Source: a bacterium
Lineage (GTDB): Bacteria; Fidelibacterota; Fidelibacteria; Fidelibacterales; Fidelibacteraceae
Length of the DNA stretch: 64,000 nucleotides
Direction: 5' to 3'
NCBI GenBank assembly: GCA_963676395.1
Contig: OY781066.1
Coordinates: 608,001-672,000 of the forward strand
Under the pieces are notes generated by a model. It worked only from the letters and a program-made list of their open reading frames with translations. It ran no database searches and had not been told where the DNA came from. This document shows, one piece after another, positions 1 through 64,000 of the stretch. The translations under genes were made by a program, and so were the position numbers. Every line of letters starts with the position of its first letter. Positions within the stretch are counted from its first letter, which is position 1.

Positions 1-91
1 GGAATCAGAAATAAGTTTAATAATCATATTTCAATAAGATGGGGGTTACCTCCCCCCATAGCTTTGATTAATCTTTACAAATTCCACCAAT

Positions 92-121
92 AAAAAAAGC
101 CCGTCAATGACGGGCCTTTTT
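92..121 (-). terminator. Rho-independent terminator after the 142..1548 gene (potentially bidirectional)
   Basis: GCCCGTCA-a-TGACGGGC stem flanked by A7 and a T-tract, about 20 nt past the stop. Confidence 0.85.
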
Positions 122-141
122 ATATCAATTCTTAAAGATAA

Positions 142-1548
142 TTATTTAAGAAGTGAGATCTTTCTTGTAACAGATTCGTCACCAAAAGTCATTTTAACGA
201 TATAGTTACCTGATGAAAGGTTACTACCGTCAAATACAACATCGTAAGAACCAGCAGCCTGGTATTCATTTACGAGTGAAGCAACTTTTTTACCAGCAAG
301 ATCAAAAACATTGATATCAACGATACCGTTGTTTGAAATTGTGTAAGGGATAGTTGCTGAGGGGTTGAATGGGTTAGGATAAGCAAGATCAAGTGTAAAA
401 GTTTTAGGACCTACTAAACCGGCATATTCCCATGTAGCTGTTTTACCTGTACGTGTGAAAAGCTTAGTGGTATAACCATAGAAGTCACATAGATACAGAT
501 ATTCAGTCTGTGTATTAGCATCCCAATAATAATCTACCTGACAAGGTGCTCTCAATACCCATGGTTGTGAATATCCACCATTAGTGAAACGATCAGTAGA
601 ATCAATGGCACCAGTAGCTAGCCAATGATCCCATTGCTGAACAACGGCCATACCCATGTCAATATCAGCCAAAGAAGCGACTGTAGTATCATATAGAGTA
701 CTCATTTTAATTGAATAATCATCTTCAGGATCTAATACATAAATACCATCACGAGAAGATTCACGACTCATTACCCATAGATAATCGTTAGGGCCTGAAG
801 AGACGTACATAATATTACCCATTTCCATGCCAAGATCATCCATCTTCAATGTATCTGACACATAACCATCCTTTGGGGTACCTGAATACTCAATTATATA
901 CTGAGCAGCTAGACCAGGTGACCAAATTTTTGTACCGTCTTCATTTGCAGCCATGTTACGACCACCGCCGCCACCTTGAAGGGTGTCAATAGCGTCAAAA
1001 TCAGAGTTCCAAATAACAACTGTGCTTCCAGTGATCTGTTGTGAGCAATAGTACTGTTCGCCATCATAAGCAAATGCAGCTACACCACCACCAACATTCG
1101 GAAATACTGGATCTGCAGCACCGGGACTCTGAGCAATACATTCATAAGAATCTTGATCAAACACACGAATCATATCATTAGTCCAATCACCAAAAACCAC
1201 ATTACCATCAGCAGTCTTGTCCATAAAACGGCATGTACCCAAAGTATCAGCAACACCATCAGCACCAATGATCTCAGGACCGATTGTATCTATAACCCCG
1301 TAAACAGGATCATAAACCATGATTGCTTTTCTATAACGGTTTGTGTTATAGTAAGATGAAGTAAATACACGACCGTTTCCAGCTACCGCAACACCGTAGG
1401 GTAAGCCAAAGCCAGGTGCATTTACAAAAGTCGTATCATCAGTTCCAATTTTGTTACCACAAATAACTGCGCTATCAAAAGAATATTCAACAGCGAAAGC
1501 GGTTACAGCAAGAACTGAAAACAGAGCAATAATTAACACTTTCTTCAT
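142..1548 (-). CDS. Secreted beta-propeller-like protein with T9SS type A C-terminal sorting domain
   Basis: Sec signal peptide; NHL/YVTN-like repeats (PYGVAVAGNGRVF); tail AYPNPFNPSATIPYTI...VFDLAGKKVASL...LSSGNY...TRKISLLK; AAGGAG RBS. Confidence 0.8.
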   Translation of the reverse strand: MKKVLIIALFSVLAVTAFAVEYSFDSAVICGNKIGTDDTTFVNAPGFGLPYGVAVAGNGRVFTSSYYNTNRYRKAIMVYDPVYGVIDTIGPEIIGADGVADTLGTCRFMDKTADGNVVFGDWTNDMIRVFDQDSYECIAQSPGAADPVFPNVGGGVAAFAYDGEQYYCSQQITGSTVVIWNSDFDAIDTLQGGGGGRNMAANEDGTKIWSPGLAAQYIIEYSGTPKDGYVSDTLKMDDLGMEMGNIMYVSSGPNDYLWVMSRESSRDGIYVLDPEDDYSIKMSTLYDTTVASLADIDMGMAVVQQWDHWLATGAIDSTDRFTNGGYSQPWVLRAPCQVDYYWDANTQTEYLYLCDFYGYTTKLFTRTGKTATWEYAGLVGPKTFTLDLAYPNPFNPSATIPYTISNNGIVDINVFDLAGKKVASLVNEYQAAGSYDVVFDGSNLSSGNYIVKMTFGDESVTRKISLLK

Positions 1549-1600
1549 TTTGTTCTCCTTTTTAGGTTTTACTCAAACTAATTAACATTTAACATAGCAG

Positions 1601-1629
1601 ATATTAAATAATTATTCATCTAGATGCAA
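1601..1629 (-). promoter_or_regulatory. Sigma70-type promoter TTGCAT-N17-TAATAT
   Basis: Exact 17 nt spacer; the same TTGCAT -35 occurs at the tRNA-Phe promoter and at two DUF11-locus promoters. Confidence 0.6.
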
Positions 1630-1691
1630 CATTTTTTAATACTCAATTATAAAATCACACTTAAGAATATATACAAAAAATCGTTTCAATA

Positions 1692-3914
1692 CTAACGGAT
1701 AATAATAAATTTTTTAATTATTGATTCCCCTTTTTTTAACAGAAGTAGACCACTGTTTGGCTCTATAATATTCTTTGTTACCTGAATATGAGCGATATAT
1801 ACACCACTCTTTATAACCTGTCTTGATTCAGTACTACTATACCATGCTTTATCTGCCAATGGAGACATTCCTTCTTGAGTTACATGATCCAATACATCAA
1901 CCAAATCACCACGTTCTGTAAATATACTAATTTTACAATTTTCCGGTAAATTATAGAACATTAGTTTGTCCTTATCTACACCTTTGCCAAAGGTCATCTT
2001 ACGATTCTTAATATTGTATGGATTAGGGACGATTCTAATAATGCCAAGAACAGCATTACTACGCTCCTCATCACTAATCAAACCTGCGTTGTACATTTCA
2101 GCAATATCTGACATTAAAGCGCCATCGTCTGTCAGATCACGTGGTGGTTTCTTTAAAGAAGCCGGAATGGTAGTTTGGGTATAAACTCTACCACTTTCTA
2201 AAATACCAACATCTGGATCAACCACATACGAAACCACATAGTAGTAATAGTTAATTCCGCGTAAAAGCTCAATATCATCATAATAATTTACTACATTCCC
2301 CTCGCTTACAGAACAATCAAAAATACAATGGTAAAATGAGTCCGCTTCTAGCATAGCCCTATAAATACGATATCCTTCGAACCGTGGATCTGTTTCGGCA
2401 TTATCAGCCCATTCAATTTTAATCATATCAGGTTGAGGCATTAGATTAAAACTTAGGGGAGGAGGTGGTGCTTGAGGAATACCATAATTACTTTCAAAAT
2501 TCTCTTTGGCTTTATAAAACGTCTTTATGATAGAATCTTTTCCGGTATACACCCAGGAATCCTTATAAATATCCATCATTGGAGCTTCAGTATCGAGGGG
2601 ATCTACATCATGATATTCAGGTGCAGAAGGTAATTCTAAAATGGGGCTTGCTCCTAAATATGCTTTATACCAATTTTGGCCAACCTCAATCGCTTTTTTT
2701 CTATCTATTCCGGATACACCTTCACAAATAACAACCCTTATGGATTCTCCCATGGGGATTTCATAGGGGCCAAAACTAAGATAACTGTTCGTACCGGCTG
2801 ATGCTCTATCCTTGATAATCGAATATGGTGCTAGTCTATCAGCGATCTTATGTTCAGCATATTCATCTTGTGCCACATCAAAGGTACCAAGATTTTCATA
2901 ATTATTATTCAAAAAATTCCACGCATGCATATCAGCACCTTCCGGGGGAACCGAATCACCTACATACCATCCAAGACGTAGTTTGTTGTTTTTATCATCA
3001 CTTCGATCATCATATGCGGCATCTGCATGTAAAACAGCCATTCCTGCAAATTGTGGTCCGCGTATACGAGCCTCGTCATAAGAACCCTCTGTTGGCAAGA
3101 ATGGAATACCAACATTATCATAACTCATGGTGATATCAACCGTCTTTGCTTGTCCCAACCAAGTGTAAAAATATGGCAGATCGGGATTATTTTGCATGGG
3201 TGTATGATGCACCCATTGATGCGCACCCCAACCGGCCTGTCTTAAATTTGTTACTGTTCTGGCTTCACGACAGGTACAGTATCTTGAAGCCATTCCAAAA
3301 TAAAAATCATGAATGGTTTCATTTAATTCTATTTGTTCATCCCCATCAATATTCCCGGTATTTTCAAATGTATATTCGTAAATAAAATAATTGTCGTTAT
3401 ACTGTTGACTGAAAGCAAGCACTTTTCGAGTCATTTTTATACCTAAACCCGTATGAATAATATTGGTTACTTCCCTATCTGGGATTTGCTCGGGATCAAT
3501 ATTTGTTCCAATATAATCATTGACATATTGAGTTATACCATCAACAGTGATCTGCGTATTGGGATATTTCCCCCATTGTTCTAAGACCATTGGTGTTAAT
3601 TGATCTGGACTACTTGTTGTATGAAATTTTGCCGATTTATATTCTTGAACGTCCCCATTCATGTCTGTAAAATTACGACATGCCATAAACTGTCTATCGA
3701 TCACAAAATTATCTGTTTTATTATACCACGCAGGCCACTGGAGTCCAACATATCTAGATAAATTTGCATCATGTCCTCTTTCCGCGCCCCAAGCATCAAA
3801 TGGAGTCCAGAGAGAACCCACAGTCACCCAGGTTCTATTACTTAAAGGAATAACCGCGAATGCTACACTTATAATAAAAACAAATACTAAAGCAATGAGT
3901 AATTTCTTTTTCAT
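1692..3914 (-). CDS. Large secreted protein with FN3-like domain and VPNPY...IIR T9SS-like tail (paralog of 4747..6969)
   Basis: Start moved to MKKKLLIA (signal peptide); APPPP linker, FEGYRIYRA...YYYYVVSY FN3-like motif; tail IRIVPNPY...SGVYIAH...KKFIIIR. Confidence 0.75.
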   Translation of the reverse strand: MKKKLLIALVFVFIISVAFAVIPLSNRTWVTVGSLWTPFDAWGAERGHDANLSRYVGLQWPAWYNKTDNFVIDRQFMACRNFTDMNGDVQEYKSAKFHTTSSPDQLTPMVLEQWGKYPNTQITVDGITQYVNDYIGTNIDPEQIPDREVTNIIHTGLGIKMTRKVLAFSQQYNDNYFIYEYTFENTGNIDGDEQIELNETIHDFYFGMASRYCTCREARTVTNLRQAGWGAHQWVHHTPMQNNPDLPYFYTWLGQAKTVDITMSYDNVGIPFLPTEGSYDEARIRGPQFAGMAVLHADAAYDDRSDDKNNKLRLGWYVGDSVPPEGADMHAWNFLNNNYENLGTFDVAQDEYAEHKIADRLAPYSIIKDRASAGTNSYLSFGPYEIPMGESIRVVICEGVSGIDRKKAIEVGQNWYKAYLGASPILELPSAPEYHDVDPLDTEAPMMDIYKDSWVYTGKDSIIKTFYKAKENFESNYGIPQAPPPPLSFNLMPQPDMIKIEWADNAETDPRFEGYRIYRAMLEADSFYHCIFDCSVSEGNVVNYYDDIELLRGINYYYYVVSYVVDPDVGILESGRVYTQTTIPASLKKPPRDLTDDGALMSDIAEMYNAGLISDEERSNAVLGIIRIVPNPYNIKNRKMTFGKGVDKDKLMFYNLPENCKISIFTERGDLVDVLDHVTQEGMSPLADKAWYSSTESRQVIKSGVYIAHIQVTKNIIEPNSGLLLLKKGESIIKKFIIIR

Positions 3915-3969
3915 AATGATCTCGTTTCCATTGTGATACAAAAATCATATCGTAAATAAATCGATAAAT

Positions 3970-4002
3970 AAAAAAGGGCCTGTAAAAACAGGCCCTTTTT
4001 TT
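3970..4002 (-). terminator. Rho-independent terminator (bidirectional)
   Basis: AAAAAAGGGCCTGT-aaaa-ACAGGCCCTTTTTT immediately after the 4010 stop. Confidence 0.85.
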
Positions 4003-4009
4003 AAAAACT

Positions 4010-4732
4010 TTACTCAGGTTTTATCATCAGATCTATATATCCGAATTTCCCGGGAGCAATAGCGTTTTGAACATGAATGGTTATCAAAGCATTTACAACT
4101 TCAATTTCCGCGGGGATTACCTTTAATTCGGTTGCACTGGCTTCAACAACTGTACCTAATTGATGGCTGTGTGTTGCCCAATCGGTAATTGAACCATAGG
4201 TAGTGGTTGTCTTTTCTAAGTGAACATAACCAACAGTATCCATTGTATCCATTTGTGTGAATACAGGAGTTGCTTCAATCTTTACGATTGTAATAGCATT
4301 AGTGTCCATTACGGTATAAGCTTCAACACTTACAGCCTCCATTAAAGAATCAATTGTTGAAAAACCATCAATGGTTGTTGTTACATATACCATATAACCT
4401 GATGAACTAACTTCAACTTCTTTTAAAGGAGTTGTTATTGTATAACTACCGTCAACATTTATTGAGTCAATGGTTACTGTTGTATCGCCAATCACGGGTT
4501 CACTAACTTCTGAAAAATATACAAGGTTATAAGCTGTAGAATCAGAAAAATTTGTACCGGTGATCGTTAGTGTATCGCTAGTCCACATTGTCGCTTTATC
4601 AATTGCGGTAATGTTTGGAGTCTTTGCATTTTCGGCATCGGGGTCAATAGGTTTGTATATTGAGGGGGGTACCTCAAAACAGCCGACCAGTAATAACACC
4701 GCGATGAATGCTGGAATTAAGATTTTTTTCAT
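4010..4732 (-). CDS. Lipoprotein with IPT/TIG-like domain
   Basis: Lipobox LLVGC; TPNITAID...DTLTITGTNFS...N.VYF and VVEASATELKV are the two halves of a TIG motif, separated by a Thr/Val-rich insert. Confidence 0.7.
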   Translation of the reverse strand: MKKILIPAFIAVLLLVGCFEVPPSIYKPIDPDAENAKTPNITAIDKATMWTSDTLTITGTNFSDSTAYNLVYFSEVSEPVIGDTTVTIDSINVDGSYTITTPLKEVEVSSSGYMVYVTTTIDGFSTIDSLMEAVSVEAYTVMDTNAITIVKIEATPVFTQMDTMDTVGYVHLEKTTTTYGSITDWATHSHQLGTVVEASATELKVIPAEIEVVNALITIHVQNAIAPGKFGYIDLMIKPE

Positions 4733-4746
4733 TTTAACACCTTTAA

Positions 4747-6969
4747 TTATCTTATGATTATGAATTTTTTAACAATTGACTCACCGGCTTTAAGCAGGGG
4801 AAGTCCTGTTTTTTCTTCTGAAATATCTTTGGTAACCTGAATATGAGCAATATAAACGCCGCTCTTGATCACCTGACGCGAATCGGTAGCACTATACCAA
4901 GCTTTATCAGCAACCGGTGACATACCTTCAGGGGTTACATGATTAAGAATATCTACAAGATCTCCGCGTTCAGTGAATATTCTAATATCACAGTTTTCCG
5001 GTAAATTGTAGAACATTAGCTTATCTTTGTCACTTCCGGTTCCAAAACTCATCTTACGATTTCTAATATTGTATGGATTGGGGACAATTCTAATCATACC
5101 CAAAACTGCATCCGTACGTTCTTCATCAGTAATCTCACCATTCGCGTACATTTTAGCGATATCGGAAAGCAATACATCGTCGTCGGAGACATCTCGTAAT
5201 GGTTTTTTCAATGATGCAGGAATCGTTGTTTGCGTATATGCACGACCACTTTCCAAACCATCACTATCATAAGCAACTATATAATAGTAGTAGTTAATTC
5301 CACGAAGCAATTCAGTATCTTCGTATTTATTTACAACATTACCTTCACTTACATTACAATCGAAGATAGGTGTATAAAACGAATCGGGCTCCAACATTGC
5401 ACGATAGAGACGAAAACCTTCAAAATCCGGAGCTGTCGTTGAGTTATCATCCCATTCCAAAACAACTTTATCAGGTTGTGGTGATACTGAAAATGATAAT
5501 GGAGGTTCAGGGGGTAATTCAATTCCATACCCGCTGTCATAGTTCTCTTTAGCTCTTTGGAATGTTTGAACGATTGAATCTTTACCTGTGTAATGCCATG
5601 TGTTTTTATAAATATCTTTAGCTTCAGCTGTAAATGAAGTTCCTTCAATGGGTGTATCTTGAGCAATGGTACCATCAGGAAGATCCAATGTAACAGAGTT
5701 ACCGTTATATGCTTTATACCATTTTTTACCAATCTCAACGGCTTTTTTACGATCCAAACCCGAAACACCTTCACACATAACAATTTTAATTGATTCACCA
5801 AAAGGAATTTCATAAGGACCAAACGTCATGTATGAATTTGTACCGGCAGAACCTTTATCTTTAATAACACTGTAAGGTGATTGCTTATCGGCGATTTGGT
5901 GGTTTGCATAAACATCTTGAGGAACATCAACGTTTACAAGACCCTCATAATTATCATACAAAAAATTCCAAACGCGTTCATCAGCACCTTCAGGTGGCAC
6001 TGAGTCACCAATGTGCCAACCCATTCTCACTTTGCTATTATCGTTGGTGGAATTACTTGTGGATTCATCCGCATGTAAAACAGCCATACCGGCAAACTGA
6101 GGACAGCGAAGTCTAGCTTCATCTAAACTTCCTTCTGCAGGTAGGAAAGGGGCTCCAATATTATCATAAGTCATAGTAATATCAGATGTTTGCGCTTGTC
6201 CCAGCCAAGTATAGAAGTATGGAATATCCGGGTTGTCAGCCATAGGTGTGTGGTGTACCCATTGATGAGCTCCCCAAGAAGCTTGACGGAGGTTTGTTAC
6301 ATAATACGCTTCTCTTGATGTACAATATCTTGACATCATACCAAAATAAAAATCGTTGATGGTTGAACTCAGCTCTATTGCATCATCGTCGTCAACATTT
6401 CCGGTATTTGTAAAAGTGTATTCATAAATAAAGTAATTATCATGATTTGCCTGACTGAAAGCATAAATCTTTCTAGTCATTTCAACACCCAAACCGGTTC
6501 TAACCACATTGGTTACAACACGATCCGCTGGTGTTTCAGTACCATCATGAAAATTTGAGCCAATATAATCATCAACATATTGAGCGGTGCCATCAACAGT
6601 AATTTCACTATAAGGATATCTTGCAGTCTGTCTTAGCACTTGAGGGACCAACTGATTATTGCTTGCTCCGGTTGAAAATTTAGCTGATTTATAAGGTTCA
6701 ACCGCACCTGAAGCATTTGTAAAATTTCTACATGCCACAAACTGGCGGTCAATCACGAAATTATCGGTTCTACTGTACCATGCCGGCCAAATTAATCCTT
6801 CATAATAGGATCCATTGGAATTCCATCCACGTTCAGCGCCCCAAGCATCAAAGCAGGACTGCAAAGAGCCAACCTTGACCCAAGTACGGTTACTGAGCGG
6901 GATGGCCGAAAAGGCCATGCCGGCTACAAGAACCAATGCTAAAAATACTAATATATGTTTTTTCTTCAT
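4747..6969 (-). CDS. Large secreted protein with FN3-like domain and VPNPY...IIR T9SS-like tail; TBDR partner
   Basis: Signal peptide; colinear over its whole length with 1692..3914; directly downstream of a TBDR. Confidence 0.75.
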   Translation of the reverse strand: MKKKHILVFLALVLVAGMAFSAIPLSNRTWVKVGSLQSCFDAWGAERGWNSNGSYYEGLIWPAWYSRTDNFVIDRQFVACRNFTNASGAVEPYKSAKFSTGASNNQLVPQVLRQTARYPYSEITVDGTAQYVDDYIGSNFHDGTETPADRVVTNVVRTGLGVEMTRKIYAFSQANHDNYFIYEYTFTNTGNVDDDDAIELSSTINDFYFGMMSRYCTSREAYYVTNLRQASWGAHQWVHHTPMADNPDIPYFYTWLGQAQTSDITMTYDNIGAPFLPAEGSLDEARLRCPQFAGMAVLHADESTSNSTNDNSKVRMGWHIGDSVPPEGADERVWNFLYDNYEGLVNVDVPQDVYANHQIADKQSPYSVIKDKGSAGTNSYMTFGPYEIPFGESIKIVMCEGVSGLDRKKAVEIGKKWYKAYNGNSVTLDLPDGTIAQDTPIEGTSFTAEAKDIYKNTWHYTGKDSIVQTFQRAKENYDSGYGIELPPEPPLSFSVSPQPDKVVLEWDDNSTTAPDFEGFRLYRAMLEPDSFYTPIFDCNVSEGNVVNKYEDTELLRGINYYYYIVAYDSDGLESGRAYTQTTIPASLKKPLRDVSDDDVLLSDIAKMYANGEITDEERTDAVLGMIRIVPNPYNIRNRKMSFGTGSDKDKLMFYNLPENCDIRIFTERGDLVDILNHVTPEGMSPVADKAWYSATDSRQVIKSGVYIAHIQVTKDISEEKTGLPLLKAGESIVKKFIIIR

Positions 6970-6990
6970 TTAATTATCCTTGCTATAAGT

Positions 6991-9900
6991 CTAGAAACTG
7001 ACAGACAATCCCAAAGTAAAGGTTCTTGGATACAAGAAAGTCATAGAAGTCAAGTTAGGCATATCAATATATGCTCTTTTATTATATAGGTTTTCTACAA
7101 CATCTTTATCTTGAAGCACAAATTCTGATCCATTCCATCGGTAAAAAGACTCACCTTTATCTATACCATCCGCTTGATTGTGATAAAGAACAGATTCAAG
7201 AGGATCACTCACTGAACTAATGTCGGCATGTGATTCAATCGGAACAAATTCACCATAAGTATTTATATCACCGATCTTATCATTTCCGCGGAAGACTTCA
7301 TTTTCTTCCCAGAACAAGTGTAATGAGTTAATATAACCATCTTGCCAATCAATTGAACCAGTTGCACCAGTAGATGAAAGTGATTTAATATTAAATACAT
7401 TATCAACATCTAAATACAACTTAAAGTTCATATTGCCCATTGAAAGAGTTTTTGAAACTCTCAAGTCACATGACCAGGAATCTTTCCATTCAAAGGGATA
7501 ATAAATAGTATTATCAGCCGGCAAAGTAACTCTAGAATATGAATTTCTGCTAGAGTATCCACCATCGCTCCACTTAGCAAGAATACTTGCTGTCCAGTTA
7601 CCTGAGATCTGAGGGCTCATTCCCCAAAGAGAAAAATCAGCGGGTGTTTTCAGGATCAGGTTAGCACGAGCATAAGGCGAAGGGTATGGATAATTTTCTA
7701 CCGGGTTATCTTTTAGATCTCGTTCTCTTAGCGCAGGATTCGTTAGATATTCTTCTTTATCCATAGGCATACCGAATGCACCTGATCTATAAATTTGGTA
7801 TGTAAAATTCACAAAACCACTTACCCAGCGACCAGATTTCTTAAGTGTTAATTCCAAACCACTTACATCTTTGTACTCACGAGATTCTGCCAAGTAATAA
7901 CTTGTTTGACCTTTACCACTTCCTAGACTGATGTATTTTGTCCAATCTTCTTCATTCTTGGTATCATTATAAAAAGCAGCGATCTTAATCAGATATTGAT
8001 CAAAGAGACTGTGTTCATAACCCAACTCATACATGATTGTTTTTGAAAATGGTAATTCGGGATTACCTAGGTAACGAATATTACCGCCATCACCGTAGCG
8101 ATCCACAAGATACAAATAACGTGCTGTTGGCTGAGTTGAGAAATGTCCATAGTTAAAATACAATTTTGAATTAACTGAAATAGGGTGTGAAATACCAATA
8201 CGGGGGTTTAAGCTATGGACAGCCTTTGTATTACGATAGCTAGCCAATGTATCTAAATCAAAACCATATACTGCATTTAATAATGTATCATATGCTGTAA
8301 GATCATACCAATCGCCGTTCAGGTCATACATATCGTAACGTAAACCGGCATTTACGACCAAACCTTCGAATTCAAGTTTATCAAGAACGTAAGCACCCAA
8401 ACGAATGGGTGTTTGATCCCAGTTATGATAATTTTCCCATGTAGTCATAGGAGCGACCAACCATGAATCAACAACATTATGTGTATACATGAAGTTAAGT
8501 CCGGTTTTGATCTGGCTGTGTCTATTGATCTGATTTTGATAATCGGCTTTAATGGTTGTTGCAGTATTATAACTTCGATCTCTTGCAAAACCGGCCCAAT
8601 CGGTTCTGGCGCCATCAATTAAGCTTGGACTATAACTAATATGATAACCACTGGGATAATCATTCATGATCCAATGATCATATGCACCATAAATATCTTT
8701 GAACATTCTTAGTGTATCAGTAAGGTCCAAAGAATCCATAGGTGTAATACTATAGTTTGTTCTTGTATGATTTACGATCAATTTTGCAAATGATTTTTCA
8801 TTAAATTGATGATTTAATTCTGCTCCATAACCCCAACGTTCAATATCGATCGGATTATTATAGCCATTTTGAAAAACAGCATACGAAGTAGAAGCTAAAT
8901 TCGCAACGCTCCAATCAGAAGAATAATATCCACCGCTTGAAGGACTGTTGTTATTTGTAGTACTAACACCCTGTGTTAAACCATAGTTTCCAGAGAATGT
9001 TAATGTAGTTTTTTTATCAAGATCCATTGTTAAATTGGCACGAAAAGCATCATCATTCAAATTATTTCTGGAAAGAGGGATGATATATGCTCTTTGACTT
9101 CCTCGGTATGATATAAAAAATCTTGTATTCAAAGCCTTCATAATAGGACCGCCAAAACCAACATCAACGATATAATCGGGTGATGTGTGTGATAGTTGAC
9201 GGCGATGTTCGTATTCGTAGATCGCTTTCAACTGCGCCGGTGTCATATCATTACTAGGATCCGCATCTTGCATCAATTGTTGAGATAAGCCATTGTAACC
9301 ACCTTCAAAACCGCGGTACTGTGCTTTTTCATAAATATCCCATGCACTATTATCTGTACCCGTCCAACAAACATCCTCATCAAGATATGATCTATGCCAA
9401 TACCCCATAGGGTCTGCGAGGTCATTTCCAAAGTGTTTAGCTTGAAGGGGTGTATACTTAATATCAAAAGATCCGGTATATTTTTCGCGATCACCTTTTT
9501 TAGTCACAACCGAAACAACACCCGAACGGGCATTGTCATATTCAGCCGAAAAGCCACCCACTTGGACCTGAACTTCCTGAACAGCAGAAATAGGCATAGA
9601 CGTATAAGGAGTATTTGAACGCGAATCATTTGTTGACATTCCATCAACAAGATACGTCATTTCATCTGTATCTCCACCACGAATACTTAATCCGTCAACA
9701 CCGGCCTGGAGTGAAACCGCTTCGGAAATACTTTTTACAGGCATTTCCTTGATCTCATCCTTAGAAATGTTGGTTTGGCTGGAAGAAATATCGGTTCTAA
9801 CGATAGGTCTTTTAGCTACAACAACTACTTCTTCTCCCTTATAAGCTTCAACAGACATAAGGAAGTCAACTTTAGTGTTTAGATCAATCTTTACAATAAT

Positions 9901-10164
9901 ATCATTTTGGACCAGTTTTGCATAACCAACATAGATTGCCGTAACCGTGTAGGTGCCGGGAGTTACATTTAGAATTGTAAAGTAACCGTCTGCATCAGCA
10001 GCAGCGCCTAGAGTTGTCCCTGCAACAAGTACATTTGCACCTGCCAAAGGCTCCTTGGTATCTACATCAATAACACGTCCACTGATCTTACCGGTTGTTG
10101 CCGCTGAAGCGAACATAAATAAACCGGCGAGCAGAATACATAGTATTATTTTTTTAACTTTCAT
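6991..10164 (-). CDS. TonB-dependent receptor
   Basis: N-terminal carboxypeptidase-regulatory-like domain (TTGKISGRV.D..T.EPL.GANV), plug (SIRGG...GGFSAEY..A.SGVVSVVTK), barrel motifs (NPRIGISHPI, YFNYGHF, GNPEL), terminal PR...GLSVSF; start moved to MKVKK. Confidence 0.92.
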   Translation of the reverse strand: MKVKKIILCILLAGLFMFASAATTGKISGRVIDVDTKEPLAGANVLVAGTTLGAAADADGYFTILNVTPGTYTVTAIYVGYAKLVQNDIIVKIDLNTKVDFLMSVEAYKGEEVVVVAKRPIVRTDISSSQTNISKDEIKEMPVKSISEAVSLQAGVDGLSIRGGDTDEMTYLVDGMSTNDSRSNTPYTSMPISAVQEVQVQVGGFSAEYDNARSGVVSVVTKKGDREKYTGSFDIKYTPLQAKHFGNDLADPMGYWHRSYLDEDVCWTGTDNSAWDIYEKAQYRGFEGGYNGLSQQLMQDADPSNDMTPAQLKAIYEYEHRRQLSHTSPDYIVDVGFGGPIMKALNTRFFISYRGSQRAYIIPLSRNNLNDDAFRANLTMDLDKKTTLTFSGNYGLTQGVSTTNNNSPSSGGYYSSDWSVANLASTSYAVFQNGYNNPIDIERWGYGAELNHQFNEKSFAKLIVNHTRTNYSITPMDSLDLTDTLRMFKDIYGAYDHWIMNDYPSGYHISYSPSLIDGARTDWAGFARDRSYNTATTIKADYQNQINRHSQIKTGLNFMYTHNVVDSWLVAPMTTWENYHNWDQTPIRLGAYVLDKLEFEGLVVNAGLRYDMYDLNGDWYDLTAYDTLLNAVYGFDLDTLASYRNTKAVHSLNPRIGISHPISVNSKLYFNYGHFSTQPTARYLYLVDRYGDGGNIRYLGNPELPFSKTIMYELGYEHSLFDQYLIKIAAFYNDTKNEEDWTKYISLGSGKGQTSYYLAESREYKDVSGLELTLKKSGRWVSGFVNFTYQIYRSGAFGMPMDKEEYLTNPALRERDLKDNPVENYPYPSPYARANLILKTPADFSLWGMSPQISGNWTASILAKWSDGGYSSRNSYSRVTLPADNTIYYPFEWKDSWSCDLRVSKTLSMGNMNFKLYLDVDNVFNIKSLSSTGATGSIDWQDGYINSLHLFWEENEVFRGNDKIGDINTYGEFVPIESHADISSVSDPLESVLYHNQADGIDKGESFYRWNGSEFVLQDKDVVENLYNKRAYIDMPNLTSMTFLYPRTFTLGLSVSF

Positions 10165-10186
10165 CGTTTCATCCAATAGTAATTGG

Positions 10187-11197
10187 TTAGAATGAGTATC
10201 TTAGTGTAATGCTTTGAGTATTATTGAAAATACCGAAAGGAGTGTAAGAGTAATCAAAAATGATTCCAGCAACACTAACACCAGTTCCAAAAGTCAAACC
10301 GCGCTCATCACGATTTCCCATATAACCGACTCTGGCAAAGAAAAGATTTTGAAATTTATATTCCAGACCTAGGTCAATGTATTCCGGATATGATCTGGGA
10401 TGACTGGCATCCATACTAAATAGCAATGAATGAGCAGGATTTGATTCTTCAAACAGATCCATAAGATCCATTGAAACACCCATAGTGAATGTCAAGGGAA
10501 GCTGAAAACTTTCTTCTTCATACATTACTTCACCAGAGAAGTTTCTAACGCTCATACCAAAAACAAAGCTTTTCCACCCTGTTTTAAAATATGTACCAAA
10601 ATCAAAAGCAAAAGCGCTTTGTACATATCGTCTGGTTTCCACAGAATTGGTACTCTCTTGACGATTTTGAACCAAAACGTTACTTACACCAAGATCCTGA
10701 GTAATCCATTTAACCTGACCACCCACTGAGAACTTAGTACTCAAAGCCATAGCATAACCTAAACCTAAATTAATAGCAGTAGGGTGAATTATGCCTGTTT
10801 CAATATAACCTTGGTCATTTCCCCAAAATTCAGTTGCCTCAATTTCACCGTAATCTACATTTGCCAATGAAAAAGCAACCGTACCATAACGGCCATCACC
10901 CAAAGTCATTGCACCTGAAAATGCATTATGTTTTATATCGGCAATCCAGTTATTATATGATGCCGTCAAATCAATCGCGCTATTCATATAACCTAGAGTT
11001 GCTGGATTGTAATAAATAGCAGCAGAACCGCATTCTACAGAGTTCAACGCACCAGCCATACCATTGGCTCTTGCATCTGAGCGTACGCTCAGAAATTGAA
11101 AACCCGTTTGGGCAATTTTATTGTAATCATTTTCTGCAAACACCATTGAGACGCTTAACAAAATGATCAGTACCAGTACAATACTTTTATGTTTCAT
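10187..11197 (-). CDS. PorV/PorQ family outer-membrane beta-barrel (T9SS shuttle-like)
   Basis: FQFLSVRSDARANGMAG...AIYYNPATL N-terminus, AFAFDFG, terminal RYSF; start moved to MKHKS (GAGG RBS). Confidence 0.85.
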   Translation of the reverse strand: MKHKSIVLVLIILLSVSMVFAENDYNKIAQTGFQFLSVRSDARANGMAGALNSVECGSAAIYYNPATLGYMNSAIDLTASYNNWIADIKHNAFSGAMTLGDGRYGTVAFSLANVDYGEIEATEFWGNDQGYIETGIIHPTAINLGLGYAMALSTKFSVGGQVKWITQDLGVSNVLVQNRQESTNSVETRRYVQSAFAFDFGTYFKTGWKSFVFGMSVRNFSGEVMYEEESFQLPLTFTMGVSMDLMDLFEESNPAHSLLFSMDASHPRSYPEYIDLGLEYKFQNLFFARVGYMGNRDERGLTFGTGVSVAGIIFDYSYTPFGIFNNTQSITLRYSF

Positions 11198-11232
11198 AGA
11201 GATTTCCTCTTTTTTCATTTAGTGAAACTAAT

Positions 11233-12705
11233 TTATTTTACAAAAATCATATTGATGTCTTCACCGGCAAAACTTGGAGAAACTGTCATCAGGTAAAGGT
11301 TTTCATCAAAATTATACATATAAATCACTTTGTCAATATCGGCACTTACAAACAATTCTTTGAATGTGACCCCAGTGACATTGGCTGTGAAGGGATTGAA
11401 TTTCTTACCACCAGTATCAAAATCTTGGATACGCTTATACATTGTAATAGCACCTCTATCTAGAAATACTCTTAAAGTATCAACATCTTCCATATCTACA
11501 ACGTCAAGAATAAAAATTCCCTGAGGGAGATCTTTCTCAAAAGTAAATTTAATACCTTTGTTCATATCAGCAGTTGTGACAATATCCAAACCACTAAGTA
11601 GAGCATTCATTTTGTCGGCATTTCTTAATAGATCAGTAACAGACAACTGTTCATCAGGCCCCCATAGTGTTGAATCACATTGGTAACAGCTATGCAAAGC
11701 TTTTGTAACTGTCGGAGCAAATAGTTTGTCTACAATAGCTCTTGTCTCAGCATCTTCAGTGTACATTGAGTTAAAAATACCTACACTGAATTTGAAATAG
11801 TTTTCAATACCTTCGGGAGTTGTTGCAAACTGGCCCGAAGATTTTGTTGATTCCGCTCTTAACCATCTCACGAAATAGCGACCAACAGGAAGATCATATT
11901 TGATTTTAGCAACAACTTCACCTGATCCACCATCGCCGCGACCACCGAATTCAGCAGCCATTGTCCAGTTAATGCTGTTATCTTTCATAGGTACTCTTAC
12001 ACCATCTTCATCCCAAACTCTCATTGACATGTGTTCATCGAAATAGAATGTATATTCATCTTCGGTTGTAATATCAACATATGAATACAGTGACATAACT
12101 TCAATCGCTTGACAAGTAACTCTATAACGTTTCTCACCTACTTCAAGTACCGGGATATTACCGGTTTTACCATACAAGCATCTAACGGCTTCCGTATAGA
12201 ATTCCATATTAGAGTATGTGGTAGGAATATTGAATATCTGTTCTGCACCGGTTGAATTTATAGTTGAGAAAGTTGCAGCAATTTCTGTTTCAATATCATC
12301 TGTAATGATCACTTCATCAAAACTCTGACCGGTTAACATACTGCTAACAACTGAATCAGTTTTATTTAGATAAAGTTCAATAGTTGATATTGAATCATAA
12401 TAATTTTCAATTGTGGCAAATGCAACGGTACGGTTGGCATCACCATTAACGATCTGTGCTGTAATTTTAGTATTGATAATTTTATCATCAGTAGCATTCA
12501 GCATTAAAGCATCAACATTCTTATCATCAAGAAAATAAGGATCTGTTAATGCAAAAAGTGTTTTACCCGTATATAAACCGTTATCAACGGAAATACATGC
12601 GGCCTTGTCGAAATGTTCCATTTCGTATGTGTCGGTGTTTTCCCATATGGAACAACTTACCAATGCGAACATCACCAACATCAGAAGAATAACTTGTTTT
12701 TTCAT
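11233..12705 (-). CDS. Hypothetical lipoprotein
   Basis: Lipobox ALVSC; GAGG RBS; tight operon spacing. Confidence 0.7.
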   Translation of the reverse strand: MKKQVILLMLVMFALVSCSIWENTDTYEMEHFDKAACISVDNGLYTGKTLFALTDPYFLDDKNVDALMLNATDDKIINTKITAQIVNGDANRTVAFATIENYYDSISTIELYLNKTDSVVSSMLTGQSFDEVIITDDIETEIAATFSTINSTGAEQIFNIPTTYSNMEFYTEAVRCLYGKTGNIPVLEVGEKRYRVTCQAIEVMSLYSYVDITTEDEYTFYFDEHMSMRVWDEDGVRVPMKDNSINWTMAAEFGGRGDGGSGEVVAKIKYDLPVGRYFVRWLRAESTKSSGQFATTPEGIENYFKFSVGIFNSMYTEDAETRAIVDKLFAPTVTKALHSCYQCDSTLWGPDEQLSVTDLLRNADKMNALLSGLDIVTTADMNKGIKFTFEKDLPQGIFILDVVDMEDVDTLRVFLDRGAITMYKRIQDFDTGGKKFNPFTANVTGVTFKELFVSADIDKVIYMYNFDENLYLMTVSPSFAGEDINMIFVK

Positions 12706-12722
12706 TTTTACCTCGACTCTGT

Positions 12723-15077
12723 TTATCGAATGATTATGAATTTCTTAAAGATCGAATCTCCGCGATCAAGTCTTACACCTGTTACATCGCTATAGAAATC
12801 TTCGATCATTTCTAGATGAGCAATATATACGCCACTAACCAGGATCTGTTGCCAATCGGTCGTTAGATACCATGCGTAACCTTCTTCACTTTCGGTTACT
12901 TCAGCTACATAATCGCCTCGTTCAGTGTATATCTTAATTCTGCAACCCGAAGGTACACGAGCAAATAACAGTTTATTTACATTACCAATAAACTGGATTT
13001 TTTCATTTCGAACATTGATAGGATTAGGAACAACTTTTACAAGTTTTTTCATAAGTTCCTTTCTATCGTTCGGATCATCGAGATCATATTGTGAAACATC
13101 AATATCTTCGGGTGGAGCCGGAGGACTTTTTACCGTAGCACCACGATTTGTTCTTGTATAGAACGGAGAAGATTTTAATGCAACACCGGGTTCAATAATA
13201 TTTTGACTTCCATCATCGTAAGAGACAAGATAGTAAAAATAATTCTGACCTTTTAGAGGTTCGGTATCAACATATTCAAATTCCGTATCAGACCCTTCTT
13301 GCTTATAGCTATCAAGACCTTCATCTAAATTGATGTCTGCAATTTCATAATATGTTGAATCCTTTTCAATAAATGCACGATATATCTTAAATCCTTGGAA
13401 AGCTGGTGAAGCTAAGGCTTCGGTTCCATCCCATTGAATCTTTACACCATCTTCAGTTGAAAAGATCTCTACAGTTTGTGGAGGTCTTGGTGCCTGAGGA
13501 ATACCGGCATAAAAATCTGATTTATAAAGATTGATTGCACGACGGAAAGTATTCATCAACGAATCACGACCACTGTAAACCATCGCATCTTTCCAGGCAT
13601 CTCCGGCTGCTTTACCGCTAACAGAAATAGTTGATGTTGGGTTAGCTGGATCGATCAAATCAAGTGTTTCGCCACCATAAACTACTTTATACCACTGCTG
13701 ACCTACCCAATAGGCATAATCATGATCTAAACCGGCAGCACATTCTGCAAAAGCAATCTTGATCTTTTCACCCGGGGCAATCGTATATGGACCAAAAGCC
13801 AACATCTGCGAATAACCGGCAGATCCATTTGCTTTAGAATAATCACCGGCTTTACCATCAAAGGTATCCCAAATTCTTTTAGCGTGATTTGCCCTGTGCC
13901 CACCTTCCATGTGTTGTTCATACTTGTAGGTCATACCGGTTGCATCATATTGATCCAAACCGGCTGTATTTGTATAAGGATGGTTTGAATTAATAAACGA
14001 GCTACCTGTTGGTTGGGCAAGATCATCACTTTTATCACTGGCTGATTTATCTGCATGGACAACAACCATTCCTTTATACTGAGCTGAACCCAAGCGTCCA
14101 TCATTAATAGCGGAGAAGCCATGATGAACCACTGAATTTACATTGGGAGAGCCGATATTATCATAACCAAAGTCCGACCATAACCCCATCCAAGAGGCAT
14201 AGCCGCGCATCCAATTACCTTCATTGTCCTGTGCATCCTGACCTGTGCGATCAACATAAGGAGAAGTAACAATAGGATTGTTTTGATCCATGCCAATTAC
14301 ATCAGTCATCATACTGTAACCCCAACGTACATCACGAACAGATGTAGATATCCAGTTACGATGAGCTGTCGTATATACGCCGTTCCAGCAACCTTCCTGA
14401 GAAATAGCATCACGCCATTGCCAATGAAAGTAAACATCTTCTAATGTTTGAGAATAAACATTGCCATCGGCATCATAAATACCGGTGTTTTCAAACTCAT
14501 ATTCAATAATATGAATATTATCGTAATTCTGCTGTGATACGGCATAAACCTTTTTAACAAAAGTCAGTCCGGTAGATGTATTAACTGTATTGGAAACGAT
14601 GCGATCTGCAAGTTGAGCAGGATTAATTTCGTCAACATCATCGTTCTTTCCATTTGTACCATTCATCATATCGGAGCCTTCGCTTTCATCCACATATACT
14701 TCGGGATGAGCATAACGAGCGCTCATTTTAAGTTCCAGAGGAATAAACTCTCTAATTTCGATATCAGGCACGGAACGAGGACCATTATGAACAACTTTAT
14801 GAGGATATACAAAGCCTTTGACGGGATCGTAAAAGTTCTTTACACCAATCCACATACCTTTAGCAGCCTGCATATCTTGGTCACGATAAAACGAATCCCA
14901 AGTAAATCCCCATTGTTGCTGACCATAGTTAACTTCTTCCCATTCTGTACCGGTATCATAATAGAAGTTCCATAAGGAACCTATCGTGATCCATTTATAA
15001 CGGGTTGCGGCTTGAGTTGACAGAACTGTCATCAACAACAGAACGAATATCAAGCCTTTTCTAAGATTTCTAATCAT
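12723..15077 (-). CDS. Large secreted protein with FN3-like domain and VVPNP...IIR T9SS-like tail; TBDR partner
   Basis: Signal peptide; same architecture as 4747..6969; close paralog of 57655..60009. Confidence 0.75.
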   Translation of the reverse strand: MIRNLRKGLIFVLLLMTVLSTQAATRYKWITIGSLWNFYYDTGTEWEEVNYGQQQWGFTWDSFYRDQDMQAAKGMWIGVKNFYDPVKGFVYPHKVVHNGPRSVPDIEIREFIPLELKMSARYAHPEVYVDESEGSDMMNGTNGKNDDVDEINPAQLADRIVSNTVNTSTGLTFVKKVYAVSQQNYDNIHIIEYEFENTGIYDADGNVYSQTLEDVYFHWQWRDAISQEGCWNGVYTTAHRNWISTSVRDVRWGYSMMTDVIGMDQNNPIVTSPYVDRTGQDAQDNEGNWMRGYASWMGLWSDFGYDNIGSPNVNSVVHHGFSAINDGRLGSAQYKGMVVVHADKSASDKSDDLAQPTGSSFINSNHPYTNTAGLDQYDATGMTYKYEQHMEGGHRANHAKRIWDTFDGKAGDYSKANGSAGYSQMLAFGPYTIAPGEKIKIAFAECAAGLDHDYAYWVGQQWYKVVYGGETLDLIDPANPTSTISVSGKAAGDAWKDAMVYSGRDSLMNTFRRAINLYKSDFYAGIPQAPRPPQTVEIFSTEDGVKIQWDGTEALASPAFQGFKIYRAFIEKDSTYYEIADINLDEGLDSYKQEGSDTEFEYVDTEPLKGQNYFYYLVSYDDGSQNIIEPGVALKSSPFYTRTNRGATVKSPPAPPEDIDVSQYDLDDPNDRKELMKKLVKVVPNPINVRNEKIQFIGNVNKLLFARVPSGCRIKIYTERGDYVAEVTESEEGYAWYLTTDWQQILVSGVYIAHLEMIEDFYSDVTGVRLDRGDSIFKKFIIIR

Positions 15078-15095
15078 TTTTTACTCACTTTCCGA

Positions 15096-18000
15096 TTATA
15101 GATCAATTGACAATTGAACACCCACATAAATACGTCTAGGATTCAAGAACATGTAAGCCGTGTTTGCAGGATTATCAATATAAGCATTGCTTTCAATTAC
15201 CTCTTTGACCACATCATCACTGACGGTCGTAATTATTCCATTTTCGGTACGTGACCACAAACCTGTTTCTTCAACATAATAAATTACACTTGGATCTGAA
15301 ACCTGTGTAGTATTATTAGCAAACTCCATAGGTTGATATGCTACACCACCAGGTCTATAATCATAGTATTTATCTGCAGAAGCTTTGGTACCTTCCGGAT
15401 AATATTCGGGTGAGAGGTGATCCTGATCGGTTTCTTCGTATGCTGCTGTTGGAAAATGCAAGGATTCAATATAATGATCTACCTGATATCCATCAACTGT
15501 AGAATAACCGTTACCGTAAGCTTGTCCAGCCAAACTCAATCTTTTCAAATTAAAAAGATTATCAATCTGCATTAACAAATTCAAGTTAACAGGACCCAGC
15601 TTTAAAGGTTTCATCAGCTTCATATTGCAATAATATGAGTCTCTGATCTCAATAATATTCGAATAGAAGCCTCTTGTTCTGCTTGTATAATACCCGGCAT
15701 CATACCAACTACCATTCACAGAAAGACTCCAGTTACCCAAAAGCTGACCATATTGTGCTGGTGTGCGTAATACAATATTTGCTTTAACCGAAGGAAGAGG
15801 AATGCTCTTTGATTGTTTTTTACTATCTGTATTCTGGATCATCTTAAGATAAGCCTCAGATCCTTCATCTTCATAAACACTTGGCCAATCAAAAGTACCG
15901 TTACTTGAAGATCGTAAATTCAGATTAATAAAACCACGAAGCCATTCGCCACGGCGTTTTTTCAAGGTAACTTCCAAACCGCGAATATCCTGATAGTATC
16001 TATCATCTGAAACATCATAAGAAATACCGTCGATACTCCGGTATGTTGTTGTCGTAGCTTGATTGGTTTTATCTTTATAGTATGCAGCAATGTGCAATAA
16101 ATAATCACTTGTGATAGCTTGATCAAAACCTAATTCGTAAGAAACGGTTTTTTCAAACTGTGTTTCGGGATTACCAATCCATGATAAACTATAATCACCA
16201 TATCGTCTTAACTGGAAATAATAATCCGGATCCATTTTCTGATACATATGACCGTAATTGAAGTATAGCTTAGATGTTTCGGTGATGGGATGCGAGATAC
16301 CAACACGAGGCATCACTTTAAACTGACCTTTTGCTTTACGAGTCGGGAAAGTTGCACTTGCCAAAGAATCATTTAGCGCATAAGGCTTATAAAGATCGCT
16401 TAAAAAAAGTTCATCCCATCCCAATGAATCCATGTCATACCACTCACAATTTGGATTCCAGTATTCGGCTCGAACACCCATCTGTGCAACCAAGCCTTCG
16501 TATTCAAGTTTATCGGTTATATAGGCATCAATTTGAAAAGGATTTTGTACCCACATGGTGTTTGTCGCAGTCGAGGCTGTAAGTGATTTTTCTGATCCGT
16601 AGTTCATATCATAAACCCAATACTGAGCCTGAACTCCGGCCTTGACCTCATTGCGATCATCTATCTGTGATTTAATATCATATTTTGCTTTAATATGTGA
16701 TGTTTTTGTACTGTCATAAGGCCACTGTACATATCCTGTAAAGAAATTAGTTGTTGCATTTGTACGATCCATCACAGTATGAAAACCATAAGGTCTTTCA
16801 TCCATATAAAGGTCAACACCTTCAATACCTGCAAAAATATCATATAAAGTTGTATCTCTTACTTCACCCGGATATGAATTGTAGGCAGTCTGTGAATATT
16901 CAACAGAACCTTCCCAGAACGTTCTTTCATTCACAATACTTTTTAATGTAGCAGCATACATGCTATTAGCACGCTCTGTCAAGCCATAATAGTTCGGATA
17001 GAACAGTCTTGACATAGCCCAACCACCAGAGATGGCTCCAGATCCCGTAGTGTAAACACCCGGAGTACCGGAAAGACTTGTAGCCGTACCGTGATAGCCA
17101 TTTAACATACTAAATAAACTTAGTTTTGTTTTTTGGCTCAAATCACTGGTGACCTTAGCGGTCCAAGTCCAATCTGCATACTTATCTGTCGCCAAAGGTT
17201 GCATGTAAGCGGTCTGATTTGCTAGATATGTGGTAAAAAATCTTAAGTTACCAAGTTTTTTACTAAAAGGAAGAGGGCCACTCAATGAAAAATCTACATT
17301 ATAATTAGGTATTTGTTTTGAGTAAAAATCATCGCCACGGCGTACAAGATATCTAAATTGTTGCTGTAAAGCCAAAGGCGAAAGATCGTTAGTTGGGTCA
17401 TCATCATTCATCAATCCTTCAGATACTGCATTCCAACCGTCAAACTTAGCGTATTCACCTTGAGTATGAGCATCCCAAGCACCATTATCGGTACCTGTCC
17501 AACATACTTCATCATCAAGATATGGTCTCAAGAAAATAGAATTCTCATCATACATTGATGTAACAACATTTCCTGAAATATCTGTCGAAGCAAAGTTTCT
17601 GTTTTGGTAAGGACTGTACTTAATATTTGCGCTTACTCTGATTTTTTCAGGATTACCTTCTTTAGTAACAATACTAACCATACCGGATTGAAGATCGGAG
17701 TATTCTGCAGAAAAACCACCGGATTGAACCATGATCTCTTCAATCGAAGATAAAGAAATATTTGAGATCGGATTACCCGTACGGTTATCTTTCATGGTTA
17801 AACCATCAACTAACAATGTCGTTTCATCAAGATCTCCGGCACGAACCTCCAAACCACTCATACCAGCTTCCATACCAATAACATCTTCAATGTCTGTAGC
17901 TGGAAGATCCATAATCTCATCTTTACTGATATTCAACTGACTGGAAGCAACATCAACCTGAACCGGCTTACGTTCTGCGGTTACAACGATCTCTTGACCT

Positions 18001-18320
18001 TTAAATGCTTGAACTTGAAGATCAAAATCTAACAATGTAGTCAAATCAATGTTTATCGCCACTTCTTGTTTTACAACTTTCGCATAGCCGATATAGGTGG
18101 CTGTTACTTCATATTCTCCCGGGGGAATATTAAGGATAACATAGTACCCCTCAGCATTTGCCGCCGCACCCATTGATGTACCAGCCAGCAATACATTGGC
18201 GCCGGCCATCGGCTCCCCTGTTGCTGCATCGCGGACAACACCGGAAAGTTTACCGGTAGTACCAGCGAATGCTATACTGATAATCATTAGCATTACGACT
18301 AATAATTTTTTTAGCCTCAT
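15096..18320 (-). CDS. TonB-dependent receptor
   Basis: Carboxypeptidase-regulatory-like N-domain, plug (GGFSAEYSDLQSGMVSIVTKEG), barrel motifs (MPRVGISHPI, YFNYGH), terminal NPRRIYVGVQLSIDL. Confidence 0.92.
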   Translation of the reverse strand: MRLKKLLVVMLMIISIAFAGTTGKLSGVVRDAATGEPMAGANVLLAGTSMGAAANAEGYYVILNIPPGEYEVTATYIGYAKVVKQEVAINIDLTTLLDFDLQVQAFKGQEIVVTAERKPVQVDVASSQLNISKDEIMDLPATDIEDVIGMEAGMSGLEVRAGDLDETTLLVDGLTMKDNRTGNPISNISLSSIEEIMVQSGGFSAEYSDLQSGMVSIVTKEGNPEKIRVSANIKYSPYQNRNFASTDISGNVVTSMYDENSIFLRPYLDDEVCWTGTDNGAWDAHTQGEYAKFDGWNAVSEGLMNDDDPTNDLSPLALQQQFRYLVRRGDDFYSKQIPNYNVDFSLSGPLPFSKKLGNLRFFTTYLANQTAYMQPLATDKYADWTWTAKVTSDLSQKTKLSLFSMLNGYHGTATSLSGTPGVYTTGSGAISGGWAMSRLFYPNYYGLTERANSMYAATLKSIVNERTFWEGSVEYSQTAYNSYPGEVRDTTLYDIFAGIEGVDLYMDERPYGFHTVMDRTNATTNFFTGYVQWPYDSTKTSHIKAKYDIKSQIDDRNEVKAGVQAQYWVYDMNYGSEKSLTASTATNTMWVQNPFQIDAYITDKLEYEGLVAQMGVRAEYWNPNCEWYDMDSLGWDELFLSDLYKPYALNDSLASATFPTRKAKGQFKVMPRVGISHPITETSKLYFNYGHMYQKMDPDYYFQLRRYGDYSLSWIGNPETQFEKTVSYELGFDQAITSDYLLHIAAYYKDKTNQATTTTYRSIDGISYDVSDDRYYQDIRGLEVTLKKRRGEWLRGFINLNLRSSSNGTFDWPSVYEDEGSEAYLKMIQNTDSKKQSKSIPLPSVKANIVLRTPAQYGQLLGNWSLSVNGSWYDAGYYTSRTRGFYSNIIEIRDSYYCNMKLMKPLKLGPVNLNLLMQIDNLFNLKRLSLAGQAYGNGYSTVDGYQVDHYIESLHFPTAAYEETDQDHLSPEYYPEGTKASADKYYDYRPGGVAYQPMEFANNTTQVSDPSVIYYVEETGLWSRTENGIITTVSDDVVKEVIESNAYIDNPANTAYMFLNPRRIYVGVQLSIDL

Positions 18321-18411
18321 TTAACAACTCCTTAGTATGTTTAAATTTGATTTAAGCCGTTATTTTTTTAGTACTTATAACAATTTTCTTCAACAAATAT
18401 TCAATCAAATT

Positions 18412-18440
18412 AATTTATAGCATAAAACAAAGTTTGTCAA
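18412..18440 (-). promoter_or_regulatory. Sigma70-type promoter of the TBDR operon
   Basis: TTGACA-N17-TAAATT, starting just after the dnaX stop. Confidence 0.55.
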
Positions 18441-18444
18441 CTCA

Positions 18445-20127
18445 TTATACCAATTCAGCATCAAAACTTGAAATGATTTGCTTTGCCGCATCATCTAGTT
18501 CTTTTTTCTTGATTACCCTCTGAGAATCTGTCACTTTCTTTTTTACAATCGTTAACGTTATATCAACATGAATCTTATCTTTTATCTTCTCACAGATCTC
18601 TCGTTCATTCTTCTCCAGCATACTCTTTGCCAAGTCGTCTTCAACACTCAACTTAAGCTCTTTTCCGCTAGCATCTACAATACCCGCGGCACTAAGCATA
18701 GTTGCTAGAGATGGCTTTCGCTCTGAAAGGTCCCGAACAATCGCCTCCCAATTCTTCTTGATAACATCTACATCAATCGTTGAGGTGCTAATTCCCTCTA
18801 CCGCAGGTTTTTCTTTTTTCTCTTCATTCTGCGATACAGTCGCTTGGACTTCGCTTGCAGGTACTGTCTTTCGATTTAAAATAGGACTCACATAAGCGCT
18901 GACTGCCTCACTTTTGGCTTCCGGCTTCTGACTTACCGGTTGTGGTTTCTGACTACCGAGAGCAGTTTTCTTTTCCGCAACAGGATGCGCCATATGTTCT
19001 GTGCTTTGCACCTGCCCAATAACTTCATCCAATTGTTGTAGATCATTGAGTTTAGATAGCTTTATAAATAAAGTTTCTACCAATATCTTTACATTAGCAG
19101 ACTTTGAAATACGGGCCAACTCATCATTAACAATGGATAACATTCTTATTAATGCATGTTCGTCCTGCCCCATGGCCATCTCAGCATATTCTTTTTTAAG
19201 GTTTTCAGCCGTATTTAAGATATCTGCTGAACCACTGGCCTTTACCATATATAAATCGCGTAAAAAATTCGAGAACATGGTCACAAATTCCACCAGATCA
19301 TAACCTTGCATTAGCATATCATTAATCAAGTTCAATGCAATATCGGCTCGACCAGCAGCTAAAGCTTTGAACATATCAAAAAAGATCTCTTCTCTGATCA
19401 CCCCCAAAATACTTAAAATAGACTCATAGCTGATCTCTTCATTAGAGAATGCAATAACCTGTTCAAGAATACTCTCACTGTCACGAATACTTCCATCACC
19501 TTTTTTAGCAATCAGCAACAAGGAATCTTCATCAATTTTAATCCCTTCCTGCTCAGCAATATTTCGCAGTAAATCCATAACTTGCGATAATGGAATGCGT
19601 TTAAATTCAAATCGTTGGCATCGACTTAAAATTGTAGGCAGCACTTTATGTAATTCAGTGGTAGCAAATATAAATAGGATATGTTTTGGTGGCTCTTCCA
19701 AGGTTTTCAACAAAGCATTAAAAGCATCTTTTGTGATCTGATGAAACTCATCAATAATATAAACTTTGTATTTGCCTCGTGTGGGAGGATATTTTACCTG
19801 CTCCCTAAGGTCGCGAATACTATCAATACCGCGATTTGAGGCGCCATCGATTTCCAATACATCCAAGCTGCGCCCTTCAGTGATCTCTCGACAACTAACA
19901 CATTCGTTGCATGGATTTCCGTCTTTGGGATTTTCACAGTTTACCATTTTGGCAAGAAGTCTTGCCGTCGTTGTTTTCCCGGTACCCCTGGGTCCCGAAA
20001 AAATATAAGCATGACCTAAACGGCCTTTTTCAATAGCATTTTTTAATGTTAAAGTGATATGATCCTGACCAATAACATCCTCAAAGCGCTGAGGACGATA
20101 TTTCAACGAGATAACTTGATGACTCAT
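18445..20127 (-). CDS. dnaX: DNA polymerase III subunit gamma/tau
   Basis: KYRPQRFEDVIGQ, Walker A GPRGTGKTT, Zn motif C-x7-PCNECVSC, EIDGASNRGID, IIDE, SRC. Confidence 0.98.
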   Translation of the reverse strand: MSHQVISLKYRPQRFEDVIGQDHITLTLKNAIEKGRLGHAYIFSGPRGTGKTTTARLLAKMVNCENPKDGNPCNECVSCREITEGRSLDVLEIDGASNRGIDSIRDLREQVKYPPTRGKYKVYIIDEFHQITKDAFNALLKTLEEPPKHILFIFATTELHKVLPTILSRCQRFEFKRIPLSQVMDLLRNIAEQEGIKIDEDSLLLIAKKGDGSIRDSESILEQVIAFSNEEISYESILSILGVIREEIFFDMFKALAAGRADIALNLINDMLMQGYDLVEFVTMFSNFLRDLYMVKASGSADILNTAENLKKEYAEMAMGQDEHALIRMLSIVNDELARISKSANVKILVETLFIKLSKLNDLQQLDEVIGQVQSTEHMAHPVAEKKTALGSQKPQPVSQKPEAKSEAVSAYVSPILNRKTVPASEVQATVSQNEEKKEKPAVEGISTSTIDVDVIKKNWEAIVRDLSERKPSLATMLSAAGIVDASGKELKLSVEDDLAKSMLEKNEREICEKIKDKIHVDITLTIVKKKVTDSQRVIKKKELDDAAKQIISSFDAELV

Positions 20128-20153
20128 AAATTTTTCCCTGCTTACAAAATAAA

Positions 20154-20255
20154 AAGACCCCAGGATACTTATCGCTCAGAATATACGCTTACCGCTGCTT
20201 CCTTCCAGACCTGACGGGGTTCGGCACATACGCTGCCGAAAAGGCCTGAGGTCTT
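20154..20255 (-). ncRNA. ffs: Signal recognition particle RNA (small bacterial type)
   Basis: Minus strand reads GAACCCCGTCAGGTCTGGAAGGAAGCAGCGGTAAG (SRP domain IV); complementary ends AGACCTCAGG/CCTGGGGTCT; classic position upstream of dnaX. Confidence 0.93.
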
Positions 20256-20433
20256 CGGAAAATACTCAATAGACAAGGATAAAACAATTGATTTTTCGAT
20301 AAGAGATAAAACAAATTCCAATATCCAATTTTAATTAATTATTGATCATTCTCCATCCCTTTCTATTGTTCGATTATCATCGCTATTCCAAGCAGAAGCC
20401 CCTTCCAATCACATCTGAAAAATTCCATCTTAC

Positions 20434-20469
20434 AAAAAAAATCCCCCGGCCGAGAGGTCGGGAGATTTT
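20434..20469 (-). terminator. Rho-independent terminator after the symporter gene
   Basis: Minus strand ATCTCCCGACC-tctc-GGCCGGGGGAT followed by a T-tract. Confidence 0.75.
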
Positions 20470-20506
20470 CCTTCATATACTTCCCTACTTATAACTTATT
20501 TTATAC

Positions 20507-22381
20507 TTAAACCTTTGCCTTTGTACTTTTGCCTTCTACCTTGTCGTCTACGACGACTTCAGTTGACAAATGTCTAAACCATGTAAAATAAAGTGCCACA
20601 GAAAGTACAGCAAAAATCAAGCCAAGCCAAATTGCCTGTGGCCATGATTTAAATACAAGGTTCATCATGAACAAAAATAATGTTAACTGCCATGGAATAG
20701 CTAGTATTACAGAAATAATATCACGCTTATTCTCTTTTTTGATCTTCTCTTGTATGTCGGCGGGAACGCCTTTCTTGAATTCACCCCAAGCTCCAAAGGG
20801 ACGGGTAATATTGTAGAAGTTCTGCGTTGTTTTTTTATCAATAGGTTCTGTTGCCAAGGTACCCACAACAATACCGACCAATGACATTAATGAAGCTACA
20901 AGGAAACCGTAGTATTCTGGAGCCAAGGCTTCGGGTAGAATACCCGTACGCATAAAGACTTTCCATAAAATAGCCACGATCATACCGGAAGCAACACCAA
21001 TGGCATAACCGTAACCGTTTACACGGTGCCAATACCAACGGACCAACTGCGGAACAAGCAAACCTGCCCCAAGTCCCATGGTGATCCACGACCAGATCTC
21101 ATTAATATTCTTGATAAAGACAGTCAGTAAAAGACCCAATACAACGATCACAATAGATGCACCGTATGAATGTGCCATAAGCTTTTTACTGTCTGCTTTG
21201 GGATTAATATATTTTTGATAGATATCTTTTACCCAATATGCCGCACCCGCATTCACGGTTGAATCAAAAGTTGACATAGCTGCCGCCATCAATCCGGCAA
21301 TTAAGAAACCTTTAATGCCTACAGGTAAAGCATTAACCACCATCGGTAGTACCATTTCGGGATCTGTGATCTGTGTTCCCATAGATATACCCCAAATAGC
21401 CAAAGCGGCAATAAAAGGCCAGCGGAAAGAAAGCAAGCCTGTCCAGAATAATGAAAGTAAGCCGGCTTCTTTGTCATTCTTGGCGGCATAATAGCGCTGG
21501 ATCATGTAGTTTCCCGTACCACCGCTCCCTTCAAGGATAGTTTTAAAGAGGTAAAACATAACCAATACACCAAATACATTATACATGGAGTAATCCGATT
21601 CAGCTGGAATATTCAAATGCCATTGCGGTGCGAGATTCACCCACTCTTTCCAAGTGGTTCCCAAATGCATAAAACCTCCGTCTTTCAACGGTAATGCAAC
21701 CGCAAATTGTTCGGGCATCTCCAACCCCATTGAACGGATCACGATATACATGATCGCCAAAAAGATCAATATTCCTTGAAATACATCCGTCCAGATAACA
21801 CCATATAGACCTGATGCAACGGTATAGATCATCGCAATCGCAATAAGAATGAGTGCGGCCCAAAACTCTGTTCCAATGGTAACACTGCCCAATGTAATAT
21901 TCCATGAGTCGGGAATACCCAAAAATGTATCCAGAAACTTACCGCCTCCAATGGCAAAGTAAGTGATCATGGCAACAGTAAAGATAATCGAGGTAATGGC
22001 TTGGATCAACCGTGCAATATCACCCTGAGGGCCTTTGCCAAATCTTAACTGCATCCATTCCGCAACGGTCATCACACCGGAACGACGATTCCATTTACCC
22101 ATATAGATCATCAAGAAAGCCATAATCAAGGTTACACCGCCACGGATCTCAATATAAAATCCTTTGGCACCGATGGCATAAACCAAGGCTACAATGATCA
22201 TGGTTCCACTGATATCAAGATTTGATGACATTCCGGAGGCTCCCAGTGCCCACCAAGGCAAATTCCTATTGCCCAAAAAGTATGAATCAATACCTTCTTT
22301 GGCTTTTCTCTGCATCAACAAACCGACTATGACCATGGCTGTCAGGTATATACCGACAATAATATAGTCTACCGTATGCAT
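20507..22381 (-). CDS. Sodium:solute symporter (SLC5/SSS family), probably sugar
   Basis: YFLGNRNLPWW, QRYYAAK, GLMAAAMSTFDSTVN motifs; many TM helices; downstream of pullulanase. Confidence 0.92.
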   Translation of the reverse strand: MHTVDYIIVGIYLTAMVIVGLLMQRKAKEGIDSYFLGNRNLPWWALGASGMSSNLDISGTMIIVALVYAIGAKGFYIEIRGGVTLIMAFLMIYMGKWNRRSGVMTVAEWMQLRFGKGPQGDIARLIQAITSIIFTVAMITYFAIGGGKFLDTFLGIPDSWNITLGSVTIGTEFWAALILIAIAMIYTVASGLYGVIWTDVFQGILIFLAIMYIVIRSMGLEMPEQFAVALPLKDGGFMHLGTTWKEWVNLAPQWHLNIPAESDYSMYNVFGVLVMFYLFKTILEGSGGTGNYMIQRYYAAKNDKEAGLLSLFWTGLLSFRWPFIAALAIWGISMGTQITDPEMVLPMVVNALPVGIKGFLIAGLMAAAMSTFDSTVNAGAAYWVKDIYQKYINPKADSKKLMAHSYGASIVIVVLGLLLTVFIKNINEIWSWITMGLGAGLLVPQLVRWYWHRVNGYGYAIGVASGMIVAILWKVFMRTGILPEALAPEYYGFLVASLMSLVGIVVGTLATEPIDKKTTQNFYNITRPFGAWGEFKKGVPADIQEKIKKENKRDIISVILAIPWQLTLFLFMMNLVFKSWPQAIWLGLIFAVLSVALYFTWFRHLSTEVVVDDKVEGKSTKAKV

Positions 22382-22543
22382 TCTAATCTCCTTCTAAATT
22401 AGTGACGAGTATCCAGTTCCCGATCCATCACTTCACTTGTTTAATCTTCAATTGCAGTAGCGATGCTTGAATCGCTCTTTTTTTATCATTCCAACCAGTC
22501 AAAGGACCCTTTGCTTCTTTCCAGTGCCGATTTAATTATCACG

Positions 22544-24607
22544 TTACTTCTTCACCAACACAACTCCCGTCGTGGGATTGATAATAATGTAATTACTTAC
22601 TTGAAAGGGTTTGTTTAAACCTGTAGACAGTACATTCTGCCATGTACCTTCAGGTAGATTATAATGTGCATATTCCGTGCGTGAACCATTGGCTAACACA
22701 AGAATATCATGCTCATTTTTTTCATCTTTCATAATACGATAACCAATACCAAATTTTGAATCGGCATAAAAAGGTTCCATCGATTCACGAGCAGATTTTC
22801 TTAATTCCGGATATTTTTTTCTTACATCGAATACCAATGAATAGAAATCTATCAATTCCTGATTCTTGCCAGCGATATCGTAATTAATGTAATTGGTAGT
22901 ATTATCTTTATCATACGAATTGCGATCGATCATGCCTTGTTTCTCATCAAGATATTCATTTTCTTCAATGATCTTTGAGCGGGCAAATTCCTGTCCTGAA
23001 TGAATCATGGTCATCCCTTGGGATACACCCAACATAAATGCACCTAATTTATGATACTTTAATTCTTCATCATTAAGAACATGATGTTCATCAAGATCTG
23101 TAATCACTGTATGTTCTTTGGCTTTACCGGTATAAATTCGCACAAAATCACCAAAAGTTTCATCATCATGTGCTTCAAGATAATTTACACTATGACGAGC
23201 ATTTACATACTGGCCGCCATCTTCTTGCAGCGAACCCATTAAGAAACGTACTGCATTATTACGAGTAACACCATCATCCCATCTACCAAAAATAAAACCG
23301 GGACGATTATGAGGATTTTGACCTTTTATCCCATTGCGAAAACGGTCGTTCCATGACCCCCAATCTAAAGAAGAAAAATGTTCGGGATTGTACATACCGC
23401 CACCCCATGGCTCAGCAACAATCACAACATTGGGATTAACTTTTTTAGCCTCACTTAAGATCAAGCTTAAAGTCTTATCATCTATCATTGACCCCAAGTC
23501 AAAGCGAAAACCATCAATATGATATTCTTTCATCCAGTACAGAATACTTTCAACGATCATTTTTCTTGCCATCGGACTTTCGGTCTTAAAATCATTTCCA
23601 CATCCGCTTTTAGCAATAAAATCCTGATTATCATCTAAACGGTAATAATATTTTTTATCAATCAATTTAAAAGGATTAGGATCATAAGTAGAAGTGTGGT
23701 TGTAAACCACATCCATCATTACTGCAATATCTTCTTTATGTAAAGCTTTCACAAGGGTCTTAAACTCTTTCATACTTTTACCTTTATCATCGATAAAAGC
23801 CTCTTTTACCATATTCCCTTTTGAACTGTAATAATTTTCCGGAGCAAAAAAGAAAGTCGACATATAACCCCAATGATTACGTGCATATGGATTCCAAGTA
23901 TTAAATAATGCGGTCGATGAATCTCTGTAGGGAATCTCAATATTGGCAAAATCATGCAGGGGTAAAAATTCAATAGCATTCACACCAAGATCTTTTATGT
24001 AATCTATCTTATTGATCACAGAAAGGTACGTACCCGGCTTATCGGCTCCTGCCGAAGGATGTGCCGTTAAATCACGCAAGTGAGCCTCAAGCACAATCAG
24101 ATCACGTGGATCATCAGGAACAACCCATGTATCTCCGTCCCAATTGAAATCATTTTTTACAATATAAGTTCTAGCATTGATATGATAGTTATTTTGCGTA
24201 GAGACAGCTTTTGAATAAGGATCGGCAACCAGCACATCACTATTAAAGATATCACCTTTACCATTCTTTGCATGAACATAGTAACCGTAATATTTCTTCC
24301 AAAGTTTTTTATCTGTAGAAAATTCCCATACGCCGTCATTATCTCGTGTCATAGGATATACCGCAAAAGCATCACCGGTTGCTTTTTTAAATAAAGCCAG
24401 TTCAACTTTTTCAACACGAGGAGCAAATAAACGAAAAACAAATTGTCCATCTTCAATACTCATTCCCATGGCTTTATCTGAATAAAGCTTATCAAAATCA
24501 GAAGTCGTAAATGGCTTAACTTCGGGGAGCTCAGCAACAATATTTTCCTGCAATGCACAGTGAAATAATACAAAACTGCCAAGAATGAGCAAAAGTGCCT
24601 TTTTCAT
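22544..24607 (-). CDS. Type I pullulanase / GH13 debranching enzyme with CBM48
   Basis: FRLFAP, DPYSKA, WGY, DVVYNH, DGFRFDL, AEPW, NYLEAHDD catalytic motifs; possible lipobox (LFHC). Confidence 0.88.
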   Translation of the reverse strand: MKKALLLILGSFVLFHCALQENIVAELPEVKPFTTSDFDKLYSDKAMGMSIEDGQFVFRLFAPRVEKVELALFKKATGDAFAVYPMTRDNDGVWEFSTDKKLWKKYYGYYVHAKNGKGDIFNSDVLVADPYSKAVSTQNNYHINARTYIVKNDFNWDGDTWVVPDDPRDLIVLEAHLRDLTAHPSAGADKPGTYLSVINKIDYIKDLGVNAIEFLPLHDFANIEIPYRDSSTALFNTWNPYARNHWGYMSTFFFAPENYYSSKGNMVKEAFIDDKGKSMKEFKTLVKALHKEDIAVMMDVVYNHTSTYDPNPFKLIDKKYYYRLDDNQDFIAKSGCGNDFKTESPMARKMIVESILYWMKEYHIDGFRFDLGSMIDDKTLSLILSEAKKVNPNVVIVAEPWGGGMYNPEHFSSLDWGSWNDRFRNGIKGQNPHNRPGFIFGRWDDGVTRNNAVRFLMGSLQEDGGQYVNARHSVNYLEAHDDETFGDFVRIYTGKAKEHTVITDLDEHHVLNDEELKYHKLGAFMLGVSQGMTMIHSGQEFARSKIIEENEYLDEKQGMIDRNSYDKDNTTNYINYDIAGKNQELIDFYSLVFDVRKKYPELRKSARESMEPFYADSKFGIGYRIMKDEKNEHDILVLANGSRTEYAHYNLPEGTWQNVLSTGLNKPFQVSNYIIINPTTGVVLVKK

Positions 24608-24773
24608 TTCGATCTGTCTCCTAATTAATTTCGCAGTTAATATAGAGAAAACAAGTTAAAAGGAAAAAGAAAAAAGGAAAAAGTCGAAGAAGCGCCGAAG
24701 TTTTCGTACACTTAAAGCGAAGGCAAAACGCAAATATATCAATTATCATTGCAAATAATTTCATATAAACAAG

Positions 24774-24801
24774 CATAGAGGCACAACATTTTGTGCCTCT
24801 A
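24774..24801. repeat. REP-like palindrome / terminator after plsY
   Basis: ATAGAGGCACAA-catt-TTGTGCCTCTAT perfect 12 bp stem. Confidence 0.55.
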
Positions 24802-24829
24802 TTTTATATATTTATTATTTTATCTGATT

Positions 24830-25573
24830 TTATTTCTCAGGTTTCTCGCTCATGATCTCTTTTGTCTTGAGCATCGTAAAATTCGGTGGGATCACCGCAA
24901 TACCAAAAAAAAGTATACCCACGATCAGCATCCAGCCATGACCATTAAAAAGCACAAAATGGTTTCCCCAACCAATATGATCGAACAAGATAGAATTCGG
25001 ATGAATTGGATACCATTCTTTTATTAAAAGACTCTCAAGCAACAATGCCAATGGTGTGAGAAACAAGAAAACAAAGGGTGTCATTCTACCCATTGGATAT
25101 TTCTGCTTAGGAAAGATCAATTTTACAATAAAATATGAAATGGCAACGCAGATCAAAAATTGCGGGTAGATCAAAAACAACCAACAACCAAACAGAACGC
25201 CTATAGAGCCGCCTCCCTTAAATTTATAAAAGATCGGGAAACCGTGTCCATAAATTGCAGCAATACCTATTAATAAAATTGCCAAAAATTCCGCACCTTC
25301 AAATGGAATACTTACAGGTAAAACAGGTTTGCTTGAAAAGAATAAATACTTATAAAGGACCATGATTAACGATCCCTTTAATGCGTCTCCCAATAATGTC
25401 AAGGTTCCCCAAAATTTACCAATCTCCCGCATGACATTCGATGTACCGGGATTTTTATTTCCAACTTCTGTAATGTCAACATCTTTACCCATTCTTGCAA
25501 AAAGACGAGCATAGGAGACAGATCCTGAAAGGTAACCGAGTATTAAACCGGAAACCAAAATCAGATAAAACAT
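24830..25573 (-). CDS. plsY: Glycerol-3-phosphate acyltransferase (acyl-phosphate dependent)
   Basis: GYLSGS, DITEVGNKNPGTSNV.R, DALKG, GHGFPIFYKFKGGG motifs; start moved to the ATG after GGAG. Confidence 0.88.
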   Translation of the reverse strand: MFYLILVSGLILGYLSGSVSYARLFARMGKDVDITEVGNKNPGTSNVMREIGKFWGTLTLLGDALKGSLIMVLYKYLFFSSKPVLPVSIPFEGAEFLAILLIGIAAIYGHGFPIFYKFKGGGSIGVLFGCWLFLIYPQFLICVAISYFIVKLIFPKQKYPMGRMTPFVFLFLTPLALLLESLLIKEWYPIHPNSILFDHIGWGNHFVLFNGHGWMLIVGILFFGIAVIPPNFTMLKTKEIMSEKPEK

Positions 25574-25599
25574 ATATAACTCCAAAAAAATATTAATTA

Positions 25600-27186
25600 T
25601 TATTCAAGTCCAATCAATAACAAAGCCGTATGCTGACCACCATAACGGTTTTCGAATTCGATATCATCGTATTCTTCAAGTAACTCATTGGAAATTGATT
25701 CCAACTCATCCACATTGACATTATCATTATAGTATAATGTAACCGTCATGCGTTCATCCGGAGAAGCACCTTCAATAGAGTCTAGCACAACCGGCTTAAA
25801 TTCTTCGTTTACAGCTACAACATTTCCATTCATCACGGCAAAATAATAATCTTTAGGTATTTTAATGCCGGCAAACTGGGAATCTTTAATGCTTTTATAT
25901 ACCGACAAACTTTCAACCAATTCCATAGAATCATTCATCTGTATAATGTTCTCTTCCCATGAAGCATTTTTTACAAAGCCCATAATAGCCGCCACACCCT
26001 GGATCACATTTTTACTGGGAAAGATCTCAACATGTTTGTCGGTTTCTTTTTTTACCAACTGAACGGCAGGTATGATATTTTTGTCATTAGCCAATACAAT
26101 TATAACTTCATAGGGCATTTGATTTACATGGTTTAAAATATCGGCAGTATTGGGAAGATTCTTGCCATATACAAGAACATCAAGGTCTGGTTCAAAATCA
26201 TGTAATACGGAGCGAAAACCTTCGCCGGGGACTAAGGCCAAAACACCGATTTCATCTGCATGCTGAAAACGTGCCCATTCTTCTTCGAGCTGTTTTTGCA
26301 TATCCTCGATCTTTTTATTTTCAATATCACCGTATACTTGAATATGGTCGATCACAGCTTCGGGCTCATTCGTATGAACATGAAGCTTGATAATATCATC
26401 ATTTACCAATAAGGCGACACTATCACCCATATCATTTAAATAACGATCGAGATCTTCTTCAACGGTTTTTCCGTCACGACGGATCAATAGCTCCGTACAA
26501 AAACGATGCTGAACTTCAAGCATCTCTTCAATATTGGAATCAGCATCCGGTTCAAAACGATAATCCGCTTCATCTTCAATCATAACACCTTCACCGGACA
26601 GTGCGCGCTTCATGCCTTCCAAAATAAATACAAATCCCAATGCACCGGAATCGACTACTCCGGCTTTTTTTAGAATAGGAAGTTTTTCCGGAGAAATAAA
26701 CACTTCTTCCAATCCGGCCTTTACCGCAAGAGAAAAATGATCAAGTATCGTTTCGGATTTAGCATCTCTCATTGCTTTTGCAATGGCTTCAAAAACAGAT
26801 AACATTGTACCTTCACGTGGTGTAGAAACCGAGGTCTTAGAAATAAAATTACCATGAGCAAAAGCTTCACTTAATATTTCAGGGGTAATATTATCATATT
26901 TAAGAATAACATCTGAAAAACCTGCAATAAAGCGGGATAAAATAAAGCCCGAATTACCACGAGAGTTCATAGTTGTTTCTTCTTTGAAAATTTCTAATAC
27001 CGATTTAAAACTGTGATCTGCCTCTTCTTTGATCTTTTCAACTGCAGGTTGAAAGGTCAATAGCATATTTACACCCGTATCGCCATCCGGCACGGGAAAT
27101 ACATTCAAATTGTCAATGGTGTGGTAATTTGCTTTAAAATAATCCAAGCCCCCTTCAAGAGAGGATACAAAGTTATTAATTTTCAT
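25600..27186 (-). CDS. fakA: DAK2-domain fatty acid kinase catalytic subunit (FakA/YloV-like)
   Basis: LNVFPVPDGDTGVNM, RGNSGFILS, EGTML, GVVDSG, FCTE, HVHTNEP, YGGQ. Confidence 0.9.
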   Translation of the reverse strand: MKINNFVSSLEGGLDYFKANYHTIDNLNVFPVPDGDTGVNMLLTFQPAVEKIKEEADHSFKSVLEIFKEETTMNSRGNSGFILSRFIAGFSDVILKYDNITPEILSEAFAHGNFISKTSVSTPREGTMLSVFEAIAKAMRDAKSETILDHFSLAVKAGLEEVFISPEKLPILKKAGVVDSGALGFVFILEGMKRALSGEGVMIEDEADYRFEPDADSNIEEMLEVQHRFCTELLIRRDGKTVEEDLDRYLNDMGDSVALLVNDDIIKLHVHTNEPEAVIDHIQVYGDIENKKIEDMQKQLEEEWARFQHADEIGVLALVPGEGFRSVLHDFEPDLDVLVYGKNLPNTADILNHVNQMPYEVIIVLANDKNIIPAVQLVKKETDKHVEIFPSKNVIQGVAAIMGFVKNASWEENIIQMNDSMELVESLSVYKSIKDSQFAGIKIPKDYYFAVMNGNVVAVNEEFKPVVLDSIEGASPDERMTVTLYYNDNVNVDELESISNELLEEYDDIEFENRYGGQHTALLLIGLE

Positions 27187-27203
27187 GTGTTACACTTCTT
27201 CTA

Positions 27204-28085
27204 TTACGTTCCAATCACATATCCCATTTCGAAATAATCAGGTCCGAGATGCGGCATATGTGCAAAGTTTGAGTAGTTTAATTCGAAATAGAGGTTCCAA
27301 GCAAGTTCCTCTGCAGCGGCCTCTAACAGTTTTTTCATATAAAGACATTCTTTATCATGTCCGCTTACATAAGACATACAAACCGTAAGTTTCTTGCTGT
27401 TCTTTTCGGCCATATGTTCTTTAATGGTAGAAATAAAACGGGCACATGCCTGCTTGTAATTTCTTGCTTTACCCATGGCCTTAATCTCACCGGATCCGGG
27501 AACAGCATACAATAAAGGAATAATTCCCAATGCCGTACCCATCACGGCAGATGCCAAACCTACACGACCACCTCTGTGTAAATAGAACAAATCATATAAA
27601 GCACCCATTACATGAGTATTCCCAACATTCTTTTCAAGAATAGCTAAGCATTCTTCACGAGTAGCGTCCTTACCATCGAGCTCATTTAACATAGCGATAA
27701 GCTGAACACCTACTCCGGATACCAAGCTCTTCGTATCAAAAGATTTTACATCAAATTCCGGATGATTTTCTAATGCGGCTTTTAATCCTTCCGCTGTAGC
27801 TTGAGTATTTCTCAAGGCTTGAGTTATCACGATCATTTCTTCGCCTTTGTTCTTTTCAAAGGCTTCAACGAACATAGCTTCGGATGCTCCAATGGTCGTG
27901 ATCTTGTTGTTCTTATCTCTCATGAGCTTAACAAACTTTTCTTTTTCTTCACGCCAATTGGGCATATCCCACGACTGTGGGTACTCTTCCCCGTTTAACA
28001 GAACGGGCATATCAACAATAGTTAAACCTAATTCTTTAATTCGTTCGGGTTCTAATTGACAAGTACTATCAATAACGATCTTCAT
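27204..28085 (-). CDS. DegV family fatty-acid-binding protein (FakB-like)
   Basis: KIVIDST, FDTKSLVSGVG, LHRGGR, PHLGP; adjacent to the DAK2 gene; GGAGG RBS. Confidence 0.88.
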   Translation of the reverse strand: MKIVIDSTCQLEPERIKELGLTIVDMPVLLNGEEYPQSWDMPNWREEKEKFVKLMRDKNNKITTIGASEAMFVEAFEKNKGEEMIVITQALRNTQATAEGLKAALENHPEFDVKSFDTKSLVSGVGVQLIAMLNELDGKDATREECLAILEKNVGNTHVMGALYDLFYLHRGGRVGLASAVMGTALGIIPLLYAVPGSGEIKAMGKARNYKQACARFISTIKEHMAEKNSKKLTVCMSYVSGHDKECLYMKKLLEAAAEELAWNLYFELNYSNFAHMPHLGPDYFEMGYVIGT

Positions 28086-28308
28086 TGTCACTCCTCCTGA
28101 TTTGCATTAAGTATAAACAAAAATATTTTTGTATCCAAGTTTCAATTGTCTGAGTTTAGGGTAGCGTTTTAAATACCGAACACGGTTTACCAGTGCGATT
28201 AGCTAAACGTAAAATCAGAATAATTATTACTCGGCAACCATAGATTTTAAGCCAAGGCTATTATAATTCATTCAATTATCCTCAGAAAACATCATAACAT
28301 TTATTCTT

Positions 28309-29190
28309 CTATGTATGAATAACATAACCCATTTCATAAAAATCCGGTCCCATATGGGGCAGTAACGAGAAATTACTATGATGAATATAGACTTTTGTAT
28401 CCCAACCAAGTTCTTCCGATGCTCTTTCAAGCTGCGCCTTCATATGTTCACATTCTTTGTTGTGCTCATTCGTATAGGCCATATTCACCGTTAACTTTTT
28501 ACTACTATTTTTATTCATCTCATCTTTTATAGCTGATAAAAATCGTGCATTTGCCTGTTTAAAATTCCGAACTTTTCCGGTGGACTTCAACATGCCTGAT
28601 TGTGGTGTTGAAGATAAGAGTGGATAAAGGTGCAAAGCCGTTGCCATAGCAGCTTTTGCAAAACCAAGCCTCCCGCTTCTATGCAAATAAAAAAGATCAT
28701 ATAAAAGACCAACCACCCAGGCATTCTCACGATTTTTTTCAAGAATGGCATAAGCTTCATCTCGATTAAGCTTTTTATCTTCCATTTCTCGTAATAATGC
28801 TAAGCCTTGTACACCGACGCCTGAAGCCAAAATTTCCGTATCAAAGACTTTTACATCATATTCCGGATGTTCTTTCAGAACTTTTTTCAATGAATGACCT
28901 GTGGCTTTGCTATTATTCAGGGACTGAGTGATTAAGAGAATCTCTTCCCCTCTATACTTTTCAAAGATCTCGGTAAAAGTTTTTTCAGTAATTCCCGATG
29001 TTGCAGGTTTATTGTTCTTTTCACGTATTAATTCAATATATTTTTGCTTTTCTTCCCTGATATTGGGAGCATCCCATTGAGTTTTATATTCTTCACCATT
29101 GAGGTACAATGGGTAATCAATGAAACCCAAACTCAATTCTTTAATAACTTGCGGTTCAATTTGACAGGTACTGTCAATAATAATCTTCAT
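28309..29190 (-). CDS. DegV family fatty-acid-binding protein (FakB-like), tandem paralog
   Basis: KIIIDST, LHRSGR, PHMGP; colinear with 27204..28085. Confidence 0.88.
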   Translation of the reverse strand: MKIIIDSTCQIEPQVIKELSLGFIDYPLYLNGEEYKTQWDAPNIREEKQKYIELIREKNNKPATSGITEKTFTEIFEKYRGEEILLITQSLNNSKATGHSLKKVLKEHPEYDVKVFDTEILASGVGVQGLALLREMEDKKLNRDEAYAILEKNRENAWVVGLLYDLFYLHRSGRLGFAKAAMATALHLYPLLSSTPQSGMLKSTGKVRNFKQANARFLSAIKDEMNKNSSKKLTVNMAYTNEHNKECEHMKAQLERASEELGWDTKVYIHHSNFSLLPHMGPDFYEMGYVIHT

Positions 29191-29479
29191 ACTTATTCCT
29201 CCAGCGTGTTGCCGTATTATAGGGATTCTTTATTATAAATACACTTATTTATTTGGGGTTAAATTTACAGGTTTAGGGTTTAAGGTCATTAGGATAATTT
29301 TAGCTTATCGAAGTATTTTGGCTTCCGTATTCTGGATTCCGGTATCCTTTGATCTTTCACTTTATTCATTAATCATAATTGCCTCAATTCTCAATCGAAT
29401 TGTCAATTATCCTTTGTCAATCATCAATTTTATTGTATTTTCCCTCAAACTAAAGAAAGAACGAATATTGGAGAATAAG

Positions 29480-31867
29480 ATGAAAAGATTTTTTCTTCCG
29501 CTGATGCTTGTCATATTGCTTCTTGGGTGTTCAGTAGCACCTCAGACACAATTGGATATACTTCCCGTTCAATCGGTATTCAGCGGAGACACTGCCACTA
29601 TTGTAACACAAGACATATTCTTTGCGGAAAAATATAATGATATTACTTTCAGTGAACACCCGCATTTAAAGGTGAAGCTAAGTAATGATGGTAAAGAACT
29701 CAAATTATATGCCGATAGAGAATTTGCCGGTTATACAAGTATTTCTTTCATGAAAGGATTTACAAAATTTGAATTACCCGTAAAGGTAATCGATAGAAAA
29801 TTTATCACATTCTCATATGTACCTCAAGAAAACGAAATAATTAATAAAGTCTGCGTATTCGGAAATTTCAACTTCTGGCTAAGAGACCAACTTGTAATGA
29901 AAAAACAAAGTGACGGTTCTTTTTCTATTACCATCCCCTTTGAGCCCGGCCAATACGAGTATTTATTTAAAGTAGATGACAAAGAAATCCTTGATCCTTC
30001 TAACCCCAAATCAGTCCCTAACGGTCTTGGCGGATTTAACTCTCCCCTTAAAGTACTGCCTTCATTTACAGGCAAAAGTCCTTTTATCACACCTATTGAT
30101 TATAATGTAAACAAAGACCTTGTCCTTCGCTATCGCATTCTTGGGAATGATTATAATGGTAAATTCTCACATGATGATTTTATGGTCCTCGTCGATAACC
30201 ACCAATTAAGATCTTGTCGTATTAAAGTTCATAATAATATCCTAACTTTACGTATTCCCACACATCTTGCCCAAAATAGTCAAAAAATACGTGTCGTATG
30301 GTCAGGCGATGTTACCACATCAAATCTGGAAGAAATCATTCTTGAAAATGGTCTGCCAAAAAACAATGAAGGTGAATTCATTTGGCAAGATGCTATACTG
30401 TACTCATTAATGCCCGATCGCTTCAAGAATGGTAACCCTTCAAATGATTCACCTGCGAAGCATCCAAAGCTGGCTGATCGAGCTAATTTTAACGGCGGTG
30501 ATTTTCAAGGTATAATCGGCAAACTTGATGAAGGTTATTTTAATGAATTAGGCGTTAACACCTTGTGGATACTTCCCTTTATTAAAAACACACCTAACGC
30601 TTACATGGAAACACCACCTCCACATCGTATTTTCAGCGGTTATCACGGCTACTGGCCAATCTCAAGTCGCGAAGTAGACCCTCATTATGGCACGAATGGT
30701 GATGCGCACACTCTCATCGATGTCGCTCATAAACGAGGATTAAAGGTTTTAATGGATTTTGTATCCAATCATGTTCATCAGGAACATCCCTATTATCAAG
30801 ATCATCCTGAATGGTTTGGTCGATATATTTTACCTGACGGACGCGAAAATCTCCGCTTATTCGATGAATATCGTTTAAGCACATGGTTCGAATCTTATTT
30901 ACCCTCGTTTGATTATTTCAATGCTCCGGAAGCCATCGATACGATGGTAGCAGATGCTATCTGGTGGTTAAAGGAATATAATATTGATGGTTTTCGGCAC
31001 GACGCCGTAAAACACGTACCTTCGATCTTCTGGCGTGAGCTCACCAAAGAGATCCGGAGAAATTTCCCTAATAAAGATGTCTATCAAATAGGCGAAACCT
31101 TTGGTGATCATTCTTTGATATCCTCTTATGTAAACAACGGTCAGCTCTCAGCTCAATTCAATTTTAATCTCTATTGGCCGGCTCGCTATGCTTTTGCAGT
31201 TGAGGATGAAAGTTTTAGCGGCTTAGCAGCCGAAATGGAACGCGTCATTGATATCTATGGTCAAAACCATCTCATGGCTAACCTTATGGATTCTCATGAT
31301 CAACCTCGATATCCTGCATATCTGGAAGGCGACCTGGACTGGAGTGACAATGCCGCTGAATTCGGTTGGCACAACGACATTCAAATTGACGATCCTGTAA
31401 CCTACGACAAGATCGAAATGTATTACTCATACTTAATGACCATCCCCGGACCACCCACAATCTACTATGGAAATGAGATCGGTCTCACCGGAGCCGCCGA
31501 CCCCGACAATCGTCGCATGATGCCCTGGAAGTATACTCAACGACAAAAAGAACTCAAAAAACATATTTCCTCACTAACTGCACTGCGCAGTAAACATCCC
31601 GCATTGCGCTATGGTGATTATTATACCATCCGTGCAGATAAATCGGTCTACTCTTATCTACGATCTGATTTTAATGAGCGAATCCTTGTCGTGATTTACC
31701 GAAATAAATTTGCCGGCAAGGTCAACATTGAGCTACCCGCAGGATTACATACCGGCAAATTTGAATGCTTAAATACAAATGCCAAACTAGAGCAAGATGT
31801 CCTGAATGAAAATATTTTTCATTTGGAAGCTCAGCCGTTTAGTGGATATATATTTCTTATGAAATAA
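29480..31867 (+). CDS. GH13 alpha-amylase/neopullulanase-like lipoprotein with CBM48
   Basis: Start moved to MKRFF (GGAG RBS), lipobox LLGC; GNFNFW/PGQYEYLFKVD CBM48; DRFKNG, GGDFQG, YHGYW, DFVSNH, DGFRHDAVKH, GE, DSHD. Confidence 0.9.
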   Translation: MKRFFLPLMLVILLLGCSVAPQTQLDILPVQSVFSGDTATIVTQDIFFAEKYNDITFSEHPHLKVKLSNDGKELKLYADREFAGYTSISFMKGFTKFELPVKVIDRKFITFSYVPQENEIINKVCVFGNFNFWLRDQLVMKKQSDGSFSITIPFEPGQYEYLFKVDDKEILDPSNPKSVPNGLGGFNSPLKVLPSFTGKSPFITPIDYNVNKDLVLRYRILGNDYNGKFSHDDFMVLVDNHQLRSCRIKVHNNILTLRIPTHLAQNSQKIRVVWSGDVTTSNLEEIILENGLPKNNEGEFIWQDAILYSLMPDRFKNGNPSNDSPAKHPKLADRANFNGGDFQGIIGKLDEGYFNELGVNTLWILPFIKNTPNAYMETPPPHRIFSGYHGYWPISSREVDPHYGTNGDAHTLIDVAHKRGLKVLMDFVSNHVHQEHPYYQDHPEWFGRYILPDGRENLRLFDEYRLSTWFESYLPSFDYFNAPEAIDTMVADAIWWLKEYNIDGFRHDAVKHVPSIFWRELTKEIRRNFPNKDVYQIGETFGDHSLISSYVNNGQLSAQFNFNLYWPARYAFAVEDESFSGLAAEMERVIDIYGQNHLMANLMDSHDQPRYPAYLEGDLDWSDNAAEFGWHNDIQIDDPVTYDKIEMYYSYLMTIPGPPTIYYGNEIGLTGAADPDNRRMMPWKYTQRQKELKKHISSLTALRSKHPALRYGDYYTIRADKSVYSYLRSDFNERILVVIYRNKFAGKVNIELPAGLHTGKFECLNTNAKLEQDVLNENIFHLEAQPFSGYIFLMK

Positions 31868-31885
31868 AAAAAACCGTTAAGTATA

Positions 31886-31920
31886 AAAAAAGAGCCTTGG
31901 AATAATCCGAGGCTCTTTTT
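31886..31920. terminator. Bidirectional terminator between convergent genes
   Basis: AAAAAGAGCCTTGGA-ataa-TCCGAGGCTCTTTTT. Confidence 0.85.
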
Positions 31921-32023
31921 ATTTATCAAAAAGCATCCTAAGTTCGCTTTTCCACCGTAGCTTTATCTAAGCAAGCAGCACTTAAGCACTCTGCTCATAT
32001 GTTTACTTACTCATTTTGAGCGA

Positions 32024-32917
32024 CTACTGAAACAACTTGGTACTCAAATACTTCTCTCCCCTATCAGGAAACATCACAACAACGCAGCCATGTTCGACAT
32101 TCTTGATTGCTTCCAAAGCAGCCACCATCGCCGCCCCGGAACTCATCCCGACAAATATACCTTCTTCTTTAACGATGCGCCTTGCCATGTCAAACGCCTC
32201 TTCACTTTCAACCATGATCTCGGTATCTATCTTTGAAGGATCATATATCTCGGGAACTATAGCTTCATCCATATTTTTCAAGCCCTGAATATAGTGTCCT
32301 TTAACCGGATGTGCGCACACGACTTGAATATTAGGGTTATTTTCTTTTAAAGCCTTACTCAACCCCATAATAGTACCTGAAGTACCAATACTCGAAACAA
32401 GGTGAGTTAACATTCCTCCGGTTTGTCGCCATAGCTCTTCAGCAGTGACCTTATAATGTGCCAACTTATTATAATGATTCGAAAATTGGTCGGGATTAAA
32501 ATATTTTTCCGGATTTTCTTTCATCAACTCACGCACTTTGCATATAGCTCCATCAGTACCCTTATCGGCACCGGTTAAAATTATCTCAGCTCCAAAAGCT
32601 TTCATCATCTTTCGTCGCTCTATCGAAACGGTTTCACTCATGACAATCGTTACGGGATAACCTTTTACCGCTCCAATCATGGCAAGACCTATTCCGGTAT
32701 TCCCGGAGGTCGCTTCAAGAATTATTTGACCGGGCTTCATGATCCCTTCGGCTTCAGCCTGCTGGATCATTCGCAAGGCGATACGATCTTTAATGCTTCC
32801 GGTGGGATTAAAGCCTTCCAACTTCGCGTAGATATTTATATTCTTGTTTGGATTTAATTTATTAATTTTCACCAGTGGTGTTTGTCCAATGCTCTGCAAT
32901 ATATTCGAATAAATCAT
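32024..32917 (-). CDS. Cysteine synthase (CysK/CysM family, PLP-dependent)
   Basis: AKLEGFNPTGSIKDR, EATSGNTGIGLA, GTSGT, GMSSGA, FPDRGEKYLS. Confidence 0.95.
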   Translation of the reverse strand: MIYSNILQSIGQTPLVKINKLNPNKNINIYAKLEGFNPTGSIKDRIALRMIQQAEAEGIMKPGQIILEATSGNTGIGLAMIGAVKGYPVTIVMSETVSIERRKMMKAFGAEIILTGADKGTDGAICKVRELMKENPEKYFNPDQFSNHYNKLAHYKVTAEELWRQTGGMLTHLVSSIGTSGTIMGLSKALKENNPNIQVVCAHPVKGHYIQGLKNMDEAIVPEIYDPSKIDTEIMVESEEAFDMARRIVKEEGIFVGMSSGAAMVAALEAIKNVEHGCVVVMFPDRGEKYLSTKLFQ

Positions 32918-32990
32918 TTTTTCTCCATTTTGTATAGTATCCTGTTCTTATTAAGAACACATACGCTTGTTCCAAGTTTTGGTAAATAAA

Positions 32991-35153
32991 TTATAAAGGT
33001 AAGTGCAAAATAAAACAAGAACCTTCGCCGACTTTGCTATCCACAATTATCTTTCCGCGGTGCAATTCGGCAAATTCCTTACATAATATCAGTCCTAAAC
33101 CGGTACCATGTTCACCATCTGTTCCGGGCTCACTTACTGACTTGTCCAATAAAAACAGTTTATCGCATTTCTCAGGACTCATGCCCACTCCAAAATCACG
33201 GACACACAGTTGCAACATATCGTCTTTTTCTTTAGCAATAATCTTTATTTCACTGCCATGATACGAGTATTTTATTGCGTTGGAGATTAAATTTTGTAGA
33301 ATTGTATTCAGCATATTTTCGTCTGCCAATACAACAACCGGAGAAATATCAAAATCGATCTTAATTTGTTTTTCGCGAGCGATCGTTTCCATCAACTTGA
33401 TCGTATCTTGAATGGGGAATCTGATATCCAAAGCTTTGGGCTCAAAGGATATTTTTCCTGTTTGAGACCGTGCCCATTCCAATAAATTTTCAAGAAGCTT
33501 ATATGTTTGAGTCGATACGGTTTCAATATGATTTGAATATTCTTTTACTTTATCGTAGTCTTTTTGCTCGGAGGCTTTTCTTAATAATCCCGAAAATCCG
33601 ATCAATGAATTAAAGGGACTTTTTAGATCATGAGCAATAATGGATGTAAATTTATCTTTGGTTGCATTTAATTCCTGTAATTTTTTTTGATTCCCCTTAA
33701 GGATCAAATTGGTAGATTTATTCGAGGAAAAGAGTTTCAACATAAAAAAGGCAAAAATAACGACCATACTTAAAATAATCAGGAGGAGATTCCTAACGGT
33801 TATCTCCCTTTCCAAACTCATTTCACTGACTAGGTTTTCCTGTTCTAATTCTTTTATTTTTTGTTCTCTTTTTTCATTATCGTATAACGCTTCAATTTGA
33901 TTCATGGAGCTTAGAGCTTTGGATTGACTTATAGAATCGGACAAAGCGATTTGATCACTGCGGTACTTGAATGCTTTTTCATAATTTCCTTCTTCGGCAT
34001 ATATTTCCGCCAACAAGGAACAAATACTAATCGTAATACTTTTTTGGCCATTATTTACAGCATGTTCTAAACCTATATTTAAACTATCCAACGCGGATTC
34101 ATATTCACCCATACTGTAGTATATTTGTCCATACAATTTATATAAGCCCGGGAAACCCAATACATCATTTATTGATTTTTTAATTTCTTTGGATCGGTTT
34201 AAATATCCTAAAGCCAATTCATTTTCACCAATTGAATGCTCAATTAGAGCCCTGTACTTACAAGCATTGGATAAACCAAATCCAAGATTCAATTCCTCGT
34301 ATATATCTATAGCATTTTGGTTATTATATCTTGCGCTTGCCGCATCCCCTAAATGTAGATAAGTCATTCCCAATTCATCGTGCGAAATCGCTACACCGGT
34401 TAAAGCACTGGCGTCGTCAGGTAAGGCTTTATATCTTTCCAAGGCATCACTAAAGTATTCCTGAGCTTTATCGTAAGCATCCATGGTAGTATAAATACGA
34501 CCCACACAATATGTTACCCACGCAGCGCCTTCTTCTAATTGTGCTATTTCATATTGTTCTCGCGCTTTTAAAATAAATTCAATAGCCTGCCCATAAATAC
34601 CTTCTAATCTAAAAATATTAGAAAGTTGGGCATAAACAATCGCCATATTTACATGATCGGATACTTTTCTTGAGTACACAAGAGCTTCATTATATCTTGA
34701 CATTGCTAAAGCCTGATCACCGGTCATTCTATGCTCAACAGCCCCCAAAACACCAAGGACTTTACCTAAGTTCTTATAATCGTTTTCTATTCTATAAAGT
34801 TTTACCGCTTTATTTAACAATACCATTGCCGTATCGGTTTCATCGGCATAATGACTTGTCAACCCTAAATAATGCAATGCTTTTGCTTGCAAATCAACAT
34901 ACCCCAATTTTTCTGCCTCATTAAGGGCTTGGCGCAACGTTTTCTTTGCGAGAGAATAATCAGTTCTTCTATGTTGATATCCTATCTGAAGCCTTGCTTC
35001 AATCCGAGGTTTCCCGTCATATTCTTTGGCGACTTGATATAAACTATCTAAATCTTCAGATAATAATACAGAGGAAAATGTCATCAATAGAATTAAGAAC
35101 AAGTATTTAAGCTTTGATTTAGAAGTATTCCTAAAGTTTGAACTCGAACTCAT
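32991..35153 (-). CDS. TPR-repeat membrane sensor histidine kinase
   Basis: Extracytoplasmic TPRs, one TM helix, IIAHDLKSPF, NLISNAIKY, DFGVG, GTGLGL; start moved to MSSS (GGGAG RBS). Confidence 0.92.
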   Translation of the reverse strand: MSSSSNFRNTSKSKLKYLFLILLMTFSSVLLSEDLDSLYQVAKEYDGKPRIEARLQIGYQHRRTDYSLAKKTLRQALNEAEKLGYVDLQAKALHYLGLTSHYADETDTAMVLLNKAVKLYRIENDYKNLGKVLGVLGAVEHRMTGDQALAMSRYNEALVYSRKVSDHVNMAIVYAQLSNIFRLEGIYGQAIEFILKAREQYEIAQLEEGAAWVTYCVGRIYTTMDAYDKAQEYFSDALERYKALPDDASALTGVAISHDELGMTYLHLGDAASARYNNQNAIDIYEELNLGFGLSNACKYRALIEHSIGENELALGYLNRSKEIKKSINDVLGFPGLYKLYGQIYYSMGEYESALDSLNIGLEHAVNNGQKSITISICSLLAEIYAEEGNYEKAFKYRSDQIALSDSISQSKALSSMNQIEALYDNEKREQKIKELEQENLVSEMSLEREITVRNLLLIILSMVVIFAFFMLKLFSSNKSTNLILKGNQKKLQELNATKDKFTSIIAHDLKSPFNSLIGFSGLLRKASEQKDYDKVKEYSNHIETVSTQTYKLLENLLEWARSQTGKISFEPKALDIRFPIQDTIKLMETIAREKQIKIDFDISPVVVLADENMLNTILQNLISNAIKYSYHGSEIKIIAKEKDDMLQLCVRDFGVGMSPEKCDKLFLLDKSVSEPGTDGEHGTGLGLILCKEFAELHRGKIIVDSKVGEGSCFILHLPL

Positions 35154-35222
35154 ACTATCTCCCTGGTTTAGCAAGTAATATTTAATATAGAAATTATTAT
35201 TAATATTCTAAAAGAATTTTTA

Positions 35223-36140
35223 CTATTCAATAATCATTAAAGCATGTTTATGATTAATGATATTCAGTTCTGTACCCGCTTCACAAATCGTTTCACCATC
35301 AGCATGAACAGCCATAGTACCTGAGAGCGCCCGAACATTCAGCCAATCTGTCCTTCCTGTTAAAGTATCCTCTCGTTTACTTTGCTCACCTTTAGTGTAA
35401 GCGATCATCGCAGATAGCAGTTCTCCTCGCTTTCCCTGCTTTGTCATACAAATATCAAACAAGCCATCATTCATTTTCCCTTCGGGTGCCATAAAAAAGC
35501 TTCCGCCCAAGCGACGACCGTTCATCACAGATACCAGTGCCGGAGAAATATTGATAACTTCGTCATTAAAACTGATTTTTAATTCGGGAGCAGTGGGATA
35601 TTTGATCAGAGTTTTTATTGCTCCCAATGCGTAACCGGCAGCTCCGTGTATATAGTTCATTTTTGCAGCTTCAAGCCCAACAAGTGTATCAAAACCTATT
35701 CCTAAACCATTTCCAAAATACCTTCCCTCGGGATAATCACCACCTCTTACTTCCCCAACATCCATCGGGACCGATGCTCCATCTTTTATACGTAATAGAT
35801 CTTTTCCTAAACCAATAGGTATATCAGCGGAAAACGCAAAATCATTTCCCCTTCCAATAGCAAGAACACCAAAAGCGGGAATAGTTTCCATTTTATTTGA
35901 TGCTTTCATTAAACCATTAATAATCTCATTAATAGTACCATCACCACCGGCAGCTACAATGAGTGTATTTTCCATTAAAGCATAGCTTTCCGCTAACTGG
36001 ATGGCGTGACCGGGTCTTTTTGTTTGAATTATTTCATATTCAAGACCATGTTCAGTAAAAAAAACTTCTATTTCAGGGATCCTCTTTTCAGCATGACCTT
36101 TTCCTGCTGTAGGGTTTAAAATAACGATATAGCGTTTCAT
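35223..36140 (-). CDS. Diacylglycerol kinase family lipid kinase (YegS/DgkB-like)
   Basis: NPTAG, GGDGTINE, GRGNDFA, GIGFD, NGRRLGG, HADGE. Confidence 0.92.
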   Translation of the reverse strand: MKRYIVILNPTAGKGHAEKRIPEIEVFFTEHGLEYEIIQTKRPGHAIQLAESYALMENTLIVAAGGDGTINEIINGLMKASNKMETIPAFGVLAIGRGNDFAFSADIPIGLGKDLLRIKDGASVPMDVGEVRGGDYPEGRYFGNGLGIGFDTLVGLEAAKMNYIHGAAGYALGAIKTLIKYPTAPELKISFNDEVINISPALVSVMNGRRLGGSFFMAPEGKMNDGLFDICMTKQGKRGELLSAMIAYTKGEQSKREDTLTGRTDWLNVRALSGTMAVHADGETICEAGTELNIINHKHALMIIE

Positions 36141-36298
36141 CCATACTCCTGCGTAAAAAATTGGAACGTCAATATAGGGAGAAAGATGAGAAATTGAAAG
36201 GGGATTTCATTGATAAAGCAGAGAATTATTAACTATAAAAATAAAACCTGAAAACATTTTCAGGGTTTTAAAATTAATTTATATCATCAACATTATCA

Positions 36299-36460
36299 TT
36301 AGAAATATGAAAATATCTCATCATCATGTTGATCAATCAAAACTGAATGATTACATCCATCCGAATCAATACGATATATACTTGAACCTACATCATCACG
36401 TCTTTCATAGATAATACACTCTCCATCAGGTGGCCAAACCGGTTTCATCCCGGGGGGCAT
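36299..36460 (-). pseudogene. Fragment of a TolB/PD40-repeat beta-propeller gene (53 aa)
   Basis: Own translation MPPGMKPVWPPDGECIIYERRDDVGSSIYRIDSDG... resembles the PD40 pattern P.WSPDG..I.Y......IY.I..DG; single blade, no signal peptide. Confidence 0.55.
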
Positions 36461-36628
36461 TGCTTATTACAATATTCTTATTGAATAATAGGTTTACAGA
36501 GACAATAAAGGTTAGTTCTCAGTTTTTTGTAAGTTGCATACTGTATAATAATATGTAATAGTAATATGATTATGAGGTGCTCTCAGGAGCGAAAGGTTTT
36601 GCTTATAAGTATTAATTTTGGGAATAAT

Positions 36629-36691
36629 AACCGAGTCGGTTGTCAACACGCCAAACCGAGTCGGTTCAAGTATTCTTCAACTGACTCGGTC
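36629..36691. promoter_or_regulatory. Triple palindromic operator array (TetR-like)
   Basis: AACCGAGTCGGTT at 36629 and 36654, AACTGACTCGGTC at 36679; exact 25 bp period; abuts a minus-strand TTGACA. Confidence 0.6.
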
Positions 36692-36745
36692 CAATAAAAA
36701 CAACCGAAAATATAACTTGCGCTATCTTTATATCTTTTCCGACTT

Positions 36746-37543
36746 CTAGTATAATTTATTGGATTTCTCCCAGGCTGTAACAATCCCTTTGATCATGGCA
36801 GATGAAAAACCGGCATGTTCCATTTGATTTAATCCTGAGATAGTGACTCCCTGAGGTGTTGTCACTCTATCAACTTCAAACTCAGGGTGATTCCCTGTTG
36901 CGAATAATAATTCTGCTGCACCTTTGGCAGTTTGAGTTGCCATGAGTTTTGCATCTTCGGCATGCAAACCAATCTCTATTCCGCCCTGAATTGCAGCACG
37001 AATTGCACGCATAAAGAAGGCAATTCCGCAAGAAGCTAAAGCGGTTGAAGCGGTGATTTGTTCTTCCTTAAGATATATGGTCTTGCCTAAGTGAGAAAAG
37101 AGCTTTTCTACTTTTGGTACCAGATCCATATCCTTTTCTCGACATGCTAAAGCTGTCATAGACTCACCAATTGATATGGCAGTATTGGGCATAGCTCTGA
37201 ATACAGGCAGATCTTTACCAAGTTTTTCTATAATATCAGCGATTTTAACACCACTTACAATCGAAATGATTCGATGTTTTTTTTCGTCAAGGTAAGGACT
37301 TATTTGAGATAATAATTTATCAACCTGTTGCGGCTCTACAGTCAGGATCAATGTATCTGCAAAAGTGACCGCTTCCGAATTATCGCTTGTAAGGTGGCAG
37401 CCATCAGTAGCAAATTTTTCTATTAGTGATAGTTTTGTATTACTTAGTATGATGTCTTTATAATCCAAGCCACCTTCTTGAACAAGTCCCCGATATATTG
37501 CCTGGCCTATATTTCCCGCACCAAGAATTGCGATCTTTTTCAT
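36746..37543 (-). CDS. proC: Pyrroline-5-carboxylate reductase
   Basis: GAGNIG Rossmann motif, RAMPN, VTTPQGVT..GL. Confidence 0.96.
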   Translation of the reverse strand: MKKIAILGAGNIGQAIYRGLVQEGGLDYKDIILSNTKLSLIEKFATDGCHLTSDNSEAVTFADTLILTVEPQQVDKLLSQISPYLDEKKHRIISIVSGVKIADIIEKLGKDLPVFRAMPNTAISIGESMTALACREKDMDLVPKVEKLFSHLGKTIYLKEEQITASTALASCGIAFFMRAIRAAIQGGIEIGLHAEDAKLMATQTAKGAAELLFATGNHPEFEVDRVTTPQGVTISGLNQMEHAGFSSAMIKGIVTAWEKSNKLY

Positions 37544-37716
37544 TTTGTATCCTTTATAATTGAAAGGAATTTATAATAAAAATGTAATAATAACAAGTTT
37601 CCTTGAATTAATATCTCGAGACATTAAATAATATTTACTGATTTTCTTGTCCAAATATTTATTTTAGGTTCGATATCACCCGTGTTTTTTTACATTTTTA
37701 CTCCCTAAATTGTACA

Positions 37717-37748
37717 CCGGTAGTATCGCAGGGGAGCAATACTACCGG
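37717..37748 (-). terminator. Strong hairpin ending the DUF11 operon (no clear U-tract)
   Basis: Minus strand CCGGTAGTATTGC-tcccct-GCGATACTACCGG, 13 bp with one G-U pair, about 70 nt past the barrel stop. Confidence 0.6.
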
Positions 37749-37817
37749 CTAGAGAGAGAGTTTATGTTGATGAGAGTTGAATATTAAATTATTTTATTAC
37801 CTACCGCAAATTACAGA

Positions 37818-40800
37818 TTACCAATTAAAAATATCCTCCGAAAATTTCATATGGAAGCTCAAGAAAAAATTATTATATAAATAATTTTGAGATCCAAAAT
37901 CAGGATCCTCAAATCGACTAATTTGATATCCTAAACCTACCTGCATGTTCTTGATAAGGTTATAGCCGACCTCAACCGACGAGCCTACTTTATCCTGACC
38001 TAATTGAGGAATATCAATAAATTTCACATCAGCAGCGGCATACCATTTTAAACTTAGGTCATATTCTAATCTTAAAGCAAAATATCTGGTTGTAATAATA
38101 TCTTTAAACTGAAGTATCTGTTCATCTACGATCATTCTATAGGCAAATGAAAACCCTACTTCTAATTTTTCCGTTGGCTGCCAATAATTATGTGCGTACA
38201 GAATAAATCTTTCATTATTTGTCTTATCGGCAACATGCGTATTCTTATCTTGCAAATATGCTACCTTGATCAACGAATTAAAGAAATCACTTCGCTCAGG
38301 ACGTATTGCAAGACCAATTTGATTGTCCGATTTAATAACATAATCATTAAATGATTCCAGATAATTGGTTTGCGTATACGTTAGCTTTGCAAGAAATGAT
38401 AAACCGCGCGCCAATTTAAAATCCATATTAAACATTACGTTCCATTGACGTGAATCACTCTTGGCTAACAATTCACCTTTAGCTGTCATTTTAAAAGGTA
38501 TTTCAGGCAAAAATTCAAATGAAGTTGATAGGGCCTGGTGATCAATCGTTGCAACCCTAAGGCTGTCGGCTACAGAAACATTCTCATAAGCTACGTTAAA
38601 GGTAATATTCTTACCGATCTTCCATTTATTCTTTAAACCGATGGTGGCACGGTTCCGATCGTCGCCACTGGTTCCACCAATTTCATATTTACCTGTTAAT
38701 TCGGTATTCTCTTTTACTTTTGAATCAATCCCAACAACAAATTGATTGGGTTTTTCACTGTTTTCTACACGCTTATATTTAGCTATTAAAGCTACTTTTT
38801 CGCTAATGGAATATGTTAAGCCAATACCGGTAAAAGTGGGCTTAGCCTGATCGGTCTTAATGAGGTTTTGCTCTCGTTCAACGGTTGCTTTGATTTTCTT
38901 GCCTAATTTATAATCAAGAGCTCCTTTGATCAATTGGGAACGCGTAGATTTCAGCGTATCACCGCTTATAGAGATCTTCTCGGCATTTTCATAAGCAACA
39001 TTTACATTTCCTTTTTCCAAAAACGATTGCTTATAAGTAATATTGAATGCTTTAGCGGTATTTTCATTTACAGTACCCACTTTGCTTAACTGGTTATAAT
39101 ATTCGGATTGTAATTGACCAAATTTCTCATTGCCCATTTTTAGACGAAAACCATATTTCTGAGAACCACTTTCAGAACTTTTACCTGTTTGAGACATATT
39201 TGTAAAAGACGTATCAATATTTCTATAGTATGCCGAAATATTAAAAAACTTCATAGGGTTAAATAAAATCTCTGCTTTATATGCATTACCTAAGATCTTT
39301 TCACCACTCATCTCAGGAGTAATTGACTGTGCAACTTCACTTTTTATTGACAGCCATTTAAATAAGGGCATTGTAGCATCTAAACCGTAAAGATAATAAT
39401 TTGATACTTGTTTTTCTTCCGCAACAAACAAAGCACCAAGATTCAATTTTTTAAAAAGTGTACCGTCGTATCTGATACCACCGATAGCTGTTTCTCGTTT
39501 TCCGGATTTGTATTCGTACGAAATAACAATATAAACAGGGTTGCCGTCATCATCTAAACTGGGGACAGGCTGCTTGAACATGATAGAACCATCTTCATAA
39601 TTAATGGTATAATCTTGATATCTGTTCATTTCTTTAGAACGAATAACAATTTCTGAACGATACTTATCTCTTGTCTGTATTTCGATCTTATCTGAAAGTT
39701 CAGTTACATAAGTTTGTGACAAGAAATAATAACCTGAAATACCTTCACCTCGGATCTCATCCAATTGCATTTCACGATCTGTAAAGGTACCAAAAGCTCT
39801 TATGGAATGTTCTTTATAATTAAGATCAGCAAGCAAACCGTTAAATGTTCTATTATACGCTGTAAATTCAGCTTGGTCTAATTTAGTATCAAAATCACCA
39901 TACATAACAGCCGATTCATTTTCTTCCAATTTAATAAATAATTCGGAATTACTTTGAGCATCATATTCAAGGGTAGAGGCATCACCATATACCGCATATT
40001 GCTCCGAAGGGTCAATATCCTGATAGAATTGATCACGATAATTTCGTTTAGAATCGTAAGAAGCGGTCAATTGATATTTATTAAGAATATTTCCTCTGGC
40101 GTAGAATGCTACTCGACCACCATACATAGCTAGATTATTATTAAAAACCTTTTCACGCCAAACTTCTACATCAGGTTCATTTTCATTATCAGGAAAATCC
40201 TGAAAATTTGATACCGCACCATTTACGGATCCAACAAACATAAAATCACCCTGAGGAGTTGTGTAACGAACCGGCATTTGAAAATATTCACCGCGAACTG
40301 AAACTTCAAGTATGGCCTTTGTAGCTTCTTTAGGAGATTTTACAGGGAATTTCAATTCCCCGTTTTGAACAGGTAATTGAACACCCGCTGCCATTATATC
40401 CATATCTTCCGAAGCAACTTTTCCATGTGTTAATTGTACGGTTGCAACCTTTAAGTTATCAAGCAAGTATCCCCACTCATCTCTAAATTCAAAGCTCAAT
40501 GTATCCATACTGTGTCCATCGGCCGGAATCTCTATCTTTTCTTTATAAGGAACCATGCTCTTTGGTGGCCCCATAACATGGATATTACGTTCCGAAGTAA
40601 AGATCTTATCTCGCGCACCCACTGATTCAACGCGGAACTTAACCGGCCCATCAGGGACATGAATATTGAGAAAATCATAAACACCGTCTACACGAATTGT
40701 TCCTTCGGATGCTAATTCATCGTTTACATATAATTTAGTATTTGCACCGGCTTTACCCATGACCGTAACGGCAACATGATGAAGATTTGTAACGCTGCCT

Positions 40801-40904
40801 TCCATAGGATTCAGGATAAGTGCCTGACCCAGGAGCGGGATAGCTCCCAAACAAAGGATCAATATGATCCAAAGAATTTTAAGCGTTTGTTTCTTCATAA
40901 TCAT
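37818..40904 (-). CDS. Large outer-membrane beta-barrel protein associated with DUF11/OmpA locus (putative usher-like pore)
   Basis: Signal peptide, N-terminal Ig-like domains, GRVAFYARG...LTASYDSKR...YAVYGDAS motif, ~550 aa of amphipathic beta-strands, aromatic C-terminus; ATG abuts the upstream TAA. Confidence 0.75.
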   Translation of the reverse strand: MIMKKQTLKILWIILILCLGAIPLLGQALILNPMEGSVTNLHHVAVTVMGKAGANTKLYVNDELASEGTIRVDGVYDFLNIHVPDGPVKFRVESVGARDKIFTSERNIHVMGPPKSMVPYKEKIEIPADGHSMDTLSFEFRDEWGYLLDNLKVATVQLTHGKVASEDMDIMAAGVQLPVQNGELKFPVKSPKEATKAILEVSVRGEYFQMPVRYTTPQGDFMFVGSVNGAVSNFQDFPDNENEPDVEVWREKVFNNNLAMYGGRVAFYARGNILNKYQLTASYDSKRNYRDQFYQDIDPSEQYAVYGDASTLEYDAQSNSELFIKLEENESAVMYGDFDTKLDQAEFTAYNRTFNGLLADLNYKEHSIRAFGTFTDREMQLDEIRGEGISGYYFLSQTYVTELSDKIEIQTRDKYRSEIVIRSKEMNRYQDYTINYEDGSIMFKQPVPSLDDDGNPVYIVISYEYKSGKRETAIGGIRYDGTLFKKLNLGALFVAEEKQVSNYYLYGLDATMPLFKWLSIKSEVAQSITPEMSGEKILGNAYKAEILFNPMKFFNISAYYRNIDTSFTNMSQTGKSSESGSQKYGFRLKMGNEKFGQLQSEYYNQLSKVGTVNENTAKAFNITYKQSFLEKGNVNVAYENAEKISISGDTLKSTRSQLIKGALDYKLGKKIKATVEREQNLIKTDQAKPTFTGIGLTYSISEKVALIAKYKRVENSEKPNQFVVGIDSKVKENTELTGKYEIGGTSGDDRNRATIGLKNKWKIGKNITFNVAYENVSVADSLRVATIDHQALSTSFEFLPEIPFKMTAKGELLAKSDSRQWNVMFNMDFKLARGLSFLAKLTYTQTNYLESFNDYVIKSDNQIGLAIRPERSDFFNSLIKVAYLQDKNTHVADKTNNERFILYAHNYWQPTEKLEVGFSFAYRMIVDEQILQFKDIITTRYFALRLEYDLSLKWYAAADVKFIDIPQLGQDKVGSSVEVGYNLIKNMQVGLGYQISRFEDPDFGSQNYLYNNFFLSFHMKFSEDIFNW

Positions 40905-43900
40905 TTATTTTTCTATCGTGATCTCTATTGAATCATCAAATAGAATATCACCATTACTTTGAACCTGTTCTTTTTGTGAGAGGACTCTGATCTCTACGCG
41001 GCGGTTTGCCTCGCGTCCCTCAACTGTATTATTATCAGCTATTGGATATTCCCGTCCATAACCTTTCATTTCAATTCTGCTAGGTTGGATCAAATATTTC
41101 TTGATCAAAACCTCACGTACGGCTTCTGCACGACGTTCCGATAATACTTTCCCAACCTTCCAACTACCTACATTATCACTGTATCCTTCGATTCGTATTT
41201 TTGCCCAAGGCTGCCAACGCAAAAATTCTGCGATCTTTGCAATACCTTCATCCTCAACAGATTTGAGTTTTGGAGAGTGGAATTCGAAGTCGGAATCTTC
41301 TATAACTTCCATAAAAAGCAAACGATTTACTTCGGTTGAAATGGTATTCATCATCAATGGGGTTTGATGTAATCTACCATCTCCAATATGGTATTCAAGC
41401 ATTGATACGACAGAACTGTGTGAACCGATCTCTTCGGTTTCATTTGGCAATAACTGGAAACTCATTTCATGCTGTTTAGATTCTTTTAGATCACCCATAT
41501 CCCAAATAATTGCATTTTTACCTGCTATTTCAGGTTTATATGATGCAAAATCCAGTTTACTGACCGTTTCGTCCAGAATAAAACCTTTAGGTAGATATGT
41601 GTAGAATTTAACGTCCTTAAGTAAGATAGAACCGGTATAGTTCAGATCTAACTGAAGGTTGATCTTTTGTTTTTCATCTGGAGCTACGCGAACCGGGAAA
41701 AAAGTCAGCTTAATGATGCGTCGTCCATTCTTCTCAACTCTAGACAAATCTTTTAAGTACTTACATTTGATCCGCCGTTTTTCTATACCGAATCCCTGCA
41801 GTTCTTTACACATGACATCTACAGGCTGCTGTTCTGCTTTAATAGATTTATGCATCATATTGACATCAAAACCATTGCTTTTAAAAGCTTCTTCAACGAG
41901 AACCGTAACATCACTACGCCAATTAAGATATTTTTTAATGTCTATCAGCTCTTTGCTTTTTGATAACTCATAACGGTTATTATCATTATTATATTCAAGA
42001 ACTAATTTCATTGACCAAGGATCATAGGAAGTCATTCTTAATGCCCTAGTCATTGTTTCTTGTTCTATATCAACAACAGATCTTTCAGGAAGCTGTTTAT
42101 TGTTTTTAGGTTTTTCTGCTTTTGTTACAACTTTTTTCTCGGGTACAAAGTTTTCGCCACCGAGTACAAAATTCGCTTTAGCGATACCCGAGGCGGATAG
42201 CTTAACAAGTCTTGAATCCGTATCGCCAAGGAAATCACTTGAAGAAAGTAATACATGAGTATTCTTGGGCAAGGTAATTGGATTAATCTTAAGTACATGA
42301 GACCCTAAGCGTACACTTGGAATTGAGTATTTACCATATTCATCTGTAGTAACTCTTACACCATTTTCAGTAACTAATTCAACATTTTTAAAAGTCTCTT
42401 CATCATTATCGTGCATGTTGTTTCCATTGCGATCGTAAAATACTTTACCAAAGATCAAACCATAACCTTGCATCATACTTGGTTTAATAACAACCTTGGC
42501 AACAGCTATATTAGAAAGAACCTGATCACCTGTTTGGAAGTAACCTCGAGCAGATGCCATATTTTCATTCTCACCGAAGCTGCAATTCATACCGACAACG
42601 GTACGATACTTAATCTTTATACTTCCCCCCGGAGCAATGGAACGATCAACATGCCATAATAGTGTTGCCCGATTATCTTGCATAAGCATTTCGGGATCGG
42701 CAATAGTCTCGGTACCAATAATGGTACGACCTTCACGATATCTGAAACCGACAGGAAGTTTATCGGTCAGCAAAAAGTTTGTAATACCTTGATCTTCACT
42801 TTGATTTGTTACTTCAACGGTATATGTCAACACATCACCCAATTCGGCGATCTGTTTGTTTACAGTTTTTTTAACAACAAGAAATGGAGCAATAATACTT
42901 GAAGTTGCCTTTGTACGGAGATCATCGGCAGTATAAGCTGTATCATTTTCAGTATAGATATAAGCAGTATTCGTGATATCTTTTTCAATATTAGCCGTAA
43001 CTTCAACAAGAAAAGTAATTGAATCGTGCTGTTGAGCGTGCATACCATAACGAAGGAATGAAACTTCATTGCTAACCGGGTTATATCTATCAAAACGCAT
43101 ACCCATACCATTAACAAATGAACTTTCGATAAATTCAACTTCTTCGGGAAGCTGATCTACAAGATGAATAGTATCGGCGATCACATTATCCAATGTTTGG
43201 AAATAAATTGTGTACCTTAAACTATCACCCTTAACCACAATCTCTTTATCTACCCGTTTGTATACATCAAAAAGAATCGGCTCATTGTAGATATCGGCAT
43301 TAATCACATGAATACCGCTTTGATCTAAATTTACTTCCCGGGTTCCTGCATAGAAATATTCGCCTTTTCCAAAAATAGCATCGATCCTGTAATTGCCAAG
43401 ATCCAATTTATTAAAATAAAAGAAACCACTTGTATCAGTGCTCACAGAATCAATATATACGGGATTGTCATTATATTTATTCAGGGTGTTTTCACTAAGG
43501 TGGCTTAAGTAAATACTGACTCCCGATCTACGGATAGGATCACCTGACATATGATCAACGATCCTTCCAGATAAAGCAGCCGTATTTTTAACATCATCAA
43601 CCTGTCCTGTACCGGAATCGGTAACCTCAACTGGCTGATCAATCGTATGACTATCACCTTTTTTATCATTGAATTGAACTCTAATGATATAATCACCGGA
43701 ATGATAAAGAGCAATACTATAGTTACCGGATTCATCTGTGACAGCTGATCCGATAATATTACCACCCTGGATCAACAGTACTATAGCACCACTTACGGGC
43801 AATCCGGAATTATCACGAACAACACCGTTAACTCTTCGTGCATAAAATACAACATCGGTGGAGTCAGTTAATCTATCACCATTTACAGCAACAACTTCGG

Positions 43901-46148
43901 CACTGACCTTTGTTGGTACATAATCGGTAGATACAACCTCTGAACGCAAACGCATTTCGGCATAGCCGTTTGAAGTACTGACAATATGATTTGTACTTAA
44001 TAGAGTACCGTGTTCAGTATAAAAATGAACATCGGTACCATCGGATACTGGTCTCCCGGCACCATCAAATACACGGGCTGTTAATTGTGTATAATCTTCA
44101 CCATTTCCAATGACTGAATCAGGATTCGCTGTTAAATCTAATTTATAAGGCTTGATCTCAGTAATAAAAGTATTTGATTCAGAAACAACACCCAATGATT
44201 GAATGTTTGCTTTATTTTTAATCTCTTCGACCGCTATATGATCTTCTTTTATTTTAACATCAAGTTTAACACTACCTTGAGTATTAAGAGCTAAATGTCC
44301 TAAATTCCACATTACAGTATTATAAGTACTATTGTAATTATATGCGCCGGTTGCAGAGATAAATTTTAAGTGCTCACTTAAGGTATCAACAATAACGGTT
44401 GATGTTGCAACAGCATTTCCTTGATTAGCATAATTAAAAATATAGCGGATCGTATCACCAACCAATGCTTCATCGACTGAAGATTTAACCAGGCTTAATC
44501 CTGGAGCGGAAACAATTTCGACAAGGGATGTATCTTCTGCAGAAAATCCACAATCAGATTCCATTACAGCATTGTTATTTAACTCAGTACCGTTTACCAA
44601 AGGTTTATGAACCCTAACACTCAAGTTTAATGCTTGCGATGAGCTCATTAAAGCATCCACATCACCAAGAAACCATTGAATCACATGATCATGGGTATAA
44701 TAATGGTAGGTACCGGAAGCAGATATAAAATCGACATGAGCAGCTAAAGTATCATAAACCATTACATTCTTTGCTATACCATGTCCGCTATTAATATAAT
44801 CAATCGAATAATTTACCAGTTCACCCGCCTGCACTTTAGTGCTGTCGGCTGTTTTACTTATTTGTAATATAGGTGACTCAATTAAAATATCGGAATAAGC
44901 TGAAGCAGCCTTTCCTTCGAAACATACAATATCAGATTCACTGCGTAAATAACTTCCATCTGGAACACTTTTTTTAATTCTTACTGTAACTTCAACCGTA
45001 TCTTGTTTACCGGCACTCAATGGATCAGGATGAAAGGTGATATCATTATCATAAAGATCATAAATCGCACTCATGGAAGATGAAATATACTCCATATTCT
45101 TGTGCAAAGTTTCTTTCATTTCCAAACCGGTAGCGGCAGCATTCCCACGGTTTTCGATGAAGATTTGATATGTGACAGTATCTAAAGGTGAAGCATATGA
45201 AGGCATACTTCTTTGCATATAAAGATCAGGTTCACCTAATGATTCAGATACAAGTACTTTAGCGGATGTATACTTTTGTTCCCCCCCGGAACTTACGGAT
45301 GCAAAGTTAACAATATTGGTACCGGCCGGGACACCATCACGAACAATTACCATTACACTTCTTTCAACAATGTCACCCGGGTGAACATCACCTACAGACC
45401 ATGAAACGATGCCACTTTGTTCTTGCTTATCACCGCTTGCCGAAACAAAAACCAATTCTTGTGGCAAATCATCAAATAGCATAACATTATAGGCTGGAGC
45501 ATTACCCATGTTAAAAATGCGTATATTGTAATTAAGAGTTTCACCGGGCCTTGCACTGGGCTTATCAACTATTTTTTCTATACTAAGTGAAGCCTTATTC
45601 CCAATTAGAATACTTGCCGGTGCAGAAATACCCTTAACTTTTTCAGCAGTTTCGTAAACCGCCGTGTTTAAAATTTCTTCATCATGTGAAAAACCGGGAG
45701 GAACCATACAGAAGATATCAAACTGTAAAGCATTCCCGAAATTTAAACTAAGATTATCCCAGGTAAGAACATTAGCGTTCACCTGAGCTGGTGGATTAGA
45801 GCTAAGATAGGTTAATTCACTGGGTAAGGTATCGGAAACCGAAAATGAAGAAGCGATGAAATTACCCGTATTACTGATCTCAATATGATATTTTACTGTA
45901 TCCATGGGAAGGTAAACGGGTGAATCAACCGATTTAGAGATTGTTAAAAGATATGCCGGTGCAACAACAGTCGTTGTTTGCTCACTTGAAACATTATAAC
46001 GATAACCACCCGCATCAGAATAACTACCATGTGCGGTATTGGTGATCTCAGTTCCAAAAGGAGTTTGCGCATAAATGCAACTAATACTTGATACAACAAG
46101 TACCAGCAGCATATAAATTACCCGCAATGTCAGAAACCGGTCTCTCAT
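40905..46148 (-). CDS. Multi-DUF11 surface protein with Big_1/SdrD-B-like Ig domains and C-terminal OmpA peptidoglycan-binding domain
   Basis: Seven L.I.K..D....GD...Y.I...N.G...D.LP repeats; IFGKVFYDRNGN SdrD-B-like; IEGYSDNVG...LSERRAEAV...GYG...NRRVEI OmpA. Confidence 0.88.
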   Translation of the reverse strand: MRDRFLTLRVIYMLLVLVVSSISCIYAQTPFGTEITNTAHGSYSDAGGYRYNVSSEQTTTVVAPAYLLTISKSVDSPVYLPMDTVKYHIEISNTGNFIASSFSVSDTLPSELTYLSSNPPAQVNANVLTWDNLSLNFGNALQFDIFCMVPPGFSHDEEILNTAVYETAEKVKGISAPASILIGNKASLSIEKIVDKPSARPGETLNYNIRIFNMGNAPAYNVMLFDDLPQELVFVSASGDKQEQSGIVSWSVGDVHPGDIVERSVMVIVRDGVPAGTNIVNFASVSSGGEQKYTSAKVLVSESLGEPDLYMQRSMPSYASPLDTVTYQIFIENRGNAAATGLEMKETLHKNMEYISSSMSAIYDLYDNDITFHPDPLSAGKQDTVEVTVRIKKSVPDGSYLRSESDIVCFEGKAASAYSDILIESPILQISKTADSTKVQAGELVNYSIDYINSGHGIAKNVMVYDTLAAHVDFISASGTYHYYTHDHVIQWFLGDVDALMSSSQALNLSVRVHKPLVNGTELNNNAVMESDCGFSAEDTSLVEIVSAPGLSLVKSSVDEALVGDTIRYIFNYANQGNAVATSTVIVDTLSEHLKFISATGAYNYNSTYNTVMWNLGHLALNTQGSVKLDVKIKEDHIAVEEIKNKANIQSLGVVSESNTFITEIKPYKLDLTANPDSVIGNGEDYTQLTARVFDGAGRPVSDGTDVHFYTEHGTLLSTNHIVSTSNGYAEMRLRSEVVSTDYVPTKVSAEVVAVNGDRLTDSTDVVFYARRVNGVVRDNSGLPVSGAIVLLIQGGNIIGSAVTDESGNYSIALYHSGDYIIRVQFNDKKGDSHTIDQPVEVTDSGTGQVDDVKNTAALSGRIVDHMSGDPIRRSGVSIYLSHLSENTLNKYNDNPVYIDSVSTDTSGFFYFNKLDLGNYRIDAIFGKGEYFYAGTREVNLDQSGIHVINADIYNEPILFDVYKRVDKEIVVKGDSLRYTIYFQTLDNVIADTIHLVDQLPEEVEFIESSFVNGMGMRFDRYNPVSNEVSFLRYGMHAQQHDSITFLVEVTANIEKDITNTAYIYTENDTAYTADDLRTKATSSIIAPFLVVKKTVNKQIAELGDVLTYTVEVTNQSEDQGITNFLLTDKLPVGFRYREGRTIIGTETIADPEMLMQDNRATLLWHVDRSIAPGGSIKIKYRTVVGMNCSFGENENMASARGYFQTGDQVLSNIAVAKVVIKPSMMQGYGLIFGKVFYDRNGNNMHDNDEETFKNVELVTENGVRVTTDEYGKYSIPSVRLGSHVLKINPITLPKNTHVLLSSSDFLGDTDSRLVKLSASGIAKANFVLGGENFVPEKKVVTKAEKPKNNKQLPERSVVDIEQETMTRALRMTSYDPWSMKLVLEYNNDNNRYELSKSKELIDIKKYLNWRSDVTVLVEEAFKSNGFDVNMMHKSIKAEQQPVDVMCKELQGFGIEKRRIKCKYLKDLSRVEKNGRRIIKLTFFPVRVAPDEKQKINLQLDLNYTGSILLKDVKFYTYLPKGFILDETVSKLDFASYKPEIAGKNAIIWDMGDLKESKQHEMSFQLLPNETEEIGSHSSVVSMLEYHIGDGRLHQTPLMMNTISTEVNRLLFMEVIEDSDFEFHSPKLKSVEDEGIAKIAEFLRWQPWAKIRIEGYSDNVGSWKVGKVLSERRAEAVREVLIKKYLIQPSRIEMKGYGREYPIADNNTVEGREANRRVEIRVLSQKEQVQSNGDILFDDSIEITIEK

Positions 46149-46172
46149 CTCTCTCTCGGTTTTACATTAAAC

Positions 46173-46195
46173 CCTGCCCCGAAAATCGGGGCAGG
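46173..46195 (-). terminator. Intra-operon hairpin (attenuator or stabiliser) between shaft and anchor genes
   Basis: CCTGCCCCGA/TCGGGGCAGG 10 bp stem followed by a weak GTTTAAT tract on the minus strand. Confidence 0.7.
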
Positions 46196-46231
46196 ATTTT
46201 ATTTCAAAGATAACGTTAAGCGTTAAACTTA

Positions 46232-47911
46232 TTATTGAATTTTAGTTTTAAATTCAACGGTTGTTGAAGCGCCGGCACCCAAAGTAGGAAGTTCGAAGAC
46301 AACGGTATTTTTTTCAAGTTGTGCTTCATCTTCATCCTTGGCATCTGTTTTTGCTACACCACCCAGTTTCATAGTACCTCTTTGATACCATGTGTTTTCA
46401 GGGACATCATCATCAATTCTTAGATCTGTTGCAACACCTGTACCAACGTTTAAAATAGTAATGGTGTATGTCAGAACTGTACCTGGAGGTTGGTTACCTG
46501 TAGGCGATACGGCTTTTAAAAGGGATAGGATAGGAGCCGTAACAGTGATTGTTAATTCACCTTCGTCTGACTCATCTTCATTTCCTTCTGAAGTGGCTGT
46601 AAGGGTCATAACAGAAACAACTTCATCAGGTGTACCTGCCGGAATCTGGCCTTTGGCAACAAGATATACAACTGCACCCTGAGCCATTGTAGCTGTTTGA
46701 GCATCTTCTAGTTCTTCTTCATCTTCATCGATCCGACCGTTTTCATTGGCGTCCAAATAGAATTCCCAATCTGGGATCAAATCACAGACCTCAGAAATAT
46801 TCATTTTGTCGGGACCATTACCTTTATTGGTCACCGTAACTGCGTAATAAACATAATCTGAGGGGTCACCGACAGTTACCTGATCGGAACCTACTGCAAC
46901 AAACCAGATCTGAGCTACTGTTAACGTAGCACCACTGGCATTAGCTGATACAGCGAGCTGATCTTCACCTAAAATATTCTTCCAAAGCAATACGGCTGCA
47001 TTGGCAATGACTGTATTTACAGGAACATTATCATTGATTACAATCTGGAAAGTTGCTGTTGCACTTGAGCCACTGCTGATTTCATCAAACATGAAATTGG
47101 CAACTGAAGGAACGCCTTCGATAAATTCAGCGTCATCATCACCTTTATCGTCTGATTGTGCTACCCCATTGATCTTAAGAGATCCGGCTACATATGACGT
47201 GTTTACAGCAATACCTGCCGCAAATACAACATCCTGAGCATCTGCCGAACCTGTATTGGTTACTGCCAATGTATAAGTAACAACATCACCCGGTTGAGGA
47301 TCATTGTTATCAGCAGTCATCGTAAAGGTATACTCTGAAGTTTTTACTCGTACGCCCATGTATGCGGCTGTTTTGATCTCATTATTAAAACGTGATTCCA
47401 AACCAAGTGTAATATTTGCTGATGAAGCATCTTCTCCCGAAATATTTTCAACAACGACGACAATGTTGTATGACGTGTACATTGCCATATCAGGAGTTTC
47501 TCTGACTTCTTCTTCGCCTTCATCTACAACGCCATTTCCGTTGGCATCATGATATACGGTTGAAACAAATTCATCTCCTGTAGGACTTTGAAGAGCATTG
47601 CTGATCTTATATGAATCAACACCGTTTCCCGTATTAACGATCGACATTGGAAATGATACTGTTCCGTATAAAACCATATTCTGGAAAGCTTCCATCGGCG
47701 ATAAATCCACACCGGCAACCTGTGATACGATCGTTGTTACTGTGTTTGAGGTTACGCTGGCCATGGCATTGCCATTGGCATCACGGTAGTTACCTGTTGC
47801 AAAGTTGCTGATCTCTGTGCCTGCCGGTGTTGGTAGAGCAACCATTGCAAAGGCAACACTCGACAACATTATCGTTGCCAAAAGTGCGACTAATACATGT
47901 TTAAATTTCAT
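46232..47911 (-). CDS. DUF11-domain secreted protein, putative major pilin/shaft subunit (copy 1)
   Basis: Signal peptide; N-terminal TPAGTEISNFATGNY...SNTVTTIV segment; Ig domains with DANGNG/DANENG Ca-type loops; C-terminal truncated DUF11 domain. Confidence 0.8.
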   Translation of the reverse strand: MKFKHVLVALLATIMLSSVAFAMVALPTPAGTEISNFATGNYRDANGNAMASVTSNTVTTIVSQVAGVDLSPMEAFQNMVLYGTVSFPMSIVNTGNGVDSYKISNALQSPTGDEFVSTVYHDANGNGVVDEGEEEVRETPDMAMYTSYNIVVVVENISGEDASSANITLGLESRFNNEIKTAAYMGVRVKTSEYTFTMTADNNDPQPGDVVTYTLAVTNTGSADAQDVVFAAGIAVNTSYVAGSLKINGVAQSDDKGDDDAEFIEGVPSVANFMFDEISSGSSATATFQIVINDNVPVNTVIANAAVLLWKNILGEDQLAVSANASGATLTVAQIWFVAVGSDQVTVGDPSDYVYYAVTVTNKGNGPDKMNISEVCDLIPDWEFYLDANENGRIDEDEEELEDAQTATMAQGAVVYLVAKGQIPAGTPDEVVSVMTLTATSEGNEDESDEGELTITVTAPILSLLKAVSPTGNQPPGTVLTYTITILNVGTGVATDLRIDDDVPENTWYQRGTMKLGGVAKTDAKDEDEAQLEKNTVVFELPTLGAGASTTVEFKTKIQ

Positions 47912-47929
47912 CTGTCTCTCCTTAAAATA

Positions 47930-48418
47930 TTATTTTACTGTTACTTCAAATTCGAGCTGCTTACTTTCTTTCGGTGTAAGCGATTTCTTCAATTCCCATT
48001 GTACGTGTGTAACCATATCGGGGGAAGCGGCTTTTTTAACCATTTTACCATTTTTGTCTTTTATCTCATACTTAGGAGGCCATGCCTGATAAGTTCTGCC
48101 ACCATCAATAGAAAAACTTACATCTGCATGTTTACCTTTGGCCGAATTAGGTTTATACGATGTACCGGCTGGAATAGGATCCGTGATCACTGGTTCTGTC
48201 ATGGTTCCTGTTCCTATATTCTGTGCCCAAACCGTATATTTGATCACATCACCCGGTCGATAGGCAATTGCTTCTGTGCCCATTCTTTCTGCCTGACTCA
48301 TGTTCATTTTCTTTTCTGCGATGCGCAGTTCAAGCTTTGGGCTACCTTGTGCAAATGCTGCAGTACCAAAAACTAAAGCTACCAACAGAACGAGGACTGT
48401 TAATTTACGTAGTTTCAT
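47930..48418 (-). CDS. Single DUF11-like domain secreted protein, putative chaperone (copy 1)
   Basis: Signal peptide; RPGDVIKYTV..QN.G......ITDPIPAGTSY...FSIDGGRTY...VTHVQW; basic composition. Confidence 0.78.
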   Translation of the reverse strand: MKLRKLTVLVLLVALVFGTAAFAQGSPKLELRIAEKKMNMSQAERMGTEAIAYRPGDVIKYTVWAQNIGTGTMTEPVITDPIPAGTSYKPNSAKGKHADVSFSIDGGRTYQAWPPKYEIKDKNGKMVKKAASPDMVTHVQWELKKSLTPKESKQLEFEVTVK

Positions 48419-48430
48419 TCTCTCTCCTTT

Positions 48431-49195
48431 TTATTTGACTACTACTTTATATATTACATTACCACTGCCACCGGCCTCTAAATTACCATTTAATGTAAAA
48501 AGCAAATCAGTAACAGGTAAGGTCTCTTCGTTATTATATGTTAATCCGCCATCATGGCTGTAAGTGACAGTCATATTATTTCCAGCAGCCGTACCGGGGA
48601 CATAATCCGTATTACTGCCTATCGTTTCATAGATCATTACAGAAGTTGCATCACCATCACCGCTATTTACATACGTAAGCGTATAAGTAAGCTGCTCTCC
48701 CGGAAGTCCGGTACTTTTATCTACAGATTTATTCAAAACAAGAAGCGGCGCTGTTGTACCCTGAACATTAACAGTTGCAGTAGGACCTATTTGTGTTTGA
48801 GAAATTCGATATCCCGTAACTCCGACATATACACCGAAATCACCCGTTTTTAAACTGGTAGTCGCTTTAAAATTAATCACTACCTTTTCTCCACTCCACA
48901 TAAGGAACCAATTAGTCCATGTTAACTGGTTTCCGTTGATATATGGATTTGAGTTTGTAGCACCATAAGTAGAGTTATTTACATAAGTAAATCCATCGGG
49001 TAAAACGACTACAGTTTGTGTTGGCATAATCCAATTTCGTCCGGTATTCCTTATCGTTAGAACATAAGTTACTTCTTCTTGAGGAGCTACTGCAGAAGGT
49101 GTTGCTGTTAAAGATAATGAGACGGCAGCAAAAAGGCTTGTAAGCGAAAAAGCCACTAGCAGAACTACAATTTTTTTCATAATTGTTTTTCTCAT
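48431..49195 (-). CDS. Two-domain DUF11 secreted protein, putative tip subunit
   Basis: Signal peptide; Trp-rich N-terminal DUF11-like domain; C-terminal LVLNKSVDK...PGEQLTYTL domain ending IYKVVVK. Confidence 0.78.
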   Translation of the reverse strand: MRKTIMKKIVVLLVAFSLTSLFAAVSLSLTATPSAVAPQEEVTYVLTIRNTGRNWIMPTQTVVVLPDGFTYVNNSTYGATNSNPYINGNQLTWTNWFLMWSGEKVVINFKATTSLKTGDFGVYVGVTGYRISQTQIGPTATVNVQGTTAPLLVLNKSVDKSTGLPGEQLTYTLTYVNSGDGDATSVMIYETIGSNTDYVPGTAAGNNMTVTYSHDGGLTYNNEETLPVTDLLFTLNGNLEAGGSGNVIYKVVVK

Positions 49196-49260
49196 CTTCT
49201 CTCTCTTTTATCTCTCTCTTAATGAAATAAGATGTGCAATCGCTCAAGTAAGTATAATAA

Positions 49261-49336
49261 AGGGTCTCTCAACTCCCTTTATGTTAAGCCTGATCGGTTA
49301 TTATAACCGGACTGCTCACGACCTTATTTTCAATTC
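49261..49336 (-). ncRNA. Candidate structured 5' leader RNA (copy A)
   Basis: Starts just after a sigma70 promoter; ATTGAAA, CGGTTA-taa-TAACCG hairpin, AGGG-AGTTGAGAGA-CCCT hairpin; homologous to 53801..53876. Confidence 0.45.
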
Positions 49337-49342
49337 TATACA

Positions 49343-49371
49343 ATAATAGCCAAGATCTTCTAATGATGCAA
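49343..49371 (-). promoter_or_regulatory. Sigma70 promoter TTGCAT-N17-TATTAT for the tip-chaperone-shaft-anchor-barrel operon
   Basis: Exact 17 nt spacer; conserved counterpart at 53884..53912. Confidence 0.65.
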
Positions 49372-49839
49372 TATTTTTCTCTTAATTAAGAATTAATAAT
49401 TTCTTTACTAATTCTTAACTTTTCCAACACCATCTTGTACAACTACCTCAAACAGTATACTATATATAGATTCAACATCAAATTCTGCTGTTTCCGATTG
49501 ATATTCTATCACTTTTTCTTCATTGAAATCTTTCATTCACTCTGTCTTTTCGCATATTTTTTGAGACTTACCTCAGTGGCACATATTATATCTTGAATAC
49601 CCCACACCCTTTAGCCAAAAGCAATGCAATTGCTATATTACAACAACACACTAAGCTTAATTCTTTAGATATTGGAAGTTAAGTTCCTACTCAGAATTGG
49701 GTGTGACAGCAGGATAAGATGGATAGCTCCAAGAGCCCCACCTTGTCCATGCGCCATGTTTGATTTTTGATTGTCTCTCATGTCTTCAATCTCTCTCATC
49801 ATTCACACTAGTCTATGTCTTCATCATTCATTCTAATAT

Positions 49840-49896
49840 CATATTACACAGGTTGTTATAGGATTCCTAATTAATTATCTTTAATAAACACTTAAG
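49840..49896 (-). promoter_or_regulatory. Conserved regulated-promoter motif, copy 1
   Basis: CTTAAGTGTTTATT..ATAATTAATTAGGAA-N13-TGTGTAATATG; shared with 52566 and 54249. Confidence 0.65.
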
Positions 49897-50004
49897 AATA
49901 ATTCAAGGTAGATTTAAGGAATATTCAAGAAGAAAATTGCTAATCGGATTTCAATACTTATCATTCGAGATTCCCGCACTATCTCTCAATTCCTATCTTT
50001 ATAT

Positions 50005-50030
50005 AAAAAGCCTCGATTTCTCGAGGCTTT
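50005..50030 (-). terminator. Rho-independent terminator after shaft copy 2
   Basis: Minus strand AAAGCCTCGA-gaaa-TCGAGGCTTTTT. Confidence 0.8.
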
Positions 50031-50057
50031 CTCATTGTATTAAAGTTCTTAAGTTTA

Positions 50058-51737
50058 TTATTGGATTTTAGTTTTAAATTCAACGGTTGTTGAAGCGCCG
50101 GCATCCAAAGTAGGAAGTTGAAAAACAACGGTATTTTCTTCAAGTTGTGCTTCATCCTCATCCTCGGCATCTGTTTTTGCTACACCACCCAGTTTCATAG
50201 TACCTCTTTGATACCATGTATTTTCAGGAACATCATCATCAATTCTTAGATCTGTTGCAACACCTGTACCAACGTTTAAAATAGTAATGGTGTATGTCAG
50301 AACTGTACCTGGAGGTTGGTTACCTGTAGGCGATACGGCTTTTAAAAGGGATAGGATAGGAGCCGTAACAGTGATTGTTAATTCACCTTCGTCTGACTCA
50401 TCTTCATTTCCTTCTGAAGTGGCTGTAAGGGTCATAACAGAAACAACTTCATCAGGTGTACCTGCCGGAATCTGGCCTTTGGCAACAAGATATACAACTG
50501 CACCCTGAGCCATTGTAGCTGTTTGAGCATCTTCTAGTTCTTCTTCATCTTCATCGATCCGACCGTTTTCATTGGCGTCCAAATAGAATTCCCAATCTGG
50601 GATCAAATCACAGACCTCAGAAATATTCATTTTGTCGGGACCATTACCTTTATTGGTCACCGTAACTGCGTAATAAACATAATCTGAGGGGTCACCGACA
50701 GTTACCTGATCGGAACCTACTGCAACAAACCAGATCTGAGCTACTGTTAACGTAGCACCACTGGCATTAGCTGATACAGCGAGCTGATCTTCACCTAAAA
50801 TATTCTTCCAAAGCAATACGGCTGCATTGGCAATGACTGTATTTACAGGAACATTATCATTGATTACAATCTGGAAAGTTGCTGTTGCACTTGAGCCACT
50901 GCTGATTTCATCAAACATGAAATTGGCAACTGAAGGAACGCCTTCGATAAATTCAGCGTCATCATCACCTTTATCGTCTGATTGTGCTACCCCATTGATC
51001 TTAAGAGATCCGGCTACATATGACGTGTTTACAGCAATACCTGCCGCAAATACAACATCCTGAGCATCTGCCGAACCTGTATTGGTTACTGCCAATGTAT
51101 AAGTAACAACATCACCCGGTTGAGGATCATTGTTATCAGCAGTCATCGTAAAGGTATACTCTGAAGTTTTTACTCGTACGCCCATGTATGCGGCTGTTTT
51201 GATCTCATTATTAAAACGTGATTCCAAACCAAGTGTAATATTTGCTGATGAAGCATCTTCTCCCGAAATATTTTCAACAACGACGACAATGTTGTATGAC
51301 GTGTACATTGCCATATCAGGAGTTTCTCTGACTTCTTCTTCGCCTTCATCTACAACGCCATTTCCGTTGGCATCATGATATACGGTTGAAACAAATTCAT
51401 CTCCTGTAGGACTTTGAAGAGCATTGCTGATCTTATATGAATCAACACCGTTTCCCGTATTAACGATCGACATTGGAAATGATACTGTTCCGTATAAAAC
51501 CATATTCTGGAAAGCTTCCATCGGCGATAAATCCACACCGGCAACCTGTGATACGATCGTTGTTACTGTGTTTGAGGTTACGCTGGCCATGGCATTGCCA
51601 TTGGCATCACGGTAGTTACCTGTTGCAAAGTTGCTGATCTCTGTGCCTGCCGGTGTTGGTAGAGCAACCATTGCAAAGGCAACACTCGACAACATTATCG
51701 TTGCCAAAAGTGCGACTAATACATGTTTAAATTTCAT
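50058..51737 (-). CDS. DUF11-domain secreted protein, putative major pilin/shaft subunit (copy 2)
   Basis: Identical to 46232..47911 except four residues in the last 35 aa. Confidence 0.8.
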   Translation of the reverse strand: MKFKHVLVALLATIMLSSVAFAMVALPTPAGTEISNFATGNYRDANGNAMASVTSNTVTTIVSQVAGVDLSPMEAFQNMVLYGTVSFPMSIVNTGNGVDSYKISNALQSPTGDEFVSTVYHDANGNGVVDEGEEEVRETPDMAMYTSYNIVVVVENISGEDASSANITLGLESRFNNEIKTAAYMGVRVKTSEYTFTMTADNNDPQPGDVVTYTLAVTNTGSADAQDVVFAAGIAVNTSYVAGSLKINGVAQSDDKGDDDAEFIEGVPSVANFMFDEISSGSSATATFQIVINDNVPVNTVIANAAVLLWKNILGEDQLAVSANASGATLTVAQIWFVAVGSDQVTVGDPSDYVYYAVTVTNKGNGPDKMNISEVCDLIPDWEFYLDANENGRIDEDEEELEDAQTATMAQGAVVYLVAKGQIPAGTPDEVVSVMTLTATSEGNEDESDEGELTITVTAPILSLLKAVSPTGNQPPGTVLTYTITILNVGTGVATDLRIDDDVPENTWYQRGTMKLGGVAKTDAEDEDEAQLEENTVVFQLPTLDAGASTTVEFKTKIQ

Positions 51738-51755
51738 CTGTCTCTCCTTAAAATA

Positions 51756-52244
51756 TTATTTTACTGTTACTTCAAATTCGAGCTGCTTACTTTCTTTCGG
51801 TGTAAGCGATTTCTTCAATTCCCATTGTACGTGTGTAACCATATCGGGGGAAGCGGCTTTTTTAACCATTTTACCATTTTTGTCTTTTATCTCATACTTA
51901 GGAGGCCATGCCTGATAAGTTCTGCCACCATCAATAGAAAAACTTACATCTGCATGTTTACCTTTGGCCGAATTAGGTTTATACGATGTACCGGCTGGAA
52001 TAGGATCCGTGATCACTGGTTCTGTCATGGTTCCTGTTCCTATATTCTGTGCCCAAACCGTATATTTGATCACATCACCCGGTCGATAGGCAATTGCTTC
52101 TGTGCCCATTCTTTCTGCCTGACTCATGTTCATTTTCTTTTCTGCGATGCGCAGTTCAAGCTTTGGGCTACCTTGTGCAAATGCTGCAGTACCAAAAACT
52201 AAAGCTACCAACAGAACGAGGACTGTTAATTTACGTAGTTTCAT
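51756..52244 (-). CDS. Single DUF11-like domain secreted protein, putative chaperone (copy 2)
   Basis: Protein identical to 47930..48418. Confidence 0.78.
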   Translation of the reverse strand: MKLRKLTVLVLLVALVFGTAAFAQGSPKLELRIAEKKMNMSQAERMGTEAIAYRPGDVIKYTVWAQNIGTGTMTEPVITDPIPAGTSYKPNSAKGKHADVSFSIDGGRTYQAWPPKYEIKDKNGKMVKKAASPDMVTHVQWELKKSLTPKESKQLEFEVTVK

Positions 52245-52565
52245 TCTCTCTCCTTTTTATTTGACTACCAGTTTGTCTTCTTTATTAGACTCTTTTCAAC
52301 TTCAAACATATACTTTATTAAATAATAGCAAAAAAATTAAAAGCAAGCGCATAGACATGGTTACAAAACCATATCAAGAAAAATAAAGCTCTTAATTTTT
52401 CAGTTCTAGATTACTATTAAGATATATTGAATTCCCCTTTGAGGGAAACACTCTATCATATCTTATAGTAAAATCACAATCCCATGTTGTTGTTTGAATT
52501 TGATACATCTCTTCATTCTCTCTCCATTCACTCACTTCACATATCTTCGACTATCTCTCTATATG

Positions 52566-52622
52566 CATATTACACAGCAAGTTAAGTATTTCCTAATTAA
52601 TTATAATTAATAAACACTTAAG
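52566..52622 (-). promoter_or_regulatory. Conserved regulated-promoter motif, copy 2
   Basis: CTTAAGTGTTTATT..ATAATTAATTAGGAA-N13-TGTGTAATATG. Confidence 0.65.
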
Positions 52623-52685
52623 TTTAATTAAAGATCAGCTTACAAAATAATTAACATCATCATATCAATATCAGCTTAAAATTCA

Positions 52686-52890
52686 TCAATTGTACTTTAA
52701 CTCGATGCTAATAACTACCACACTGCTGTCGACGTCCATTTCGTTATTAACAGCAAAATCACTTCTATATTCCGGATAATTTTACTGATCCTTGCTTATA
52801 TATTATGTTCTCAGATATTTTATCTTCAATAATAACATCAGTTAAATTTCCATTTAGGGTCATGATAATAAATTGTGTATAGGATGACAT
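52686..52890 (-). pseudogene. Decayed third copy of the DUF11 shaft gene (C-terminal domain remnant)
   Basis: Own translation TDVIIEDKISENIIYKQGSVKLSGI* aligns with shaft TDLRIDDDVPENTWYQRGTMKLGGV; in-frame stops; sits downstream of the third chaperone paralog. Confidence 0.65.
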
Positions 52891-53080
52891 CTCAATATCT
52901 AATAACAGTTTTATAGTGTTGGGGGACTATTAGAGTGCTATTGGCATTACGAGAATTTCCGTCACAACATTAAGGCTCTCTGTAACCACAACAAAATCTG
53001 CAAAAAACTGTCATTAATACAGAAAGAATAAAAAGGAACATCCTTTAGATCTTTATTCTCTCATCATATTTATTCTTGAT

Positions 53081-53569
53081 TTATTTTACAATAACCTGGA
53101 ATTCCAGCTCCTTGCTTGCATTAGGAGCTAAAGATTTTTTCAATTCCCATTGAATATGTGTAATCATATCCGGTGAAGCCATCTTTTTAACGGTTTTTCC
53201 ATCTCTATCCTTAATTTCGTATTTTGGTGGCCAGGATTGGTATACTTTTCCACCATCAATAGAAAATACGATATCTGCAAAACTTCCTTTTGCACTGTGA
53301 GGCTTATAGGAAGTCCCCGTAGGAATAGGATCACTTATCACCGGCTCGGTCATCATGCCTTTTCCTACATTTTGGGCCAATACGGCATAGCGTATCATAT
53401 CACCGGGTTTGCAGGTAACTTTAACCTTACCCATTTTTTCTGCTTGAGTCATATTGATCTTGGTCTCAATAATAGTCAATTCCAACTTTGGTCTGTCCTG
53501 AGCAAAAGAAAACACAGAATAAAACAAAACCAAAACCATTATAAATGGTAATTTTTTGCCTGTCTTCAT
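53081..53569 (-). CDS. Single DUF11-like domain secreted protein, diverged third paralog of the putative chaperone
   Basis: 162 aa, colinear with 47930..48418 (EPVISDPIPTGTSYKP, FSIDGG, WPPKYEIKD, ASPDM.TH.QWELKKSL). Confidence 0.8.
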   Translation of the reverse strand: MKTGKKLPFIMVLVLFYSVFSFAQDRPKLELTIIETKINMTQAEKMGKVKVTCKPGDMIRYAVLAQNVGKGMMTEPVISDPIPTGTSYKPHSAKGSFADIVFSIDGGKVYQSWPPKYEIKDRDGKTVKKMASPDMITHIQWELKKSLAPNASKELEFQVIVK

Positions 53570-53650
53570 TCATCAACTCCGATCTTCATTCATTCTTGAT
53601 CATTTACATATGATCAACATACCATATTGCCGGAAATGTGCTTAGTCAAA

Positions 53651-53749
53651 TTACTTTTTAGAAAAAAGCGCCGTATAAACTGCCATAATCAGTGAACTGA
53701 CCACTGCTGAAGTAAAACTGCTAAATTTTTCTTTCATATCTTGGATCAT
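53651..53749 (-). CDS. Putative small hydrophobic peptide (32 aa)
   Basis: Own translation MIQDMKEKFSSFTSAVVSSLIMAVYTALFSKK; GAGGAG RBS; first ORF after leader B. Confidence 0.35.
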   Translation of the reverse strand: MIQDMKEKFSSFTSAVVSSLIMAVYTALFSKK

Positions 53750-53800
53750 CCTTCTCTCTCCTCTTTGATACGGACTTGTTATTCCAACATTACTAAGCAT

Positions 53801-53876
53801 TCCGGTCTCTCAATTCCTCTTGCCTAACATGTGGTCCGCTTTATCGAACCCGAAACATAGCCCGTTAGTTTCAATG
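53801..53876 (-). ncRNA. Candidate structured 5' leader RNA (copy B)
   Basis: ATTGAAA, nested CTAAC/GTTAG, ATGT/ACAT and GGTTCG/CGGACC pairings, then GG-AATTGAGAGA-CC. Confidence 0.45.
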
Positions 53877-53883
53877 TTAAACA

Positions 53884-53912
53884 AGTTTATAAAACAAATT
53901 AATATGATGCAA
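53884..53912 (-). promoter_or_regulatory. Sigma70 promoter TTGCAT-N17-TAAACT
   Basis: Exact 17 nt spacer; same context (GAGAAAA.T.TTGCATCAT) as 49343..49371. Confidence 0.6.
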
Positions 53913-54248
53913 GAATTTTCTCCTTTATCATATACAATTGCTTGCTAAGATTTGGGGGTACTTTATCATTCATAAACCGTTGACACGTGTTAATTCAAAT
54001 ATCTAACAGTTATGATGAAGATTTTTCGTTTACAAATTCCCTAATAATTCGGATCGACTTTTCAAGGATCTTATATGTTTGATCCTCGATTAACGTCAAT
54101 CAGGGGGATCGACAAGAGTATCAGGTGAACACCACCCGGTCTCGTAATCGAACTATTTGTCTGATTTGAACTATGTTCAGCTTTCAAAACGTCTCTCTTT
54201 CTCTCTTCACATCAGCCCGCTAAATGTCTTCATCACTTACCGTATTAA

Positions 54249-54306
54249 CATATTAGACAATCAGCCAAGAAATTCCTAATTAAGTTATACTCAATGTTTT
54301 GTTAAG
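54249..54306 (-). promoter_or_regulatory. Conserved regulated-promoter motif, copy 3
   Basis: CTTAAC...ATAACTTAATTAGGAA-N13-TGTCTAATATG. Confidence 0.6.
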
Positions 54307-54452
54307 AAATAATTAAGAGAACATTAAGCTTTTCAATACTTATTTTTACACAAAGCATATATTTTTCATGTTGAATTTCTATTTGGTATTATCAAAATTT
54401 AAACATAGCTTATGTAAAGTTAATTACTCAACAAAGCATTCTGGAGTCGTAT

Positions 54453-56756
54453 ATGATCAATGAAGATAGAATTCAGAAGATATTTGCAATGAACAAATTC
54501 ATTCTTGATATTATTGAAGAGCAAATTATTTATCTTGATAAAAACTTAAAAGTAAAATGGCTAAATAAAGCTGCCAGTGAAGCAACCGGGAAAAGTCAAG
54601 ACGAAATTAAAGGTCAGCTATGCTGTGAGTTGTTTAATCACCCAAAAATATTTTGTGAGAGTTGCCCCGTTAAACGATCAGCTAAAACAGGAGAGCTTTG
54701 CAAAGCAAGAATAAGCACTGCTGACAATAAGATATTCGACATACATGCTCATCCTCTAAAAAAAAATAAAAATGATATAAATGGTACCATCATGGTAGTC
54801 AAGGATATTACACAAAAAGAAAATGCTGTTTCGAGTGACATTTACACCAAGAATATTTATAAAGCGATCTTTGAAAATACCGGTAGTGCAACAGTATTGA
54901 TAAACAAAGATACAACAATTGATGTTGCCAATTCCCTCTTTGAAAAGCTATCAGGTTACGCAAAAAAAGATATTGAAGGTAAAATGTCTTGGACTGACTT
55001 TGTTGTACCCGAAGATCTAAAACGAATGAAAAAGCAGCATGATCTAAGACGTAACGATAATAGAAGAGCTCTTAATTCTTATGAATTCAGATTTATCGAC
55101 CGCAACCAAAACATTAAAGATATTCTATTAACTGTCGATATGATCCCTGAGACAAATAACAGCGTTGCATCACTTCTTGATATCACTGAAAAAAACACCT
55201 ATTTAAGAAATTTAATAAACAGAGAAAAAAATCTAAGCGCTCTACTTGAAAACCCCTCCGGTTATATTATATATAGAACACGCTTCAATATTGAAACCAA
55301 TAAGATAGACATTATAAACGTAAGCCCTTCAGCACATGATATCCTGGGATTAGATGGTAAAGAACTCATGACTTTTAGTGACTGGTTTAAACATATTGAT
55401 CATGAAGATATTGAGAGAATAAAAGAAGCTAGTGATAGAGGAATGAAGCCTCCCTTTATATTTGAGGAAACCGTGAGATATCACCATCCGGAAAAGGGAT
55501 TGATCTGGCTGGAAATTAGAGCTCGAGGAGTACCATATGATAACAACCCTCAATGTATTGAGTATGCAAATGGCATCATTCTGGATATCACGAAACAAAA
55601 ACTCTTTGAACAAGAATTAAATATAGCTAAAAACAAAGCCGAAGAAAGTGATCGTTTAAAGTCGGCCTTCTTGGCTAATATCAGTCATGAAATACGCACC
55701 CCTATGAATGGTATATTAGGCTTTATTGAGCTATTGAACAGCGAAGAACTAAGTGAAGATAGACAAAAGAATTATTTAAACATCGTTAATAAAAGCGGAC
55801 AAAGAATGCTTAATACTTTAAATGATCTTATTGATATTGCTAAGATAGAAGCTGGAGTAATGAAGGTTCATCATAATAATTTTAACTTCGTTGATGAATT
55901 GCACCATATTTATGATTTTTTCAAACCTGCAGTCCAGGAAAAAGGCTTAACATTTATACTGGATTTACCAAAAGTTTCCCAACATAAAATTATTAACAGT
56001 GATCAAAATAAATTTACTACAATCATTTCAAGCTTGATAAAAAATGCCATTAAATTTACCGACAAGGGTTCAATTTCTCTCGTTTGTGAAGTAAAGAATA
56101 ATGAGCTTACTATAGCAGTTAAAGATACCGGATCGGGTATTCCCGATTCGAGGCAAGATGCCATATTCAATCGCTTCGAACAAGGTGATATTAAAGATCA
56201 TCTGGCAAAACAAGGTTCCGGACTCGGTTTATCTATTGCAAAAGCATATACTGACATGATAGGAGCAAAACTTTGGTTCGAAACTACCCTAAATGAAGGA
56301 AGCACCTTTTTTCTTTCACTCCCTTTAAATAACAACAGCAAAAACGGAAGCATAGATATTATGACTAAATCGCAAGAAATAAACAAAGCTTTAAGCGACA
56401 GCATCATTCTGATCGTGGAAGATGATGAAGATTCACAATTTTTTCTTAAAATTATACTGGAAAACAGATGCAAAAAAATAATACTGGTTCAAAACGGTTT
56501 AGAAGCAGTCAAGGCTGTAAAAGAAAATAAAAACATAGACTTTATTCTAATGGATATTAAACTTCCTAAAATGGATGGTGTAACCGCCACTCATGAGATC
56601 AGGAAATTCAATAAAAATGTTTATATTATCGCACAAACGGCATATGCTTTTCACGGAGATAAGGACAAATTTATTAATGCCGGTTGTAACGAATATATTA
56701 CAAAACCGATCAATAAAGAAAAACTTCTGTCAATATTTAATAAATATCTATCTTAA
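54453..56756 (+). CDS. Cytoplasmic PAS-PAS-PAS hybrid histidine kinase with receiver domain
   Basis: Three PAS domains, FLANISHEIRTPMN, NAIKFT, DTGSGI, GSGLGL, ILIVEDD...ILMDIKLPKMDG...YITKP. Confidence 0.94.
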   Translation: MINEDRIQKIFAMNKFILDIIEEQIIYLDKNLKVKWLNKAASEATGKSQDEIKGQLCCELFNHPKIFCESCPVKRSAKTGELCKARISTADNKIFDIHAHPLKKNKNDINGTIMVVKDITQKENAVSSDIYTKNIYKAIFENTGSATVLINKDTTIDVANSLFEKLSGYAKKDIEGKMSWTDFVVPEDLKRMKKQHDLRRNDNRRALNSYEFRFIDRNQNIKDILLTVDMIPETNNSVASLLDITEKNTYLRNLINREKNLSALLENPSGYIIYRTRFNIETNKIDIINVSPSAHDILGLDGKELMTFSDWFKHIDHEDIERIKEASDRGMKPPFIFEETVRYHHPEKGLIWLEIRARGVPYDNNPQCIEYANGIILDITKQKLFEQELNIAKNKAEESDRLKSAFLANISHEIRTPMNGILGFIELLNSEELSEDRQKNYLNIVNKSGQRMLNTLNDLIDIAKIEAGVMKVHHNNFNFVDELHHIYDFFKPAVQEKGLTFILDLPKVSQHKIINSDQNKFTTIISSLIKNAIKFTDKGSISLVCEVKNNELTIAVKDTGSGIPDSRQDAIFNRFEQGDIKDHLAKQGSGLGLSIAKAYTDMIGAKLWFETTLNEGSTFFLSLPLNNNSKNGSIDIMTKSQEINKALSDSIILIVEDDEDSQFFLKIILENRCKKIILVQNGLEAVKAVKENKNIDFILMDIKLPKMDGVTATHEIRKFNKNVYIIAQTAYAFHGDKDKFINAGCNEYITKPINKEKLLSIFNKYLS

Positions 56757-56929
56757 CTATCAATGAGGATTTGCTTATGATAGAGGTTAAATTTCTGATA
56801 TAGTGGACTACGATGCATTTTAAACGATCTTTAAGTCATAACAATATTATCTCAAATATTTATCCTTGATATTTATTTTAATTAATATTATTCTGTTTTT
56901 AATAAAATTTTATTTTCTTTGGAGAAAAA

Positions 56930-57154
56930 TTGAACAAACCCAAAGCCCTAGCTCCAATTTCAATATCGGTATTTATAATTCTTTATTATATCGCCATTGC
57001 CTTTGCATTTATTCATTTAGATTTTATTCCGCTTTGGATAAAATTTACTGCTATATTTATCTCGTTTGCTATCAGCATATTAGTAATAAAAGTGCTTGTT
57101 GAAAGAATCAAAGAAATTCAAAACGGAGAAGAAGATGATCTTAGTCAATACTGA
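56930..57154 (+). CDS. Small two-TM membrane protein
   Basis: TTG start with GGAG RBS; two hydrophobic helices; ERIKEI..GEEDDLSQY tail; overlaps the YbjQ start. Confidence 0.7.
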   Translation: MNKPKALAPISISVFIILYYIAIAFAFIHLDFIPLWIKFTAIFISFAISILVIKVLVERIKEIQNGEEDDLSQY

Positions 57155-57446
57155 TTATATCAGCGGAAAAGAATTGGAAATGCTTGGAATCGTAAAAGGC
57201 AGTACGATTCAATCCAAACATATCGGCAAAGATATTACGCAAGGCTTAAAAACATTGGTTGGTGGAGAATTAACATCTTATAATGAAATGATGAATAATG
57301 CTCGTGCTTTAGCAACAAAACGTATGGTACAAGAAGCTGAAGAAAAAGGTGCGGATGCCATTGTAAATATACGTTATGCTTCCGCTACAGTTACTACCGG
57401 CGCTGCCGAAGTCATGGCTTACGGAACTGCGGTCAAAATCAAATGA
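57135..57446 (+). CDS. YbjQ/UPF0145 family protein
   Basis: LGIVKGS...LKTLVGGEL..Y...AR..A..RM..EAE.KGADAIVNIRY...EVMAYGTAV; start moved to MILVNT. Confidence 0.92.
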   Translation: MILVNTDYISGKELEMLGIVKGSTIQSKHIGKDITQGLKTLVGGELTSYNEMMNNARALATKRMVQEAEEKGADAIVNIRYASATVTTGAAEVMAYGTAVKIK

Positions 57447-57463
57447 TTATTCTTTAAAAATAC

Positions 57464-57488
57464 AAAAGGAGCTCTTATGAGCTCCTTT
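57464..57488. terminator. Bidirectional terminator
   Basis: AAAGGAGCTC-ttat-GAGCTCCTTT between convergent genes. Confidence 0.75.
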
Positions 57489-57654
57489 ATCTATTTATAT
57501 TCTTTGTTCTAACAAAGTCTACACTCTTCATTCCGTATACATATTATAACTTGCTATGTCCCAAAGTAATTTACCCATCTGATTAAAAGGGATGCTTTAC
57601 CAGTTATAAAAAACGAACAAACTACAAGTAACAATGATAGAATATTTCCCGATT

Positions 57655-60009
57655 CTATCTTATTACTATAAATTTCTTTATCACGGCATCACCGGCTAAC
57701 AAACTAACACCCGTTTGAGGATCATCAAAATCCTCCTCCATAACGAAGCGAGCAATATACACTCCACTAACCAGAATCTGTTGCCAATCAGTAGTTAAAA
57801 ACCAGGTATATCCTGCTTCGGATTCTTCAACATCAGTAACATAATCTCCGCGCTCAGAATAAATACTGATCTTACAACCACTTGGTACACCGGCGAACAG
57901 AAGTTTATTTACATTGCCAAGAAATTGAATGTTTTCATTACGTACATTGATAGGATTGGGCACCACTCTTATCAATAAGCTCATCAAAGCTTTTCTATCG
58001 TCAGGATCTCCCAAATCGAAATCATTAATATTTAATTTTTCATTTGGTGCCGGTGGACTTTTCACAGTAGCACCGCGATTGGTTCTTGTGTAAAAGGGAC
58101 TACTTTCCAAAGCGATACCCGGTTTTTCCACATTTTGGCTTCCATCGTCATAAGCAGTGATATAATAAAAATAATTCTGGCCTCTTAATGGTTCGTTATC
58201 AATAAATTGAAATTCATCACTACCATCAACCCGATAATTTTCTATACTTCCATCACTGATATTACAATCTAGAATTCTTTGGTAAGTTGAATCCTTTTCA
58301 ACATAAGCCCGATACACTCTAAAGCCCTCAAAATGGTTATGAGCCATAGAAGCAGCTCCGTTCCAAGTCAATAGAATACCATCAACAGTTGAAAATATTT
58401 CAACTTTTTCGGGCGCTTGCGGGGCAGGGCTGATCGTTTCGTAGAAATTTCCCTTATATAATTTGATGGCTTTTTTAAACGCAAGCATCAAAGAATCACG
58501 ACCGCTATATACTAGATCATTTTTCCATTTATCACAATTATCAGCATTAATCGTCATGGTCGTTGATGGGTTTGCCGGATCAATCACTGTTAATGTTTCC
58601 CCATTTCTTGCCCTTAGCCACTTCCTACCGATCTCATAGCCATAATCATGTCCAACTCCTCCTGCACACTCGGCCCATACAATCTTCACCTTTTCACCGG
58701 GCGCTATAGTGTAGGGCCCAAAAGACAACATTTGGTTATAACCTTGCGCCCCATTAGCAGTAGAATATAATCCGGCATCACCACCCTGTACATTCCAAAC
58801 GGTTTCGGCCATGCTTGGAGCATCATTTCCATTTGCCATATATTTTGTATATTTCTCCGTCATCCCCAGCGCATCATATTGATCTAAGCCCGCCGTAAAT
58901 GTGTATGGATTATTTCCATCAATAAAGCTTTGCGATGAAGGTTGAGATCTATCATCAGTATTATCGGACGGTGAAGTATCAGCGTGTATTACAACCATTC
59001 CCTTGTATTGAACAGAACCCAAACGACCATCATTTAAGGCCGGAAGACCATTATGCGCTGTTCCATTCACATTCGGTGAACCGATATTGTCATAACCGAA
59101 ATTGGCCCATTTCCCCATCCATGCTACATATCCTCGCATCCAATTCCCGTCGGCATCTTGCGCATCCAAACCTGTCATGTCTTCATAACTTGAAGTTGTC
59201 GTAGGGTTACTCTGATCTTCACCTATCACATCACTCATCATACTGTACCCCCAAGAAACCTCTCTCACAGATTCTGAGATCCAGTGTCGATGAACAGGAG
59301 TAAAAGCTCCCGAGTAACACCCTTCTTGCGAAATAGCATCACACCATTGCCAATTAAAGTAAACATCTTCTAAAGTCTGCTCATGAATATTACCCGCCAA
59401 ATTATAAATCCCTGTATTTTCAAATTCGTATTCCGAGATAAGAATATCATCATAATTCTGTTGTGAAACAGCATATACTTTACGTGTAAATGTTAATCCA
59501 ACAGATGTATTTACAACATTGACCAGAACTCTATCGGCTTTAAGTGAAGGATCAACAGAATCAATATCATCATTTTTTCCGTCAGCACCATTAGTCATAT
59601 CATTGGCAACTTTATCATCCACATATACTTCCGGATGATCCTTGCGCGCAAATAAACTTAGTTCCTGAGGCATATACTCACGGATCTCAACATCGGTCAC
59701 GGCTCTGGGACCATTATGAACGACTTTATAAGCATAACTTTTGTTTTGTACCGGATCAAAGAAATTCTTTACCCCGATCCACATCCCCTTGGCGGCCTGC
59801 ATATCCTGATCGCGATAAAATGAATCCCATGTAAAACCATATTGCTGTTGATAATAGGCTACAACTTCATGTTCTGTCCCGGTATCATAAAAGAAATTTT
59901 GCAATGAACCAATGGTGATCCATTTGTAACGAGTAGCAGCTTCACTTGTAAATACAAGTAAAAGTGCCATCGTAAAAAGCAGTACTTTTCGTATTAAATA
60001 ATTTTTCAT
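57655..60009 (-). CDS. Orphan paralog of the TBDR-partner secreted protein at 12723..15077
   Basis: Same length (784 aa), long identical blocks (GFTWDSFYRDQDMQAAKGMWIGVKNF; SSPFYTRTNRGATVKSPPAP; LTTDWQQILVSGVYIA). Confidence 0.78.
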   Translation of the reverse strand: MKNYLIRKVLLFTMALLLVFTSEAATRYKWITIGSLQNFFYDTGTEHEVVAYYQQQYGFTWDSFYRDQDMQAAKGMWIGVKNFFDPVQNKSYAYKVVHNGPRAVTDVEIREYMPQELSLFARKDHPEVYVDDKVANDMTNGADGKNDDIDSVDPSLKADRVLVNVVNTSVGLTFTRKVYAVSQQNYDDILISEYEFENTGIYNLAGNIHEQTLEDVYFNWQWCDAISQEGCYSGAFTPVHRHWISESVREVSWGYSMMSDVIGEDQSNPTTTSSYEDMTGLDAQDADGNWMRGYVAWMGKWANFGYDNIGSPNVNGTAHNGLPALNDGRLGSVQYKGMVVIHADTSPSDNTDDRSQPSSQSFIDGNNPYTFTAGLDQYDALGMTEKYTKYMANGNDAPSMAETVWNVQGGDAGLYSTANGAQGYNQMLSFGPYTIAPGEKVKIVWAECAGGVGHDYGYEIGRKWLRARNGETLTVIDPANPSTTMTINADNCDKWKNDLVYSGRDSLMLAFKKAIKLYKGNFYETISPAPQAPEKVEIFSTVDGILLTWNGAASMAHNHFEGFRVYRAYVEKDSTYQRILDCNISDGSIENYRVDGSDEFQFIDNEPLRGQNYFYYITAYDDGSQNVEKPGIALESSPFYTRTNRGATVKSPPAPNEKLNINDFDLGDPDDRKALMSLLIRVVPNPINVRNENIQFLGNVNKLLFAGVPSGCKISIYSERGDYVTDVEESEAGYTWFLTTDWQQILVSGVYIARFVMEEDFDDPQTGVSLLAGDAVIKKFIVIR

Positions 60010-60285
60010 GTTATATATCCTTGTCTATGAGTTAATGATACATCAAAATGAACATCAGGCTTTAATATCTTTTTACTTCAAAAGTCACCTTTATTAATAA
60101 CATTTATACTAATTACTATTTATTGCGAATCTTAATAATAATTTATTGTTTAAACAAGTATTAGATTTGATTAAACATGCCGCCACTCATCCCCCATCAG
60201 TCAAAACTCTAAAAGCAAAAACGGATTCCCCGCTTCTCCCTCACGCCAGTTGAAATGCTTCGGTGTAAATATTTAATTTTATAAT

Positions 60286-60378
60286 AAACAAAAACCCCAC
60301 CGTTTGCTGGGATAATCGGAGTGGCTCCGGCCGAAATCGAACCAGCGACACAGGGATCTTTAGACCTCTGTGCTATAC
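60286..60378 (-). repeat. Degenerate copy of tRNA-Phe 3' half plus downstream terminator (att-like relic)
   Basis: GTGGCTCCGGCCGAAATCGAACCAGCGACACAGGGAT matches 62369..62405 with one mismatch; AAACAAAAACCCCACCGTTTG also duplicated; anticodon arm corrupted and 5' end absent. Confidence 0.85.
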
Positions 60379-60488
60379 TGGTTATCAACAAGTTATGAGT
60401 TTAGGTGACCAAAAAATGACCGGTGTACATTTTTCAACGTTAACATGCTATTTAACAGGCAGTTATATGATTTATACTTGAAATATTC

Positions 60489-61062
60489 TTACTCGTGATT
60501 AATTGGATACTGTAATGTAAACCTATTATAGATATCCCATATAAAAAAATCGTTGCAATAAATATCAACTCTATTATCAATTGAATCTCCTTTACTTTCC
60601 CAATAACTCCGAATGATCCTCATATACGCTGATGCGTAAAGAAGATTAGTCCTGTCATCTCCAAGTTTATCAATGATCTCTTGTGGAGACTGACTCACAG
60701 TCAGAATTTTTTCATATTTATTTCCTGGATAAAACTCTGATAAACTATCTGTCAATTGGCACTCAATCCAATAAGCAGTCTTCATCTTTACCTGACAGAA
60801 ACCAATGGAACTATTCTTACCTTTTTTAGCCAGATAATTATCAAAGTACTCATCGCGCCAATCATAGTTATTGGTTCGTTCTACATAAGTAATAGCTTTG
60901 AGTTTTAGTGGATCGATATCGAAAGATTTGGAGTCATATTCAATATTATCAGACTGTTCTTTGAGCTTGATCATCTTGTCCTAGTGCTATTGATGAACAA
61001 CATAAAAGGAATAATAGAAATATTATTATATTCTTTTTGTTATACCATTTTAGTAAGTCCAT
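60489..61062 (-). pseudogene. Frameshifted secreted lysozyme-like/lytic transglycosylase-like gene
   Basis: Signal peptide ORF MDLLKWYNKKNIIIFLLFLLCCSSIALGQD (ATG 61062, AAGGA RBS) is out of frame with the 60489..60974 body (AITYVE, SIGFCQVK, NLLYASAY motifs). Confidence 0.55.
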
Positions 61063-61078
61063 TTCTTTTCCTTTTAAT

Positions 61079-61678
61079 TTAATATTTTATTACAATCTTT
61101 TTATTATCAATATTAGCCCAAATTAAATAAGTCGTGTATCCCCCTGATGAAATAATATTTTTATCAACTGTTGTTGAAATAACCCTTCCAATATCAGGAG
61201 CATATAATTGAGTCATTGTATAAATATCACAATCAAGTGAATATTTTAAACAATTATTTATTTTTCCCAGATTTGTTTCAATAGTATCATTTTTAGAGAG
61301 AATTGTACAATAAATCATATATGGAATTTGTTGCCAAGTATTATTAATATTTAAATTGAAGTCGAGGTGTACGTATTCAACATTATCAATAAGCCAATAC
61401 ACAATGCCATTTTCTACCCTATATATCTGTTGGGCTCTATGCTCATTTGAAATTGGTTCATAAGTATTCATTACATAATATGTTTTATCATTCAAAATAT
61501 AAGTTGAATCAATTCTTGATATTGTTGAATCAGAAAAAAAAGTATTTGCTCCAGGCGAATAGTAATGCCATTCATTACCAACCTGCAGCGGATAATAATC
61601 TCCTTCTACAGTTATCGGATCAATTCCGTTACAAGAAAGAAAAAAAATTATTAATGATATTAAAAATAATATTCTCAT
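61079..61678 (-). CDS. Hypothetical lipoprotein
   Basis: Lipobox FLSC; DYYPLQVGNEWHY...YAPDIG pattern; very AT-rich. Confidence 0.7.
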   Translation of the reverse strand: MRILFLISLIIFFLSCNGIDPITVEGDYYPLQVGNEWHYYSPGANTFFSDSTISRIDSTYILNDKTYYVMNTYEPISNEHRAQQIYRVENGIVYWLIDNVEYVHLDFNLNINNTWQQIPYMIYCTILSKNDTIETNLGKINNCLKYSLDCDIYTMTQLYAPDIGRVISTTVDKNIISSGGYTTYLIWANIDNKKIVIKY

Positions 61679-62233
61679 TTCAACACTTATTTCTAAACTT
61701 TAGATTTATCAGTTATTATTTATACTATTTATTATACTACTACCTGATTTTAATAACAAGTTTTTTATTAATTATATTTTTTTATATTATTTTTTATACT
61801 ATTACTTATTTAATATATTATCTTAACCTTATTACCACAATATTCGTTATAAACCCTAAGATATTACACCTAACTCTTTTATACAATTTACTTTAAAACC
61901 CCAATTATATTGCGAGTTTTGTTAATTTTCCGACGGTATTATTTTCAGTAGTTAATTTTATCTTGTGAGAAAAGATAAAGTTATTGATCACCGGATAAAT
62001 GTAAAGTGGAAAAGCCCGGATCCTCAAGAGAGGTTGTGTTTTCTTGCTATACAACTTACCTTCTCTCGCGAGTTTCGTGGGATTTTGATTGGTAGTGTTG
62101 TGAGAAGCTATGGTTTTTTAGTCAGTATTGTGATTGTTTTAAGTGTCTTTTAACTTTTTACTTTTGCCTTGCATCAAAAAAGCCCTCGAGAAACGACACC
62201 TTTATTATTCTTTACCGTTGATAAAAAATAATA

Positions 62234-62260
62234 ACGGTACAGGCATGCCTGTTCCCTACA
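62234..62260. repeat. GTAG-type REP-like palindrome
   Basis: Minus strand GTAGGGAACAGGCATGCCTGTACCGT. Confidence 0.45.
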
Positions 62261-62337
62261 CCCGCCACTCCTCCTCCCCTTATCTCCCTCTCAAAAATCA
62301 AAATATCACAGATAAATAATTTAATTCCACACAAAAC

Positions 62338-62361
62338 AAAAACCCCACCGTTTGGTGGGGT
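62338..62361 (-). terminator. Terminator downstream of tRNA-Phe
   Basis: Minus strand ACCCCACC-aaac-GGTGGGGT followed by a T-tract. Confidence 0.8.
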
Positions 62362-62369
62362 CAAAGAAG

Positions 62370-62442
62370 TGGCTCCGGCCGGAATCGAACCAGCGACACA
62401 GGGATTTTCAGTCCCCTGCTCTACCGACTGAGCTACAGAGCC
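62370..62442 (-). tRNA. tRNA-Phe(GAA), CCA not encoded
   Basis: GGCTCTGTAGCTCAGTCGGTAGAGCAGGGGACTGAAAATCCCTGTGTCGCTGGTTCGATTCCGGCCGGAGCCA folds as a cloverleaf with GAA anticodon. Confidence 0.97.
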
Positions 62443-62476
62443 ACAGAATTTTTAATTCCTAATTTCAAAGCGGAAA

Positions 62477-62505
62477 ATAATAATGCTTTTCGCTCCAAAA
62501 TGCAA
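62477..62505 (-). promoter_or_regulatory. Sigma70 promoter of tRNA-Phe, TTGCAT-N17-TATTAT
   Basis: Exact spacing, 35 nt upstream of the tRNA 5' end. Confidence 0.7.
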
Positions 62506-62517
62506 GTGGAAATACGA

Positions 62518-62865
62518 CTATTTACGTACTTCTTTAACGCGTGTGGCTTTCTTGCCTTTAAGTTCGCGAATATAATAGATTTTTGATCTGCGAACTTTAC
62601 CAATTGATACGCGTTCGATCTTGGCTAAATTAGGTGAATGCACAGGGAAAATACGTTCAACACCAACTCCATTAGAAATCTTTCTTACGGTAAATGTAGC
62701 GTTAATTCCTGTTCCCTTGCGGGCAATACAAATACCTTTGTACTGCTGAATACGTTCTTTGTTACCCTCGCGAACTTTTACATCCACGACCAAGGTATCG
62801 CCGGCTTTAAATTCCGGGATATCATTTTTCAAGTGCCCGATTGCTGCAACTTGTGTTTTATCCAT
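62518..62865 (-). CDS. rplS: 50S ribosomal protein L19
   Basis: PEFKAGDT...REGNKERIQ...[22 protein letters not shown]...[12 protein letters not shown]; start moved to MDKTQ (AAGGAG RBS). Confidence 0.98.
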
Positions 62866-63574
62866 TTTTGTCATCTCCTTTATCCGAATACGCTTTCCAC
62901 ATATCCGGTCTGCGTTCTTTTGTTTTATTAATTCGTTCTTCTTTTCGCCATGTATCAATGTTGGCATGATGCCCGCTTAAAAGTACATCCGGTACTTTAT
63001 TACCCTCAAATTCTTCGGGGCGTGTGTACCAAGGACAATCAAGCAGAGGATCCGAGAACGAATCGCTTAACGCAGAATTAATCTCGCTAAGTACACCGGG
63101 TATTAAGCGAATTACCGCATCCATGATCACCACGGATGAAATCTCGCCACCTGTAAGAACATAATCCCCGATGGATATTTCGTCTGTTACCAGCATATCT
63201 CTAATTCGCTGGTCGATCCCCTTATAGTGCCCACAGATAAAGATTAAATGCTCTTCTTCTGAAAGTTCATGAGCAAGTTCCTGTTTGAATGCAACTCCAT
63301 CTGGAGTCGGGAACAATACTCGACTGTGAACACCTTCGGGTGCTTGCTGCAAGAGGGTGCGAATGCCATCATAAAGCGGTTGCGGTGTCATGACCATGCC
63401 ATCTCCGCCCCCAAAAGGATAATCATCTGTTTTACGATGTTTGTCCTTCGAGAACTCACGCAGGTCATGAACATAAATTTCTACCAGTCCTTTTTCTTGA
63501 GCACGTTTCACCATACTCTGATTAATAACCGGTAGGATCATTTCCGGAAAGCAAGTTAACACATCTATGATCAT
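62858..63574 (-). CDS. trmD: tRNA (guanine-N1)-methyltransferase
   Basis: [44 protein letters not shown]. Confidence 0.98.
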
Positions 63575-64000
63575 TCCATCATTCCTTCCAATAATTGGAC
63601 ATAAAGAATCCCCCGTTCATCATCGATATCTTCGATGAACTCTTCCACAAAAGGAAGCATAACAGTTGATCCGTCCATTGTTGTGAATATGATCAAGTCT
63701 TGCGCCGGCAGTTCCTGAACTTCCGTAACTTCTCCGATCAATAGACCATCCTGAAATACTTTATAACCCAGGATATCAATATCTTCATCAAAGTCCGGCA
63801 GTAACTCTACCTGCTTGTCCGTAATAAGCAGCGCTTTATGTGTCAAACGGGCGGACGCTTCTTTACTATCAATACCTTCAATAGCGATACATAGTCTATC
63901 GCCACGAATTTCTACTGATAGAAGAGAGTGGACCTCCTCAGGTTCAACACCATTGCCAACATAAACATATTTCAATGAGCGTAACGCTTGCGCGTCCAGC
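63571..64000 (-). CDS. rimM: 16S rRNA processing protein RimM (5' end outside window)
   Basis: PRC-barrel (IGEVTEV...AQDL...MLPFVEEFI..ID); rimM-trmD-rplS synteny. Confidence 0.9.
   Translation of the reverse strand, partial: LDAQALRSLKYVYVGNGVEPEEVHSLLSVEIRGDRLCIAIEGIDSKEASARLTHKALLITDKQVELLPDFDEDIDILGYKVFQDGLLIGEVTEVQELPAQDLIIFTTMDGSTVMLPFVEEFIEDIDDERGILYVQLLEGMME

Follow-up and report, generated by a model that had tools for sequence, protein, structure and literature searches.

An operon with a split CLIPPER (DUF11) domain as a candidate system for a covalent, peptidoglycan-anchored fibre

The locus described here raises the question of whether secreted Ig-like proteins can be joined into a fibre by a single DUF11 domain that is divided between successive chains. 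A first-pass annotation of the window, the 64,000-nt stretch of DNA that we analyzed, had proposed such a polymer for a five-gene operon. An ORF check placed all five ORFs, on the minus strand, exactly where they had been annotated, but the locus turned out to be larger: upstream lie another 162+559 pair and one more copy of 162, the third (Table 1). The 162 and 559 aa genes lie in a 2,228-nt block (46223-48450) that is repeated at 50049-52276 with 15 mismatches. The two shaft proteins (559b versus 559a) differ by K525E, K534E, E540Q, and G545D, all in the C-terminal acceptor domain, and 162c, which is 62% identical to 162a, ends at position 83 of a 99-position local profile (HMMER).

Table 1. 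Features of the locus, in window coordinates
Feature	Position	Strand	Basis or remarks
11-mer TTAATTAGGAA upstream of 162c	54273..54283	-	shared-word search
162c, diverged third copy of the small protein with an acceptor only, 162 aa	53081..53569	-	ORF; DUF11/TIGR01451 match
11-mer TTAATTAGGAA upstream of 162b	52590..52600	-	shared-word search
162b, duplicate of 162a	51756..52244	-	within the 2,228-nt repeat; protein identical to 162a
559b, second shaft gene	50058..51737	-	555 of 559 residues identical to 559a
11-mer TTAATTAGGAA upstream of the 254 aa gene, in an element of ~100 nt	49864..49874	-	shared-word search
254 aa candidate tip	48431..49195	-	signal peptide, Ig-like domain, truncated DUF11 acceptor
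162a, core component, a small secreted DUF11 domain with an acceptor only	47930..48418	-	profile alignment
559a, shaft subunit	46232..47911	-	signal peptide, donor hairpin, three Ig-like domains, truncated acceptor domain
Shaft donor hairpin, residues 27-65 (TPAGTEISNFA...VTTIVSQV), carrying N36	47717..47833	-	profile columns 86-106
Shaft acceptor domain, residues 456-559, K466 and D501, without strands 8-9	46235..46546	-	profile columns 1-85 of 125
Stem-loop between shaft and anchor genes, 10 bp, 8 G-C	46173..46195	-	intergenic folding
1747 aa anchor	40905..46148	-	donor hairpin, DUF11 array, OmpA domain at C-terminus
Anchor donor hairpin, residues 28-63 (TPFGTEITNTA...)	45960..46067	-	donor HMM i-E 5e-7; profile columns 88-122
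OmpA-like peptidoglycan-binding domain of the anchor, residues 1621-1716	41001..41288	-	PF00691, 64.1 bits, cut-off 27.2
1028 aa outer-membrane protein, uncharacterised family	37818..40904	-	start codon abuts anchor stop codon

DUF11 has been renamed CLIPPER, and the Lys-Asn isopeptide bond that the first-pass annotation ascribed to it has been demonstrated as an intramolecular bond (PMC12617251). According to that paper, the bond-forming triad of the solved domain 9IFR consists of Lys715, Asp748, and Asn806, with the Lys on the first and the Asn on the penultimate of nine strands. A local profile of 125 columns was made by aligning 105 complete DUF11 domains taken from orthologues of the anchor. 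With 95 sequences, the C-terminal end of the shaft (residues 455-559) aligned to columns 1 to 85 with an hhalign probability of 98.9 (E 1.5e-17), the C-terminus of the 254 aa protein to columns 1 to 85 (probability, 99.4), and the 162 family to columns 11 to 85 (98.6), column 85 coinciding in all three with the protein's own final residue. Conversely, columns 86 to 106 were matched by the N-terminal end of the shaft (residues 25-68; probability, 62; E 7e-5) and columns 88 to 122 by that of the anchor (72; E 3e-5), both of these donor alignments being short and of moderate probability. An independent HMMER profile gave the same picture. Five proteins thus share one split point, at which acceptors stop at column 85 and donors start at columns 86 to 88, and at the sequence level this confirms the split-domain organisation noticed earlier and supports its acceptor-only, donor-plus-acceptor, and donor-only assignments in the order tip-(shaft)n-anchor. 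One refuting condition named in the first-pass annotation, a shaft C-terminal domain that is complete alone, did not hold, since this domain spans only columns 1 to 85 of 125.

Pfam agreed with the family assignment: PF01345 matched the 1747 aa protein with 263.8 bits, the 559 aa protein with 55.4, the 254 aa protein with 50.2, and 162a with 26.2 (cut-off, 24.6), while 162c fell below this cut-off (21.5 bits) yet above that of TIGR01451 (31.7 versus 24). In the 559, 254, and 162 aa proteins, the terminal domain has Lys and an acidic residue but lacks the Asn strand in cis. The 254 aa protein has one complete Ig-like domain without the triad, K156 and E190 in its acceptor, and no N-terminal donor. 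In the shaft, the donor hairpin, which corresponds to strands 8 and 9 in the CLIPPER numbering of PMC12617251, joins domain 1 without a linker, as direct reading shows strand 9 to join the next domain in tandem arrays. The anchor carries seven DUF11 stretches, Big_1, CarboxypepD_reg, and a C-terminal OmpA domain (Pfam, NCBIfam) but no C-terminal acceptor; six of its seven full DUF11 domains have the K/D/N triad in cis. It is a typical tandem array, of the same family and with the same Lys/Asp/Asn triad as the fibrillar adhesins represented by 9IFR, for which PMC12617251 describes an intramolecular bond; the locus differs in that two polypeptides share the terminal copy of the domain between them. 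Our literature search found no paper on a split, polymerising DUF11/CLIPPER form.

The donor segment is specific to this locus. The genome is a single contig of 2.34 Mb whose six frames contain 2,403 ORFs of 100 aa or more. Of these, only 559a, 559b, and the 1747 aa anchor contain P.G[TS].I.N.A within the first 80 residues; a donor HMM likewise matched these three only (anchor residues 28-63, i-E 5e-7), and the operon locus accounts for all 17 DUF11 matches in the genome. The proteins could nevertheless be separate DUF11 adhesins or envelope proteins that do not polymerise, their N-terminal segment being a targeting signal for the 1028 or 162 aa protein and their short C-terminal domains a compact variant. 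The very high N-terminal conservation would fit a recognition signal too, and PMC12617251 describes DUF7507/CLIPPER_2 domains as seven-stranded and more compact. We nonetheless regard this as quite unlikely, since the N-terminal segment is homologous to precisely those strands that the C-terminus lacks and starts at the column where the acceptor stops, since there would be no reason to retain an invariant Lys and Asp that lack an Asn partner in cis, and since the donor-only and acceptor-only architectures are complementary.

We then considered the conservation of the residues that would form the bond. A search with the shaft yielded 136 homologues at E<=1e-10, and residues were counted in an alignment of 96 sequences. 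K466 and D501 were present in 96/96 and N36 in 94/96 (Ala in the other two), so that K466 and N36, singled out in the first-pass annotation, proved, together with D501, to be invariant or nearly so; I34 and A38 of the donor hairpin were also found in 96/96. This trans triad matches that of 9IFR in residues and in profile positions. In contrast, in domain 2 of the shaft, which is internal and complete, the cis Lys and Asp were kept in only 54/96 and 57/96 homologues, and in the shaft of the window both are replaced (M198, A232) with the trans triad intact. The donor and acceptor termini are the best-conserved parts of the shaft, with a mean identity to homologues of 0.69 for the N-terminal donor and 0.50 for the C-terminal acceptor, compared to about 0.30 for the middle domains.

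A noncovalent fibre, whose subunits complement one another through their hairpins in the manner of chaperone-usher or TasA fibres and in which Lys, Asp, and Asn serve only in packing or hydrogen bonding, would be in line with the replacement of Asn, in a motif that is otherwise kept, by Ala in a few shafts (2/51 shaft ORFs of related loci as well as the two homologues above) and by Ser in numerous fused anchors; moreover, BsaA oligomers lacking the bond are SDS stable until heated (PMC11580942). Position for position, however, the triad is identical to the bond-forming triad of the solved CLIPPER domain, and the trans triad is better kept than the internal cis triad, for which reason a covalent junction in trans is favoured and a noncovalent one appears unlikely. 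The residue equivalent to Asn was Ser in 7, Asn in 6, Gly in 2, and Pro in 1 of the fused anchors, and since this position varies, the inter-chain bond would not be universal. A crude test found no co-variation of the shaft and anchor donors within genomes (0.258 within versus 0.253 across; permutation p 0.36).

As the shaft chain has both a donor and an acceptor, its hairpin might also enter its own C-terminal domain and close the chain into a covalent ring, and single-chain predictions of donor-strand pilins are indeed often closed (TafA, PMC11821415). This seems most improbable: insertion in trans must occur for the 254 and 162 aa acceptors, which have no donor, and for the anchor donor, which has no acceptor, and the linkerless junction between hairpin and domain 1 favours an extended chain.

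The reading that we prefer, to which we assign a probability of about 0.65, is a covalent, peptidoglycan-anchored fibre assembled by split-CLIPPER strand complementation and linked to a giant outer-membrane protein of an uncharacterised family. Secreted Ig-like proteins would be joined head to tail via one split CLIPPER domain: the shaft lacks the last two strands of its C-terminal domain and would present them as a free hairpin a few residues past the signal-peptide cleavage site, and the hairpin of one subunit would complete the C-terminal domain of the subunit ahead. Given the three-dimensional fit that we infer, insertion would bring Asn36 beside Lys466 and Asp501, and the Lys-Asn bond that normally forms within one CLIPPER domain would form between chains. 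The 254 and 162 aa proteins could occupy only the distal end, because they have an acceptor and no donor, and the 1747 aa protein only the proximal end, because it has a donor and no acceptor; its OmpA domain would hold the fibre to peptidoglycan, and the direction of growth and the surface location are presumed as well. If true, this would be a mode of pilus building that has so far not been reported in bacteria possessing an outer membrane.

The neighbourhoods of related genes were consistent with a joint function of the set, whose components were found to be co-conserved and syntenic, as the first-pass annotation had expected. In every long-enough locus among 64, and in eight further loci fetched around barrel homologues, the order was 162 > shaft > anchor > barrel; the presence of 162 at the first position in 64/64 loci is by construction, since 162 served as the query. 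Loci with this order, including the OmpA anchor, carry labels of three candidate phyla. In 20-odd loci, labelled Krumholzibacteriota or Latescibacterota, donor, DUF11 domains, OmpA domain, and barrel form a single ORF of 1,900 to 1,990 aa, and PF00691 also matched such a fused orthologue (45.2 bits). The 254 aa tip had been counted among the five components, and its truncated acceptor and lack of a donor agree with that role, but orthologues occurred in only 15/64 loci, and the partner conserved throughout is the 162 aa protein.

The latter had been described as an acceptor-like domain without the Lys. It is acceptor-like, but a conserved K37 is present (Lys in 57/65 homologues), together with D80 (Asp in 50/65) and with M135, H138, and W141, which are invariant among the 65. 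K37 is only a possible equivalent of the bond-forming Lys, because the profile alignment of the family begins at column 11. K37 and D80 were kept together in only 8/25 fused-type loci, and because the triad is often lost in relatives, the 162 aa protein could act on the donor hairpin as a cap or chaperone; reversible capping, as a chaperone or a starter, is more likely than a permanent covalent tip. Overall, the earlier interpretation is supported at the sequence level for the split unit, the triad, the co-conservation, and the lack of a sortase match and had to be revised for the 162 Lys, the core partner, and the extent of the locus.

Omp85 was found in the genome, and an outer membrane is therefore expected. 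The 1028 aa protein has a signal peptide, an Ig-like N-terminal part of ~220 aa, and then ~750 aa. It belongs to no Pfam or NCBIfam family beyond a sub-threshold DUF2490 match, its 87 homologues are all unnamed, and no solved relative was found except over the Ig-like region 77-211. Weak Pfam matches among 31 barrel homologues were to Invasin_D3 (12), Big_1 (10), DUF2490 (6), OMP_b-brl (4), IAT_beta (2), and Autotransporter (1), and Atlas look-alikes include an OmpA-fused cluster. Judging from such sub-threshold matches, the ~750 aa region is probably a beta-barrel. The protein would be the envelope part of the machine and the best candidate for the subunits' path to the surface, and the anchor stalk would most likely pass through or beside it. 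Alternatively, the polymer or the anchor could be a tether between peptidoglycan and outer membrane that the barrel only fixes. The fused forms, in which a single chain comprises DUF11 stalk, OmpA domain, and the N-terminus of the barrel, would suit such a tether, OmpA domains being periplasmic, as would the fact that no type IX C-terminal domain or similar export signal was found in the operon proteins. However, more than a dozen Ig-like domains precede the OmpA domain of the anchor and each shaft adds four, which by a rough estimate exceeds the width of the periplasm, and one tip-like protein with a CBM96 carbohydrate-binding module ahead of its truncated acceptor suggests an outward-facing function, making a tether very unlikely.

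By analogy, the proposed fibre would have precedents for strand complementation with an inter-chain bond in BsaA (PMC11580942) and in archaeal threads (PMC9715654). In what is termed "donor-strand exchange and lock" for C. perfringens BsaA, the N-terminal segment enters the beta-sandwich of the next subunit and the subunits are locked by an Asn-Lys bond that forms autocatalytically, aided by an acidic residue, the logic proposed here; BsaA is also sortase independent and has triad-less paralogues in its operon (PMC11580942). A comparable sequence pattern, with an N-terminal Asn donor and Lys plus acid in the acceptor, is present in the operon proteins and conserved. Fold and family differ, a split CLIPPER/DUF11 domain donating two strands here, and BsaA belongs to a monoderm, undergoes SipW processing, and lacks an outer-membrane component, in contrast to the locus with its peptidoglycan-binding anchor and its giant outer-membrane protein. 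Peptidase_M73, TasA, and camelysin were not among the Pfam matches of the operon proteins at E<=0.01. The Saci_0406 threads of Sulfolobus acidocaldarius (PMC9715654) likewise combine donor-strand complementation with an intermolecular isopeptide bond and no sortase, and a putative cap protein gene adjoins theirs. They are archaeal, with no outer membrane and no DUF11; Asn57 is bonded to the N-terminal amine of subunit n+2, in contrast to a Lys-Asn bond between neighbours, and the same source gives their assembly machinery as unknown.

Chaperone-usher pili (Fim, Pap) share with the locus a diderm host, an incomplete Ig-like fold that the next subunit fills in with its N-terminal extension, a tip-shaft-terminator logic, and a large outer-membrane protein in the operon. 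They differ in that one strand is donated without a covalent bond, instead of two with a candidate bond, in that the groove receives a strand from the chaperone, the 162 aa protein being itself an acceptor, and in that the terminator is not bound to peptidoglycan, whereas the anchor has an OmpA domain. The usher family PF00577 had no match in the single-contig genome (the E. coli control was matched), nor did Pfam find Usher in the 1028 aa protein or PapD chaperone families among the operon proteins. Like the locus, sortase pili of monoderms are covalent Ig-like pilin fibres with intramolecular isopeptide bonds, tip, shaft, and basal subunits, and a base attached to the cell wall, but the bond proposed here would be autocatalytic and between side chains, and wall attachment would use the OmpA domain instead of a covalent link. 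The sortase independence claimed earlier is supported by the lack of any PF04203 match in the genome; LPXTG and a hydrophobic tail are absent from the pilin C-termini (...EFKTKIQ, ...YKVVVK, ...EFEVTVK), which end right after a beta-strand. In the engineered SpyTag/SpyCatcher pair, a strand of a split isopeptide domain that carries one reactive residue re-associates and bonds spontaneously; that pair is man-made, of CnaB type, and forms no polymer, whereas the split here would be natural and head to tail. Type V pili (Bacteroidota Fim/Mfa) are made from lipoprotein precursors with a lipobox Cys, and proteolysis frees the groove. In contrast, the signal peptides of the locus end in AFA, FAA, FAQ, or YAQ, with no conserved Cys among orthologues (direct reading), and Pfam gave no FimA or Mfa match in the operon proteins. 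Autotransporters and inverse autotransporters (type V secretion) carry a 12-stranded Autotransporter or IAT_beta barrel domain on the passenger chain. The region presumed to be the barrel here, at ~750 aa, is far larger, and the passenger-OmpA-barrel order of the fused forms recalls the classical type only loosely.

Two noncoding features accompany the genes. The 11-mer TTAATTAGGAA has three matches in the window versus 0.12 expected. The intergenic region between shaft and anchor folds with an MFE of -27.9 kcal/mol (z -4.2), structure comparable to its stem-loop (z<=-2) being found in only 4/14 folded intergenic regions, that of the window counted; the stem-loop is possibly an attenuator or an mRNA stabiliser favouring the major subunit.

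The five proteins of the operon were compared with Pfam and NCBIfam. DUF11 was matched in the shaft (559 aa), the tip (254 aa) and the small 162 aa protein, and the anchor (1747 aa) contains seven DUF11 stretches, Big_1 and CarboxypepD_reg-like domains and a C-terminal OmpA domain (64.1 bits against a cut-off of 27.2). By direct reading, all five N-termini, including that of the 1028 aa barrel candidate, are signal-peptide-like, and comparison with orthologues revealed no conserved lipobox cysteine in any of the five. The genome has 17 DUF11 matches, and every one of them falls in this locus. The first-pass annotation had delimited an operon of five genes, but the locus runs on upstream, with a second 162+559 pair and a third 162 copy. 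A block of 2,228 nt (46223-48450) carrying 162a and the shaft gene 559a is repeated in tandem at 50049-52276 with 15 mismatches, clustered near the block ends, and the second shaft, 559b, differs from the first by four residues (K525E, K534E, E540Q and G545D), all in the acceptor domain. The pattern points to duplication or gene conversion in the recent past, which may have given the locus two shaft variants. The third copy, 162c, lies at 53081-53569 (identity 62%).

Features of the locus and of its surroundings
Feature	Position	Strand	Remark
Tip, 254 aa	48431-49195	minus	co-directional gene run
162a, 162 aa	47930-48418	minus	co-directional gene run
Shaft 559a, 559 aa	46232-47911	minus	co-directional gene run
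Anchor, 1747 aa	40905-46148	minus	co-directional gene run
Barrel candidate, 1028 aa	37818-40904	minus	start codon directly abuts stop codon of anchor
11-mer TTAATTAGGAA	49864-49874, 52590-52600, 54273-54283	minus	3 in window against 0.12 expected
Strong stem-loop, shaft-anchor intergenic region	46173-46195		intergenic MFE -27.9 kcal/mol, z -4.2
PorV/PorP-like type IX secretion gene	10190-11218		in window
Protein with Por_Secre_tail	145-1548		in window
Two SusC-like CarboxypepD_reg/Plug proteins	6994-10176, 15099-18320		in window

Two profiles were used to map how the DUF11 unit is divided among these proteins. The first (HMMER, 99 positions) was derived from anchor orthologues and their complete DUF11 domains; such domains covered positions 1-98, and the terminal domains of the 559, 254 and 162 aa proteins reached no further than position 82-83, where each of these chains ends. 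On the second, built from 105 complete domains extended up to the next domain (hhalign, 125 columns), the shaft C-terminus (95 sequences) and the tip C-terminus both aligned to columns 1-85 (probability 98.9, E 1.5e-17, and probability 99.4, E 4.8e-22, respectively) and the 162 family to columns 11-85 (98.6, 1.1e-15). Short alignments placed residues 25-68 of the shaft N-terminus at columns 86-106 (62, 7e-5) and the anchor N-terminus at columns 88-122 (72, 3e-5). The three acceptor types thus stop, and the two donor types start, at one point of the domain, and the complementary split across the operon that had been read from the sequence alone was recovered by both methods with a single common split point. 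In the CLIPPER structure 9IFR (CLIPPER being the newer name for DUF11), Lys715 of the first strand is bonded to Asn806 of the penultimate of nine strands, assisted by Asp748 (PMC12617251). Given this strand order and the end point of the acceptors, the missing piece corresponds to strands 8 and 9, with the Asn on strand 8.

Among the genome's 2,403 ORFs of at least 100 aa, the donor motif was found near the N-terminus of only 559a, 559b and the anchor, and a donor HMM run over the genome's ORFs matched the same three proteins only; bare 53-residue donor peptides gave no match in Pfam. The turn of the donor hairpin reads DANGN and is nearly invariant among homologues. Elsewhere in the shaft, a reading of the sequence picks out two acidic loops (residues 121-135 and 386-400, of the forms DANGNG..D.GEE and DANENGRIDEDEEE) that resemble loops binding calcium.

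We then analyzed the conservation of the trans triad, namely, K466 and D501 of the acceptor and N36 of the donor, which would come together from two subunits. The alignment comprised 96 shafts, the window protein and 95 of 120 listed homologues, fragmentary and near-duplicate sequences being left out. K466 and D501 were present in 96/96 sequences, as were I34 and A38, and N36 in 94, with alanine in the other two. The control was domain 2, which is internal and complete, in these 96 shafts: its cis residues, lying within one domain, were retained in 54 (Lys) and 57 (Asp) of them; the shaft of the window has itself lost both (M198, A232) and kept the trans set. Mean identity to the window shaft was 0.69 for the donor hairpin, 0.50 for the acceptor domain and about 0.30 for the three middle domains. 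The 136 shaft homologues found at E<=1e-10 carry labels that include Marinimicrobia, Desulfobacterales, Syntrophales and Ignavibacteriae, and one comes from the cultured Desulfatibacillum aliphaticivorans (ACL01783.1 / WP_028313896.1). In the 900-aa shafts of loci labeled Krumholzibacteriota or Latescibacterota, the N-terminal motif, Lys, Asp and abrupt end of the window's shaft all recur. A PDB sequence search with the shaft profile returned nothing, no plasmid matched the shaft in tblastn, and a test for co-variation between the donors of shaft and anchor, based on a crude regex alignment that contained a mis-hit and an offset, gave no signal.

Homologues of the barrel candidate were found in 16 of the 21 further genomes searched within the genus and also in another family, and its profile is patchily distributed in the window's phylum (36/201 sampled genomes). 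The eight loci fetched around such homologues (L017-L020, L022, L023, L025 and L026) shared the operon's gene order, with broken genes in two of them. A scan with the 162 family, which was present in 48/121 sampled genomes of the phylum of one locus (L057), yielded 64 loci; the order 162 > shaft > anchor > barrel was found in every locus of sufficient length, the gene set being co-conserved, and a 254-like tip in only 15/64. No further conserved neighbor (peptidase, sortase or chaperone) was found across the loci beyond the DUF11-linked set, the next neighbor clusters being antisense ORFs or occurring in at most 14 loci. The gene that follows the shaft matched the OmpA domain and the barrel together in 25/64 loci, most of them with Krumholzibacteriota or Latescibacterota in the title, and five of these genes are cut at the contig end. 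Eight complete fused ORFs that were read for domain order encode, in turn, a signal peptide, a donor-like N-terminus, DUF11 domains, OmpA and the barrel. The fused proteins measure 1,900-1,990 aa (L057-L087, e.g., L078:4610-10561). At the donor Asn position, the fused anchors have Ser (7), Gly (2) or Pro (1), versus Asn in 6; since Asn is so often replaced, the joint between fiber and anchor may be non-covalent there. One of the fused-type loci also encodes a tip-like protein of 423 aa (L087:16826-18094) that carries a CBM96 carbohydrate-binding module at its N-terminus (66.8 bits against a cut-off of 26) and a truncated DUF11 acceptor at its C-terminus, its gene being placed after the fused anchor-barrel gene.

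The 162 aa protein is an acceptor domain on its own, and no other component accompanies the shaft so constantly. The putative triad of this protein varies: of 65 family members, 57 have Lys at K37 (7 Arg, 1 Leu) and 50 have Asp at D80 (13 Gly, 2 Asn), and M135, H138 and W141 are invariant. Both K37 and D80 were retained in 8/25 fused-type loci versus 13/16 loci with a tip. When representatives were searched with the 162 profile, giant multi-DUF11 proteins dominated the result and masked the size of the family. The relaxed selection on the bond residues, the position directly before each shaft gene and the pairwise duplication fit a reversible cap or chaperone of the donor hairpin, to which we give about even odds; that the protein is instead a minimal tip is a serious alternative, rated a little below even.

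The 1028 aa protein is a candidate barrel and a candidate conduit. No Pfam or NCBIfam family reached the threshold, all 87 of its homologues are unnamed, and a PDB sequence search with the barrel profile found a solved relative only for an Ig-like stretch (residues 77-211). Scattered weak matches to barrel families were obtained in 31 homologues (DUF2490 in 6, OMP_b-brl in 4, IAT_beta in 2, OmpA_membrane in 2, and others), the N-terminal part of which matched Invasin_D3 (12) and Big_1 (10). As a lead only, its look-alikes in the Atlas fall in unnamed or outer-membrane-like clusters, one of them OmpA-fused. In the fused forms, the barrel module comes straight after OmpA, a periplasmic domain, and its Ig-like N-terminal portion would thus be expected in the periplasm.

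The complementary split, the conserved trans triad, the synteny and the fusion are observed directly, and from profiles, triad, synteny and fusion the core of the earlier interpretation, subunits made of split domains, is supported; polymerization and export through the barrel keep the standing of a proposal. With hairpin and acceptor joined between subunits, each junction would resemble those between neighboring domains of a normal tandem CLIPPER array. On the basis of domain architecture, the acceptor-only proteins would be distal and the donor-only, OmpA-bearing protein proximal. Growth could occur at the base, by analogy with chaperone-usher pili, or outward from a pre-installed anchor, which would suit the fused forms. 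We put at roughly 0.3 the probability that this is a new class of pilus, in which a chaperone-usher-like pathway with reversed roles and a chemical ratchet builds a covalent fiber on an OmpA anchor. The 162 protein would be a periplasmic "acceptor chaperone," reversibly capping the donor hairpin of each new subunit, and the giant outer membrane protein both assembly platform and conduit. Autocatalytic formation of the Lys-Asn bond would render transfer of the hairpin to the acceptor of the growing fiber irreversible and would drive assembly across the outer membrane independently of ATP. The completed fiber would be a single covalent chain tied by OmpA to peptidoglycan.

Covalent pili are a feature of Gram-positive bacteria and depend on sortase; to our knowledge, the subunits of diderm pili are held non-covalently. 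The system is widespread and is undescribed in the literature searched: no paper on a split DUF11 fiber or a covalent diderm pilus was found in the freely accessible full-text literature. Donor-strand complementation combined with an intermolecular isopeptide bond is documented for archaeal threads (PMC9715654) and, as a mutant-supported "exchange and lock," for C. perfringens BsaA (PMC11580942), CLIPPER domains are described with intramolecular bonds only (PMC12617251), and a 2026 review of the bacterial surface names chaperone-usher, type IV, sortase and curli routes and no others (PMC13721041). If the proposal is true, a self-locking covalent fiber with its own outer membrane component would be an addition to the few routes of pilus assembly, and an intramolecular isopeptide domain would have been split by nature for joining proteins; with the ratchet, the fiber would be a natural polymerizing counterpart of SpyTag/SpyCatcher in several mostly uncultured phyla, and the donor-acceptor pair could become a self-ligating protein tag. 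Three families annotated "hypothetical" or "DUF11 domain-containing" would gain a function, in groups labeled Marinimicrobia, Krumholzibacteriota, Latescibacterota and Desulfobacterota. As the carriers are mostly uncultured, fibers with carbohydrate-binding tips would bear on substrate attachment.

No sortase or usher was matched in the genome, and Omp85 homologues are present. Type IX secretion of the subunits was set aside, since the operon proteins lack a Por_Secre_tail despite the PorV/PorP-like gene in the window. Each copy of TTAATTAGGAA lies within a similar element of about 100 nt, 350-720 nt upstream of the 254, 162b (second copy) and 162c genes, and the 11-mer probably serves three transcription units as a common promoter or regulatory site. 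A structure comparable to the shaft-anchor stem-loop was present in only 4 of 14 intergenic regions folded, the window's own included, and is therefore no general feature. The operon is flanked upstream by a hybrid sensor kinase on the opposite strand and downstream by proC, a lipid kinase and a sensor kinase (Pfam, NCBIfam). That sensor kinase, a TPR-containing histidine kinase encoded at 32991-35174 as the third gene beyond the operon, has as its best NCBIfam match FimS, the fimbrial regulator kinase of Porphyromonas, with a score of 233.5 bits, far under the cut-off of 600.

Follow-up and report, generated by a model that had tools for sequence, protein, structure and literature searches.

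The CLIPPER or DUF11 domain (PF01345) of fibrillar adhesins, represented by structure 9IFR, is described as carrying an intramolecular isopeptide bond within one contiguous domain (PMC12617251). BsaA from C. perfringens, a member of the TasA family, is reported to assemble by "donor-strand exchange and lock", with N35 bonded to K74, E56 as the catalyst and no enzyme involved (10.1101/2024.11.04.621531), and the archaeal thread protein Saci_0406 is reported to assemble head-to-tail by N-terminal donor-strand complementation, with proposed inter-subunit isopeptide bonds (PMC9715654). In the thread, Asn57 of subunit n+2 is proposed to be bonded to the alpha-amino group of Asp24 and a Lys/acid triad is absent; the host is an archaeon, which lacks an outer membrane, and the Saci_0406 family is without a Pfam model (PMC9715654).

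Searching the literature, with subscription journals mostly outside our reach, we found no strand-complemented fiber based on DUF11 or CLIPPER domains, and no comparable covalent surface fiber described for Gram-negative bacteria. Candidate precedents were discarded: the "tafi" paper matched in its text only through DUF1102, the Pam pili of the CPR have donor strands and no isopeptide, and the F-ENA papers name DUF11 only as a stalk domain. Covalent pili are, in the textbook view, Gram-positive and made by sortases, whereas Gram-negative pili are held together non-covalently. In sortase pili, the enzyme joins the threonine of an LPXTG sequence to the lysine of a pilin motif between subunits. 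In SpyTag/SpyCatcher, SnoopTag, DogTag and Jo/In, isopeptide domains were split in the laboratory, and the reactive strand joins the rest of the domain in trans.

The window, that is, the whole 64,000 nt stretch of DNA analyzed, contains a gene (46232..47911, minus strand) whose 559 aa product, here designated the shaft subunit, has a predicted signal peptide, a donor hairpin, three beta-sandwich domains and a cut-off CLIPPER/DUF11 acceptor domain. The Pfam DUF11 model (PF01345) matches the protein in three stretches with 55.4 bits (cut-off, 24.6), and the NCBIfam model TIGR01451 with 65.1 bits. An exhaustive homolog search yielded 39 proteins that align end to end with it (alignment A1). The AlphaFold2 monomer model (mean pLDDT 83.4) places beta-domains at residues ~64-188, ~190-333 and ~336-456. 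Domain D1 (47345..47725, minus strand, aa 63-189) is a beta-sandwich according to DSSP, and did not match any Pfam family when searched alone. D2 (46907..47344, minus strand, aa 190-335) is an internal complete CLIPPER domain with a degenerate triad (M198, A232, N304), while D3 (46538..46906, minus strand, aa 336-458) is a divergent DUF11-like sandwich that, searched alone, matched Pfam DUF11 with an E value of 1.3e-4, under the gathering score. VIA-align comparison of the D2 model with 9ifr_A (Z 11.9, rmsd 2.6, 119/123 residues aligned) indicated a CnaA-like beta-sandwich for this domain, and D2 also aligned with the isopeptide domains of Gram-positive pilins (BcpA 3kpt, Z 13.3; 4hss, 12.5; 2x9z, 12.3). 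A Foldseek search of the PDB with the whole shaft model was uninformative, returning only generic multi-Ig matches such as integrins and ciliary proteins.

The two halves of the remaining DUF11 domain lie at opposite ends of the chain. The donor hairpin (47726..47830, minus strand, aa 28-62; strands 32-43 and 49-62) carries N36 (nt 47804-47806) within the motif T-P-A-G-T-x-I-x-N-x-A. The acceptor D4 (46235..46537, minus strand, aa 459-559) has seven strands according to DSSP, of which the first carries K466 (nt 46514-46516) and the third D501 (nt 46409-46411), and ends in F-x-V/T-x-I-Q-COOH; the open reading frame and the split triad of N36 with K466 and D501 are exactly those named by the sequence-only reading. 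In the full protein, aa 465-558 match positions 5-84 of the 114 in the DUF11 profile, and the last 103 aa searched alone cover positions 4-84, bearing out the earlier claim that the C-terminal domain stops where its last two strands should begin. D4 has no Asn strand; the Lys/Asp/Asn triad does not lie within one contiguous domain, its conserved Asn being N36 at the N-terminus.

The origin of the hairpin was evident from blastp comparison with P0031, a tandem DUF11 protein of 3656 aa, on which aa 27-559 of the shaft aligned with residues 2935-3440 (E 1e-38). The N-terminal 35 aa of the shaft fall on the last strands of the complete preceding domain of P0031, and the shaft C-terminus corresponds to the point where P0031 runs on into the next Asn-bearing strand. 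We also built a donor HMM from the N-termini of the homologs alone (aa 26-66) and an acceptor HMM from their last domains alone (aa 456-559). In the tandem protein P0002 the matches of both models alternate, repeating every ~124 aa (19 acceptor and 20 donor matches, E <= 2e-4). In the window shaft, the donor model matches residues 28-66 (3.8e-23) and the acceptor model residues 456-559 (1.4e-43), with nothing downstream, and the internal complete domain shows an acceptor match (203-293) followed by a donor match (299-335). As a pattern of profile matches, this arrangement in shaft and tandem proteins is far beyond chance. Judged from these comparisons, the mature N-terminus of the shaft (aa 28-62) is the two-strand hairpin missing from its own last domain; the sequence-only reading had already likened it to the last two DUF11 strands, which the P0031 alignment and the donor HMM support.

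The residues of the split triad are nearly invariant among the 39 full-length homologs (alignment A1), with N36 conserved in 37, K466 in 38 and D501 in all of them. In the wider set of 117 homologs having both ends, N, K and D are intact in 104, and seven more miss only alignment coverage at K; the exceptions are S at N36 in three proteins, A at N36 in one and Q at K466 in one. The hydrophobic residues flanking the site (I34, A38, V62, V468, F554 and I558) are also near-invariant, both in the donor (I34, 38/39; A38, 38/39) and in the acceptor (F554, 38/39; I558, 37/39), and T28 of the donor is present in 39/39; nothing else in the aligned family is as well conserved as the split site. In the A1 profile the K and D columns of D2 align to those of 9IFR, the spacing from Lys to Asp being 35 in the shaft and 33 in 9IFR. 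The internal triad is less constant: K occupies the M198 column in 25/39 homologs and D the A232 column in 26/39, with K, D and N complete in 25/39. Of the 14 homologs without K, 13 also lack D, a joint loss as would be expected if the isopeptide site were real and yet could be dispensed with. As had been noted from the sequence, the internal DUF11 domain of the window protein has lost K and D, here M198 and A232, so that only the split site keeps a full triad.

The neighboring genes, all on the minus strand, encode further proteins with one or the other half of the split domain. Immediately beyond the start of the shaft gene, a cap gene (47930..48418, minus strand) encodes 162 aa with a predicted signal peptide and, from Pfam, one acceptor-type cut-off DUF11 domain (K37, D80) and no donor; its acceptor HMM match (3.6e-15) extends to the C-terminus. 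Next to it is a headless tip (48431..49195, minus strand; 254 aa), with a predicted signal peptide, one DUF11-like domain, an acceptor (K156, E190) and no donor, matching positions 2-81 of 114 of the Pfam DUF11 profile and the acceptor HMM at residues 148-253 (4.1e-20). The tips of its relatives are large adhesin-like proteins, and their head region has no match within the window. On the other side of the shaft gene, the anchor or stalk (40905..46148, minus strand; 1747 aa) has a predicted signal peptide, an orphan donor hairpin at aa 29-63 (nt 45960-46064; donor HMM 4.3e-8) and seven complete DUF11 domains, the first of which begins only at aa 68; Pfam matches also indicate Big_1 and CarboxypepD_reg/SdrD_B domains and a C-terminal OmpA peptidoglycan-binding domain (aa 1621-1716), and this protein is already a stalk of more than 10 domains. 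Its start abuts the stop of a gene (37818..40904, minus strand) for a 1028 aa protein with a signal peptide and the end FSEDIFNW-COOH, which did not match any NCBIfam family or any Pfam family above cut-off (DUF2490 was sub-threshold only); from weak hints in its sequence, we consider it a putative outer-membrane barrel.

A cassette of cap and shaft is duplicated in tandem, with positions 50049-52268 being 99.46% identical to positions 46223-48442. The second shaft copy (50058..51737, minus strand) differs by four substitutions in D4 (K525E, K534E, E540Q and G545D), and the protein from the second cap copy (51756..52244, minus strand) is identical to that of 47930..48418; a third, diverged cap paralog (53081..53569, minus strand) is 62% identical. 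A GC-rich hairpin with a 10-bp stem (46173..46195) lies between the stop of the shaft gene and the start of the anchor gene. As its sense strand has only a weak U-tract, we would go no further than suggesting that it may act as an attenuator or mRNA stabilizer. The duplication and a hairpin 3' of the shaft gene fit a major subunit. Among the sequencing runs checked for the locus, no RNA run lists it.

Using the six closest shaft sequences (alignment A2) we found 60 related loci which, together with the window, contain a co-oriented five-part operon of tip, cap, shaft, anchor and barrel in several diderm phyla; their taxon labels include Neomarinimicrobiota/Fidelibacterota, Acidobacteriota, Lentisphaerae, Deltaproteobacteria, Betaproteobacteria, Nitrospirae and others. 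The cap gene directly precedes the shaft gene in 48/60 loci and the shaft directly precedes the anchor, or a fusion of stalk and barrel, in 49/60. Such fusions, with ORFs of more than 1500 aa, number 22 in the related loci and are seen in other phyla. The conserved order agrees with the earlier naming of the gene as a shaft subunit. No other family occurs in more than nine of the 60 loci, and sortases, PapD-like chaperones and peptidases are not conserved among them.

The distribution of donors and acceptors in the 60 loci plus the window is asymmetric. Tips are acceptor-only in 25/26 cases and never have a donor, and none of 51 caps has a donor, while anchors and stalk-barrel fusions are donor-only by HMM in 28/37 and 14/22 cases, respectively, and by eye nearly all of them open with the donor motif; neither half was detected in any of 32 barrels. 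Among the aligned proteins, every anchor (30/30) and every fusion (14/14) has the donor Asn, and K is found in 24/25 tip acceptors and an acidic residue in all 25. In the cap family, K37 is conserved in 41/51 and D80 in 46/51. In a quick tree of acceptor domains (136 rows), 49 cap domains form one clade with support 100, and the labels tip, cap and shaft change six times. Donor-only and acceptor-only partners can be completed only in trans, which shows that trans complementation belongs to the system.

Our main reading, to which we assign a probability of about 60%, is that the shaft forms a head-to-tail surface fiber locked by an autocatalytic isopeptide bond between K466 and N36. After export through Sec and removal of the signal peptide, the hairpin (aa 28-62) would enter the incomplete seven-stranded D4 (aa 459-559) of another subunit and rebuild a nine-stranded CnaA-type domain. 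N36 would thereby adjoin K466 and the catalytic D501 in a core of conserved alternating hydrophobic residues, and an autocatalytic Lys-Asn isopeptide bond would seal the joint. The resulting chain would be equivalent to the single-chain stalk of a tandem DUF11 adhesin, with one break in every four domains that is closed again via side chains. Being acceptor-only, the tip and the 162 aa cap could occupy only distal positions, and the donor-only 1747 aa stalk only a proximal one, where it would tie the fiber to peptidoglycan via its OmpA domain and presumably also to the 1028 aa barrel. We infer in this way that shaft subunits polymerize in trans and are covalently linked, that the fiber grows from its base and passes through the barrel, and that Ca2+ stiffens it.

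The hairpin might instead complete the D4 domain of its own chain, producing a stapled closed monomer and leaving only the anchor to pair in trans, with tip or cap; we consider this distinctly improbable. The donor hairpin is modeled with pLDDT 85-92 in the window shaft monomer (pTM 0.53) and with 91-97 in that of a 295 aa homolog with one spacer domain (pTM 0.77), which probably means that it is docked in cis and, as far as pLDDT and pTM values go, that self-complementation is not sterically excluded. The sequence-only reading was thus correct in that three domains separate the halves, as seen in the AlphaFold2 model, and overstated how unlikely this makes self-complementation. However, a monomer model contains no second chain and its contacts can be satisfied only in cis, which weakens the argument for a closed monomer. 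The nested domains of tip pilins, e.g., RrgA and GBS104, are a model for such a clasp, and 3txa and 5mkc (RrgA Jo.In) are among the VIA-align matches, whose rows cover D2 or a middle domain; since the aligner keeps residue order and the donor precedes the acceptor, both halves could not show. Discontinuous isopeptide domains do exist, GBS104-like_Ig being tabulated as residues 137-211 plus 587-717 (PMC12617251), and self-complemented FimA monomers have been reported (PMC6615685). Yet the spacer between donor and acceptor ranges from one to about six domains (in 118 proteins, ~120 aa in six, ~260 in two, 350-450 in 103, 544 in one and 705-762 in six), a modular length that is easily borne by a chain and not by ring closure. 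Moreover, the donor continues into D1 without a linker, shaft donors have a core motif in common with the donors of anchors, which themselves lack an acceptor, and a closed shaft would be a dead end among four other parts that need partners in trans.

Complementation could also occur in trans without a bond, as in chaperone-usher or TasA fibers, with K466, D501 and N36 kept for packing or hydrogen bonding. Five of the 117 homologs do lack N or K, Arg replaces Lys in 6/51 caps (those of Acidobacteriota-type loci) and the N35A mutant of BsaA is reported still to yield SDS-stable oligomers (10.1101/2024.11.04.621531), but we regard this possibility as quite unlikely: the three residues are, by column equivalence, the bond-forming CLIPPER triad of 9IFR, they are better conserved at the split site than at the internal site of these chains, and K and D vanish together where a site decays. 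It is likewise unlikely that only one or a few shaft units are placed between anchor and tip, as a modular adhesin with a short stalk of defined length. The more than 10 domains of the anchor alone and the large adhesin-like tips of the relatives would suit such an adhesin, whereas the duplicated cassette of cap and shaft and the hairpin directly after the shaft gene speak against it, as does the fact that the donor and acceptor of the shaft are of the same type and pose no sequence bar to homopolymerization.

A covalent head-to-tail fiber of this kind would resemble the described systems in different respects. The shaft has in common with the 9IFR CLIPPER the domain family, the fold of D2 and the Lys/Asp/Asn triad, but its Asn strand is at the opposite end of the chain, and this split is seen again in four partner proteins. 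As in BsaA, an N-terminal segment would enter the sheet of the next subunit, with a donor Asn, an acceptor Lys and an acid; BsaA differs in its Gram-positive host, its single strand, its dependence on SipW and type IV pilus proteins, and in having no set of tip, cap, anchor and barrel (10.1101/2024.11.04.621531). It is also unrelated to the shaft in fold and family: the model of the TasA/BsaA family, Peptidase_M73 (PF12389), matched the shaft only below threshold, on D2 (E 0.069; 13.4 bits vs. 22.5). With the archaeal thread, compared by description alone, the fiber would share the head-to-tail donor-strand design and the proposed isopeptide bonds between subunits. The implied tip-first polarity, a terminator or anchor subunit, and an operon that includes a putative outer-membrane barrel, in a diderm host, recall chaperone-usher pili such as Fim and Pap, as these are described (PMC13721041); by the same description, the shaft differs from them in its donor of two strands instead of one, its four-domain subunits and a predicted covalent lock in place of non-covalent joints. 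No PapD-like chaperone matched the operon proteins in Pfam or NCBIfam, and profile searches, at the sequence level, found no PF00577 usher in the 1028 aa protein or elsewhere in the operon. The best matches of D2 are CnaA-type domains of the sortase pili (BcpA, SpaD and RrgB), which are also covalent fibers of multi-domain pilins; however, the C-terminus of the shaft (EFKTKIQ) has neither an LPXTG sequence nor a hydrophobic tail, and the loci have no conserved sortase gene. Compared with engineered Tag/Catcher pairs, the shaft would be a natural split, and a polymerizing one since tag and catcher share one chain.

We propose, tentatively and with slightly less than even confidence, that the operon represents a separate class of Gram-negative pilus, the diderm counterpart of covalent sortase pili in many phyla, in which multi-domain subunits, as natural Tag/Catcher pairs, would assemble without enzyme or chaperone through CLIPPER joints, each restored from two chains and closed by a spontaneous Lys-Asn isopeptide bond, and would be exported and rooted via a giant non-usher barrel. 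If true, a self-ligating strand-complemented fiber in diderms would blur the divide between covalent Gram-positive and non-covalent Gram-negative pili, and would provide an assembly route that dispenses with chaperone and enzyme. It also suggests how the long stalk of a tandem-repeat adhesin could pass the outer membrane piecewise and be rejoined outside. The system is widespread across phyla and unstudied, and its shaft, tip, cap and anchor would be a natural, co-evolved and orthogonal set of tags and catchers that could serve protein engineering.

Finally, two acidic loops of the type D-x-N-x-N-G-x-x-D, in D1 (aa 122-130) and D3 (aa 387-395), to which the sequence-only reading had drawn attention, are both present (D122 to D130 and D387 to D395) and conserved among the 39 homologs, with D122 in 39/39 and G127 in 36/39; from their composition, these loops may bind Ca2+ and so stiffen the shaft.

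The product of the shaft gene (46232-47911, minus strand) has 559 aa and a Sec-type signal peptide, and its residues 465-558 match only positions 5-84 of the 114 in the Pfam DUF11 profile; the last 103 residues searched alone matched positions 4-84. The C-terminal domain is therefore truncated ahead of its final strands, as proposed in the sequence-only reading, and the chain stops about where the Asn-bearing strand would be expected to start. DUF11 was recently renamed CLIPPER on the basis of a report that describes a crystal structure, 9IFR, with an intramolecular Lys715-Asn806 isopeptide bond and Asp748 as catalyst (PMC12617251); the Lys-to-Asp spacing is 35 residues for K466/D501 in the shaft, versus 33 in 9IFR.

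By BLASTP, shaft residues 27-559 align (E 1e-38) to residues 2935-3440 of P0031, a 3656-aa tandem DUF11 protein, such that the first 35 aligned residues coincide with the last two strands of a complete preceding domain, and the next Asn strand of P0031 lies past the final residue of the shaft. Likewise, a donor HMM derived only from the N-termini (aa 26-66) in A1, our alignment of full-length shaft homologues, and an acceptor HMM derived only from the last domains (aa 456-559) matched alternately along a second tandem protein, P0002, with a period of ~124 residues (19 acceptor and 20 donor matches, E <= 2e-4). In the shaft, the pattern was donor at 28-66, acceptor at 203-293 plus donor at 299-335, which make up the internal complete domain D2, and acceptor at 456-559 followed by nothing. 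These matches equate N36 with N304 of D2, which is the Asn position expected from related Pfam profiles. Both the P0031 alignment and the donor HMM matches agree with the earlier assignment of the mature N-terminus to the last two strands of a DUF11 domain.

An exhaustive search retrieved 3792 homologous proteins (E <= 0.001), many of 530-630 aa and aligning end to end. Among 39 end-to-end homologues, 25-55% identical to the shaft from the window, T28 and D501 were invariant, 37 had N36 (the other two Ser), 38 had K466 (the other one Gln), and the C-terminal end fell at one common column in 38, with three additional residues in the remaining one. The N/K/D triad was intact in 104 of the 117 homologues having both ends, and seven more lacked only alignment coverage at the Lys. 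Conversely, D2 retained its own K/D/N in only 25/39 homologues; the other 14 lacked the Lys and 13 of these also the Asp, including the shaft from the window (M198, A232, N304), whose internal domain had indeed been read as devoid of K and D. Judged from these alignments, the strongest constraint is on the split site and not on the contiguous one, because the split triad is nearly intact whereas that of D2 is often lost. The substituted homologues in A1 are P0080, P0114 and P0054, two with Ser for N36 and K and D kept, and one with Gln for K466 and N and D kept.

Scoring the partner classes with both HMMs revealed donor plus acceptor in 51/62 shaft proteins, only the acceptor in 25/26 tips, and no donor in any of 51 caps, while 28/37 anchors and 14/22 stalk-barrel fusions were donor-only and none of 32 barrels contained either element. 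By eye, nearly every anchor or fusion has a signal peptide followed by x-P-x-G-T-x-I-x-N-x-A, and every anchor (30/30) and fusion (14/14) aligned has the donor Asn. Of the tip acceptors, 24/25 have the Lys and 25/25 Asp or Glu; among cap acceptors, K37 is conserved in 41/51 and D80 in 46/51. Six Acidobacteriota-type loci (L042, L043, L045, L046, L048 and L051) have Arg for the candidate isopeptide Lys of the cap, in which donor binding may be reversible, and a minimal shaft of ~295-363 aa with one spacer domain.

The stalk (40905-46148) and the 1028-aa barrel-like protein (37818-40904) are encoded in the window by separate, abutting genes on the minus strand, whereas related loci contained 22 single fused ORFs of >1500 aa (e.g., L025, L028, L033, L035, L036 and L040, of 1774-2076 aa). 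The stalk carries an OmpA domain in the lineage of the window; none was found in the fusions scanned (L028, L035, L054 and L051) or in the short anchor of L030. The tip (48431-49195, minus strand) has only 254 aa, versus 554-611 aa in its closest relatives, whose N-terminal head of ~330-380 aa belongs to no Pfam family and was not matched by tblastn in any part of the window; tips that are more distantly related contain Big_12/Big_5, HYDIN/VesB-like Ig, SdrD_B and CBM_6/CBM_35 modules.

The cap-plus-shaft cassette is duplicated in tandem (46223-48442 and 50049-52268; 2220 nt, 99.46% identity, 12 mismatches); in the phylum sample, a single shaft gene is present in most relatives. Both cassettes encode identical caps, and the two shafts differ only in the last domain, D4 (K525E, K534E, E540Q, G545D). 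Upstream of the second cassette, a gap of 836 nt (52245-53080, minus strand) includes a short DUF11-like open reading frame that may be a remnant of a second tip gene. Additionally, the 83-nt gap from the shaft stop to the anchor start contains a GC-rich hairpin with a perfect 10-bp stem (46173-46195), whose U-tract is weak on the sense strand. The hairpin could limit transcriptional read-through to the anchor and barrel genes or increase the stability of the shaft mRNA.

An AlphaFold2 model of the shaft from A1 (mean pLDDT 83.4, pTM 0.53) shows four beta-domains, D1 to D4 (64-188, 190-333, 336-456 and 462-558), the last with seven strands, so that three domains separate the split halves, as anticipated. 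The D2 fold resembles isopeptide domains of Gram-positive pilins (Z 13.3 for BcpA, 12.5 for SpaD and 12.3 for RrgB) and 9IFR (Z 11.9, rmsd 2.6, 119/123 aligned). The loops D-x-N-x-N-G-x-x-D (D1, D3) and T-D-x-x-D-x-D (D2, D4) are conserved and resemble known Ca2+ loops, which makes the stiffening by Ca2+ suggested in the sequence-only reading plausible by analogy.

The best-supported reading, to which we give a probability of about 0.6, is that subunits complement one another's strands in trans, head to tail, and are then joined by an autocatalytic bond. The donor hairpin of a subunit would complement the acceptor of another, and the joint would then be sealed by the K466-N36 bond; acceptor-only proteins would cap the fibre distally and the donor-only stalk protein would form its proximal end, with a base consisting of the OmpA-bearing stalk in the lineage of the window and, elsewhere, of a stalk that lacks OmpA and forms one chain with the barrel protein. 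The set of parts itself demands the trans step. It is improbable that the hairpin instead completes the last domain of its own chain: single-chain models do give the donor high confidence (pLDDT 85-92 for strands 32-43 and 49-62 of the shaft; 91-97 in a 295-aa homologue with one spacer domain, mean pLDDT 93, pTM 0.77), which most simply reflects a hairpin docked in cis, but a monomer run can only dock in this way to satisfy the contacts, and these models neither prove nor exclude a cis state in the cell.

Complementation in trans that remains non-covalent, against which the near-intact split triad speaks, appears quite unlikely. From the presence of both halves in the shaft, the modular length of the spacer between donor and acceptor, and the dosage features (duplicate cassette and hairpin), we infer that the shaft homopolymerises; a short stalk of fixed composition is an unlikely outcome.

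Spontaneous isopeptide bonds form between the partners of engineered Tag/Catcher pairs. Between subunits, they are described for the donor-strand 'exchange and lock' polymer BsaA (10.1101/2024.11.04.621531) and for archaeal threads (PMC9715654), and they also occur in A-ENA spore fibres; chaperone-usher pili are in turn presented as strand-complemented pili with an outer-membrane platform (PMC13721041). The system in the window combines a CLIPPER domain divided between subunits and a donor of two strands with the lack of both chaperone and sortase, with a large barrel protein that is unclassified, and with diderm hosts. We found no published description of this combination in the literature searched.

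All family matches in the 2.34-Mb genome fall within this one locus. The gene order tip, cap, shaft, stalk/anchor and 1028-aa protein is conserved: among 60 related loci, the cap immediately precedes the shaft in 48 and the shaft precedes the anchor or the fusion in 49, the others being interrupted by contig ends or divergent, and no further gene family co-occurred in more than nine. Part of these loci carry no taxon label; 20 are labelled Neomarinimicrobiota/Marinimicrobia/Fidelibacterota, nine Acidobacteriota, three each Lentisphaerae, Deltaproteobacteria and Betaproteobacteria, two Nitrospirae, and one each Verrucomicrobia, Ignavibacteriales, Abditibacterium, 'proteobacterium' and, for a MAG, Clostridia. 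Within the host phylum the distribution is patchy and concentrated in two genera, with the shaft family (E <= 1e-30) in 38 of the 151 genomes sampled, including that of the window, in 15/21 further genomes from the genus of the window and 19/23 from one other genus, and almost nowhere else in the sample.

At the thresholds applied, Pfam gave no family for several large ORFs of the window (1692-3941, 4747-6969, 11233-12705, 12723-15077, 57655-60009, 60489-60974 and 61079-61678), and the fibre proteins themselves lack a type IX sorting domain. Also encoded in the window are components of type IX secretion and receptors of the SusC-like kind, namely a type IX C-terminal-sorting-domain protein, a PorV/PorP-like protein and two CarboxypepD_reg-plus-Plug receptors (142-1548, 6991-10176, 10187-11218 and 15096-18320), and therefore the host is diderm.
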